Part shown: piece after piece, positions 1-64,000 of the stretch | Layout: each line of letters starts with the position of its first letter | Position numbering within the stretch: the first letter of the stretch is position 1 | From: Ginglymostoma cirratum | Taxonomy: Eukaryota | Length of the DNA stretch: 64,000 bases | Assembly: GCA_024137785.1 (NCBI GenBank) | Contig: JAHRHZ010000048.1 | Span: forward strand, 959,221 to 1,023,220 | Direction of reading: 5' to 3' | The notes under the pieces: generated by a model | The model's database searches: none | Told to the model about the DNA's origin: nothing | Seen by the model: only the letters and a program-made list of their open reading frames with translations | Position numbers and translations under genes: made by a program

Positions 1-266
1 GGTGTAAATCCTGGAACCTCTTCCCCATTTCTTATTACTGGACTCTGGATCCCCTCCACCCCTCATTCCCTGGCACCTAAGGCACTTCCTGCCCCTTACC
101 CCTTCTTCCTCTGCTCTCTTTTACTCACCCTCAACTATTTTTTTAATTAATCTTCCTTGAGGTTAAAATAAGAAAGAATCCTTTCTTTTAAACAGTGAAG
201 CCCAGCAATAGAACGTACATCCCAGAGTTCCATTCTCCTTTCATGATATCTTCACATGGTCCTTAC

Positions 267-516
267 CGGGCTGGGAAATCGGTCATAAAAAGCTCTGGAA
301 CTAGCTCCTCCAGTGAGACAGGGTCCGTTGGGTGGTTTGGGCACTCGATGTGCGTGTGTTTGATGGCAGTGAGCAAGCAGTCCTCCATACTGAAGTAATG
401 CTGGCCATGAACCTGGATGTGGATTTCAGCTTCCCCTGTTACTGTGGGGGTGCAGTGAGGACATGGAACGTATTGCTCGACCAAGGGAGTTCCATCCGCA
501 TCTGTGGCTGTAAGAG
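267..516 (-). CDS. LRRK1: LRRK1 exon (COR-B end, [22 protein letters not shown]...[14 protein letters not shown])
   Basis: ORF 263..484; actgacag|CT ... GCCCG|gtaagg; 250 bp. Confidence 0.95.
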
Positions 517-3500
517 CTGTCAGTCATGGGGGTAAGAAAAAGGTCTGTCAGTTACATGTAGACTCCCACATAGGTTGTGGCAAGGTAGGAAACAAAATGA
601 TAGAAACACCAAATAGCAAAGGACCAGAATAAATTCAGCATTGAATGGTGAATTTTTAAAGAGTATTTGGTATTGAAATTCCAGATGAAACAGATGACTA
701 CAATGAAAATTCAGGCACCTGATTAGTTGTTTTCTCTTGAACAGCACTGTGAAAATTAGATAGTGAACCTGAGGTCAGAGAATCCAAGTTTTGGAAGAAG
801 AGAGGGGCAGTTGATGGAGGGATGGAGAAAGGACAGAGGCTGAGGACAGGCAAAGGGAGGGAAGGAGGGAGGAAAGGAGGGGTGAGCCTTCAATAAGGAG
901 AAGCTAGAAGAATACAGTTCTCATTTCCATCAAGTGATGGCTGCTGGAAATTCTGATCAGAGAATGCCAACTGCCTGCTACCCACGTCTCGAAATGTAGC
1001 TGAGGCAAATTCACAACTGGTGATTCCAGTAGCCCCAAATAAATTCTTGCCAGAAAGGAACTGGAAACAGATCCACTTTGACCTTGTTTGCACCTGCAAG
1101 TTGTCAAGACAGTGCAATGGTTTCCAGTCCATGGACAGAGTAAGATCCCTGTCTCTACGATGAAAAAAATAACAGTTGGTTCCTCCAAGGGGACATAATT
1201 GTGTTATTTAACTTCTGGTGGCGATTTTGAAATGGTGAAAAGGTATTGGGGCACCCAGTGTAACAATGTCCAGTCCCAAATACTGCCACCATAGCTCTGT
1301 CCGCAATGTTCGAGTATTGGTTTGAGGAAGGCAATTTGAGGCCAAGTAATCTTTCTAGTCAATTCTGTCTGTTAGTTCCACAGTCTAAGAATGGGAAGAC
1401 AGACTTTCATTTCGATGGGATAATAGGAACTGCAGATGCTGGAGAATCCGAGATAACAAGGTGTAGAGCTGGATGAACACAGCAGGCCAAGCAGCATCAC
1501 AGGAGCAGGAAGGCTGATGTTTCGGGCCTAGACCCTTCATCAGAAATGGGGGAGGGGAAGAGGATTCTGAAATAAATNNNNNNNNNNNNNNNNNNNNNNN
1601 NNNNNNNNNNNNNNNNNNNNNNNNNNNNNNNNNNNNNNNNNNNNNNNNNNNNNNNNNNNNNNNNNNNNNNNNNNNNNNNNNNNNNNNNNNNNNNNNNNNN
1701 NNNNNNNNNNNNNNNNNNNNNNNNNNNNNNNNNNNNNNNNNNNNNNNNNNNNNNNNNNNNNNNNNNNNNNNNNNNNNNNNNNNNNNNNNNNNNNNNNNNN
1801 NNNNNNNNNNNNNNNNNNNNNNNNNNNNNNNNNNNNNNNNNNNNNNNNNNNNNNNNNNNNNNNNNNNNNNNNNNNNNNNNNNNNNNNNNNNNNNNNNNNN
1901 NNNNNNNNNNNNNNNNNNNNNNNNNNNNNNNNNNNNNNNNNNNNNNNNNNNNNNNNNNNNNNNNNNNNNNNNNNNNNACTTCTGATGAAGGGTCTAGGCC
2001 CGAAACGTCAGCCTTCCTGCTCCTCTGATGCTGCTTGGCCTGCTGTGTTCATCCAGGTCTACATCTTGTTATTTCATTTCGATGGCACCTGTTATTACTT
2101 CAAAATTTCTCAAATGCTTCAGGCTTAAAGTCATTGCTGAAATTTCTAAGAAGATCAGCCTTTTTATGTATAACAAAATCACACAATCAGCAGCTTGATG
2201 ACCTGCTCAGCTATTTGAAATAACAAAAGAAATAGCAGCTGGAAACGGACATACAGACCCTCAAGGCTGCTCTACCATTCAATAGGATCGGAGTTGAACT
2301 TCTCCAACAACTCCATTTTCTTCCCTCATCCCCATATCCCTCAACTCCGTTGGTGTCCAAATACCTATTAATGTCAATTTTCATTATGTTCATCAACTGA
2401 ACACCCACAGATCTCGGAAGTGGAAAATTCCAAAGATTCAAATTCGAGGGAAGAGACTTCTCAGTTTTAGGGCTGGGGTCAGCTATTTATGACTTTTAAT
2501 CCTAGATTCTCCAGGAGAAACAGCCTTTCAGAATCTGTCCTACAAGTCCTTTAAGATGCTATATGCTTCAATGAGATTACCTAATTCTTTACTGTGCACC
2601 CCTTCTCACTTTGAAGGAATGTCCCATTTTTTCCCTTGGGCAAGGGGACCAAAGCTATACACAATACCCTAGGTGTGGACTCAAAGCCAATATAATTGCA
2701 GCAATCACATCCTTTAATGCCAATCTTCTTACAATAAAGATCATTGTTACGACCCACTGGGTTAGTGTGCCATAAGTCAAATCCTGCTACTTCTAGAGTC
2801 ATGCCAAATGTTAAGTATTTTTTAAGGAAAAAAAAAAGGGTATGCACAGTATTTCAATTTACCTGACTTTGAGACCAAGGTTGATAGAAAGCACTGAGCA
2901 GGTTTCTATGCTGAACAAGAATGATTATTTATTACAAGTAATTAGATGTTGCTATAGGTGAACACATATAACCCATTGGCATATATCATGGCTAACTAAA
3001 ACTCCTCTTTCCACATGCAAACAAAGTAGAGAAAACAGATTATTGAAGAAGACTGGAAAGCCAGTTCAGTAGTATTTACTTCTGGGGAAAAGACCTTGGC
3101 TATTCAACCGACGACCTTCATGATCTTATAAACCTCTACAAGGTCACCCCTCAGCTTCTGACACTACAGGGAAAATAGCCCCAGCTTACTCAGCCTCTCC
3201 CTACAGCTCAAACCCTTCAACCCTGGCAACACCCTTGCAGATCTCTTCAAAACCCTTTCACGTTTCACAACATCCTTCCAATTGCAGAAGACCAGAACTG
3301 CATACAGTATTTCAAAAGTGGCCTAATCAATGTCCTGTACAGCGCAACATGACTTCCCAACTTGTTTAGTCAATGCACTGATCATAAAGGCAAGCATACC
3401 AAACGCCATCTATCTGCGACTCCACTTTCAAGGAATATGAACCTGCACTCCAAGGTCTCTTTGTTATGCAAAGCTGCCCAGGACCTTACCATTAAGTGTA

Positions 3501-6500
3501 TTAGTCCTGCCCTGATTTGCTTTTCTAAAATGCAGGAACTCACATTTATCTAAATTAAACTCCATCTGCCAATCCTCGGTCCCTTGGCCCATCTGATAAA
3601 GATCCTGCTGTACTCTGAGGTAACCTTCCCTGCTGTCCACTACACCCCCAATTTTGGTGTCATATTTTTCTTCTTTCTATTCTTCCTACGTAAGTGTTTA
3701 ATTTCACATTTCCCCACATGGTAATTCAACTATCACCTTCTATCTTCTTGCCCAGCTATTCAATCAGTCTATATTGCTTTGAGCCTCTCTGCATCCTCAC
3801 AGCTTAACTTCCCCTTTTGCTTTGTACCAGCAGTCTTGGATACATTATATTTGGCCCTTTCACCTAAAACCATTAATATAGATTATAAATAGCTGAGGCT
3901 TGAGCACTGGTCCTTATGGTACTCACTATCATCCTGAAAAAGTGCGCTTACTATTTGTTATTTTAATCCTTTAACCAATCCTCAATTCATGTTAATATAT
4001 TACCTCCCCAAGCCTAGGAGCCCTAATCTTGTCTAATGAACTTTCCTGTAGCACCTTATTGAAAGCCTTATAAAATGCTGCCAAGACACAAGGGCAACTC
4101 CACGGTGCTTCTTCAAAATATAGCCAGGGATTATGTATGTTTACAGAGACTATGACACCTTGCTCTAACATCTCATCTGAATGATGTCACTTCTGACAAA
4201 GCCGCACTCCCTTCAGTTTTGCACAGGGCAATCAACCTGAGTTATACACTCAAGTCTCCCAAGTGAGGCTTAAACGCACAACCTGCAGAGCTCAGAGGCA
4301 AAAGTGCTGCCAAATGAGCCAGTCAAATAGCTAAACACTCCCTTACCTGGAAACCACTGATCAATCAGGGAATTGACGTGATCAGTGATGAACGCGACTG
4401 CCGAGAAATCTCGTGTTTCAGACTGGCAATAGATTTTTATTCCCGCACTCTTTTTCCTCTTCCAGTTCACCTCAGAGGATTCCACACTACAGGAAGGCAA
4501 GAACTTGCTGAGTTTCAATAACTATAGATCACAGAAGCATCAACTGAGATAATAACTAATAGCGTAGTTACCTCAGAAACCCACCGTCGTAGTTCACCTG
4601 TAAACCTTCTTGCCAATAAATAGTTTGGTTTCTTCTTACTCGGAAAGTACTACAACGATTGCGACGCTGTGACCTTGTGAAGCTGTAAACTGATGCCCGA
4701 TTTGCTCTGCCTCGTCTTGGATTCTTTTCATTCTCAAAGAGCTGTTTAAACAAAAAAAGCAAAAAGACAAAGTTCAGAGAGGAAAGGATGACCTCGACAT
4801 TAACCATAATGGGTGAGAAAGTGTTGGCAACTGATGGTTGTGGGGGAGTGAATTATGAGAAACTAGCCCCTAAGGCACTCTGCACATATCCACCATTGCA
4901 GCAGAGGATACCAGGGCATCCAAGTATCCTGATGCTAAGAGATCGACAATGTCATTACCATTTCTAATCAGGTTCCACAATGCAAGTGAGAGCCAATTTA
5001 AAATTGCTGATGTTGGGAATTTAAAAGTGAAAGAAAGGCAGAAGCTTCTGGCGCTCCAACGTTTCCTGCACCCTATTGCTCCACACAACATTCCTTACAC
5101 CCCATCACTCCATGATTGTGCCTTAGGAAGGGTGCAAAACATTATAATGGGTGAAAAATGATTCTGACAATTAGATACTTCATTTATGCAGGTGGTTGGA
5201 GAAGCTGGGCTACTTTTCCATGAAGAGAAGGATAAGAGAAGATTTGACAGAGGTATTCAAACATCAGTGGTCTGGACAGAGAAAATAAAGTAAATTAAAT
5301 TATTTCCAATTATAGTAGGTTCAACAACTAGCAGGCACCAATGTAAAGTGATTAGGAAAAGTACCAATGCCAACATTTGGAAAAACATTTTGACGCTGCA
5401 AGTAGTTTGTATCTGGAATCCACTGCCTGAGACTATGGTAGAGTCAAATTAGTTGAACAGAAAAAAATTGCAGGGCTACAGAGAAAGGGTGAGCCTGTGG
5501 GATGAGTACAGATGCTCTTCTGAGAGCCAACAACACTTGATGGACCAAACAGCCTCATTTTATTGCCTGAGCTGCTGAGATTTTCAGAGTTTTCTGTTTT
5601 TGGCTTTATTTCAACCATCCGCAGTATTTTGCTTTACTCTTTTAAGAGGAAAGTCACAATATCTTTCAGAGGAAACAACTCAAACTTCCACATCATGTGA
5701 TTTAATTTCCTGACTTTAACTTTAATCAGGAAGTATCACGACTTGGAACCAATTTTGACAATTTGCACTTGGAGAGAAGTGGCTTCTACTTTCTAGATAA
5801 TGGGAAACACTCACAGATCTGAGGAGATCTTTCATCTGAATTTCTGGCTCAATCATCAATGACATAAACAGTTCAATGGCAGAGAATTTAATAGGAAGAC
5901 ACTGTTAGCCATAGGGACCGATAAACAACCCCTCATTTTTCATCTGTCATCCACTTCCCAAGCCTCTCTCCACACCTTCATTCATGTCCTCCCACCTTCT
6001 TTTCAAAAGAGGAGGAGTGAAGAGGAGAAAAAAGGGGAACGCAGGGAAAAGGTGAAGTAGAGAGAAGCAAAAGCACTTTGGGTCAGTGAGGATCAAAAGG
6101 GAAAGAGAGGGTGTGATGGAAGAGAGAAGGAACAGGGAAAGAAAGGGAGTGGGTATGAAGGGGAAAGGAAAGCTCAGAGGGGCAGGGACGAGAGAAGCCA
6201 TGTTTGTACAGCGGAGCAGAGATTCTGAATAGTTTTTAAAAGCTCTCTACATACTGGTAGAATTGTTTAGACAGTTACTGAGGCTGAGTCACTAAGTATA
6301 TTCAAGGCTGAACAGAGACTTTAAATTGTTAAGGGAACGAAGGGTTATAGGGAAAAGGACAGGAAAGTGAAGTCAATGATTATCAGCTCAACCATGATCT
6401 CCGAACCCAACATCAATACAAGAAATGGCGGTGGATTAGGACACTCCAGCCAAAGCTTGTCTGCCTAGTCTGTTCGTTTTCATTTTTATCTATTTTTCTC

Positions 6501-9500
6501 TTTCATGTTTTATTTCTGTTCTGTTTTCTCCTCTTCCGCCTGCAAGCCAGAGCAGATCGGGGGCGGCTAGCAGACTTGAACGGTTTACTTCTGCACAGAT
6601 GTCTTATGGTGATCCTACAGTCTTACATTACAAATGGCAGTGCTTGTCCTGATGATCAACATGCGATTAGATGAGATTGATGAGACCTACACAAGTGGCA
6701 GATTTTGACATTGTAAACCGCGCTTTTCATTTAAATAAATAAGAATACTGATGCATAGATACGGTTGATGGTCAGATTCTTTTTCCCAGAATTGAAATGA
6801 TTAGTACTAAGGGGAGATGCATTTCAGGTTAGAGGGGGAAAGTTCAAAGGAGGTGTGATGGGCAAGTTTTTTTTTTTTACACAGAGTGGCAGCAGTCTTG
6901 AATGCACTGCCAGGGGTAGTGATGGAGGCAAATACTATAGTAGTGTTTAAGGGACTTTTAGATAGGCACATGAATATGCAAAGAATGGAAGAATATTAAC
7001 CAAGGGCAGGCAGAAGGAATTAGTTTAAATTGGTGCCATGTTCGGCACAACACCATGGGCCAAAGGGCCCGGTCCTGTGCTGTACTGTTCTATGTTCTAA
7101 GAAAATTGTTTGGAACATCTAGATTCCTGCATAAAATGTAATTTCATACTGGAAGAAAGTGCAACCAGCCACAATGCTGGAAAAGCTCTATCTGTATAAG
7201 TAAGTTGGCAATATGGGTCATACCTGGGCATCCATCTCTGCCAAGCTAATCAAGATGCGGGTAATAAATCGTTGCCAAAAGCCAACAGGCACAAAGTTCA
7301 TTTTGAAAAGTCTCTGGATGGTGTTGGTGCTCTTGCTCCGCAAGTTACTAAATTCGAATCCTGGCTTTGATGGCAACAGATGCGGAAGCAGATAACTGGT
7401 GAGAAAAGTAAAGTCACATCCATCAGCAATATTTACTTTCCTTTGAATTACATTCACCACTACTTCTCATAACGATTAGTGATTCAAATTCTATCTTATT
7501 CCTTTAGTATATTTACAAAAAAGCTAGTAGCCTGCATTTCTATTGGGCTGGTCATTTTAGATAATTTCACAATTTATGCATCTAACAGGTTACTGCAGCC
7601 AAATGATTTGAGTTTTCAAAGGCATAAAGGAGGAATCACTGAAACGTGCAGTGGTTATCTGAGGAATGATGCTCCGGCTATTGATGGACTGCAATGAAGG
7701 TGTACACGGCTGGTTCCTGTGATGGCAGGACTGACACATGAAGACAGACTGCGTCAGTTTGGACTATATTCACTGGAATTTAGAAGAATGAGGCGGGGGA
7801 GAGGTCTCATAAAAATTTATAAACACAAACAAGATATTCCTGATATACCATGAAGTCAAGGTCAGGGCTCACTGTCTAAGGATACAGGGTAGGCCTATAG
7901 AACTGAAATGGGAAGAAATTTCTTTACTGACTGGTGAGCCTGTGGAATTCTCTGCCATAATAAATAGTTGAGGTCAATCACTGCATCTTTTCAAGGAGCT
8001 AGATACAGTTCTTAGGGCTAAAGGGATTAAAGTCGGAACAGGCTACTGAGTTAAATGATTAACCATGATCACACTGAATGGCAGAGCAGGCTGAAAGGGA
8101 TGAATGGCCTACTTCTGCTCCTATTTTCTATGTCACTGCACTTATAAAGTGGGACAGATCCAGGGCAATTTAGCATGGCCAATCCACCTAGCCTGCCCAT
8201 CTTCAGACTGTGGGAGGAAATCCACACAGACACGGGGAGAATGTGCAAACTCCTCACAGACAGACAGTCGCCAGAGGGTGGAATTGAACCTGGGTACCTG
8301 GCGCTGTAAGGCAGCAGTGCTAACCACTGAGCCACTGTGCTGCCTCTACTTCAGGGGACAATCCTGTTTAGCAGTGTCTTGTGTCCTATCACCTCTGTCC
8401 CACCTCCCTCAAAAGGTCCAGGAAGATCAGATTTAACCTGGTGTGGAGTCTTCTTCCCACTAGCAACTCTGCTGGCGCTAACCCTATAGTTGCACGAGGG
8501 GTGGGACAGTTCGGTATTTAGTGAAAATACAGGCTGTTTCTTTAAGCCTGCCTTCATAGTTTGGACTGCTCCTTCTGCCAGATCATTGGATGATGCATTT
8601 TATAGAGCTATCCATATATGATGAATACCATTCAATTTTAGGAAATACTCAAATTCCCTGCTGGCAAACAACGGCCTGTAATGTGACCAACACGTCCAGC
8701 ATTCCACGTACTGCAAACAATGTGCACAGTTTTTCTATCATCGTTCCCATGTTTGATGAATAAACTCTATGCACATCCAGCCATTTTGAGTGGGTGTCCA
8801 CAATGACTAAGAACATTGAGCGCATGAAAGGATGTGCATTGTTGATGTGTAACTGAGTCCAGGGATTACCAGCCATTTCCACAAATGTGGGGGAGCTGCT
8901 GGTGGTAATTTTCGTCCTTGCTAGCACTCTGGGCACTGCCCATCAATGCAGCTATGTCTGCATCCAATCCTTGGTACCAGACAACTTAGACAATAGACAA
9001 TAGGTGCAGGAGTAGGCCATTGGGCCCTTCGAGCCAGCACCACCATTCATTATGATCATGGCTGATCATCCACAATCAGTACCCTGTTCCTGCCTTATCC
9101 CCATAACCCTTGATTCCATTATCTATAAGAGCTCTATCCATCTCTTTCTTGAAAGTATCCAGAGACCTGGCTTCCACTGCCCTCTGGGGCAGAGCATTCC
9201 ATATATCCACCACTCTCTGGGTGAAGAACTTCTCGTCAACATAGTAATTTTGGAAACCCCTGGATGGCCCTGGTGGGATTCAGACAGTATCTGGCAGTGA
9301 CCTGTGCTCAGGACAATCATTCTTATTCCCTATAATAGTATGCCATCCTCTGAGAGCTGGTCTTTCCGGATCCAAAAAGGTTTCAATTCTGGCTGTGACT
9401 GCCCTTTGGTTTCCTCCATCACCGCCAATGTTTCAATTTTGCCATGACCAGATCTTTCTGCATCTAAAGTCTGATACTGTCAGCTATGATTGGAAAAGTG

Positions 9501-12500
9501 TCCAGAAAATTTAAAACCATTATGGACTCTTCCAGTAGCAGTATCACTGGTAGTGCACCTGCTACTTGGCCTTCAGCACAGTGTTCCAACTTGCAATTAT
9601 CTGCATTTAGAATTAGAGCCCACTGCTGAATTTGGCCTGAAGCTATGGGCAGCACTGTCTCATCCTCTTTAAGCAGACCTAGCAGGGGTTTGTGGTCTGT
9701 TATCATTACAAATTTACTTCCACAAAAAGGTATCCGTGGGACATTGTACTGAAAATATGACTGCCAAACCTTCCTTCTCTATCTGGGGATATTTATGCTC
9801 CGCATTAGCCAAAGTCCTGGATACATATTCTATTGGGCATTCCTCTCCATTGGGACACCTATGAGCTAATGCTACCCTGATGCCATATGGGAAGACATCA
9901 CACGTGAATACCAGATCTCGTTTGGGAGTGCGCCAACACCTTAGAGGATGGTAGCTGTTTCTTCACTTTCCTGAAGGCTATGAGGCTTGGCTATGCGACC
10001 ATTTCCAAGGCTGACTCTTCTTAAAAAATTGATTTGAAGATGCCTGGATGGAGGCCAGGTTATGTAAGAACTCTCCGTAACAGTTCACCAGCCTATGGAA
10101 AGACCCAAGCTCCAATACTGACATGGAAGCCACGGCATACTTGATCGCCCTCACTTTATCTTCCAACAGGTATATACCAGTCTTGCCAACTCTGCAGCCC
10201 AAGTCAGTCATCTGTGGTGCCTGGAACACACATTTTTCACTTCTAAGGCATATGCTCACCTGGCAGAAACATCCAAGGACTATGTCCAAGTTCTCTAAGC
10301 GTATCTTATTGTCCTTCCCAGTCATTAGCATGTCATCTAGATAAATGGTAATCTGGGATAGGCCTTGTAAATTGTTCTCCATTCTGCAATTTTTCAGTGC
10401 ACAGACTGATGATAGCCCAAATGGCAGTCTCATATATTGGTATAAACCCATATATAGGTATTAATTGTATCATACTCTGGGAATCCTCATCTAATCACAA
10501 TTATAAATACGGTTGGCTCATGTTCAGCTTCATAAAGGACAGCCCTCTTGCCAGCTTTGCGTATAAATCCTCTACGTCAGGGAATGGGTATTTATCCAGC
10601 TTAGAAAAGCTGCTGCTCATTCCACAAACTGGACTGATGTGATGATTCCTTCACTTGCCAGCTTTCTGATTTCCGCCTCTACTTCCCCCCATAAGGCAAA
10701 AACGTGGAATTGCTTCCAGGTCAACAAGGGGGCCTTAGCTCCTTTGATACTCCCTAGACTTTCCTGAAAGATGTTCAGGTGTGTAATTAGGACTTCACTC
10801 AGGCAGCCATTTTCTCATTGAAAAATGTTGAGCCAATCTAAGTGAATCTTTCTCAACCAATTTTGCCCCATCAAGCTTGGGCCCTCTTACTATAATCAGT
10901 TATAACTGAATCAGCTGCTTCGCATGAGAGACCAGAACTGAAGTTATACCCTCAATCTGTAAAAGTTCCCTGGTATGGGTTCTCGGTCTTGCACAAACTT
11001 AATGGTTGGAGTCCAGAGCAAATTTTACTGAAGGCTGGTTCTGTGATCACTGAAACAGCTGCACTGGTATCAACCTCCATTAGAACCAGGTGACCATTTA
11101 ACCAGACTTTTATTTTGATTGGTTCTGGATGTTGCTAAGCAATTTAACCGTTCCAAACCAGATGTAGGCAGACTTTCCAGGGTGTTCACTGTCCTGGATA
11201 CCAGCCTATGAATTGTCTTACTCAATTACATGTAGTAGGATTCTTTTGCTGTCTCAAGTCTGCACGCATGCAGCTTGCCGGCTCAGATCCTGAAGAAAAT
11301 TTCGACAGCTTGCCGAAGCTTGGCTTGGTTTTGGAGTTTTGCTGGGGGCTGACCTAGAGCTCCTCTTTTAAGGATATGTCCTGAGTGAGCCAAGCAAATG
11401 CCTTCACTCAAGTGGTGTTCCCCAAGCTCAGATGTACTGGTGAGGGTGTCCACTTCCATTGGAATACCTTGCAATTCATATGCTCCACTTGCTGCATTTT
11501 CCAATGATAAAGACAATTGTAGTGTTGTCCAGTTGGGCTTCAGCTAGTAGGTGCTTTTGTATGATTATATCATTAATTACACATACCAAGTGGTCTCTCA
11601 GCATCTCATTAAGGGCTAAACCAAAGTCACATGCCTCGGCTAGTCATCTTAACCTTGTCAAAAATCCTGACGCGGATTCCCCTGGTTCTTGAACTGCTGA
11701 GTAAAACTGATGGTGTCTCAGAACGACACAAGGCTATCGGGTTGTAATATTCCGTAACCAAATCTGTCAACACTTGAAAGATGTTATTATCTGGTGCCTT
11801 GGGAAAAGTTAGGCTCCTACTAACCGAAAAAGCTGTGGGTATACAAGCTGTCAGAAGAATTACTTATTGCTTTTCATCTGCCTCAAACTCATTTGCCTGG
11901 AAAAAATAATGCATTCTTTCCATATACTGGACCAATCTTCAATGGCAGGATCAAATGAGTTAAGCTTCTCATATTATGCATGATGCCAGAAATACTTATC
12001 TCAACTCAAAAGATGACTGTTGCAAGTGAATTTCTTCAGTTGTGTGTTTTTCTCTTATTACCACCGAAATAACCCCACAGAGGCTGGTATCCCACCACCA
12101 AATCACCCTTTATTTACACATGGAAAATCCTTGACACTGATCCAATTCCCCCAGAGTGAGCTCTGAGGGTGAAAAGGATGTCTGACACTTCTGTTTGGCC
12201 AGGGCACCCTGACTGAACCAGATTAACAGCCCTAATCAGGGAACTCATTCTATGAGGTCTACCTGGTTGACTTCATTACAATCACTACAGGAGCCAGTAT
12301 AGGTCAACAAGGACAAGGCTGACAGGAGAATGGGATTTTGGCATTAAGATGTGGCCAGCAGAGTTTGAGATGAACTGAAGTTTACAGAGGGTAGAACATA
12401 TAAGGCCAGTCAGGAGTCTGGAATTCTCAGGTCTAGTGGTAACGAAGACAGGAATGAGAGTTTCAGCAGCAGATGAGCTGACACACAGTGCTATCAGATG

Positions 12501-15500
12501 ACGTTATGGGGATAGGAACAGGCGGTCTTAGTGATGGCGCAGAAGTGAGGTTTGTACATTCATCGCAGGGTCAAATGTGACAGCAAGATTGCAAACAGTG
12601 GTTTCAACTCAGACTGGTGTCATAGAGATGGATGGAGGGGTAGCTCAGCAACAGAGTTTGGAGCAGCAGAGGTAAACGATGGCTTCAGTTTTCCCAACAT
12701 TTTATTGGAAGAAATTTCTGATCATCCACCAGGGATGTCAGATTAGCATCTGATAATTTAGCAACAGTGCAGGAAATGAGAGCTGATGGAGAGATTGAGC
12801 TTGATGCCAACAGCGTGCATGGGAAAATTAACTCAATTTCAATGGTACCACGGAGGAGCATTGTGTAGATGAGAAATAGGAAAGACCAGGTGAAATGGTT
12901 AGGGGATACTAGAGCAGAACAGTACAGAATCAGGAAGAGAAGCCTTTGCAAGTGATCATCTGGCTGTGCCTGATAGATAACAATGGAACCACGTGAGAAC
13001 AGTCTCACCCAGCTGGGAAACTGTGTCGAGGGGCTGGAGGACGATGGTATGGTCAAGAATGTCAAATGCTTCAGGCATGTTGAGGAAGGAAAGTTCACTT
13101 TTGTCACAGTCACATGGAATGTTATTTGCAACTTTCACAAGAGTTTTTAAGGAGCTTCTTAAAATATGAGACAGTTTGAAAAGCATTGAGATTTAGGAAT
13201 AAAATTCTAAGCTTAAGGCCTCAGCAGCTGAAGACATGGCCACCAATAGTGGAATGAGTAAAATCAGGGATGCCAGAGAGCTCATGGGACTGAGGCAGGT
13301 GGAAGAGTCACAGATAGAGGTGACGCGAAATGTTTCTCTCTCTGCAGTAGCTGCCAGATCTACTGAGTTCCTAGGGCACTTTCTGTTCGTAGTTGAGAGG
13401 GTTGTGTGACTATTGAGTAATTTGAAATCCACAATAAGCATTTTAAAAATTAGAAAACAAATTACCTGTTGTTGGTAATTGGAAGAGCAATCTCAAACTT
13501 GGCAAGAAATTGTAAGTATTGCTCCTCAGTCTGTTCTGTGAAGCCAGTTCCAACCAACAATGTTCTCAGCTCCGTAACTTGTATTATTCCATTTTTGGCA
13601 AGCACACGTGAAGCTTTGACATTGATAATTCTTGCCAAGCATTCAGATAACCACACTGGATCTAGGAAGTAGAGGTTTCGTAGACCATGGCTGGTGTCTG
13701 GAAAATGCAGCAATGCTCCTGTCTCAATAAGGAAGGAGAAAGCTGCCGAGCCAAACAAAGACACAATGAGGCAACAATGAACTGGTTATCTCATGCTCTT
13801 ATTATTGTACTGGCCCAGATCCTCCAGTGTCCATGTGGTTGGAGATCAGACCTATTCCCAGTGATGGTGTTAGAACATCACTGAAGTTCCAACACAAATG
13901 GGATTCTGTAGGAATTCCATAGGAATTATCTGGGAAGTTTGGACTTACTTAGCTGATGGTTACAGAGGAAATATTAGATGGATAAAAACCCATTCTAACT
14001 CTGGGTAAGAATACAACTGACCTCCCCATCTCCCCTCTGGACCTCCTTGACCACCTTGCAACCACTCCTCAAACTGACTTCACTATCCTACCCTTCTTGC
14101 TACCCTCCCTATCCAGCATCCTTGCATCTTATTCCCTTGCCACTTACACACTTAACATACATACACTTACCACTTACACAGCAAAGCATTCACATTCAGT
14201 TATGCACACATTAACTCAATGAGACATTCTGGGATATTTAAACTTGACTACCAGAATACAGCAGCTAGTGCCAGAAAGGGAGGGCATGCTTTCTGCATGA
14301 CTTATCTATGCTGTCATCAATGAGAATTTCTGCACTGAGGCAGACGTGAAGAAGCCTCAAAGTCTGAGGAGTATTTTTTATATCTGATCAGGGTAAGAAC
14401 TAGGAGTTCCAATCTGGTTGTTTTTGCACAGTGCTGATTTCCAATTGGAAAGGTAATTGGTTCAATTTGGGCTTTATAGCTTCTATTTGACAAATAATGA
14501 AAAAGGCATTGATATAACAACATTAAAGTATGTGAAGGAAGTGAATAATTGAGAAAATGAATTTTTACTCAAAATAGCATTGAGAATTACCGGTCTGCAA
14601 ATCTTCAAAGTCCTTGATGTCATTGTCAGGAGTCTGCTGCACAATCTCCTCCAGTTGCTGGTCAGTTAAGTATTGGACCTCGTTACTACTGCTTCTTCTT
14701 TGTTGTTCTTTTAGGACAGCATTCAACAGATTAAAGTAGCTCTTCGGTATCTGTAATGGAGGCCAGTATTACTGCATGGTAAAAACAAAGGCAGGCCTAC
14801 ATTTTCAGAGCATCTTTCAGGATATCCACAAGCGTTCCACAGACAATGAAATACTTTTAAAGTGTTGCAATGTTAGAAACATGGCAGAGATTTTGTACAC
14901 ATCAAGATCCCACAAACAGCAATGTGATAATGAACAGATCACTTGCTTGCAATACTGAATGAGGGAGAAATTTTGTTCAGGACAATCCTTCACCCGTGTG
15001 CCTTTCTTTGAACCAGTAACATTCTTTTACATCACTTGAGAAGATAAATGGGACTTGATTTAACATCTCTTCCAAAAGAGGCACCTCTGAAAATGCAGCA
15101 CTCTGGCTCCATCCATTCTAGCACCTCAGGTCCTGAGAGTAGACTCCAAAAGCATCTGAATGATAAAGATTTGCTTCAATACCCCTTTTTTTAATCTTTT
15201 CACTAACTACTTCAAATTTATGCTCCCTGGTTATTGACCTCAATGCCAACAGAAGTCGCTCCTTCCCATCTGTTCAGGCCCTTCATAATTTTATACACAT
15301 CAACTACATCTCCCTCCAGCTTCCTCTGTTCCAAAGAAAGCTCTCCCAGATTTTCCATGAGGCTAGGTTAGATAATGTTGACCATTCCAGGCAACGTCCT
15401 CATAAATCTCGTTTGCATCTTCTCGATTGTAATCACACACTTCCTGAAAAGTAGTCACCAGAACTGTGTTCAGTATTCCAGCTATGATTTAACAAGTGTT

Positions 15501-18500
15501 TTGTACAGTTCCAACATAACCTTATTTCCCTTCATTATTGCTTGTTTGGTTGCTAATAACTTTAAATTAGTGCCTTCCGCCCACCAAGTGTCTTGCTTCT
15601 AAAAATAGTTTCTCTCCATCTATGCCAGCAAAACCATGATTAATTGGAATACTGTTAAATATCCCCTCAACTTTCTCTTGTTGAAAGAACAATCACAACT
15701 TCTCTAGTTGCTCTATGTAACATAAATAGTATCCCTGGTACCAGTTTGATGGATCTTATCTGTACCCTGTCTAAGTGTTCATCGGTTTTCCATTTGGCAG
15801 ATTAGAAAAGGTCATGTGTGATATCACGGGATGTACTTCATGTAACACACAGTATGGTACAACCAGATACTGGGCAACAAAGGTAAAAGATCCTAAGTGA
15901 CAAAGTGCTCGTTCACAGGAGAAATCAGTAATATTGAACTGGGAAATATTCAAAGATCAAATGCTTGTTTCTTATTTGTTTTCAAAATTGAAACAGAAAA
16001 GCAAGCTCAGGTTCCAGTAAAACATCCTGTAGTTTCATAAGCATCACCTACAATGTGTTTCATAACTTTCTCAAAACAGAGAACCAATTATTAAAAAAAT
16101 CATTTCCTTACAAGTTAATAAAGATGCAGGGTTAGGCTTTTAAATTTCAGAAGTTTGTTTTTGAATAAATGAGGAACAGTCAGTTCTGAAAACATTGCCA
16201 ATGCAGCAGGAGATACAGACTGGGTTGTGGTGAACCCTACATCCCCTGCAGTGAAAACTTCCACAATACCTTCTCTCTGCCTGGAAAATAACTTCACCAT
16301 AATCAGAGAAAAGTAGGAACATGACACTCATTCAAATGGCACCCATGGTGCATGATGCAACTCTACTGATTCTGAAAAGATAGACTTCAAATCAACTCCA
16401 AATTTTGCAGTGCAGGAATCATGAATTAGTCCAATCTTGCTGCTTGCTTCACTTAAAATTTGATAAGCAGCTAGTAATTCCTTTTTAATGTGAAGTAAAA
16501 CTTTATAAAATGGGATTCTGTCAGCAACAGGACAACTAGTACTCCAAGGCAGATTTTAGCAGGCATAAATCTTGAACACCTTAAGGGTCCATGCCAGCAG
16601 ATGTGACTGAAGAAGAATCTTGTTCATCCTAAGAGCCCAATGAGCCTTAGGAACAGACTAGAGAGTATAAACCAATTCCTGTAGACAGGGTAACAGAAAG
16701 ACCAAGAATGAAATGTAAACAATGTAAACATGCGTGATCACAGAGATTTAAAGATTGTGATTTTCTGCAAGAGATGTAGATTAGGTCTGGTTCTGAGTAT
16801 TAGATAGAATTCTGTCAACAGTCTAAGGCTGAGGTTGTCTGAATAACTACAAAGGCAACCTGTAAACCTGAGTCCGCCTGCGTTCTGTGCAAGGAGAATT
16901 GAGCACAACAAATGCAACGTTCAGTTATACCCTCAGAACTTGAGCATTCACTCTTTACATAAACGCCATGGGCAACAATGAAATAGTGCTATAAAAACTT
17001 TGACTCATTTTAAAAATTAGCAGACTGGTCACAAATCAACTAAATTCAAAACAATATTGGAGATCTCATGGCAGAAAGTAGGAATATTTATCCAGATATT
17101 GATTGCAGGTGTTAAAGCTTGGACTTGATCTTGAATGGGAGCATTCAGGGTAAAACACAGTCTATTTTATACCATATTGGAAGTTAGGAAGCACTTACCA
17201 ATCTCCCAACCAACCTCTGTGATGCAGTTAGATTCCCTGTGTCCTTCATGCTACAAGCTACTTGAAAGATCAATTTGCGAAGCCCTTCCAGTCCATCAAG
17301 TGTTTTGCATGATATCTCACTGTAAGGGACACACAATGGAGAACATTAATTGTAAGAGATGAGAGATAAATATTTCATCATAAATGGCAAGAAAGAGAGG
17401 AGCATATCTCCATAAAGGGAGAGAGAGGGATGGATTTTTTTTCTCTGTAAGGAGACATGTGGGTGGATATCTCATTGTAAAGAGAAAGATGTGAGGTGGA
17501 TATTTCAACATAAACAGCAAGATGGAATGGTGGATATTTCACTGTAAAAAAAGAGAGATGGAGAGGTAGATATCTCACTGTGAGGGTAGAGCTATAACAG
17601 AAGTAGTTTAACACATTACCTGAGGAATTGTGTTGTAAACCTCATTGCTTTAAAACAAAAATAAACATACTAAAAGTCACTAAGAACTGGGTAGCTAACA
17701 CACACTGAACAGGATTCTGACACCAGGTATACAAGTCTTCATGCGTTTGTTTCCACACATTTCATTCCACTTCCATTATTGTATATTCAATCAGGTGAAT
17801 ATGGCCTAACTTATTGAACCCATGCTGGTCATCAATTCCCACTTGTTATTATTCTGTTACAGATTCAGTTCTGCCATTAGATACCATTATGATATCAGTA
17901 TCTTAAAGTGAGCAGGTTCACTTTGCACCATGTCTACTTATATAGCTCTGGCCCGAACCTAACAGCTATCTCTACAATCCCCCTAAAAGGGTGAACCAAA
18001 AGTATACAAGACATGGCTTGAGATATTAAGCTCACAGACTAATCATCACTTAGTTCCATCAAATATTTATAGAACAAAGAACAAAGAAAACTTACAGCCC
18101 AGGAACAGGCCCTTCGGCCCTCCAAGCCTGTGCCGATCCAAATCCACTGTCTAAACCTATCGCCCAATTCCTAAGGATCTGTATCCCTCTGCTCCCCACC
18201 TACTCATGCATCTGTCCAGACGCACCTTAAATGAATCTACCGTGCCTGCCTCTACTACCTCTGCTGGCAACGCGTTCCAGGCACCTACCACCCTCTGTGT
18301 AAAGTACTTTCCGCGTGTATCCCCCTTAAACTTTTCTCCTCTCACCTTGAACACGTGACCCCTCGTTACTGAATCCCTCACCCTGGGAAAAAGCTTATCT
18401 CTATCAACCCTGTCTATACCCTTCATGATTTTGAAGACCTCAATCAGGTCCCCGCTCAATCTCCTTTTTTCTAATGAAAACAATCCTAACCTACTCAACC

Positions 18501-21500
18501 TCTCTTCATAGCTAGCACCTTCCATAACAGGCAACATCCTCGTAAACCTTCTCTGTACCCTCTCCAAAGCTTCCACATCCTTTTGGTAATGTGGCGACCA
18601 GAACTGTACACAGTATTCTAAATGCGGCCGAACCAAATGTTGTGAAACAGACTAAAACACTGGGGATTGTAAAATCCAGATTACTCCCAGTACCATTTGT
18701 TATTGATAATAGAAACAGGAGGTTAGCACAGGTGAATGATTGGTGTAAAGACATACATCTTTTTATTTCCTTTATTTTTGGGCTGCGGACCAAAAAAGAA
18801 AGACACTGTTTTCAACCAAGGAAAATGTGCAAAGAGATGGCTGTTGTCATCATGTTTACTGGAGCACATTGTGAGTTGCGACATTGTTGTCTTTTTCTGA
18901 GTGAAAGCAGACAGTGGGTTCTGAACTAGAAACAACTGCTTTATAACAAGATGCTGCCAGATCTGCTGAGCTTTTCCAGCAATTTTTGCTTCTGTTGCTT
19001 TACAACAATGTTCTGATTAGCTCCTGACTAGGCAACCATGGCTTATGTGGGGCCAGTGTAACAGAAACAGCTAGCCTTCAAACAGAAAGCATCAAGAATC
19101 TCTCTTTCTCTCTCTTCCCTCCACCAGTCTCTCCCCAGGCGCACCCCACCGCTCCCCACCGTCCACGCCCACTTCCACCCCCCAACCCTGGCCTTCTGGA
19201 GGTACCAGGAAGTCTCCAAGCAATAGCTAGCTGGCTTCCACTCGTCTTTCTCTGCAAATTCCCTGAAGGAGAAATAAAACAGCTTCAGAGACTTTTTTTT
19301 GTTTTTCCACCTTTCATATCCATATCCTGTCTGACTTTATGCGTTTATCTGTTTCTGAAGGGGAGACTTTGAGCTAAGGCAGAGTTTATGTTTCAAGTTA
19401 GTAATTTGTGTTGTTTGTGTTCAAGGACAATTTGTAATAAACAGTACTTTCTTGTTAAGTACAGTAACATGGTGAGCATTTTTTTAAAATGTGAGTTTGT
19501 CAGTCAGGTAAATTGGGACTTTAAGACAGACTGACTAACTGTTTTCGTATTTGTGACAATCCAAGAGTAGTGTTGCTTGATTTCCAGCATGTTACCCCAG
19601 TAGTGGTGACAAAGACCACAGAGGTTGTGCAGGAGGGAGCCGTTAGATTCTTGGGGCATTTGGACAGGTTCTGGGCAGTCGGTATGTCAAAGTCAGCTGT
19701 GTGTACCTCAACAGAATTGGGACTATATCTAGCAGGAAGGTTTGCTCGTGCTGTTGGGCAGGGTTTAAAGCAGTTTGGCAAGAAGATGGGTACCCAAGGG
19801 TAGATTTAGTTGGTACACAATTGAAATGGAAGGAAGAAAATCAGTGGTCGGACCTGGAAGGCAAAAGAAACAATGATTGGAAAGTTTTCAAAACATGTTT
19901 GGCTGTGCTCAATTTCAATGCAGGAGTTTCACAAGTAAAGCAGATGAGCTGAAGGTACAGAAAGAAACATGGCATTAACTATTCCAAATGCATGGCATAA
20001 AGTGGGACAGGATTGGCATGTCAATATTCCTGCTTAGAGTTTCCAGCTAAGATCAAGTGGGGTGGGGGGGGGGGGGTTGTGGTGGTGGGGGTTAGACACG
20101 AAGGGGAGGGATGGCAATATTATTTGAAGAAACAATTACAGCTGTGAAGAGGGCTGATATGCTATGTTAGGAAGATCTTTAAATTAGGCCATTTACCTTG
20201 AGCTGTGGAACAAAAATGGGCCAGTCACACTGCTAAGAGTTTACTGTACACCTCTAAATTGTTAGAGGGAGATTAAAAAAAATCAAGTATTTGGCAAATC
20301 TAGAAGTAGTATAACAATAAGGCAGTAATAGGGGATTCTAATTATATCAATGTTAACTAGTAGTTTTACCACGAAAAGGACTGAAGGAGCAAAATTCTCA
20401 AGATGGATTCAGAAGAAGTTTTATGGCCAGTAGCAAGTCCAACAAGAGAGGGTGTACTTTTGGCCTTAGTTTCAGGAAATGAGGCTGGACAGGTGGAAGG
20501 AGAGCATTTTGGTGATAGCAATCATAATTCAGTTATTTTTTACACAATTATGGAAAAAGACAAAAGTAGAGTAGGAGTTGAAGTTCCAAATTGGGGTTAA
20601 GGCCAAAGTTACCAAGCTGAGGAGTATGTTAGTAAAAGTGGACTGGAAACAGCTACTTGAAGGTATCAGTTGGAGGTATTCAAACCTAGAATCCCCTGGA
20701 TGTGAACGCTGGCAGGGTAAGACAAGATAGAACAGGAAAGCCTATATCAGACTGAGAGAACTTGACACTGCAGAAAGTGGATACAGGTGTAGAATCAGAA
20801 AGGAAATTAAGAAATCAAAGAGAGCGTGAAAGAATATTGACAAGCAAAATCAAGGTGAACCCAAAGATGATTAATGACTATATTAAGAAGAGAGTAGAGC
20901 CCATAAGAGGTCAAAAAGGTAACCTGTGTTTACAGACATGGTATGGTTCCGAACGAATACTGCGTGTCTGTCTTCAAAAATAAAAGGGGGCGATGCCAGC
21001 GTTGAAATTAAGAGGGCAGTGAGATATTGGAAATGATTAGCATAGAGACGGAAGAAAAACTAAGAAAACTAGTATCTACGAAAGTGGATCAACAGCAGGG
21101 TCAGATGAAATTTACCACAGGCTACTAAAGGAAACCGGGGTGGGGGTGGAAATACCTACGATCTCGGGAAATGCCAGATGCCCTGAACATAATTTTTCAA
21201 TCCTCACGGAGGATCACTCATGTTTACCTTTCCTTAAAAATGAAATGACGAATAGACCAATTAATTACAGGCCAAGTCAGTCTAACCTTGTAGTGGGCAA
21301 ATTATTGGAATCAATGCTGAGAGACTGAATAAAGAACTTAAGAGGGACATATGCTGTAAATGGGATTGTACTCACTGTAAATTTCGGCAGCTGATGTCAG
21401 GATACCCAGTTGCTCGAGGCCCAGATGGAGAGCGACACAGAGCTAGGACATAGGCTCGAAGTGTAGCAATTCTCTCTGATCGGAATTTTGTGTCAATCAA

Positions 21501-24500
21501 ATCCAAATGTGTTCCTACTACAATCACAGTAGCATTGGGAGCTTTTGCCTTAAACAAAACAAAAATCTTGTTCAATCTTTTTCTATTTCACAACATTACT
21601 CAAGAGAGACAGACAGCAAAGATCAGAGAAGGGTGTCAGTGAGAGACACACACAAATAAAGTCGGAGACAGAGAAACATCTAAACACACAAATACAAGAC
21701 TGATGTTGCTACAGAGATGGCACTGGATTCGGAGGTGGCGGTGCTCAGTAAGTTTGCACAGGAATACAATGTGCTATTTGACTAATTCATTTTTGCTTCG
21801 CGCAGTTATTCTGAAGGCAACACATCAGAGAAATCCAGTCCTGAAGAAGGGTAATACCCGAAATGTTGACTGCTCCTTTCCTCCGGACGCTGCCTGGCCT
21901 GCTGTGTTCTCCCAGCTTCCTGTCTGTCTATCTCATGGAGGATAGTTCCCTGCTGTGACAGAGATCAATAGGAAGCCAGTTTACGGGTATCTGTCACACA
22001 TACAATTTTGCCAATGTAAACAGGCTTCACATTAGGTCAAAAGCTTATACAAGCAGATGAGGTGACTATATAATAGGTTAGTGAGTAAACAAGCTACTAA
22101 AGGCCTCTTATTTAAAGAGCAAAATACGAAGAGGATTTCATGTTTCGTCAAATTCACTGATGAAAGTAGAGCTCCCAGACTGGGGCCGGAGATGCAGTAA
22201 CCAAACTGCCTTTGTGCAGGTGGTGGCTGATCTGTGCACAATCATGGAAAAGGCCCAAGGAGGGCTCTCAATGTCACTAAGATGCCAGGAATCTCAACGT
22301 TTACTCACACTTGCTTCATTTTAGGGGTTGGTAGCAAAGTCTGTGGGCTCTCATAATCAGCCATCCAGGGAATGGAATCAGGTTCTAGGAAGGCATCAGG
22401 CTTCATATCACAAATGTAGGCAGTTAGAAATAGTGGCATTTGCCATCTTGCAGAATTCAGTCAGGTACAAGGTATGATCCAGGGCACCCATCAAAGTCCC
22501 ATTGTCACAGCGCGGAGCATTCATCAGCAGGAAAGATCTTCCACTCATTCAATGTGCAGCCATTGCCACCAATTCCTTCCAAGGCTTCCTGGTTGTTGCT
22601 GTGATGGATTCATTCTGAGGCAATTGCAAATGCTGCAGCTATACTTCCCACCACACAGCCTTTGTGGATGGGTCCCAGCTAGTTAGACACACCTAGTGAA
22701 GCGATGTTTGCTGACCCCAGTAAGAGACTCCACAACCACTGCAAAAGAGAAACAAGACCACTGCAATCTCAGCACATGAGCCACGACTGAGCAGGCCACT
22801 GGCCTCCAGAATATGTGGTTCTGATGTCTTGGTCAGTTGAATCGGTTCTTCAGTATTATTAAGGATTGTAGCATTGCTGTGCAATCAGGCCAAGAGAAGG
22901 ACCATGGGGAAGACTGCCTTGTCTCTTTGAAAGATGAGACAGTTGATGGGGAACATCTGGCAGCACTATAAAGGCCATCAGAGCTTGGACCCACGTGGCA
23001 ATGCATTGCTCAGTATGGTACGGAAGCCAGGGATGCCCTGATCCAGGAACACTGCACCTAAGCACGGTAGATATTATAGTGGTAGCCACCTGATCAATGC
23101 CAGTGGTAACAAATGTGACTGCAACATCAACGTGCTAAATATCAGGATCCTTTCAAGGATCAGCTGCATCTCCGGCATCACACAATCAGCAACCAATTGT
23201 GTCTAGTCTGGAACTACTGCACTGCTTCAGAGCTTGAACGGACCATGTTATCAATTATCAGTGGTGTCAACAATCAGGCTGAAAGAGAAAGAGGCTTCAG
23301 GGCCAATGAGGGACTTTCCAACGTGCAAAGGGTAATTGTTTACACGTGCCGATCAAAGCACGTATGGGACAATTATGGATATGATTGAATTGAAAAGCTT
23401 TTAATTCCCTGACTGTGGATTGTTTTGAGCCACTGGCTGTGGATCCTGGGGCATGGCAGCTTGGGAACAGTGATGATGCTCTCAACCTCAGGTACTCCCA
23501 ACTACCACATCTCTGTGGAACCTGGTCAACTAACTAGTTGGACGCTTGTACGTAATGCCATCCAGTTAAAAGGTGGCTTATAACAAAATGAACAGAAGTA
23601 GGCTGCTCAGCCCATTAAGCCTCCCCCACCACTCAATATAATAATAGCTTATTAAACACTTCAATGTCTTTTACTCAACCCATCTCCATAAACCCGTGTG
23701 TCATTGGTAATCATAAGTCTCTACCTTAAACATACTCAAAGACTGAGCTTCCAGAGCCCTTTGTAGTAGAGCATTCCAAAGGTTCACAACCCCTTAGTAA
23801 ATAAATTCTCCTTATTTCAGACCTAAATGACATTCCTTAATTTTAAAATTGTGCCCCTCGTCAGGCATCCCCATATTGAAGACGAACCATACAAAGTGAG
23901 CTACGCTTCAAACAAAGTGACTATTAAGAAGACCACTGGTCTTCAAAAGATGAGATTCTAACATTTGGACCAATCTGCTGGCCCTGTAGGATGTGCTAGC
24001 TCAGAACTCCCCGATTGTTTGCTTTGCACAACAGTATTTGGCTCTGTAAAGGGGAGATGAGGATAATGAGGAAATCTTTTATCACCAAGGAGGAATCGAA
24101 TGATAAATTAGCTGAAGAACTTTTGGATGTAGGCTAGGCTGCCGTACCACATGGGGGTCAGAGGTTTGTTCTGAGGGAGACACAGGAGCTTCTGATCAAA
24201 AAGTGATTCATTGAAACATCTTGAGCCACACTGCCAAATGTGGCAATGAGGCACCTCGTTTCATTGATCAACCCCAAGTGGCAGCTCACACACCGACCTA
24301 AAGGCCCACATCAGCATGTCTCTCTTCATGGAGTCTCAGGGGTCCACTGGGAAAGGCCATTGGCTTGCCATCTTTATTACCAGACACAAAAAATCATCTC
24401 AATTATGACAACATTCTACAGTGATAACAAATGTGACACAACCACATATGAGGGTCTTGTGGTGCAGTAGTAATATGCCTGTCTCTAAATCCCACCTACT

Positions 24501-27500
24501 CCAGAGGTGCGTGATAGCATACTGAGCAGGTGGATTAAACATGTCCACAACCTCAACTACAATCCAACCAATGGAGGTTCCACCACAGTGCTCCCCTTTC
24601 TTCGTTAGCAGTGCTGGAGGTTGGTTATCTCACTAGCCTGGATAACGCTGGTGGCATTTGTTTCAAGCAACTTCTGCTTGTCTAAGCGGTGAGGGCTCTG
24701 GCATTTTGAGTGAGTTCTGCCTAGTGGCAGGAGTATCCTCTGTTGTTGCAGCCCTCCCTGCTCACCTGAGGTGGCACAGACCTGGCAGAGACATGAGTCT
24801 GATCTCTGTTCCACAATGGCAGTCATCGATTGAGTTGAGTGTCACACACCCAGCACGTAAGGAACGTGCTGCCACTTCTCGTTCCCCGTTTAAGTCTGAT
24901 TTCTCAATGGAAGATGCCACTTGTCTGTACAAGGGGGATATTGCAACACTCGTGGCCTGAATAGACTCCTCAAATGTCCTTGCCAAGGTTTGCATTTGGT
25001 CTGGAATTTCAAACAGACCGTCATTCATCTCCCATAGGGCATCTAAGATGCTGCCTCACAGACAACCTCAGAGATTCATCATTTGTCTGCGACACAACAT
25101 GTGCTTGGTATCCCTCACTCCTTAGTGCTAGAGGCCTAGACTGTCATTGCCTCTGACAGCTGATCTGCTGCTCAGAGTGTAGTATTCAAACTAGCTGAGC
25201 CCCAGGTTTGGTCAATGGTGCAAGAATACGAGATGGTAGCAAGTGAGGAGTGTGGATGGGAGTGTGCACTCTCTGAAGTACCTTCCTGTCTCTCAGAGGT
25301 CAAGTCCAGTTCCTTGGGGATGGTGGCTGCAAGGACCAAAAGGTTAACTTGATGAGAAAACAAGGGTGACTAACACTTGACAACAAATAATGCAGATACC
25401 GCTGTATCTCGTAGAACATAGCTCCAACACTACACTGGTCACACAGGTGCTCACTTCCAGACATTGCCACACACATTTCTAGCTTATGTCTCCTCCCAGA
25501 CCAAATGCAATTCCTTTAGACCTTCACCACCTCCAGCACTAATGGTAATGCTCCCCTTCTTGAGCAGACAGCTCCAGTAGATTTCCATCTTTGTTAGGAT
25601 GGCCAGGTTTGGCACTTTATTTATACTGTGGGGCCTCATCTTCTGCACACACATTGGGTCAATGTTGAGTTCTATATGAGAAGGGATCAGTCTCTTAAGT
25701 TGAATACAGCAAAGTTTACGAGCCCTGACAACACTTCAGCAACAGGACTGAGTTCTTGTGCTCCACATCTTGCTGTACCCCTTGCCAAGCTGTTCCAGCA
25801 CAGCACCAACATAGCCACCTTAGAGACAGTGTGGAAAACTGCCCAGGTATGTCCTGTATACAAAGGTAGGAACAAATCCAAGCCATCATTCTCTTCTTGA
25901 TCCTCGGCAAAGTGATGAAAGAAGTCATTGACAGTGCCATCAAGTGGCACTTGCTCCTCAATAATCTGCACACGGATGTTCAATTTGGTTTTTTTCTGAT
26001 GCCACTCAGCTCCTGAGTTCATTGCAGCTTTGGTCTAAATATGGACAAAACAGCTCAACTTCAAAGATGAGACAAGAAAAATCAAGGTATTATTTGATTA
26101 AATATGGTATCAACGACTTCCAGCAAAAATAAAGTCATTGGGAACAGGGCAGAAACTCTCTGCTGGTTAAAGTCACAGTTAGCACAAAGAATGATTGTTG
26201 AAATTTCTTGATTTCAGTTATGTCAGTCCCGGGACATCCCTGCAAGAGTTCCTGAGGGTAGTATCCTAGACCCAGTCATCTTCAGATGCTTTATCAATGA
26301 CATTCCCTTCATCATAAGGTCAAATGTGGCAATGTTTGCGAATCACTGAACAATATTCAGCACTCTCCATGACCATCCTCAAACACAGAAGCAGTCCATA
26401 TTCATGCAAGAAGATTTGGACAACATTCAGACTTGGGTTGATAAGCCACAAGCAACAATCGCATCAGGTAAGTGCCAGGGAATTATCGCTTCTGAGCAAT
26501 TGTATGTCTAAATTTATCTTCTCTTAAATGAAGCAGCATTTAAATTAGTGAATCTTCCATTTCAACATTCTGGGGACTACCATTAACCCAAAACTGAACT
26601 GAACCAGCCACACAAATATCATAACTACAAGAGCAGGTCAGAAGCTGTGAATCCTGTAGTAGGTAATTTACTCCTGTCTCCCAAAGGCCTGCCCACCATC
26701 TACAAGGCACAAGTCAGAAATGTGAATACTCTTATTCAGGGAATATTACCCTTGCCTGGATAACAAACCCTCCAACAACATGCAAGCAGCTCAACACCAA
26801 CCAAGACAATGCAGTCCCTTTGACTGGCACCACAGCCACCACCTTCAACATTTACATTCTTCATCACTGACACTAATACCTATGGGATGCACTGAAGTAA
26901 TTCTTACAGTCTCCTTCAAACATGCATCTTCTACTACTTAGAAGAATATGGGCAGCAGATGCATGAGACGACCATTCCCTGCAAATCCAAGCCACACAAA
27001 ATACCATCTTGACTCCGAACTATACTGCTGTTCCTGCTGCTGGCTCAAAGTCCTGAAACTCTCTTCCAAACTGCACTATGGCTCTATCTATACCACACTG
27101 CAGTGGTTCAAGAAGGTAGTTTACCACCAATTTCTCATGGCCATTTAGGGACAGGCAACCAATAGGTGGCCTAACCATCAACACACATAACAAATGATTA
27201 TTTTTTAAAAAAAGTACTCAAATTCCAATTTTGTTCCCAATTTGCTAATGTGTACTGCTGAAGGACAGCCTTGTCGTTGGGTTTCTCTCGAACATAAAAG
27301 CCAAGCAAGGGTTTGGAGAGTCTGTACTTTTGCAGGTCATGCCACAGTTTTTCTTCATAAGGTCTATTTCCTACCTCAATGTTCAGTAGCCATGACTGCA
27401 GGTTTGCCACTGCCTCCTCTCCAAGAGCCAGATTCCACACCACCACATAGAGGGCTTTATCAGTGAAGAAGCACTGATTGACTGTTGACATTATGGCATC

Positions 27501-30500
27501 ACCTCCAACATCCCACACATTAAACACAACTGAATCCACCTGTGAAATAAGGTAAAAACAAACAAAACTACACTTGTAGCATTCTATAACATTGTTAATT
27601 ACAGTGACCAGTTTGTCAGAGATTCGCTTTAACAGAGCGCTGGCACAGGCATGATGGACCAAATAGTCTCCTATATACTTCAATATTTCTATCAAAGTAC
27701 ATTCTTCAAAGTAATGATGTGAGCCTTCCCGTTAGGTATGTGGAATTGGGAAATGTACCCTTAGAAGGTGCTATTAGGCATGGCTGAGAAAGCAGCAGAA
27801 TGATGGAAAAGACTTCATACATTGACATTGTTGCAAGGTGAAAGTTATTGCCCTTTCTCTATTTTGGACAAAACGTCACTGCACTGTAGTCAATTTTAAT
27901 CCTGCTCCAGTGGTGGAAACTGCTTGGTGGGCAGGGAGGAGTAGAGTTATAATGAAGACATTATTTTGCATACTGATCCTGCCCATTAATAAATGTAAAC
28001 CTGTAGAGCTCAGCAGGCAAAACAGAAAGCTCCCTAAAGCAGGCTGAGGTCTCAAAGATTTATGAAAATGTATGTCCCGCAGTGTAAGAAAACCTCAATG
28101 AGAGCAGACAATGAAAAATATGCGGCTGTCCTACTTGGCAGAAAACTGATCAATAGAGAGAAGAGACTTCACGAAATACCCTGTATATCAACACAAATAC
28201 AGAAAGCGATCCAACACATGACTGCATTACTTGATAAATGAGTTAGTGAGAATGAAAAATGTGCCCCTGAAAACTAAAAACAGTCTAAAAAAAATCAAAA
28301 AAAGTTAGCCCCCAGGAAAATCAAAGAGTCTAAAGAAAATTGACCCTTACCATGTTGGTGCTTCCCTCCACACAAAATTGGACCCACAAAAAGAGAGATG
28401 GTAATGTAGCAATATTGTCACTGGACAACAGAGAGCCAGGCTAATGCTCTGGGCACAATGTATCAAATCAAATTTTTCTGAAGAAGGGTCTAGGCCCGAA
28501 ACGTCAGCCTTCCTGCTCCTCTGATGCTGCTTGGCCTGCTGTGCTCATCCAGCTCTACACCTTGTTATCTATGATCTGTATATCCTTGTTTGCTATGATC
28601 TACCTGTGCTGCCCACAAAACAAAACTTTTCACTGTACTTAGGTACATGTGACAACAATAACTCTAATCATTTCAAATGTAATTTCCATTTAGAAATCTT
28701 AATAAATCTAGTCTCAAAAATAGTGTTTCAAGACCAATCTTTGATTGTTGTAAAAACCTACCTGGTTCACTAATGTCTTTCAGGGAACAAAATTTGCCAT
28801 CCTTATTGTGGTGTGGCCTGCATGTGACTCCAGATCCAAAGCAATGGGATGATTCTTAACTGCTTCTGAAATGGCTCTCGCAAAGAACTCAGTTCAAGGG
28901 CAATCAGGGATGGGCAACAAATATCAGCAAAGCCCACATTCCAGGAAATTGTAAAACAAAATGCAAGCAGTTTTCTAATCTCAAGTCCTGGCTCTATGTT
29001 CCTTTACCCCCTTCCCTTCTCTCACTTTTAAATCATGGATCATAGAATTCCTACAGTGTGAAAGCAAGTCATTCAGCCCATTGAGTCCACACTGATCCTC
29101 TCACTGAGCTTTTTGAAAATTGAAATGAAAACAAACAAAACTCAGCAGGTCTGGCAATCTATGGAGCAACAAATAGAGTGAACATTTCAGGTCTGTGACC
29201 TATCTGTTTCCTTCTACACAGATATTCCAGACCAGGCAACCATTTCCAGCGTTTTCCATTTTATTTTAGATTTTCGCAGAGCTTGCATTTTTATTAAAAA
29301 TCTTATGTGAGTAAGCATTCTCCCTCAGCCCCGGTTAGGCAGAGGCTGATGAACTACACTTTCTCCATTGGAATTAATAAAACTGGATGTGTTTCTGGAT
29401 GCTCAGAGCAGATCAGGAGTGGACGGAAGAAGATTATTGGGCTTTCCACTCTGATATTTAAAAGCAACAAAAAAGAAAATAAGACCCTTCAGATTCTCTG
29501 AACCCACATGGTATTATACTTCAATAACGCTATAATATCACTGGAACATAAATTGGAGTTAAGCAAGACTCATGGTACCTTTGTTTTGACATTGGCAGGT
29601 CGTAGAAGTTCCCAGTTCATAGTTTGGATGCTATTTTCTTTGGACATGCTTTGAGTGGGCTTTCCAGACTGCAGGGTCTCCAACAGAGTGGATTTTCCTT
29701 GACGCGGAGGTCCAACAATGATCATCTTCATTAGTTTGCAAGGCTCAGCTTTCCGCAGCTGTGCTCTCAGATAGGTCAGTATTGAACTGGGGCCTGTAAG
29801 ATGGTTACAAGTGACAAGTAATTTACCAAATTGCAATGCAGCACTGTTCTTGTGATTCAGATCAAATTCCTCTTCTAACTGCCTGTTATGAAACTCAATG
29901 TCCATTGCTAGACTTAATTTATACTTTAAGTTAAATGATTCTCCAAATCAAACACAGTTGATAATCTCAAAGTATTTTCAGAGTAACACCTAATCCTCCA
30001 TTGCATCATGTCAATTCCATAATCTTCCAAATTACATTAGAATTATCCGAATTGTTTGGAGCTGGCTCCAGAGAGGGGTCAGGGTCAGGTTCAGGGAAGG
30101 GCTCCAGTGAGGAGGCTGGGTCCAGGGAGGAGGGGAATTCCAGCAAGGGTGGTGGAACAGAGGCGGCAGCTCCGATTAGGGGGTTGTGGAAGAGTTGAGG
30201 GGCTCTGGTGAGGGAGCTGAGTCTGGTGAGTAGATTAAGGTATAAAATCACAATAGGTTAATAATCAATTACATCAACAAGTAAAACTATGACAATGGAT
30301 TTCAATGTAGACAAATGTGAAGTCATTACCTCTGAGCAGAGCACGGTGAAAAAAGGATAGAAATGATGAATTTAGAAAATGGTGGAAGTTGAGAAACCCT
30401 TATATATCATTAAAACACCATGAATAGTTCAGCCATAGTCTCACTGAAAGGTACAACAGCCTCGGGTCTGCATGGGGTCTTCTTGTACCTAAGTTCCAAT

Positions 30501-33500
30501 CTGCACCATTGCCTAACTGGAAAACACCCCCATGTCTTGACATAATGTCACATCACTGGTAGTTGGAAAAACATTAGAATAATGACTACAAGCTCAATTT
30601 ACCTTCATTTCTGATCTCTGTGGGCACATTAGAGATATTTAATTGATCGATATCCAGCTGCCACAGATTAGCCAGCTGGCCTAGCTCAGCAGGGAGCTCC
30701 CGAATTCCAGGGTTGCTGACGAAACAGAAAAAGTATTAAGTTGTACAGGCAGACAGAACCTACACTAATCCACTGTGCAAGTAACCAACTGATTTTGGAG
30801 TCAGTTCGTCTGATAAACTCCAGTTATAATTAAGGTACCATTTAAAAGAAAATTATTTTATTTATTTTGTCCTTCTTAACCCTGAGGGATAGACACAGCC
30901 TACCTGCCCATAACAGACTGAACTAAAACATGGACTTTTTCCACTCTCTGTGGAATAAATTCCATGGAGCTGCGTCTAGCAGAGACATTCATTAATTAGA
31001 TGGTAATGTTTTTCTAGAAAATAAACTTTTAACAATCTGGCCACAGCTTTCAATTGAATAAAGCATGCTGCTGTCACTGCAGGAGTCTACAGTAATCCCA
31101 TACTTATGAGTTATTATAAACAAGTAGCCGACTTACTTTGAAAGGTACAGCTCAGAGAGGGATCGCAGCCAGCACACTGACTGAGGGACTGAATCAAGAA
31201 AGTTGTTGTCCAGGTGCAGAACCTCTAAGCACTCACCAAGGAACTGTGGGAATTCAACTGGTGAAACTGAAAATAAAAGAATGAATGCATGTTGCTCCGT
31301 TGGTGTTTCATTACAAATTACTGTCCGCCTTTCTGTTAGTGTTACATTTGCACAACAGTGTAGACACTGACTACACTGAAGAATTCTGACACTGGTTTTC
31401 AGAAACACAGCAGGAAATAGGACTGAGACTGCTCCCTGTTCCCCACGAGTGAAACCAAAATAGAATCATAGAATTCTAGAGTAGAGGAGGCCACTTGACT
31501 CATTGTGTCCGTACTGGTTCCAGAAAGGGCTACCTAGTGAGTCCCATCTCTGTAAACTCAACACTTGTAAATATACATCCAGATTTCTTTAGAAACCTCC
31601 TATAGAATCTGCTTCTACCATTCTCCCACGCAAAACATTGCAAATCTATCATCTCTGAGTAAAGACATTTCTCCTCATCTCACTCCTAGCACACTTGTTG
31701 ACAATCTTGAAAATGTGACCCCTAGTTACTGACATATCAACCAGTGGAAAGAATATCGTTCTTTACCCTGTCAAAGTTGTTTATAATTTTGAACACTTCA
31801 TTAAGGTCACCTCTTAATCTTCTCTGCTCTAAGGGGAATGAGCCCAATTTATCTAATCTTTCCTCATATCTAAAATTTCTTATTCTGGCATCATTTTAGT
31901 AAATCTCCTTAGCAATCTCTCCAGAGCTTTAACATCCTTTTTTAAAATCATAGAATCCCTACAGCTTGGAAGCAGGTCATTCGGCCCATTGAGTCCACAT
32001 CACGCCTCGGAACAGCATCCCACCCAGACCCAATACCCTACCCTAAATCTGTAACCCTGAAAATTCCGTGGCGGTCATGGAGGAGGCAAGTCCCAGATAA
32101 GAGGCCATCATGGGGCAGTGGGTCACAGACCGGAGGCCGTCATGGGGAGGCAAGGCCCTTGCGGACTGGAGGCGAGGCCTTGGGTTTTGAAGCCTGGTGT
32201 GGTCTGGAAACTTGCCCTTTTGCGGTCTAGAGGTTAGGTGCTGGACTTGTGTGAAAAGGACTGAAATTCGGTACATTTTTTAAAAAAAACTTTTATTCTT
32301 ATGCTGGGCTTTTTTTTGAAAATTTTGTACCAAATACTTAAGTATCTGTACCTAGATAGCACCATAAGCGGCAACATAGCAAACTTTTCACTGTGCCAAT
32401 TTGAGTACATGTGACAATAAAACTCATTCATTCATTCAGCAGAGCCACACCAAAGCAGGTAAGCACTCAATTTTCTCTTTCCAATGAAAATTATGGAACA
32501 GGGAATGTAGAAGAGATTTTATAGATGTTTTTAAATGTAGGAATGGTTCTGGTAGAGCAAATAGGGGAAAACCTTGTTGGAGATTCAGGGTCAATGTTCA
32601 TCAAGGGAATGAGCAGAGCAGTTAGGAGAAACATCTTTTCTCAGACGGTAGATGAAGCGTGGGATACTTTGTCACAGTGACTGGTTGAGTTCAACACCAT
32701 GGTTCAGCACTTGCAGCTGTTCAAACATTTGCACTCATCATTGCCAATATCAAACCCAGGAGGAGGATTGGTCCACAACATTAATGGCCCATGGAAGGGG
32801 TAGACTATTACAGCCCAATACTGGTGTACATAGAAACATCTTAATGTCAGTAAAATGGTGCCAAATGTCAGCATATTATCCTTTCAATGCTGACCAACTA
32901 AAGAGTGCGAGAATGTATGTAATGAGATAGATGGATCAGAGAACTGGCAAACGCTCAATGGACCAAATAGCCTTTCCCTCTACTGTAAAACTCTGCAAAA
33001 AATTCTCTGCCAATTAATGCTTGGGCAGTTTCTTTCCTTGGCTGTGGGAACACAGTTCTACTAATCAGCTAGTGCAGGGAATATTAGCTCAATTCTCAAA
33101 GGAAGTTTGAGAAATTGAATTTGGTTTAAAACATCTGAAATGAGCAAAAGCAATCAAGAAGCTGTCAGAATGTCACAGAAATCCAACTAATTTCAGGTTC
33201 ATTCTCCAAGGAAGAAAACCCACTTTTCTAAATCAGTCTGGTCTACTTGGCATTCTGGTATTCCATGAAGGTGCCTGGATAATTAATTGCCCCCTGAAAT
33301 GAACTTGCAGCCATGCAGAAAGGCACCTTACAACAACCTCAAGCATAACCAGAGATTGGAAATAAATGTCAGCTTGCTAGTGATTCCCACATTCGAAGAA
33401 CAAAGAAAATGAAAAACAGTTCATTTTTTGGCAGATGATGACCAAGTGTTCAAATGAGAGATTTTTATAATGATAAGTCACATTTATTGGACCAGAGTTC

Positions 33501-36500
33501 AGAATGAGGGTAGGTCAGAGAGTTCTATTCCATAACTAATTCTCTTGCCATGTTGGCGTGGTTACTAGTGATCTACTGTGGTAAGGAGGAACGTAAATGA
33601 TCAGTTAAGTGGCAGATGCAGTTAAATAGTGAACAATATGCAAATATAATTTGTGAAACAACAGTAAAATGTAGATCTTAAACAGTGAAGTTTTCAGTGG
33701 AGTGGAGTGATATAAATGAACATAAATGTGAATTCCTAAAAGCAGGTGGGGAATTTAAAAAGCCATGAGACAAACTGAATACAGAAAATAGAAAGATCAA
33801 GAATACTTAATACTGTATGTAGAACTACATGCAAGTTTCAGTCTTCTCTCTGTAGAAGGATTATATCAAGAGCAACACCATATAGATTTACCATAAAGAT
33901 TGCAGGGATGTGGACTTAGGTTACTGTCATGTAAAACTTAATTGAAGCAGCCATGTAAATACTGTAATTACATGAGCCGGTCAGAGGATAGGAATACTGC
34001 AGTGAGTAACTCACCTGACTCCCCAAAGCCTGTCATCCACCTACAAGGCACTAGTTAGGGTGCCTTTTGCACCCCCAGCGGCTTGCTTGATTCTCCTTTC
34101 TCACTGCTACTTGCATGTCTGACCCGCTCTTCCTTCCTCAGTGGCCAGCCCAACTTTCTGCTCTCACACCCCCAACAGGGCTCCTAATTCTCCCCAACTC
34201 TCCACATTTCTCAGAAGCCCGCCCAACTCTTCCACTCCTCCCGACTGTGGCCCCCGACACATCCCACAACCCCACCCAGTCACCCTTCAACTTGGCACCC
34301 TGTTCCCGTGCCAACATTTCTGTCTCTGGCCTGCTGCAGTGGTAGAGTGAATTTCAATGTAAGCTGAAGGAACACCTCATCTTCCACCTAGGTACCTTAT
34401 AGCCTTCAGGACTCAACATTGAATTTAACAATTTGAGAACATGATTACTCTCCTCTGTTGGTTACCCTCCATCCTCACCTTCCTCCCCCTACATACTGCC
34501 TACAAAGGTACGCTTCAAGTCATTCACATCCAGATGCAGAGACTGTTGTTATTCCTTCACTGGCACTGGTCATAATCCTTAAATTCTCTCTTCTCACTGG
34601 GGCTTAGGCATGAACTTCAGGAAGATGGTTTATCACCACCATCCCAACAGCAATTAGAAATAATCAAATACCAAACTTGCTAGTGACACCCACATCATAA
34701 GAATGAATTAAGAAGTGATGGGATAGTTGACCATAAATGACTGAAATTCTAAAAAAAAACTGAAAGAAGCAGAATTAGAAACAAGGAAAGTAGGTAAACT
34801 GGACTGTGTAAAAATAACTTCAGCTGTTGGGTCAACATTCTGTGAGGTGAAGGGTCTCTTCCCACGTAAGTCACAAAGTTTTCTTGATTTTTTTTTCACC
34901 TGTGTCTGAAGTTTTCTTTAACCATGTTGTAAAAAAAGCTTTTCTAGTTCTGACTCCTTCTTCACTCCTGCACACAGAAAACAACAGAACATCTAGTTGT
35001 AAGAATTAGCAGTGAATTTGGAGCAACCACCAAACTTCACACAACAGCCTGATGGGTCACTGCACAATATTCTGAAACACACCATACCCCACTGTAACAC
35101 ACTGACAGGCTAGCAGAATGCGCAGACATGTGGCAGACGGAATCTTGATATATTGTGAGATGGTGTGTTTTAGCAGGAGGGATAGGGAGAAGTATACACT
35201 TAACTGCACAGTTCCACAGAAGGAGCTGCAGGGAAAGGGGGACCTAGGGTTTATATGCATAGATCTTTCAAGGAGGCAGGGTTACTGAAGGAGCAATTAG
35301 CAAAACATCTTGGGCTTTTAAATAGAGCTATTCAGTTCATATGCAAAGAAGTTCTGCCGAACCGTTAGAAAGCTCTGGTTAAGACAAAACTACAGAACTG
35401 CACCTAATTCTGGTCAATACAGGCTGAATTTTGGTTGAAGAGGCTGAAGAGTTGGTTTGGAAAGGGAGAGGATAACATAAAAATGGATGTAATGCAATGG
35501 GTGCTGTTTGAGGCCCTCTCATCCACCCCAGGCACTATGTTGTGCACAATGGGGGAGGTGAACAAACTGAAGGCCACCGAAGGCATTCTCCCTGTGTCTG
35601 TGTGGGTTTCCTCTGGGTGCTCCGGTTTCCTTCCACAGTCCAAAGATGTGCAGGCTAGGTGGATTGGCCATGCTAAATTGCCCGTAGTGTCCAGGGAGGG
35701 ATGCTCTGAGGTTCGATGTGGACTTGTTGGGCCGAAGGGCCTGTTTCCACACTGTAGGGATTCTATGAAAGAAGGACCTCTTTCCACACTGCAATTTTTC
35801 CTGCTGCAGGCAGAGGCCAACATTAAGTTTAAAGCCAGCAGCATTTACTGTTCGGTCAAGGTTAGGGGGTACCTCCTTTATGGGACCTTCCCTGTGTCCT
35901 TCCCTTTCCCAAGTGATCAGTGCACTTTCCTTAGTCTGGCTCCAGTGACAATCTTCACTGCTGACATGAGACAATCCTGGTATCTACCTCTCCCTATCCC
36001 TATTCCTTCTGCCAAGATGCATCACCTCACTTTCCTGTATTAAATTCACCTACCACTTGCTTGACCAATTTTCTTGTTTATCTTACACCAGATTGGGGCA
36101 AAAATCTCGACTCAAGCCACTTAAAGTTTCCCAGACGTTATCCAGCTACAGGGAATCTGGCTCGTGATATTTAAATGGGATAGAGTGGGGTGAATGGGAC
36201 TGACTGGATTGCTCTATAGATAGCCACGAACTCTATAGGCGTCCTGTATGACACAAGACTCAATGGCAATACTTACACACACTTATCACAAAGATCACTA
36301 TGGGTGGGGAAAGAAGATGCAAGCAGCAGTGGCATTGGGCAATAGGGAAAGTAAATGATCAGCCTCCAGAGCAGATTCCTCCCTCACATTCTGTCATGTT
36401 CTAGGTGCAGAAACATGGAAATTAAACACCAAGTAAACCAAACAAAACAACCGCTGGGCAGAGTAGAATAAGACTTGGGGATTGGTCACATTGTGGTAAG

Positions 36501-39500
36501 TCAGTTGTGACTGACATTGCTACATGTTTCCTCCTTTGAAAATTCTGAGTTGGGTGCTAGGGAATATTAAATGATCATTTGTCCTGCCCCTGACTTGTGA
36601 ATGCAGCAGTGCTGGGTATCCCAGGCTATCTCAGTATTTTTGCCCAGTATGTCACTGGCAGGCTGTACAAGTCCCACAACCAAAGTCCAAACTTACTGTG
36701 CAGGATCAATGACTTCTAAATACCCACCACTGCTTCCACCCTTACGCTCCATGAACGCTCAGAATGCAAATGCAAGGACACATTCGAGACAAGAAATCAG
36801 GATGAACCATGGGTGAACTCAAGGCTCGCTCCAAATAATGAAAACATCTTTGATTTTAAACATGGTGTTGGACAGTACTTACTTTCCAAGATGATTTCGA
36901 GAGAGATCAAGTGATTTCAGGCTAGAGCACTGCCATGTATCCATTGGAGGAAGAGACTGTATCTGATTTCCAGATAACTTCAGAGAGCTCAGGTTCTGTC
37001 ACCATTGAAAAAGTGGTTTGAGATATCATAGTTGAAGACAGCAACATAGGTTAACATCAATACATTCACCAATCCCAAACAACAGCACTGTATGTGATGA
37101 GTCTACACACAGGAAACTGGAGCAGAAGGAGAGGGAAGTCCCATGCTTTTGGGGGTTGGTTTGGGGGCAGGGGATAGTGGTGGTGCGGAGTTGTTGGAAT
37201 ATTGTTCTAGAGGTAGATTAAGGGAACATGAGTAGTATCCCAGCACTTTTGTTAGAGGCAAGCACTATAAAATGGTAAATTTAATTCAGGTCTGCAAGTG
37301 TGATAGAAATAACATGGAGGAGAAAAGCCCAACAGGGAAATACTAGAGATGTTGCATATTAAGGGAAATATGAGAAGATTATGCAGAGTCAGAAGACCAT
37401 TCAGCCCTTTCAGCCTGCTTTACCATTCAAGCAAATCAAAGCTGACCTTAAAATCCATTGGGCACAATTGCTCCATAAGATTTAAGATTGCTACCCAAGA
37501 AAAATTTTTTCACATAAGAGCAGAAAGCTCCAGTTTACCCCCAGCTTTTAGTGTAAGGTGGATTAGAGTTCCATATCCTATGACCTATTAAATTAATTTA
37601 CCTAATTAAATTTACCATTTTATAGTGCTTGCCTCTAACGAAACAGCTGGGATACTACTCATGTAGTGTTTCCAGATTTCCCTTTAAAAAAAGAATTACC
37701 TTTATGTAAATTATCACACAATTCAATCGTTTTGGTCCAGCTATCGCTCTGGTGAATTGATACTGTACCTTCTCCAAGATGAATATACCCTTCCGTGGCA
37801 TACTGCTCAAAATTGAACACAGAACTCCAGACAGGGTCTGGTGAAGGCCCTGTACAACTGAAGTGTAACTTACTCACACTGTAACTGCGTGCTCCCATTT
37901 AGGACAACTCATTGTGCCTCGAAACTCAATGTTGGTGGGCAGACAGTAACATACAACTCTCGCTTCCTTTATTCATCATAGCAAAGTCACCATAGTCTTA
38001 CCAGTTCACAGGGTTACTCTCTCATTGGAGAGAGATAACTGGTGATAGTTTAATCTGACGGCCACCACATCTTAGATGAGGGAGTGGCTGAGAAGGAGTG
38101 TCCTTCATGGTAACCTCAGCAGGTGTGGAATTGCGGCTGTTGGCGTTACTCTGCATCACAAACCTGCGTCCAACTAACCTAAGCTAACCAGTATCATAGG
38201 ACTTACATGGAAGTGATGTGGAGAAACCCAGTGGATGGTTTTCCATTATTTCAATCCATCAGTCTTTTACAGAAAACAAATCCCAAAATTGTGCACAAAT
38301 ACCTTAAGTTCAAAGATGTTTGCTGGCACTTCCTTCAACAAATTGTCAGAAAAATTTGCTTCTTTAAGATAATTCTTCCAGTAGATACTCAGAGTGTTTG
38401 GAAGGGATTTCAAGAAATTTCCAGAAACGTTACAAAATTTCTAGAAATATAGAAAAGAAGTTGCATTTTAACAATCATGTTAGTTTTAGGCATTCCACCT
38501 TCTCTTGAGAAGTACAGGAAAACGTGATTACCATTTGTTATAAACATCCATTGTCCAAATGATGCACATGACCAAGTCATTGCAGACATCAATGATTTAG
38601 GAGTGCGTATATGCTGATAAAAGAAGCATGTACCAGGACCAGAAACTTTCTGATGGCAAGACAGTCACAGAGTCATGACCTGTTGAATGTCCATACCTCC
38701 AACAGAAGGCCACCTGTGTGTGAGAGATGGACAGAGAGCACTGGGAGACACCCCCAAAGGCTGGACCCTCTACAGTCTCAGTCTGGAAGAGTATATGAAC
38801 TGGCCTGATCAAAAGCCTTCTGAAAATACAAGTACTCCACATCCCTAGTTCTCCTCAACTCTATGCTACATGGAACATCCTCATAAATATTTCAACATGT
38901 TTTGCCAAACAAGATTTGCCTTTCATAAATCCATGCAGTCTGTCTCCAACCTCACCATTTCTTTTCAAGTGTCCAGGTATCATGACTTTTATAATAAATT
39001 CTTATACTTTCTCTAATAATGACATCAAACTAATAAATATGCAGTTCTCCATTTGCTTTCTCTCTCTCTTCCTAAATAGTGGAGTTACATTTGCTTTTTT
39101 GCTGTCTGCAGTAACCTTTAGAATTTTAAAAATAATCAGCAATGCATTTTCTGTTAGCATAACCACCTTTTTCCAACACTGGGATGTAGCCCATCTGGCC
39201 AAGGGGATTTAGCAGTAGTCAGTCCTGTTAACGTTTCATGTACTACCTCTTTACTAAACCAATTCTTTCAGTTCTTGAATTTCACAAGTCCCTTGGTTTA
39301 CTAGTACGTCTGGGAGATTATCTGTATCTTCTGTGATGACAAACAATTTTTCTTCGTTTTTCTGCAATGTCCCTGTTCTTCATCAACATGGCCTCACCTT
39401 TAATTTCACCTGTAATTTGTCCGTAGTTAATCATTTCCTTTTCACATAGTCCACCTTCAAGTTCTCACTAGCCTGCGTTTATATTCTCTTTTACCATTCT

Positions 39501-42500
39501 TTATCAATTTCTTCAACATTCTACACTTCCAATTCTCAGGCTTACTATTATTTCTGGCCTCCTAATAAGCCAGTTTCATTGTTCTAATGCAATCTTTAAC
39601 TTCTTTTATTAGGCATGGTTGATTCACCTAGGTGTCTGTGCCTTGGAAGAATGAATGACGATTTATTGTCACTTGGATTTTACAGTAAAATACAGTAAAA
39701 AGCTTCAACTGTCATCACAATTTGGCACCATTTTGAATAGTTTAAGAATAAAAAGAATAAAAATATATAGCTGAAATAAGAGTTCATCTTCGTTCTGCTA
39801 CCTCCACCATGAGTTCTGAACTGGATCACCAACGACACCTGTGCTTCCACCCCTCCCACAATGATGTATATCTGTTGTAGGCCACATGGTAACTTTTTGA
39901 ATATTGCCCAATGATCAAATTCTTTACTGCATTTTTCTAATTCACATTCTTCTATCCAAATTGCCCCCATACCCTCAAAGTTTCTTTTGTCCAAAGTTAA
40001 GATCTTAATTTCAGGATAAACTACATCATATTCAAATTTAATGAGAAATTATGTATTATTATGGTCATTATTTTCCCACAGCTCCTTTTCAGCAATTGTA
40101 TTAATTTGCTGTTTCTCGAAACAGAATACGACATCTAAACAGGCCAATCCTTAGTTAGCACTTCAACATGTTGCTCTATCTTATACATAGCCCTGGAATT
40201 TATCCTCCGCAGTATTAGAGTTGACTTGGTTGATCCAGACTGTGAATAAGTTGAAGCTGCCCATTATTGCTGTTCTACGCATTTTACATGCATATCTATA
40301 TTCCTGACTTCTCCCATATCCAACCTTACTACTACTACTGTTTGCTGGACTGTAAACAACTTCAACCAAATTTTGCTTTTTCTCAGCTCCACTCAAACTG
40401 ATTCTATGTCTTGATCTTTCAATCTAAAATCCTTTTTTTATTAACATTTTGATCTCATCCCTTAATATAATTGGAGCTCATTCTTAGGTATGTGGGACCT
40501 CTACAAACAGGATGGTCTGCACCTGAACCAGAGGGGTACCAATATCCTTGGGGGGAAATTTGCTAATGCTCTTTGGGAGGGTTAAAACTAGTTCAGCTGG
40601 GGGATGGGAACTTGACTTGTAGCTCCAGTGTAAAGGAAGTTGAGAGCAGTGAGGTCATGAATAAGGTTTCAAGGTCGCAGGAGTGTACCGGCAGGCAGAA
40701 AGCTGGTTTGAAGTGTGTCTACTTCAACGCCAGGAGCATCCGGAATAAGGTGGGTGACCTTGCAGCATGGGCTGGTACCTGGGACTTCGATGTTGTGGCC
40801 ATTTCGGAGACATGGATAAAGCAGGGACAGGAATGGTTGTTGCAGGTTCCGGGGTTTAGATGTTTCAGTAAGATCAGGGAAGATGGTAAAAGAGGGGGAG
40901 GTGTGGCATTGTTAGTCAAGGACAGTATTACGGTGGTAGAAAGGATGTTTGATGAGGACTCGTCTACTGAGGTAGTATGGGCTGAGGTTAGAAACAGGAA
41001 AGGAGAGGTCACCCTGTTGGGAGTTTTCTACAGGCCTCCGAAAAGTTCCAGAGATGTAGAGGAAAGGATAGCAAAGATGATTCTGGATAGGAGCGAAAGG
41101 AACAGGGTAGTTGTTATGGGGGACTTTACCTTTCCAAATATTGACTGGAAACGCTATAGTTCAAGTACTTTAGATGGGTCAGTTTTTGTCCAGTGTGTGC
41201 AGGAGGGTTTCCTGACACAGTATGTAGACAGGCCAACAAGAGGCGATGCCACATTGGATTTGGTACTGGGTAATGAACCAGGCCAGGTGTTACATTTGGA
41301 GGTAGGTGAGCACTTTGGTGATAGTGACCACAACTCGGTTACATTTACTTTAGCGATGGAAAGGGATAGGTATATACCGCAGGGCAAGAGTCATAGCTGG
41401 GCGAAAGGCAATTATGAGGCGATTAGGCAAGACTTAGGATGCATAGGATGGGGAAGGAAACTGCAGGGGCTGGGCACAATTGGAATGTGGAGCTCATTCA
41501 GGGAACAGCTACTGCGTGTCCTTGATAAGTATGTACCTGTCAGGCAGGGAGGAAATGGTCGAGTGAGGGAACCGTGGTTTACTAAAGAAGTTGAATCTCT
41601 TGTCAAGAGGAAGAAGGAGGCGTATGTAAAGATGAAGTATGAAGGCTCAGTTAGGGCGCTTGAGAGTTACAAGTTAGCCAGGAAGGAGCTAAAGAGAGAG
41701 CTGAGAAGAGCCAGGAGGGGACATGACAAGTCTTTGGCAGGTAGGATCAAGGAAAATTCTAAAGCTTTCGAGAGGTATGTCAGGAAAAAAACAATGACAA
41801 GAGTAAGATTAGGGCCAGTCAAGGACAGTAGTGGGAAGTTGTGTGTGGAGTCCGAAGAGATAGGAGAGGCGCTAAGTGAGTATTTTTCATCGGTATTCAC
41901 ACATGAAAAAGACAATGTTGTCGAGGAGAATACTGAGATACAGGCTATTAGACTAGACGGGATTGACGTTCATGAGGAGGAGGTGTTAGCAATCCTGGAA
42001 AGTCTGAGAAAGTCCCCTGGGCTCGATGGGATCTATCCTAGGATTCTCTGGGAAGCTAGGGAGGAGATTGCAGAGCCTTTGGCTTTGATCCTTTTGTCGT
42101 CATTGTCTACAGGAATAGTACCAGAAGACTGGAGGATAGCAAATGTTGTCGCCTTGTTCAAGAAGGGGAGTAGAGACAACCCTGGTAATTATAGACCAGT
42201 GAGCCTTACTTCGGTTGTGGGTAAAGTGTTGGAAAGGATTATAAGAGATAGGATTTGTAATCATCGAGAAAGGAATAATTTGATTAGGGATAGTCAACAC
42301 GGTTTTGTGAAAGGTAGGTTGTGCCTCACAAACCTTATTGAGTTCTTTGAGAAGGTGACTAAACAGGTGGATGAGGGTAAAGCGGTTGATGTGGTGTATA
42401 TGAATTTCAGTAAAGCATTTGATAAGGTTCCCCATGGTAGGCTATTGCAGAAAATTCAGAGGCATGGGATTAAAGGTGATTTAGCGGTTTGGATCAGAAA

Positions 42501-45500
42501 TTGGCTAGGTGTAAGAAGACACAGGGTGGTGGTTGATGGGAAATGTTCATCCTGGAGTTCAGTTACTAGTGGTGTACTGCAAGGATCTGTTTTGGGGCCA
42601 TTGCTGTTTGTCATTTTTATAAATGACCTGGATGAGGGCATAGAAGGATGGGTTAGTAAATTTGCGGATGACACGAAAGTCGGTGGACTTCTGGATAGTG
42701 CAGAAGGATGTTGCAGGTTACAGAGGGACATAGATAAGATGCAGAGCTGGGCTGAGAGGTGGCAAATGGAGTTTAATGCGGAAAAGTGTGAGGTGATTCA
42801 CTTTGGAAGGAGTAACAGGAATACAGAGTACTGGGCTAATGGTAAGATTCTTGGTAGTGTGGAGGAGCAGAGAGATCTCGGCGTCCATGTGCATAGATCC
42901 CTGAAAGTTGCCACCCAGGTTGATAGGGTTGTTAAGAAGGCGTACGGTGTGTTAGGTTTTATTGGTAGAGGGATTGAGTTTCGGAGCCGTGAGGTCATGT
43001 TGCAGCTGTACGAAACTCTGGTGCGGCCGCACTTGGAGTACTGCGTGCAGTTCTGGTCACCGCACTATCAGAAGGATATGGAAGCATTGGAAAGGGTGCA
43101 GAGGAGATTTACCAGGATGTTGCCTGGTATGGAGGGAAGGTCTTATGAGGAAAGGCTGAGGGACTTGAGGCTGTTTTCGTTAGAGAGAAGAAGGTTAAGA
43201 GGTGACTTAATAGAGACATACAAGATGATCAGAGGATTAGATAGGGTGGACAGTGAGAGCCTTTTTCCTCAGATGGTGACGGCTAGCACAACGGGACATA
43301 GCTTTAAATTTAGGGGTGATAGATATAGGACAGATGTCAGAGGTAGATTCTTTACTCAGAGAGTAGTCAGGGCATGGAATGCCTTGCCTGCAGCAGTTGT
43401 AAACTCGCCAACTTTAAGGGCATTTACATGGTCGTTGGATAAACATATGGATGATAATGGAATAGTGTAGGTTAGATGGGCTTCAGATTGGTTTCACAGG
43501 TTGGCGCAACATCGAGGGCCGAAGGGCCTGTACTGCGCTGTAATGTTCTATGTTCTATTAAGGCTGCTATTCCACCTTCTTTTCCCTTTTGCCTCTCCTT
43601 CCTAAATGTTGAATATCATTTGGTGGTCAGTTCCCAACCTTGGTAACTATGTAGCCACTTCTCTAATGGCAATTAATTCATACACATTTACTTCAATTTG
43701 TGCCTTCAAATCAACAACGTTATCACAAATCTAACAGACATTCAACTAAAATTAATTTAAATTTGCCTTTTTAACAGTTTTCTCCTTTCTGATCTTATTT
43801 GATACTTGCCTATGCTTCATCTTTCATCTAATTTCACTTACTACTACTTTTCTAATTCTTGTTATAAGTTTTAATTCCCTCCAATCTGAGCTTTTTCTCA
43901 CATTCCGATCAATTACCAGTCCAGTTGAATCTTCCCAACAGCATTCGCAAATGTCTCTGCAAGGATATTAATCCCAGCCCTGCTAAGGTGTAACCCACCT
44001 ATTTTATGCACTTGCATCAGAACCAGTATTAATGCCTCAGAAATCCAATACCTTCTCTCCTACACCAATTTTCCAAACACATGTTCAACTTCTCAATTGC
44101 CCAATCCTATGCTCTCTAGCATGTGGCTCAAGCAGTAATCTCAAGATTATTTCTAATGAGGTCCTGCCTTTGAATCTTCTTCCTAGTTGCTTAAATCCTT
44201 AAATTTCAGGACATCATCCCTGTTCCTACACAAGTCATTGGTACCAATGTGGATCATGACCTCTGGCTGTTCATCCTTCCTGAGAAGAATTCCTGCTGTT
44301 GAATGCCTACAGTTTACTGTAAACTCACCAGCAGTGGTCAATATAAGCTTTGGAATTCCGACTGCTCCATGTGCCATAAAGTTGGCCTCAATTTTGTCCA
44401 TTTGCTCACCATGTAAGCTTGATGCTAAAGTTGAGCACAACAATGTTATCCAGTGGGATAATGGCTATTCAATTAAATTATGGCTTGCTATGAATTATGT
44501 ATACTCATGAATACAACAAATGTACCCTTGAAGGCTAAGATGGCTCAAATATTTCAGCAATATGTACAGCTAGCCATTTCTTGGAGTAATAACACAAGTA
44601 GCAATATTCATGAACAGGATGCCGTCGTTAGGCCAATAATAACTTCTGCTTACCACAAACTGAGTAATACCAGGTACATGGGCCATACATTGCAACAACT
44701 AGCAGATCATATCAAATGCCTATTCCTTTACCTGTTCACAATAGACAAATACTCAACCAACTTGTGATACTCAGAATGTAATGTCTAAAGAATTGCAATT
44801 CTATGGTGGACATCACTTGTTGAACATCCTGAGTGCGCAAAGATTTACACTAACAATTAATTTACCATTACTAGCCAGGCTTGCAATATGTCTCACATTT
44901 GCCAGATTTATATATATTCATATGCAGGAACCAGTCTTATGCTTAAAAAAGTAACATGCCAATGTCATGTGCCTTTTTTGGCATAAACAAAAGTATAGGA
45001 GAAAACAACTCTGTAGTGTATGCTCCATGGCAATGCCTTGACTCTGATCGGTCAATCTGTCCTCCGATCAGTACACTTTTCTCATGCAGTGTGGATTACA
45101 TTCTTGCATCTGTCCTAAAAGGGGTAAAACGAAAAGCTTAGACAGCATGTATCATTTTTAAGCAAAACTCAAGCTCTATACTACCAAACAACTATTAGTT
45201 ATGGATTTCCTGAGCACAGTATTTAAAACTTGTTGCTATTGCAGACTCCCACCCCAGCCCCACCAACCTTTTGTTCAGTTTAAATACATTCCTCCAGAAC
45301 TCTGCACAACTGTGCTTACCAAAGGACAGGCCCAAGGTTCAGGAAAATCCTTGAGTGTATTTTGAGATGCTTTCAACCTACTGAGGGCCTTGCAGCAGTG
45401 CAGGAACGTAAAGGGTAAAAGCTGAAGTTTATTGTCAGAAACATCAATCTCCTGGAGTTTTCTCAATCCAATCCAATTTGTTGCTGGAGGCAAAGGAATC

Positions 45501-48500
45501 AATTAAAAACCAATCACACAGTGTAAAAAGAAAAACAATTTGGGATGTTTTCTATAATTAAGATTGCTATACCTTTTTCCTCATCAAATAACATTTCCAG
45601 CAAATTGGCGTAAGCTGTGAGTTTCTCAAGCTTTGGTAGATGTAAGAAGCCAGTGGGCAGGCAGCTCAGTTGGTTCCTTGACACATCAATTTCCAGAATA
45701 CTGCAGAAGTATAACATAATCCTGTTAACTGAATGTTTGACACTGCACTGAAACATTTTTTCAGCAAATTTTCTACTTGTCAAGACCCTCAGAACCTTGT
45801 ATGTTTTAATAAGATCATCTCTTATTCTTCTAAAACTTTAGTGAATAAAAGCTTAACCTGCTTAGCCATTTTTGATGAGTCAATGCCTTTATCTCAGAAA
45901 TCAGCCTAGCGAATCTCTTTTGAATGGCTTCCAACACCAGTGTATGTTTTTTTGAAAATACAGGACCAAGTCTGTCCACAGTGCTCCAGGTACGGCCTCA
46001 CCAACATCCTGTACAATTATAATAAGAAGTTCCTTCTTTTTAAACTCCGATCCCCAGTAATAAAGGCCAAAATCCATTTGGCTTCTTAATTACTTGCTGA
46101 ACAGCATGGTAACGTTTCATGTTTCACCCCCTGCACTGCACTGTTTGGCGTCAATTATCATTTAAATAATGGTCTAACTTTTGAGTCTTCCAGTCAAAGT
46201 ACACGACCACACACTAAGTTCTATCTGTAAAGTTTCCGCCCATTCACTTCACCTAGCTGCGTCTCCCCTTGCAGATTTCTCATATTCTCATCATAACATG
46301 CCCTCCTATTGTCTGCAGATTCAAATACATTATAATCTGAACCTCTAGATCATTAATATAGATAGAAATCATTGATGCCCTAGAACCAATCCCTGTGGCA
46401 CACCATGAGTTGTGCTTTTCCAACCTAATAAAGACACAGCAATTCTGACTCTGTCAAGCAACTTTCAATCCATGCTCAAACATAATCCCTAATACTATGA
46501 GCGTTTATTTGTGCGCCTAATCTGAAAATTGCAGTTTTCCAATCTGCTGGAATCTTCCTGGAACCTAGTGAGTTCTAAACTATTTCAATGAATGCAGCAG
46601 CCATCTCTGTGGCACCTTATTTATAAAACGCTGGATGAAGACCATCAGGTCCTGGTAACTTCTGTCTCAAGTCCCATTAGTTTGGCAAATACTTTGTCCC
46701 GCATGATCGAGCTTGTTACAAGAACTTTCCTCCCATAAGCACCTTGCTTATCTATTATCTTAAAGATGCTTAAATTATCTGAAATGTTCCTATTCCTATT
46801 ATTAATTTCCCAGTTATAACGTCCAAGGGTCCCATACTCTAGTCCCTTTTGTGATAGTATAAACTTCACAATTTTGATACCTTCATGGATCAAAAGAACC
46901 AGTAATAACTCTTTCTGGAATAAACTGTTTCTCAAGGTGAAAGAGATGGAGAAACTTTTATAAAGGAATTAAGAGGAACATGTCAAATAGCCGTACCTGG
47001 GAAGAAGCAACTTACACAAGCCATTCCCTGGGAGAGAAGAGAAACACTGCTTCATAACCTGCTGCCTCATGACAAACAGACAATTTAAGTCTGCCTGCAG
47101 AAGTCATGTTCTGAAGTAAAGAAGTTAATTGCAAGAAAAGCTGTGTTTTAAACAGGTAGCTAACACCAATTGTAACAAGGAACAGGGGAGCTGCTTCTGA
47201 TACGGCAGTAAGTTACAGACTTGAGGTCTCCAGAAGTATAATCAATGTTGGGAATGAAAGAATCTATTGAATCATCAATTATATCACACCACAAGCTTGA
47301 AAAAGAGTGAAAATTGTATAAGAATCCAACACCAGAACAATCTAGTCGCAGAACTTCTAAGAACAACACTGCATAAGGATCAAACTCTGGACACTTCCAG
47401 TGATAAACACTGTTTGTTGGAATGCTGGCCTGATTCCATTAATTGGATAATAGCCAAGTTGAGTTGCTAGGCTTAACTTGCTTACTTGAGGGGTCTTATT
47501 TTGGTTGCTACATGCAATAAAGTTTAAAATCATTGCTTCAGTACTTTATTGTCTGTGAGATTTCTTAGTAAGTAGCAAGGTAATTTGTGATGATTCACCC
47601 GCAACAGTTTCTTTATACGTGTCAAAAGAACCTCGCACTGTTTGTTTTATATTTCTTACCAATTTACTTTTGTAATCAATTTTCTTCTTCTTTATTAGCC
47701 TTTTGGTCATCTGATGCTGGTTCTTAAAATATTCCCAATTTTCTGGCTTATTACTAGCTTTGTATGCCTTAGTTTTTGATTGGATCCTGTCCTTGACAAC
47801 CTTAGTTAACCATGGATAGTTCATCCTTTTCATCCAGTCCTTCTATTTGACTGGGATAATTTTTTGCTGAGCGTTATGAAATATCTGCTTAATGTCTGCC
47901 ATTGCTTATCCACTGATTTTCCCTTAGTCTATTTTCTCAGACCGCTTCAAACAGCTCTTTCTTCAATTCTCTGTAATTGCCCATATTTAAGTTGTTGACA
48001 CTAGTTTGAGACTCTCGAATTGAATTTGACATTCTACTATATTATGATCACTATCTGCTGGAGTATCCTTAACTATGAGAACTCCTGCCTCATTACTAGA
48101 TCTAAAATAGCCCATTCCTGGGTAGGTTCTGCAAATACTGCTTTAAGAAACACTTCCTGGTGAACACCAGAAATTCATCTTCCATGTCACTCTTGCCCAT
48201 CTTACTGGTCCAGTCAAAATGGAGATTAAAATTACGCATGGCAATTGTAGAGTTCTTCTTCGACAGCTCCGTTATTTCTCGATTTATACTTTGTCCCACA
48301 GTGAAGTAACACTTTTGGGGCCTATAAACAACTCCCACCATTAACTTCTTTCCCTTGCACCTATATCATTACTCATCGTTACACTGAGGCCTTCCTTTAT
48401 TAACACAGCTACCTTACTACCCTTTTATTTTTGCTTCTTCTATTGGAATATCAAATACCCTTGAATATTCAAGTTGCCAGTCTTTAGAGACCATGTCTCT

Positions 48501-51500
48501 AACAGCTGTTAAGTCATATTAATTTATTTCTATCTTGCTACAAATGCTGCAAGCATTCAGAAGAAGAGCCTTAAAGCTTTGATTTTGTACCATTATTCTC
48601 CTCTCTGGGTCTAATTTAAGCTGCACATATATTTGACACACCTCTGTTCTCTTGTTTCTTTATTTTTTTAAAACTTCCCTTCAATTGAACCCTCTCTCCT
48701 CAGTGATTATTTTAAACTCTCCTCTTCACACAGACCTTATGAGTATTCGCAGTTTCATCATGTCAGATTCCCAGCTGCTGCAGTATTTACTAGTTTAGCA
48801 GCCTCTGTTTTCATCTCTTCATTTACCTCAACTTTCTTTAACCCCAAACTCACTGCACACACAAATTAGACTGAACAAGACCCCTGAAATAACGCTTCTG
48901 ATTTGTCACCTACCCTAAGCAAAGTATTTCTTCTGAAGAGGTCACATTGGGCAGGTCCTTCAGCTGATTTGCAGACAAGTTGAGTTTTTTCAGATGCACT
49001 AATCCCCAAGGAATAACCGAAGGAAGGAAAGTGAGACTGTTCCTACACAAATCAAGCTCTGTTATTCGATTGGAAACATCAATGAACCAGTCCAACTCTA
49101 ACCAGGGCAGCTTCAGGCACGACCACTTCAGTGACAGGCCCTGTAGTTTAAACACAAGTAGAAGAGAGCATTACAGTACGGAAGGAGGTCATCTACTCCC
49201 ATTAGTCCCACTCCCATTTTTTCCAGCATATCCCTTGCAAATGTTTATATTCCAAGTATAGATCCAATCACCATTTGAAAGTTATTAATCTGCTTTCACC
49301 ACTTTCACTAGGCAATGCATTCCTGACCACAACACCACAAAATTTAATCAAGAAAAGCCTAACAATGTACAAAATAAATGTTTGTCATCTCACGGCTGAC
49401 TTTTTTTTTGCCTGCAATGTTGTGTCTGTGTCCTCTAGTTACTGGACCTTTATATAAGGTTTGTGCTTCTTTTTAAAAGTACCATGTCACTAACACAGTT
49501 TTCAAGAAATTCTGAACAGATGGTTTCATGTAAGCTTTAGAAATATTGGGGTAATTTTAATCCATTTTCAAAATTAACTGCATCTACGTGTATTAAAAGA
49601 AACCAGGGAAGTGGCCTGAGATAACAAGGTGTAGAGCTGGATGAACACAGCAGGCCAAGCAGCATCAGAGGAGCAGGAAGGCTGACGTTTCGGGCCTAGA
49701 CTCTTCTTCAGAAAGGGAAGTAGTCTTATCACATTTATAAAGAATTGGTGTCAGAAAACCAGTGACCAGCAAACATGTTTCCAACGTTTATGAAGGCAGA
49801 AAGAACAAAGTCCAGGGAGTTGTAGATCCACTAAGCTGACATCCATGCTGGATAAAGCACCACAGATTGCAGCACTGAAGCCGCAAAAAATCTTTCCAAA
49901 AACTGTTGAATGTACACAAAAACAAAAATTGCAATTCAAATTAAGTCAAACTGACATGATTTATTGAATGAATTAATCCTACAAAATAATTTTAATCATA
50001 AACAAAAAGTTTTAAAAACACATCAGATTCATTGTTTTGGAGTAGATCTGTAGCATGGGTTGTGGGTGTTGAGGTTGGTTGGCTCGCCGAGCTGGTTTGT
50101 TGTTCCACAGAGCTGGTTTGTTGTTTTGTTACCGTGCTTGGTAACATCCTCAGTGCAGCCTCTGACGAAGCATCGGTGCATTTTCCCACCTGGTTTTTAA
50201 ACTCTGGGGTCCGTTGCAATGGATTGCCTCACTTCCAGGTTTCCTCTGTAGTGGAACGTATATGGGGTTGAGTTCAATGGGTTTATTAATAGCCTGTTTT
50301 GTGGAGTGCCATGCTTCCAGGAATTCTCGTGCTTGTCTCTGCCTAGCCTGTCCCAGGATCTTGGTGTTGTCCCAGTCAAAGTCGTGGTCCTCCTTGTCCA
50401 TGTGGATTAAGATGAGTCAGTATTGGTCATGTCTTTTTGTAGCCAGTTGGTGTTCATGTACTTTTGTTGTTAGTTTCCTTCCTGTTTGTCCGATGTAGTG
50501 TTTCTCGCAGTCTCTGCAGGGGATCTTGTAGATAACATTGGTCCTGTCCATGGTGGGGAGTGGGTCTTTAGTTCGGGTGAGCACTTGTAGAGTTGATGTG
50601 GACTTATGTGCCACTCTGATGCCCAGCAGTCGTAGAAGTCTTGTGGCGAATTCTGATGTGTTCCTGATGTGGGGTAGTGTGATGAGTGTGTCGGGGCGTG
50701 TAGAGTCTTTCTGATGCTGTTCCCGTAGGCATCTCCTAACCCAGTTCTTTGGATATCCATTATCCTTGAACACTTGGAAGAGGTATTTCTCCTCGTCTTG
50801 GCATAGTTCCGTGTTGCTGCCCTTTTAAATAGTGTTTGCACGTAGCTTCGTTTGTGTGTGCTGGGATGGTTACTATTGAAGTTCAATACCTGGTCTGTGT
50901 GTATGGCTTTCCGGTGTTCTTTCGTTTGCAGTTCCCCATTTGTCTAGCGCTCTACCATGACGACCAGGAGTGGGAGTTGTTTGTTCTTCTTCTCCTCTCT
51001 GGTGAATTTTATTCCGGTGAGGGTGTTGTTTATGAGTTTGTCCGTCTCTTCTAATTTGGTCCGTTTAATGATGACAAAGGTGTCATCTATGTAGCGCATC
51101 CGTAGCTTAGGCTGGATTTGCGGAAGGGCAGTCTTTGCATCACTGCTTCTACTAGGAGTCTGGAGACAGGCGATCCCATGGGTGTCCCGTTGATTTGCTC
51201 GTATGTTTGGCCGTTGAAGGTGAAGTGGGTGGTCAGGCACAGGTCCAGTAGTTTAAGCATTGTGTCCTTGGAGATGGTTTCATTGTGAAGTGTGAAGTAC
51301 AAGCCACCCATCAACAACCCACAAGCCCGGAAAACGGCAGAACAAAACGGCCGCAAGATAGTAAAGGTAATGATAAACGACACATACAACCACCTCCACA
51401 AATACAACAGAGAAATTACGCGCCAAAAAACGTTATTCCAGGAAGCTACCAATCAAGACTGGACAACCGACATGGAACGAGCCATTAACATCAGCCGACA

Positions 51501-54500
51501 GACCACAAAAGCCAAGAAAAGACAGACCCTGCAAGACAAGCTAACCAGACTTACCCACAAAAACAACAACAGAACTGACACATGGATAAGGAACCTCTTC
51601 AACAGGAAACTGACAGGACGCGGAAAAAGCCGTTCTCACCCGGGGACTGAACTACAACTACAGGGACGCCAACAAAACAGAATTGCTAGCTACACTGGAA
51701 GCCACAGTCAAGACCAACAATATCAACAAAGAAACACAACAAACTATAAGATAGACAGTAGTCCCGACACTAACCAGAAAGAGGGAACTCAACGTCCTCA
51801 ACACACAGGAAAGACAAGCCCTGGACACATTAAAGAAGGACAAGAACACCACGATACTACCTGCAGGCTAGGCAGAGACAAGCATGAGAATTCCTGGAAG
51901 CATGGCATTCCACGAAGCATACTATTAAACACATTGAACTCGACCCCATATACATTCCACTACAGAGGAAACCCGGAAGTGAAGCAATCCATTGCAACAG
52001 ACCCCAGAGTTTAAAAACCAGGTGGGAAAACACCCCGACACTTCATCAGAGGCTGCACTGAGGATGTTACCAAGCACGGTAACGAAACATCTGCGGAACA
52101 ACAAACCAGCTCGGCAAGCCAACCAACCTCAAAGTTCATTGTCTTTAGCATCTGATATCACTTTAGCTATGGCATCATCATAAAGATCCCACTCTGGATC
52201 AGGCTTAGTGCTGTTTATTTTAGAATCAATTCTGCAGAGTAAATCATCTACTCCATACATTTAGTTTGATTTGAATTTTTATTGTCACATATACCCAATT
52301 ACAGTGAAAAGTTTTGTTTTGCATGCAGTGCAGGCAGATCATAATATACAAAGATTGAACAGAGCAAGGAATACAATGTTATGACTGCAAAGAAGGTGCA
52401 CAAAAAGCAAGATCAACATTAGATTTGAAGTTTGAGAGGTCCATTCAGAAGTCTAATTACAGTAGGGAAGATGATGTTCTTGAACCTGTTGGTAAGTTTT
52501 TAAGCTTTTTTATCCTCTGCCTGATGGAAGAGATTATAACCGGGCTGGGAGCAGTCTTTGATATTGGCTGCCTTTCCGCGGCAACCAGAAGTGTAGACGG
52601 AGTCAATGGATAGGAGGTTGGCTTGTATGATGGTTTGGGCTGTGTTCACAACTTTCTGTAGTTTCTTATGGTCCTGGGCAGAGCAGTGCCATACCAAGCT
52701 GTGATGCACTCAGATAGAATGCTTTCTATGGTGTATCTGTGAAAGTTGGTGAGGTTTCTTTTGGAAATGCCGAATTTTCCTGAGCTTCCTAAGGAAGAGG
52801 AGGTGTTGTTGTGCCTTCTTGACTGTTGTATCAACGTGGGTGGTCCAGGACAGATTGTTGGTGATTGGCACTCCCGGGAACTTGACACTCTTGACCATCT
52901 CCATCTCAGTTCCATTGATGTAGATAGGGACGTGCCCTCCACCCTGCTTCCTGAAGTCAATGATCAGCTCTTTAGTTTCATTGACTTGGACTCTCTACAT
53001 ATTTGAACTCTGTCATGACAGTTTGTTTTTCTTTATTTATTCATGGGATAGATGTCTTATTTATTTTTCTTTATTTACTCATGGGATAGATGTTTTACCC
53101 ATCTGTAGCCACACAGGGAAGGTTGTGGTGAGCTGCCTTCTTGAACTGCTGCAGTCTGTGAGATGCAGATAGACCAACCATGCTGCTGTGGAAGGAAGAC
53201 TCAAGAACCTTAGAAAGCCAAGATTTTGACCCAGTGACAGTGAAGCAATGCATTTCCAAGTCAACATGAGGAGTGCCTTGGAGGGGAACTTGCAATTGGT
53301 GGCATTCCCATATACCTGCTGCCTTTGACCCTCTAGATGATAGAGGGCAGAATTTAGAATGAACTGTTCACGAACCAAGGCAGTACGTATTGTAGATGGT
53401 ACACACTATGCATCAGTACTGAAGGCAGTGAATATTGAAGGTGGCGCATATGGCACCAATCAAATGAGCTTTGTCTCTTTGGCATTGAGATTTTTGAGTG
53501 TTGTTGGAGCTGCACACATCCAGGAAAGCTGAGAATATTCCATCACACTTTTGGCTTGTGCCTTGTAAGTGGTGAACAAGCTTGGTCCATGGAATTTCAC
53601 CCATGTTGTTGATGCAGCGTAGTGGATATCCACATTTCTGCCACTGTATTATTGCTGGAAACTGGTTAATTTTGATGGATAGTCTTCTGATAGTCTGTTA
53701 CCAATCTCTGGCTTCTGCTGCAATACAAGATGTTTTTGTTCCATATAGCAGCTACACCAACTAGCTGCTGCTCTGAAATCGTTGCTGTACTTTGGTCTCA
53801 ACTGGACCACTTAATTGCATATGCACCCACTGCATTTTTGAGCAATTTTTATCAATTATGTTGGTGCAGGCTCGATGAGCCCAAGGGCCTTTTCTGCACT
53901 ATGAACCTATGGAATTGGTAAAAGCCAAATTTATGAACTTGAGAGGTGATCAGGCAAAAGCAGACTGGATATGTCTACTTGAAAAATGATAAAAATCAGT
54001 TACAAATTAGTAGGAGGAATTTAAAAGTGAGATTCTAAAGGAGCAGAGTAGACAAATCTGCCAAATTCAGAACCCTTAGACATCCAGAAGCATACAATAA
54101 AGCAGAAAAAGAGAGTTTGTGACTGTCACAAAAAATATACTTTTGAAAGCCTAAAAGGAGTGTAAGAAGTACAGGAGTGAAGTAAAAAAGAAATTAGGGA
54201 AGGGGAAGATATGTTGCATTGTCGGGTAAAATCAATGAAAACCCAAAGAGGATTTATCAGCACACTGAGAACAGGAAGATAACTTAAGAAAGGATAGCAC
54301 TCATCAGAGATGTGCATAATAACTTGTATGTGAATGTGAAGGATGTGGACAAGGCTTCTAACGAGTATTTTGCCTGCCTTCCCGAAAGATAGGGATGATA
54401 CAAACTAGTTCAAGAGGAAGATTTTTTATAAAAATGTTTCCTTGTGGGACGTGGGCATCATTGCGTTGTCTGCAATTATTGCCCGCCCCTAGTGTGAAAT

Positions 54501-57500
54501 ATCCAACACAGTAAGCATAATGCAAGAGGAAGTACTGGGGAACAGACATCCCCGAAGGTAATAAGTCACCAGGATTGTATCCCAAGTAAATGCTGGAGAA
54601 ACTCAGCAGATCCAGAAGCATCTATAGAAAGACAAAGTCAACATTTTGATTTGGAACAGTTCTAAAGAAAAGTCATCTGGACTCAAAATGAGAACATTGT
54701 TTTTCTCTCCACAGATAGTGCCAGACTGGAAAGTTTCTCCAGCAATTTGTTTTTATTTCAGATTTGCAGCATCCAAACTGTTATGCATTTACTCAATTGT
54801 ATCCAGGCTGTTAAAGGATGCCAGGGAAGAAATAAAGGATGCATCAAGGATCACTGTCCACTTGTCACTGTATACCGATGAAAAACCTGAGGCTATGAGG
54901 TCCATGAACATTGTTTAAGTAGGGTGTGAGGGACAGGCCATATAATTATAGAAAATTAGTCTGACTTTGGTAGTGAGCAAACTAGTTTGATTGATTCTGA
55001 GACACTGCATAAACTCATTTAGAAAGGCACAGATTAATCATGGTTCTGTTAAGGGATGGTGATGCCAAGAGGAAGTGTCAAAGAGGATTGATCAGAATAA
55101 TACAATGGATGTTGCCTACATGGCCTTCATTTAGGTATGTGGTGAACTGGATCCAAAACTGGATTAGTAACAAGAAGGAAAGGGGTAAAGTCAATGGCCT
55201 TGTTTTTGCAAGTGTTAAGCTGTTTATAGTTGTGTTCTACAGGGCTCAGTTCTGGGTCCTATGCTGTTTGGAATTAAACGTGGGAGGCATGATTTGGAAA
55301 TTTGCAGACAACACAAAAATTAGTCACATAGTTGATAGTGAAGGGGATAGCTGACGACTCCAGAATGGCATCAATGGTTTAACCGAGTGGACGGAAAAAC
55401 AGCTAATGAAATTTAAAGGGCACAAATTTAAGGTGATTGGCACAAAGATTAGAGGGATCATGAGGAAAGACCTTTTTCACCCGGAGGTGTTTGGTGTCTG
55501 GGAATTCATTGCCTGGTTCGGTGGTGGAAGCAGAAACCCTCAACTTGTTGAAAAGACCCTGGATAAAGTGTTGTAGAGTTGCAATGGATCTGGTTCTGGA
55601 GAGTTGAATGAGAATGAGCCGCTAGTTTATTTTTCAGCCAGCACAGACATAATGGGCTGAATAGCCTCTTTTATTCCATAAAATTGGCGGTATTGTAGGC
55701 AGTGAAGAAGGTTAATTTAAGATTACAAGGCGATCTTAATCAATTGGGTCAATGGGCTGAGGAGTGGCAAATAGAGTTTAATTTGGATAAATGCGAGGTA
55801 TTGCATTTTCGTAAAACAAACAAGGACAGGATTTATAAAATTAATGGTAGGGCCATGGGCAATGTTGTAGAATAGACAGCACCGGGGCTTAGATAGATAA
55901 TTCTTTGAAATTTGCATCACAGGTGGTTAAAAAGTCATTTAACACACTTGCTGTCTTCACTCAGACCTTTGAGTATAGGAGTTGCAACGTCATGTTGAGG
56001 TCTTACAGGACGTTGGTGAGGTCTCCTCTGGAGTACTGTGTGTAGCTCTGGTCGCCCTGTTATAGGAGGGATATTATTAAATTGGAGAGGGTTCAGAAAA
56101 GATTTACCAGGATGTTGTTGGGACTGGAGGGTTTGAGATATAAAAATACGCTGGGTAGGCCAGGACTATTTTCACCGGAGAGCAGGAGGTTGAGAGGTGA
56201 CCTGATAGAGATTTATAAAATCATGAGGAGCATAGATAAGGTGAACAGACCCTTTTCCCTAGGGTAGGGGAGTTCAAATTGAGACGAGATATTTTTAAAT
56301 TGAGAGGAGGAATTTTTAAGAAGGAGTGAGGGGCAACTATTTTGTTTTAAAACAGAGTGGTTCATGTGTGGAATGAACTGCCAGTGGAAGTGGTGGGTGC
56401 AGGTACAGTTACAACATTTAAAAGACATTTGGATAAGTACATGAATAGAAAAGGTTTGGAGGGATATGGGCCAAACGCAGACAAGTGGGACTAGTTTAGT
56501 TTGGGAACATGGTTGGCATGGACTTATTGGGCCAAAGGGTCTCTTTCCATGCCGTAGGACTCTAGAACTATAGAGTTCTACAGTGCCTGCACTCATGCCC
56601 CATTTGGTCTTGGGTATCTTCTTCAGGGAAGATTCCTTCTTCCATTCCCACACCAGTTTCCACAAACACGGAATTCTTTTGCTACAGCAGTTACTTGACA
56701 GGTTAGCAAATGTTATGACTTCTAATTTGTAACCTTTGTATTTTCTTTTTACCAGAGGATATATTCCATTCACTACTCATTACACATGGCCAATTCTGTG
56801 TGGTTATGTCTTGGAGTCCCCTCATCTTGGAAACATAGGATCCTCAGGCGATATAAGCTATGTGTTGACTTGTAAAGTAACTAAAACTTGCATTTCTGAG
56901 GTGAGAAATGGAGACTGATTGCAGCACCTCAAAGCAAAAAATGGTGGGGGTCAACTTACACGCTGGGTATAACAGTAAACATAAATTTTGACAGAAAATC
57001 CAGTCTGGGGTCCACAGTCCCCAGGTTGTTGGATTGAGATCACTCCAGAGATGTGAATTCTGCATATCCCAGGCAACTCAGCAAAGTCACTTAGGTGAAT
57101 GTTGGGAAATGGGATGGTCTTAATTTTTAGTCTCTCAGGGAATCAAAGAATATGTTAATTACTTAGGAAAGGCTGAGAAGGCCAAGGTCAGCTGTGTTCA
57201 TATTGGATGGTGGAACAGGCTCAAAGGGACATACAGTCCACTCCTGCTCATAGTATTGTCAAACTGAAGGAGTCAGTGCTCAGAAAGGAGAAGGCAGTGA
57301 CCCGAAATGGGAGCAACTAGTGGCCAACAGCAACCTGTTTTTAGTGCAGTCCTTCACTGCTTGGTTTTGTATTAAGTATTTATACTTAACCTGTTCAAGG
57401 TTGGCAGCGGTCTTTGTATTCAGCTGCTTAAACGGTGTGTCATCCTTGATGCTGTTTTCATGCCAAAGCAATTGGATAAATGAACGCAATGCATAAATAC

Positions 57501-60500
57501 TCATTAGGCATCTTATTAGCAGATGCAAAAGTCAATAATTCAAATTGCTGGAAAAACTCAGCATTTCTGGCTGCATCCAAGGACAGAAAGCAGACTTATT
57601 ATTTCTGAACTGCAGTTCTGAAGAGAGGTCACTGGACCCGAAACATTAACTCTGCTTTCGCTCCACAGATGCTGTCAGACCTGCTGAGCTTTGTGCAGCA
57701 ATTTAAAGTTTTTGGCAAAGATCTGTAGCTCGGGTTGTGGGTGAGGTTGTTGACTTGTTCACCGACCTGGCTGGTTTTCATTCAGACGTTTCGTCACCAT
57801 GCTAGGCGACATCATCAGTGCAGCCTCCGATGAAGTGATGTTATTCTATTCCACTTAGATTTTATACTGTCTAGTCCATTATGGTGAGTGACATCATTTC
57901 CATTTTTGATCTGCATGGGTTTATATATGGGGTTCAATTCTTTATGTTAGTTGCTTGTATTACAGGTGCAGAACCATACCTCTTGGGATTTCTGTGTGGG
58001 TCTATGTTTGGTTTGGGCTGCTATGGTTACATTGTCCCAGTTAAACTGATGGCCTTCATTGTCTGAGTTTACTGATATTAAGAAGAGCTTGTCGCGCCGT
58101 TTTGCTGCTAGTTGGTGTTCATGTATTCTGATGGCCAGTTTTCTTCCTGTCTGTCCAATGTAATGTTTGTGGCAGTCGTTGCATGGTATTTTGTAAACCA
58201 CACTGGTTCTGCATGTTGTAGGTAATGGTGTCTTTAATCCTTGTAAGTGTTTGTCATAGAGTGGCTGTGGGCCACCATGATTCCTAGTGGTCTTAGGAGT
58301 CTTGTTGTCAGTTCCGATACGTTCTTGATGTAGAGCAGTGTGGTCAGTGTGTGAGGGGGTCTGTGTCCTCCTGTTGTTGTGTTTAGTAGGCAACTGCGGA
58401 TGAAGTTGCGGGGATATCCGCTAATAGGAACGATTTTGTATAGGTGCTCTTGCTCTTTCCTGCAAAGTTCTGCAGGGTTGCAGTGTGTCCTGGCCCGTTT
58501 AAATAGTGTCTTAATGCAGCTTTATTTGTGGACTGAAAAAAGCAACCCACATTGATCAAATCCTTAACTTCCACAGCAACCACCTCAATGTCCGCAAACA
58601 AAGCTGCATTAAAACACTATTTAAACGGGCATGGACACACTACAACCCTCCAGAACTTTTCAGGAAAGAGCAAGAGCACCTATACAAAATCTGCCTGATT
58701 AGCAGATATCCCCGCAACTTCATCCGCAGATGCCTACTAAACAGACAACAGCAGGAGAACACAGTACGCCCTAACACACTGGCCACACTGCCCTACATCA
58801 AGAACATATCAGAACTGACAAGACTCCTAAGACCACTAGGAATCACGGTGGCCCACAAGCCCACAGCCACTCTATGACAAACACTTCCAAGGATTAAAGT
58901 CCACATTACCTACAACATGCAGAACCAACGTGGTTTACATAATACCAAGCCACAACTGCCCCACACATTACATTGGACAGACAGGAAGGAAACTGTCCAT
59001 CAGAATACACGAACGTCAACTAATGGCAAAACGGCACGACAAACTCTCCTTATTATCAGCACACTCGGACAACAAAGGCCATCAGTTTAACTAGGACAAG
59101 GTAACCATTGTAGCCCAAGCGAAACATAGACGCACACGGGAATTCCTAGAGGCATGGTTTTCCACAAACAATGCAATCAACAAACACTGGACCCCATATA
59201 CAAGCCCATACAGTTCAAAACGGGAAATGACACCATTCATCATAACGGACCAGACAGTATATAATCTAAGCGGAATAGAATAACATCACTTCATCGGAGG
59301 CTGCACTGATGATATCACCTAGCATGGTGACGAAATGTCTGAACAAAAACAAGTCAGCTCGACAAGCTAGTCAACAACCTTTGTCTAACAATTGCTGTTT
59401 TTGCTTCTGATCTCCAGCATTCCGCAGCGCTTTACGTTTTTTTGCAAAGACACTAATGCATGTTTGAAGCACAGATCTTGGAGACCTTTATTGATGCTGC
59501 CTCAAAACATTTGTACACTGCCTAGTATGTTGGACAACTGCAAAACAGGCATCAGCTATTTCAGTAAATATCAGAAATGTTCAGTTTTCAGTTTTTTGGA
59601 CAGCGTGATTTTTGACAATGCAACTGTGTTGGCTATGCAGCTGCAGTTTCTTGCCCATCTTCAATCCCCTTCGCATACACCATCTACATGTCCCTATGAA
59701 AGTGAATTCATGAATTAGTTCACATAGCAGTGCAGAGGAGCAGAGGTACCCCTCCATTCTTCAAAACACATACATTCCTCTACCCCAAGTCAGGAAATGA
59801 GCTACCTCTCTCTCTGTCTCTCTAATCCCCAGAAACTTGAGTGAGCTGGCACAGTTTGTGGTTCATTGATTTTCTGTAATTGGATGTGTTACAGCCTTTC
59901 TGCAGTCCCTCACTGACCTCTGTAGGCAGAGCAATAACAATGCAGAACTATCCAAAATGCATCAAAAACAAGACGAACGAATTAACATATTTTTTTTTTT
60001 TTTTTACAGCCGATTTAATTAGAATCCCCACTGATCAACGTGTCAAAGTTCATCATCCATTCATGGTCTAGTTACCAGCTGCCAACTGCTGATCAGAAAA
60101 CGCAGCAGTAAAATAGACAACTGGCAAAAAAAAATTAGTTAGTGCTAGATAGAAACTTTTACTCACTGTTTGTCTGTCTGAAACTTCATACTGACTACTT
60201 GGTTCTGTAAACTGTTTTCTCAGCAACCGGTTGCTGAGTTCTGGGTGATCCAGTAAAACATAGGATGAGAAACAGGCTCCATTATCCAGAAGAAACCCCG
60301 CAATCTCCTCATTGCCTGCAACAGAGAGAAGCTCTCTCCAATAAAATAGCTATCATTAAACATACAAACTAACAGGTCAGATGAAAAAGTCTGGAAATAA
60401 ACAAAGAAAGAGATAGAACAGCAACTGGAAATATTTAAAATCAAGAGCGTTTAGGAGAAATATGTTCTGCACAAATACAAGAACACACTAGCCAATAGTG

Positions 60501-62921
60501 AAACTCTCTGGAAATAAATAATTAAGCAAAAGGACGAACAAAAGAAAGAACACAGACACCATAGGATGGGCAAAAGAGGTGATTCAAGGGATTATATAGA
60601 TGTTACAAAGAAAGTAAAAAAAAAAAAACAATCAGGCAGGCAATAAAGAGAAACTATGAAGTTAAATTCTCAAAAGAATATAAAAAGAAACAGTGAAGTA
60701 TTCACAGACAGATAAATAACAAAAGAAGATCAGGGTAGCTATTAGTCCACTAAGAGATAATCTCAAAGAGAATGACAATGTAAAGGTTATTAAATAGTTA
60801 TTTTGCCTCAATACTTGCCAGGAGACTAACAAGTAGGCATTGCATTAGAAGAAAAGATAACAAGAGATATTAAGGAATTTGAGATAGAAAGGGGGAAGAT
60901 AATTGAAAAAGTAATTAAATTTAAAAAACACAGTGAAACAAATAACTGAAGAAACAGCAAGAGAATCTTTTATATTGTTAGAAAAGGAAATAGCGCCAGA
61001 CGACAGCCCATGTGATTCTTAAGATGGGAAACAGAATGAGCCCAGGGAGCTGTAGATCATTTAGACTGATGTTGGAAATAGGAAAGACATTGTAATCCTT
61101 ATTCAAAGATGCAATAGGGAATCTAAAACTATAAGACATAGTCAGCACAAGTTCCAAAAGATGGTGGCTCAGTGGTCAGCACTGCTGCCTCACAGTGCCA
61201 GTGACCTGGGTTCGATTCCACCCCCGGGCGACTGTCTGTGTGGAGTTTGCACATTCTGTGTGGCTTTCCTCCAGGTGCTCCGGTTTCCTCCCACAGTCCA
61301 AAGATGTGCAGGCTAGGTGGATTGGTCATGCTAAATTGCCCCGTAGTGTTCAGGGATGTGTAGATTAGGTGGGTTATAGGGGGATGGGTCTGGGTGGGAT
61401 GCTCTGTGGGTGGGTGTGGACTTGTTGGGCAGAAGGGCCTGTTTCCACACTGTAGGGATTCTATGATCTAAAGAAAAGGTCATGTATGACTAACATTCCT
61501 GAATTATTTGAAGAAATATCAGACAGTAGACAACATTAATGCAATACTTGTGTTATAAATAGTTGCTTGGTGGTACAGAACTAGAGTATTACTATAAAAG
61601 ACCTGTTTTGTTAAACGTTTTTCATCTTGTATTCATTGGGATAATTTACAAGAACAGCAAAGTAAAGGAAAATATACATACCATTCTGAAAAAAAAGTGC
61701 TGAATGATTGGAAAGTGAACTTTGGCTGAGGTGTTTTGTTCTGGAGAATGCACCAGTTAATAATGGCTGACAACTGACTTCCAAGCTGTGTATAAATTTT
61801 AAATCAGGCAGGTTGACTCTAATTGGTCAAGGTGTTGCCACGAGGAATTAACCAGAGAATATCTCCATTATGTGGACAGAAAGAGCATATACACATACTA
61901 TGTGCTTAATCTCAACACAATATTTCAAAATTTGTATTTGACACCAAATAGGTTCGGGTGATGGGAATAAAGGAAGACAGTAACAAAATAGACAAATACA
62001 CTAATAAATCTGCAAAGTTAACAAATTAAGTTCAATATACTGAAGTGCAATTTGATGTATTTTGGCAGGACAAATAAGGAGCTCACGTACTAATTTGAAA
62101 ATGAGAGTAGGTGAGATACAGGACCAAAGGGATCCATGAGCACAGGTGTACAACAGTAACTATACAAATTAATAAGGTCACAACAAACAAGCAAAGCCCG
62201 GACCTTTATTCTACAGAAATAGAATGAAAGAAGTTAGAGAAGTTATTTAAAGTTTTGGCAAAGATCTGTAACTCGGGTTGTGCATAAGATTCTGGACTTG
62301 CTCGCTGAGCTGGCTTGTTTTTGTTCAGATGTTTCGTCACCATGCTAGGTGTCATCAGTGGAGCCTCCGATGAAGCGATGTTATTTTACTCCACTTGGAA
62401 TTTATACTGTCCGGTCAGTTATGGTGAGTGGCGTCATTTCAGGTTTTGATCTGCGTGGGTCTGTGCATGGGGTCCAATTCTATATGTTTGTTGATTGAAG
62501 TATGGGTGGAGAACCGACACGACGAACACTCCTTAATGTTGGTACATTCAGACAACAAAGGCCATTGATTTAACTGGGACAAAGTAACCATAATAGCCCA
62601 AGCCAAACATAGACATGCATGGGAATTCCTAAAGGCATTGTTCTCCACCCATACTTCAAACCAGCTGTATGTTTTGTGGAGTGGGGAGGTGATTCTCCTG
62701 AAGGCCTAGTACACAGGGAGAACATGTGATTGTTCACGTACCTGCCTTCATTGCTGCATACAACGGCTGACCTGTGATGACCGGATGATCCTGTGTCTTC
62801 ACTCCACAACTGTCGGTCTCTGCCTTGTACACGAGTACCAAAAGCCTCACCACATCCAGATGTCCTTTTTCACAGGCTACAGCAAGCATCCAGTTCAGCA
62901 GATCCTTGTCAACACACAAAT
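267..62921 (-). CDS. LRRK1: Leucine-rich repeat serine/threonine kinase 1 (partial gene span; 20 internal coding exons: ANK end, LRR, ROC, COR)
   Basis: The spliced translation tracks vertebrate LRRK1 as I recall it, e.g. [92 protein letters not shown]. All 19 introns are GT-AG and exon phases are mutually compatible. Confidence 0.97.
1513..1545 (-). ncRNA. Minimal hammerhead motif (GAAAC-ATC variant)
   Basis: Minus strand reads ttCTGATGAaGGGtctaggCCCGAAAcATCag. Confidence 0.55.
1578..1977. other. Assembly gap (400 N)
   Basis: Run of N. Confidence 1.
1979..2012 (+). ncRNA. Minimal type-I hammerhead ribozyme motif
   Basis: CTGATGA(1982-88) a GGG tctagg CCC GAAA(2002-05) C GTC/ag: core intact, minimal stem III. 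Confidence 0.7.
3085..4080 (-). mobile_element. Decayed CR1 LINE RT 3' fragments
   Basis: Antisense CR1-type RT sequence (agaccagaactgcatacagtat, tattaagtgtattagtcctgccctg, acaccccaattttggtgtcat). Confidence 0.7.
4085..4325 (-). repeat. Deu-domain (AmnSINE1/SacSINE1-like) SINE relic
   Basis: aacatctcatctgaatgatgtcacttctgacaaagccgcactcccttcag...ctcagaggcaaaagtgctgccaaatgagcc; similar sequence at ~14790-15110. Confidence 0.5.
4347..4486 (-). CDS. LRRK1: LRRK1 exon ([46 protein letters not shown])
   Basis: ORF 4270..4518; cctgtag|T ... CCAG|gtaagg; 140 bp; the preceding intron is 85 bp. Confidence 0.96.
4572..4741 (-). CDS. LRRK1: LRRK1 exon (COR-B loop, [47 protein letters not shown]...GGFL)
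   Basis: ORF 4568..4807; ttaaacag|CTC ... CTGAG|gtaact; 170 bp. Confidence 0.96.
7224..7395 (-). CDS. LRRK1: LRRK1 exon ([12 protein letters not shown]...[24 protein letters not shown])
   Basis: ORF 7218..7460; ctcaccag|T ... CAG|gtatga; 172 bp. Confidence 0.96.
8161..8345 (-). repeat. tRNA-derived HE1/V-SINE-like SINE
   Basis: Minus strand begins ggcagcacagtggctcagtggttagcactgctgcc (A box) and ggttcaattcc (B box); homologous to 35583-35766 and 61162-61468. Confidence 0.8.
8350..12289 (-). mobile_element. Decayed Gypsy/Ty3 LTR retrotransposon (5' LTR, gag, PR, RT, RNase H, IN; 3' truncated)
   Basis: LTR-like ~12067-12289 starting TGTAGT and followed by a TGG PBS-like site; gag-like FDPAIEDW; protease [12 protein letters not shown] (~11060); [17 protein letters not shown] (9978..10451); RNase [11 protein letters not shown]; integrase HQGHPGVSK and [11 protein letters not shown]. 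Order RT-RH-IN; many frameshifts. Confidence 0.9.
8988..9226 (-). mobile_element. CR1 3' end fragment inserted in the Gypsy integrase
   Basis: (TATTGTC)n-like tail at the left end, RT C-terminal sequence; 5-bp direct repeat aactt at 8983-8987 and 9227-9231. Confidence 0.75.
12290..13140 (-). mobile_element. L2-type LINE RT fragment
   Basis: ORF remnants [12 protein letters not shown] and LSWFHCYLS typical of L2-clade RT. Confidence 0.65.
13466..13742 (-). CDS. LRRK1: LRRK1 exon ([25 protein letters not shown]...EIALPITNN)
   Basis: ORF 13462..13764; ctcggcag|CT ... AACAG|gtaatt; 277 bp. Confidence 0.96.
14591..14750 (-). CDS. LRRK1: LRRK1 exon ([23 protein letters not shown]...[15 protein letters not shown])
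   Basis: Hand translation; cattacag|ATA ... ACCG|gtaatt; 160 bp. Confidence 0.94.
17199..17319 (-). CDS. LRRK1: LRRK1 exon ([40 protein letters not shown])
   Basis: Hand translation; ccttacag|TGAG ... TTG|gtaagt; 121 bp. Confidence 0.93.
17311..17590. repeat. Degenerate ~33-36 bp minisatellite containing copies of the exon 17199-17319 splice acceptor
   Basis: gatatctcactgtaag (17311), gatatctcattgtaa (17466), gatatttcaacataa (17499), gatatttcactgtaa (17533), gatatctcactgtgag (17569), separated by purine-rich spacers. Confidence 0.75.
18071..18636 (-). mobile_element. Young 5'-truncated CR1 LINE (RT C-terminus, 3' UTR, (TTCTTTG)n tail)
   Basis: ORF 18157..18636 [16 protein letters not shown]...[13 protein letters not shown] is uninterrupted. 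Confidence 0.92.
18638..19558 (+). mobile_element. Possible solo LTR
   Basis: TGT...ACA termini and AATAAA at ~19436; no coding potential; TSD not established. Confidence 0.35.
19600..21330 (+). mobile_element. Old decayed CR1 LINE (ORF1 end, endonuclease, RT start)
   Basis: Remnants [22 protein letters not shown] and NYRP...[12 protein letters not shown]. Confidence 0.8.
21376..21548 (-). CDS. LRRK1: LRRK1 exon ([19 protein letters not shown]...YPDISCRNL)
   Basis: ORF 21372..21575; gtttaag|GCA ... TTACA|gtgagt; 173 bp; G4 motif THLD. Confidence 0.95.
21838..21925 (+). ncRNA. Short repeat unit with a degenerate hammerhead motif
   Basis: CTGAAGA a GGGT aat ACCC GAAA tgtt; followed by a gctgcctggcctgctgtgttc tail like the other ~95-nt units. 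Confidence 0.5.
22440..25620. mobile_element. Decayed PIF/Harbinger DNA transposon relics (transposase on +, probable Myb/SANT partner on -)
   Basis: ORF 22474..22686 [30 protein letters not shown] resembles HARBI1-type YPGSxHDxFIL...GW; FINRKGFHSxNVQ-like remnants at ~22520 and ~23390. Confidence 0.55.
25690..27190 (+). mobile_element. Decayed CR1/L2-clade LINE RT and 3' UTR
   Basis: [15 protein letters not shown]...[11 protein letters not shown]; gttcctgagggtagtatcctagaccc (QGS-like motif); 3' tail shared with 53030-53580 and 63700-64000. Confidence 0.75.
27375..27539 (-). CDS. LRRK1: LRRK1 exon ([16 protein letters not shown]...WLLNIE)
   Basis: ORF 27198..27695; tttcacag|GTG ... GAG|gtagga; 165 bp; G3 motif WDxGG. 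Confidence 0.96.
28476..28570 (+). ncRNA. ~95-nt PLE-derived unit with a minimal hammerhead motif
   Basis: CTGAAGA(28478-84) a GGG tctagg CCC GAAA C GTC/ag; nearly identical to 1979-2071. Confidence 0.7.
29579..29793 (-). CDS. LRRK1: LRRK1 exon (ROC start with P-loop GPPRQGKST)
   Basis: ORF 29570..29905; cttacag|GC ... AAG|gtacca; 215 bp. Confidence 0.96.
30603..30715 (-). CDS. LRRK1: LRRK1 exon ([37 protein letters not shown])
   Basis: Hand translation; tttcgtcag|C ... GAAG|gtaaat; 113 bp. Confidence 0.93.
31137..31266 (-). CDS. LRRK1: LRRK1 exon ([43 protein letters not shown])
   Basis: ORF 31133..31408; ttattttcag|TT ... TCAAA|gtaagt; 130 bp; an in-frame alternative AG lies 9 nt downstream. 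Confidence 0.9.
34900..34967 (-). CDS. LRRK1: LRRK1 small exon ([22 protein letters not shown])
   Basis: ctgtgtgcag|G ... ACAG|gtgaaa; 68 bp; restores phase between its neighbours; resembles human NEDGLKTKRIAFFTT. Confidence 0.85.
35583..35766 (+). repeat. HE1/V-SINE-like SINE (5'-truncated)
   Basis: ggtgctccggtttccttccacagtccaaagatgtgcaggctaggtggattggccatgctaaattgccc...tgtagggattctatg. Confidence 0.8.
36883..36995 (-). CDS. LRRK1: LRRK1 exon ([41 protein letters not shown])
   Basis: Hand translation; gtgacag|AAC ... GGAAA|gtaagt; 113 bp. Confidence 0.9.
38303..38440 (-). CDS. LRRK1: LRRK1 exon ([49 protein letters not shown])
   Basis: Hand translation; atttctag|AAA ... AAG|gtattt; 138 bp, phase 0-0. 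Confidence 0.9.
40471..43557 (+). mobile_element. Young 5'-truncated CR1 LINE (ORF1 esterase C-terminus, ORF2, 3' UTR, (ATGTTCT)n tail)
   Basis: The 5' end encodes [15 protein letters not shown] (SGNH block V); ORF2 of 965 aa; tail taatgttctatgttcta. Confidence 0.95.
40573..43470 (+). CDS. CR1 ORF2: APE-like endonuclease and reverse transcriptase (open frame, likely catalytically impaired)
   Basis: YFNARSI, SETW, GGGVAL, YRPP, SDHN; [25 protein letters not shown]. The annotated start codon is TTG; the true start may be the ATG at 40657. Confidence 0.9.
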   Translation: MGGLKLVQLGDGNLTCSSSVKEVESSEVMNKVSRSQECTGRQKAGLKCVYFNARSIRNKVGDLAAWAGTWDFDVVAISETWIKQGQEWLLQVPGFRCFSKIREDGKRGGGVALLVKDSITVVERMFDEDSSTEVVWAEVRNRKGEVTLLGVFYRPPKSSRDVEERIAKMILDRSERNRVVVMGDFTFPNIDWKRYSSSTLDGSVFVQCVQEGFLTQYVDRPTRGDATLDLVLGNEPGQVLHLEVGEHFGDSDHNSVTFTLAMERDRYIPQGKSHSWAKGNYEAIRQDLGCIGWGRKLQGLGTIGMWSSFREQLLRVLDKYVPVRQGGNGRVREPWFTKEVESLVKRKKEAYVKMKYEGSVRALESYKLARKELKRELRRARRGHDKSLAGRIKENSKAFERYVRKKTMTRVRLGPVKDSSGKLCVESEEIGEALSEYFSSVFTHEKDNVVEENTEIQAIRLDGIDVHEEEVLAILESLRKSPGLDGIYPRILWEAREEIAEPLALILLSSLSTGIVPEDWRIANVVALFKKGSRDNPGNYRPVSLTSVVGKVLERIIRDRICNHRERNNLIRDSQHGFVKGRLCLTNLIEFFEKVTKQVDEGKAVDVVYMNFSKAFDKVPHGRLLQKIQRHGIKGDLAVWIRNWLGVRRHRVVVDGKCSSWSSVTSGVLQGSVLGPLLFVIFINDLDEGIEGWVSKFADDTKVGGLLDSAEGCCRLQRDIDKMQSWAERWQMEFNAEKCEVIHFGRSNRNTEYWANGKILGSVEEQRDLGVHVHRSLKVATQVDRVVKKAYGVLGFIGRGIEFRSREVMLQLYETLVRPHLEYCVQFWSPHYQKDMEALERVQRRFTRMLPGMEGRSYEERLRDLRLFSLERRRLRGDLIETYKMIRGLDRVDSESLFPQMVTASTTGHSFKFRGDRYRTDVRGRFFTQRVVRAWNALPAAVVNSPTLRAFTWSLDKHMDDNGIV
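45320..45483 (-). CDS. LRRK1: LRRK1 exon ([23 protein letters not shown]...PWACPL)
   Basis: ORF 45275..45502; cctccag|CA ... TTG|gtaagc; 164 bp; the preceding intron is only 89 bp. Confidence 0.94.
45573..45700 (-). CDS. LRRK1: LRRK1 exon ([30 protein letters not shown]...DEEK)
   Basis: ORF 45514..45783; ttctgcag|T ... AAAG|gtatag; 128 bp. Confidence 0.93.
45790..48600 (-). mobile_element. Old decayed CR1 LINE pieces
   Basis: Remnants VGVVYRP..., [12 protein letters not shown]...; RT 3' region at 45790-46450. Confidence 0.75.
46850..47606 (+). mobile_element. Putative solo LTR inserted in an old CR1
   Basis: TG...CA termini, AATAAA at ~47516; the CR1 sequence resumes on both sides. Confidence 0.45.
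48914..49140 (-). CDS. LRRK1: LRRK1 exon (LRR start, [22 protein letters not shown]...EEILCL)
   Basis: ORF 48910..49155; acceptor actacag|GG, donor TTAGG|gtaggt; 227 bp. Confidence 0.93.
49618..49713 (-). ncRNA. Solo ~96-nt PLE-derived unit with a minimal hammerhead motif, flanked by a TSD
   Basis: Minus strand reads ttCTGAAGAaGAGtctaggCCCGAAACGTCag; direct repeat agggaagtggcct (49605-17) / agggaagtagtct (49714-26). Confidence 0.65.
50036..52134. mobile_element. Penelope-like element, inverted bipartite insertion (RT and GIY-YIG on -, N-terminal ORF plus 3' end on +)
   Basis: [40 protein letters not shown] (GIY-YIG); 51866-52130 is the reverse complement of 50070-50348; direct repeat ttcattgt at 50028-35 and 52135-42. 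Confidence 0.92.
52053..52096 (+). ncRNA. Type-I hammerhead ribozyme motif in the PLE pLTR
   Basis: ctgca CTGAGGA t GTTACC aagcac GGTAAC GAAA C ATC/ tgcgg: 5-bp stem I, perfect 6-bp stem II. Confidence 0.75.
52260..52985 (-). mobile_element. Rex1/Babar-type LINE 3' fragment
   Basis: [39 protein letters not shown]...[15 protein letters not shown]; tail gtgacaataaaaattcaaatcaaa. Confidence 0.8.
53920..56570 (+). mobile_element. Decayed CR1 LINE fragments
   Basis: [16 protein letters not shown]; [16 protein letters not shown]...[13 protein letters not shown]. Confidence 0.8.
57781..57825 (-). ncRNA. Type-I hammerhead ribozyme motif, intact core, LRRK1 sense strand
   Basis: Minus strand reads tgca CTGATGA t GTCGCC tagcat GGTGAC GAAA C GTC/ tgaa. 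Confidence 0.78.
59301..59343 (+). ncRNA. Hammerhead motif (CpG-decayed stem III)
   Basis: ctgca CTGATGA t ATCACC tagcat GGTGAC GAAA T GTC/ tgaa. Confidence 0.65.
60167..60315 (-). CDS. LRRK1: LRRK1 exon ([36 protein letters not shown]...QT)
   Basis: Acceptor ctgttgcag|GC, donor ACA|gtgagt; 149 bp; translated by hand; not shown in this frame in the ORF track. Confidence 0.9.
61162..61468 (+). repeat. Near full-length HE1/V-SINE-like SINE
   Basis: tggtggctcagtggtcagcactgctgcc (A box), ggttcgattcc (B box), V-like core, tail gggattctatgatcta; inserted in an old CR1. Confidence 0.82.
62247..62659. mobile_element. Short Penelope-like insertion with an internal 5' inversion and a degenerate hammerhead (62325-62364, -)
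   Basis: Its terminus ttaaagttttggcaaagatctgta matches 57704; 62516-62659 is a + strand GIY-YIG C-terminal segment; 19-bp inverted overlap at 62495-62513 / 62641-62659. Confidence 0.8.
62742..62921 (-). CDS. LRRK1: LRRK1 exon (ankyrin region, [29 protein letters not shown]...LYAAMKAG)
   Basis: Acceptor tttttatag|AT, donor GCAG|gtacgt; 180 bp, phase 1-1; ankyrin motif [13 protein letters not shown]. Confidence 0.9.
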
Positions 62922-63699
62922 CTATAAAAAATATATTTTGTAGTTATGGAATTATCAACTTTACACAGACTCCAGAATGTTCACTTTCCATTTTAATTCT
63001 AGAATCACTGAAAATGCAGGGCACAATGAGGCCATTCAGCCTAGACTTTCCCAGTGGTAGTTCTTCAATTGAAGCTGTCTACTCAAATTCAGTTCTTGTC
63101 TTTTCTACAAGCTGTTTTACAAACACTTACCTAATTTCTTTTTATTTGACATTTGTTACCCAGAGAGTCACCAGAGAGGGGAGAAAGTAAAATCTACCGT
63201 GTGACTTTACCATCATCATGGTGATGGGCTAGGAGATGGGAGGGCTTGAAAAATGGCAGGTGTTTGGAGGGGAACTCATGTGTATTCTCGCAGCCTTAGC
63301 ATATTACCAGCAGAAGGAATGTTAGAGTTCAGATGCCCAGAGTGGGCAGCCAAATGAACAACTTCAATGCTAATTATGTGCCATGTCCTATGTCTGTGGT
63401 CACTTTGCCCATGTCAGAAGGATCCACGTCCATGGCTGCCTTTGCATGGCACCTCTTCCCTCATCCCAATCACCAAGGCCTGGCTTCCACTAACATTGCT
63501 CATCTTTCCTCAAGGCCACCTCACCACTGAGATCTCTCTGGAGCTGCAGCTTCAACTCCAACATTGGCCACTGCAAGCAGTTGAACTGATAAAGAAATTT
63601 TGATCGAAGAGAAGTCTTGGACTTGAAATGCTAACTCTACTTCTCTCTCCACAGATGCCAGACCTGGCAAGTTTGTTCAGCATTTCTATTTTTTTCTAA

Positions 63700-64000
63700 T
63701 TCCCTGTGAAACGTGGGCATAGCAGGCTGGCCAGCACTGACTGCCCATCCCTTGCTGCCCCTGAGAAGGAGCTGGTGAGCTGCTTTCTTGAACTGTTGTA
63801 GACTGCTTGTTGTTGGTTGACCCACAATACCTTGAGGAAAGGAATTCCAGGATTTTGACCCAGCGACAGTGAAGGAATGGCGATGTACTTCCAAGTCAGG
63901 ATGGTGAGTGGCTTGGAGGAAAACTTACAGGCGGTGGCATTTCTATGTATCTGCCTTTCCTTCTAAATGGAAGCTTGTTGTGGGTTTGGAAGGTTCTGTC
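63700..64000 (-). mobile_element. LINE 3' UTR fragment (same family as the 25690-27190 tail)
   Basis: Shares ttcaagaaagcagctcaccag...gggcagcaagggatgggcag with 53095-53295. Confidence 0.6.

Follow-up and report, generated by a model that had tools for sequence, protein, structure and literature searches.

An intron of the LRRK1 gene of Ginglymostoma cirratum harbours a minimal type I hammerhead motif that is, in all likelihood, the hammerhead of the terminal repeat in a fold-back Penelope-like element (PLE), old and broken, and that is likely inactive, as it is predicted to be covered by the antisense arm of the same element. The motif was studied within a window of 64,000 nucleotides (contig JAHRHZ010000048.1, positions 959,221 to 1,023,220), and all coordinates below refer to this stretch. 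It is an ordinary further copy of a kind of motif already described and, as it stands, is of little consequence.

The motif and its host intron

The motif occupies 57785–57818 on the minus strand, sense to LRRK1, and consists of the core, an extra unpaired U (U9b), stem II, GAAA, an ACGU palindrome and a GUC triplet. The initial annotation had given its sequence between 57825 and 57781 and described the core as complete, and direct reading of the strand agrees: CUGAUGA (57818–57812) is followed by the unpaired U (57811), by GUCGCC (57810–57805), the loop UAGCAU and GGUGAC (57798–57793), and then by GAAA (57792–57789), C (57788), GUC (57787–57785) and UGAA (57784–57781). All the positions of the type I core are present (C3, U4, G5, A6, N7, G8, A9, G12, A13, A14, A15.1, U16.1 and H17), and C17 of the cleavage triplet falls at 57785, as had been proposed. 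Stem II does have the 6-bp length first attributed to it, with the refinement that one pair is a G.U pair, private to the left arm of the element, and that the extra U lies between A9 and the G10.1-C11.1 pair that opens the stem. Stem III is replaced by the palindromic ACGU (57789–57786). Stem I (57781–57822) is formed by UGCA (57822–57819) and UGAA (57784–57781), which give an A-U pair, a C-G pair, a G.A mismatch and a U-A pair; three of the four positions are paired, with two contiguous pairs. Within 57835–57812 (minus strand), a UUCAUC upstream of the core is strongly retained across the family, and base pairing between it and CUGAUGA is predicted; this may give the pLTR RNA an off state of its own.

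A loose version of the core (CTGANGA followed by GAAA) has 18 matches in the window, versus 7.3 ± 2.7 in shuffled sequences, none of 100 shuffles reaching 18. The RF00163 model had been put forward as a check, and Rfam scans do not detect the motif: no hammerhead was matched in the whole window at the gathering score or in 48000–64000 at E ≤ 10, as expected for a motif devoid of stem III. An Rfam match to MIR2630 was rejected, as it covers the hairpin turn only and scores far below the gathering threshold.

The intron holding the element (49141–60166, minus strand) is 11,026 nt long, in phase 0, with GT-AG ends (GT at 60166–60165, AG at 49142–49141). The exon upstream of it (60167–60315, minus strand) matches residues 207–245 of human LRRK1 (8e05_A), and the exon at its other end (48922–49140, minus strand) matches residues 257–328 of the same protein. 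Splice ends and exon matches thus bear out the earlier statement that the motif is transcribed in the sense orientation within an 11-kb LRRK1 intron. A literature search for LRRK1 together with ribozymes found nothing related. When a polyA RNA run was aligned to 55800–58400, 1,881 of the 1,899 reads fitted only partly and came from other copies of the repeat; depth on the unique intron flank (56583–57539) was next to none, and ends did not pile up among the reads from other copies. From a second RNA run, no reads aligned to 55800–58400.

The element carrying the motif

An inverted repeat (57744–59380) with a centre of 56 nt holds the motif, which is close to the outward extremity of its left arm. 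The element as a whole spans about 57704–59378, and its arms are 87% alike over 802 columns. The left arm (57704–58533, minus strand) comprises a broken RT-thumb/linker/GIY-YIG end, followed by the pLTR with the hammerhead and then by a tail. The right arm (58534–59378, plus strand) is antisense in the LRRK1 transcript and is transcribed first; it carries a damaged mate hammerhead (59306–59339, plus strand), in which G10.1 has changed to A and C15.2 to T, and the complement of which is the predicted silencing strand. The one-sided tail, of about 40 nt (57704–57743, minus strand), lies outside the inverted repeat and is also found on the copy at 62245–62285; its limits are set by the self-match of the palindrome, which stops at 57744, and by the match to the copy at 62245–62515, which extends to 57701. 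A decayed 15-bp target-site duplication, alike at 12 of 15 positions, flanks the element (57689–57703 and 59379–59393, plus strand).

In both arms, a Penelope-like ORF survives as a broken C-terminal end, including what is left of GIY-YIG, and is followed by the terminal repeat with the hammerhead. The GIY-YIG remnant of the left arm has a Pfam E value of 0.019, below the curated cutoff, and its translation shows a Cys pair between GIY and YIG, as in the endonuclease of EN+ PLEs. Only thumb-like remnants of the RT domain, devoid of any Pfam match, are present in this copy. The CX2-5CxxC zinc finger of the RT-EN linker, the absence of which is reported to mark the Penelope/Poseidon clade as opposed to Neptune (PMC8557442), was not found in three-frame translations of either arm, both arms being broken. 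Inverted partners within 1.5 kb are common among relatives (17 of 29, 9 of 29 and 18 of 30 sampled loci). EN+ PLE insertions, which are inverted and 5'-truncated, are described with the same head-to-head arms, target duplication and tail of 30–40 bp at one end, and the element in LRRK1 does not differ substantially from them (PMC3846280; PMC8557442). In Poseidon of Anolis carolinensis (PAc), stem II is reported to begin with an ATG, the same layout as here, whereas the LRRK1-intron copy is 5'-truncated and folded back, has stops and frameshifts in both arms, and lacks the RT core (PMC11167929). Core, pLTR position and fold-back anatomy all agree with the original assignment of a PLE-type minimal type I hammerhead lying within a PLE palindrome.

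The element was inserted into an older small fold-back repeat (57540–57703, plus strand), itself bearing a decayed hammerhead (57618–57649, plus strand), making the 15-bp duplication; the remainder of the split repeat lies at about 59379–59430. In the alignment to 55800–58400, loose-end letters behind 57692 resemble the right flank. Insertion into a hammerhead-bearing mini-repeat agrees with a report that PLEs tend to enter PLE sequence or land next to it (PMC6765202).

Predicted silencing by the antisense arm

The initial annotation had raised two possibilities for this motif, namely nicking of the nascent pre-mRNA and silencing by the opposite arm of the palindrome. Silencing is what folding predicts, with the reservation that the models assume equilibrium and leave out ADAR editing, helicases and proteins. 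In the fold of 59500–57600, all the bases of 57828–57777 except C15.2 pair with the other arm, with probabilities of 0.95–1.0. The duplex between the arms has a predicted energy of −100.5 kcal/mol, versus −6.0 for the monomer hammerhead fold and −13.3 for the best fold of the segment on its own, and the monomer hammerhead would form with a probability of about 6e-7 even in isolation, with the other arm absent. Similarly, in five of five successive stretches of the arm, predicted pairing with the antisense arm is much stronger than self-pairing. A polymerase transcribing the LRRK1 strand would copy the right, antisense arm first, then the 56-nt loop and then the sense arm, such that a hairpin of about 800 bp would close progressively, taking in the hammerhead, as the sense arm emerged. 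This predicted pairing with the antisense arm during synthesis makes it likely that the motif is inactive in the pre-mRNA. Even if freed, the motif, being devoid of stem III, would need a second molecule to provide the ACGU helix as well as a stem I strand that matches.

No partner with a matching stem I was found among the hammerhead copies of the window. The only other sense copy bearing ACGUC in the intron (49711–49684) was tried as a heterodimer partner and rejected, as its 5' flank cannot pair with UGAA and there is a mismatch in stem II. The double hammerhead formed by two copies of the motif has a predicted energy of −12.7 kcal/mol, versus −34.8 for the best two-copy fold, a gap of about 22 kcal/mol.

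These predictions bear directly on the idea that LRRK1 pre-mRNA is nicked at a low rate by a trans-dimer formed with another transcript of the same family, possibly aided by a PLE protein, before closure of the hairpin or after editing. The core, the G10.1-C11.1 pair and the ACGU are intact, polyA RNA contains other copies of the family, and PLE hammerheads have been reported to cut as dimers or with the help of protein (PMC4209133; PMC11167929; PMC6765202). Such cleavage nevertheless appears improbable, given a double hammerhead that is less stable than the best two-copy fold and much less so than the arm duplex, a stem I with only two contiguous pairs, and the incompatibility of the sole other intronic ACGUC sense copy. 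With so rare a predicted monomer fold, no matching partner in the window and a core whose survival is explained by neutral decay (see below), the proposed nicking is unsupported.

What is reported of related ribozymes points in both directions. Minimal hammerheads (min-HHRs) are described as showing no cleavage as monomers and low cleavage as dimers (PMC4209133; low activity is also reported in PMC6765202). The hammerhead of Anolis Poseidon is reported to have cut only with the element's protein and to be dispensable for insertion in vitro, and no RNA-seq ends were found at its site (PMC11167929). Engineered fast hammerheads in fish introns are reported to lower mRNA levels (PMC11856399), and tandem retrozymes to be depleted from Xenopus introns (bioRxiv 10.64898/2026.07.22.740005), so active intronic hammerheads can matter and an effect is possible in principle. 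A more elaborate proposal, and a still less probable one, is that of a conditional ribozyme shut by the antisense arm, opened by A-to-I editing or by PLE protein, and cutting LRRK1 RNA with a second transcript of the family; the tens of thousands of intact motifs in the genome would then form a transposon-responsive layer of pre-mRNA cleavage, shaping the orientation of elements in introns. If cutting were true, it would be the first PLE minimal hammerhead shown to act on a host pre-mRNA, and, with more than 34,000 core-intact motifs retrieved by just two exact patterns, a test across the genome would be easy.

Survival of the core in a decaying repeat

A DNA similarity search for relatives of the motif gave 4,578 candidates, 40 of which were scored. 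For a comparison of decay, 29 loci were selected by the flank at 57860–58150, with the ribozyme excluded, giving 41 alignment rows, 40 of them distinct. The core is intact in 18 of the 41 rows, and core, ACGU and stem II are all intact in three. Changed CpG cells make up 34% in the motif versus 30% in the flank (p = 0.33). Outside CpGs, 18 of 443 cells have changed in the core (4.1%) versus 411 of 6534 in the flank (6.3%; p = 0.065), which may be taken as a weak hint of constraint, the flank figure also carrying subfamily differences. Of 401 sites, 34 carry changes private to the left arm and 31 changes private to the right arm, and the chance of 16 key sites remaining unchanged at the rate of the left arm is 0.24; the chance of at least one intact motif among the window's five copies of this family group is about 0.32. 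Set against chance survival, the left arm retains both CpGs of the motif (singly retained in 14 and 17 of 40 relatives) but only six of 15 CpGs overall. With decay rates near those of the flank and ordinary odds of survival, neutral decay suffices to explain the intact core. A single intact survivor is unremarkable, and with thousands of copies decaying, this core was probably spared by chance.

Across subfamilies, pair 3 of stem II shows covariation (U-A in 17, C-G in seven, U-G in five and A-G in one of 30 loci picked blind to the stem), although the independent events are few and the stem also codes for the start of the ORF. This covariation points to selection during the mobility of the element, not on the copy in LRRK1. 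The weakness of stem I, which was correctly noted as short and mismatched, is not damage to this copy; it is inherited by the subfamily, since it is common to both arms and the same pattern of two pairs, a mismatch and a pair is found in 20 of 40 relatives. The sister subfamily has a G-C at pair 3 of stem I in 15 of 30 loci. That a subfamily mismatched at this pair reached thousands of copies suggests either that cleavage was less needed or that a C.A pair was tolerated. Contigs of a related species align to the left flank in the intron, and contigs of one run match the unique flank without differences; none of them spans the insertion junction.

Conserved type I hammerheads are known from the introns of amniote RECK, CTCL and DTNB, where they also lie in sense orientation (PMC6155905), and with its intact core the LRRK1 motif might be regarded as a domesticated, conserved ribozyme regulating its host gene in the manner of the RECK intron hammerhead. 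This is the least credible of the readings considered here, and extremely improbable. The RECK, CTCL and DTNB hammerheads are described as canonical, few and conserved across species (PMC6155905), and those of the RECK type have canonical helices and tertiary contacts, of which the LRRK1-intron motif has none; unlike them, it is minimal, one of thousands, situated in a decaying repeat and predicted to be covered by an antisense arm. In addition, its arm decays at the same rate as the mate arm, stem II carries a private change, and the odds of survival are ordinary (about 0.32, as given above).

Abundance and comparison with described hammerheads

Min-HHRs from the pLTRs of PLEs (Cervera and De la Pena 2014, PMC4209133) are described as having the same core, an extra nucleotide at 9/10.1 (typically found after A9 in these motifs), a G10.1-C11.1 pair and a long stem II. 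They also share the palindromic 15.2–16.2 segment, a short stem I, dispersal in thousands of copies and pairs on opposite strands; the copy in LRRK1 differs in its weaker stem I (two pairs, a mismatch and one pair), versus 4–5 bp in the published motifs (PMC4209133).

The exact 34-mer of the motif has 131 matches genome-wide, a pattern with paired stem II and G10.1-C11.1 retrieves 806 copies, and a pattern with the core and an 18-nt spacer retrieves 2,759 core-intact copies. A second, shorter hammerhead family is far more abundant, with 31,579 exact core-intact copies, or one per 138 kb. The reversed controls gave 0 matches for all four. The copies of the second family exceed the approximately 9,000 min-HHRs reported for Xenopus tropicalis (PMC4209133) and would be good material for comparing sense with antisense copies in introns. 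No paper on shark hammerheads was found among the literature matches listed, and the supplements of the papers cited here may list chondrichthyan motifs.

Neighbouring repeats

At least 10 hammerhead-like remnants are present in the window. Two hammerheads of the second, shorter family are intact (1982–2009 and 28478–28505, plus strand, antisense to LRRK1), and further copies of this family lie at 49684–49711 and 1516–1543 (minus strand). The same LRRK1 intron contains another fold-back PLE (50020–52140), longer and belonging to a sister subfamily, in which RT-like motifs and remnants are visible by eye; both of its hammerheads are damaged (50153–50120, minus strand; 52058–52091, plus strand).

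Inverted PLE copies (62245–62648 and 59029–59381) flank the LRRK1 exon at 60167–60315, the right arm of the element having an inverted match of 79% over 233 nt to the copy at 62286–62648 in the upstream intron, and an additional arm match of 76–81% over 137 nt to the same copy. This arrangement could favour skipping or circularisation of the exon. The insertion might accordingly affect LRRK1 through its long double-stranded hairpin and not through catalysis, via A-to-I editing, small RNAs or cross-exon pairing that alters splicing or circularises 60167–60315. A hairpin of about 800 bp at 87% and the inverted copies flanking the exon speak for such an effect, which we nonetheless consider unlikely, if less so than nicking, as pairing within the element should outcompete pairing across the exon.

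Elsewhere in the window, an assembly gap (Ns, 1578–1977) lies between two inverted hammerhead repeats, and remnants resembling the pol gene of an LTR retrotransposon are present in an LRRK1 intron at about 8350–11900 (minus strand), where broken protease, RT, RNase H and integrase-like pieces can be made out by eye.
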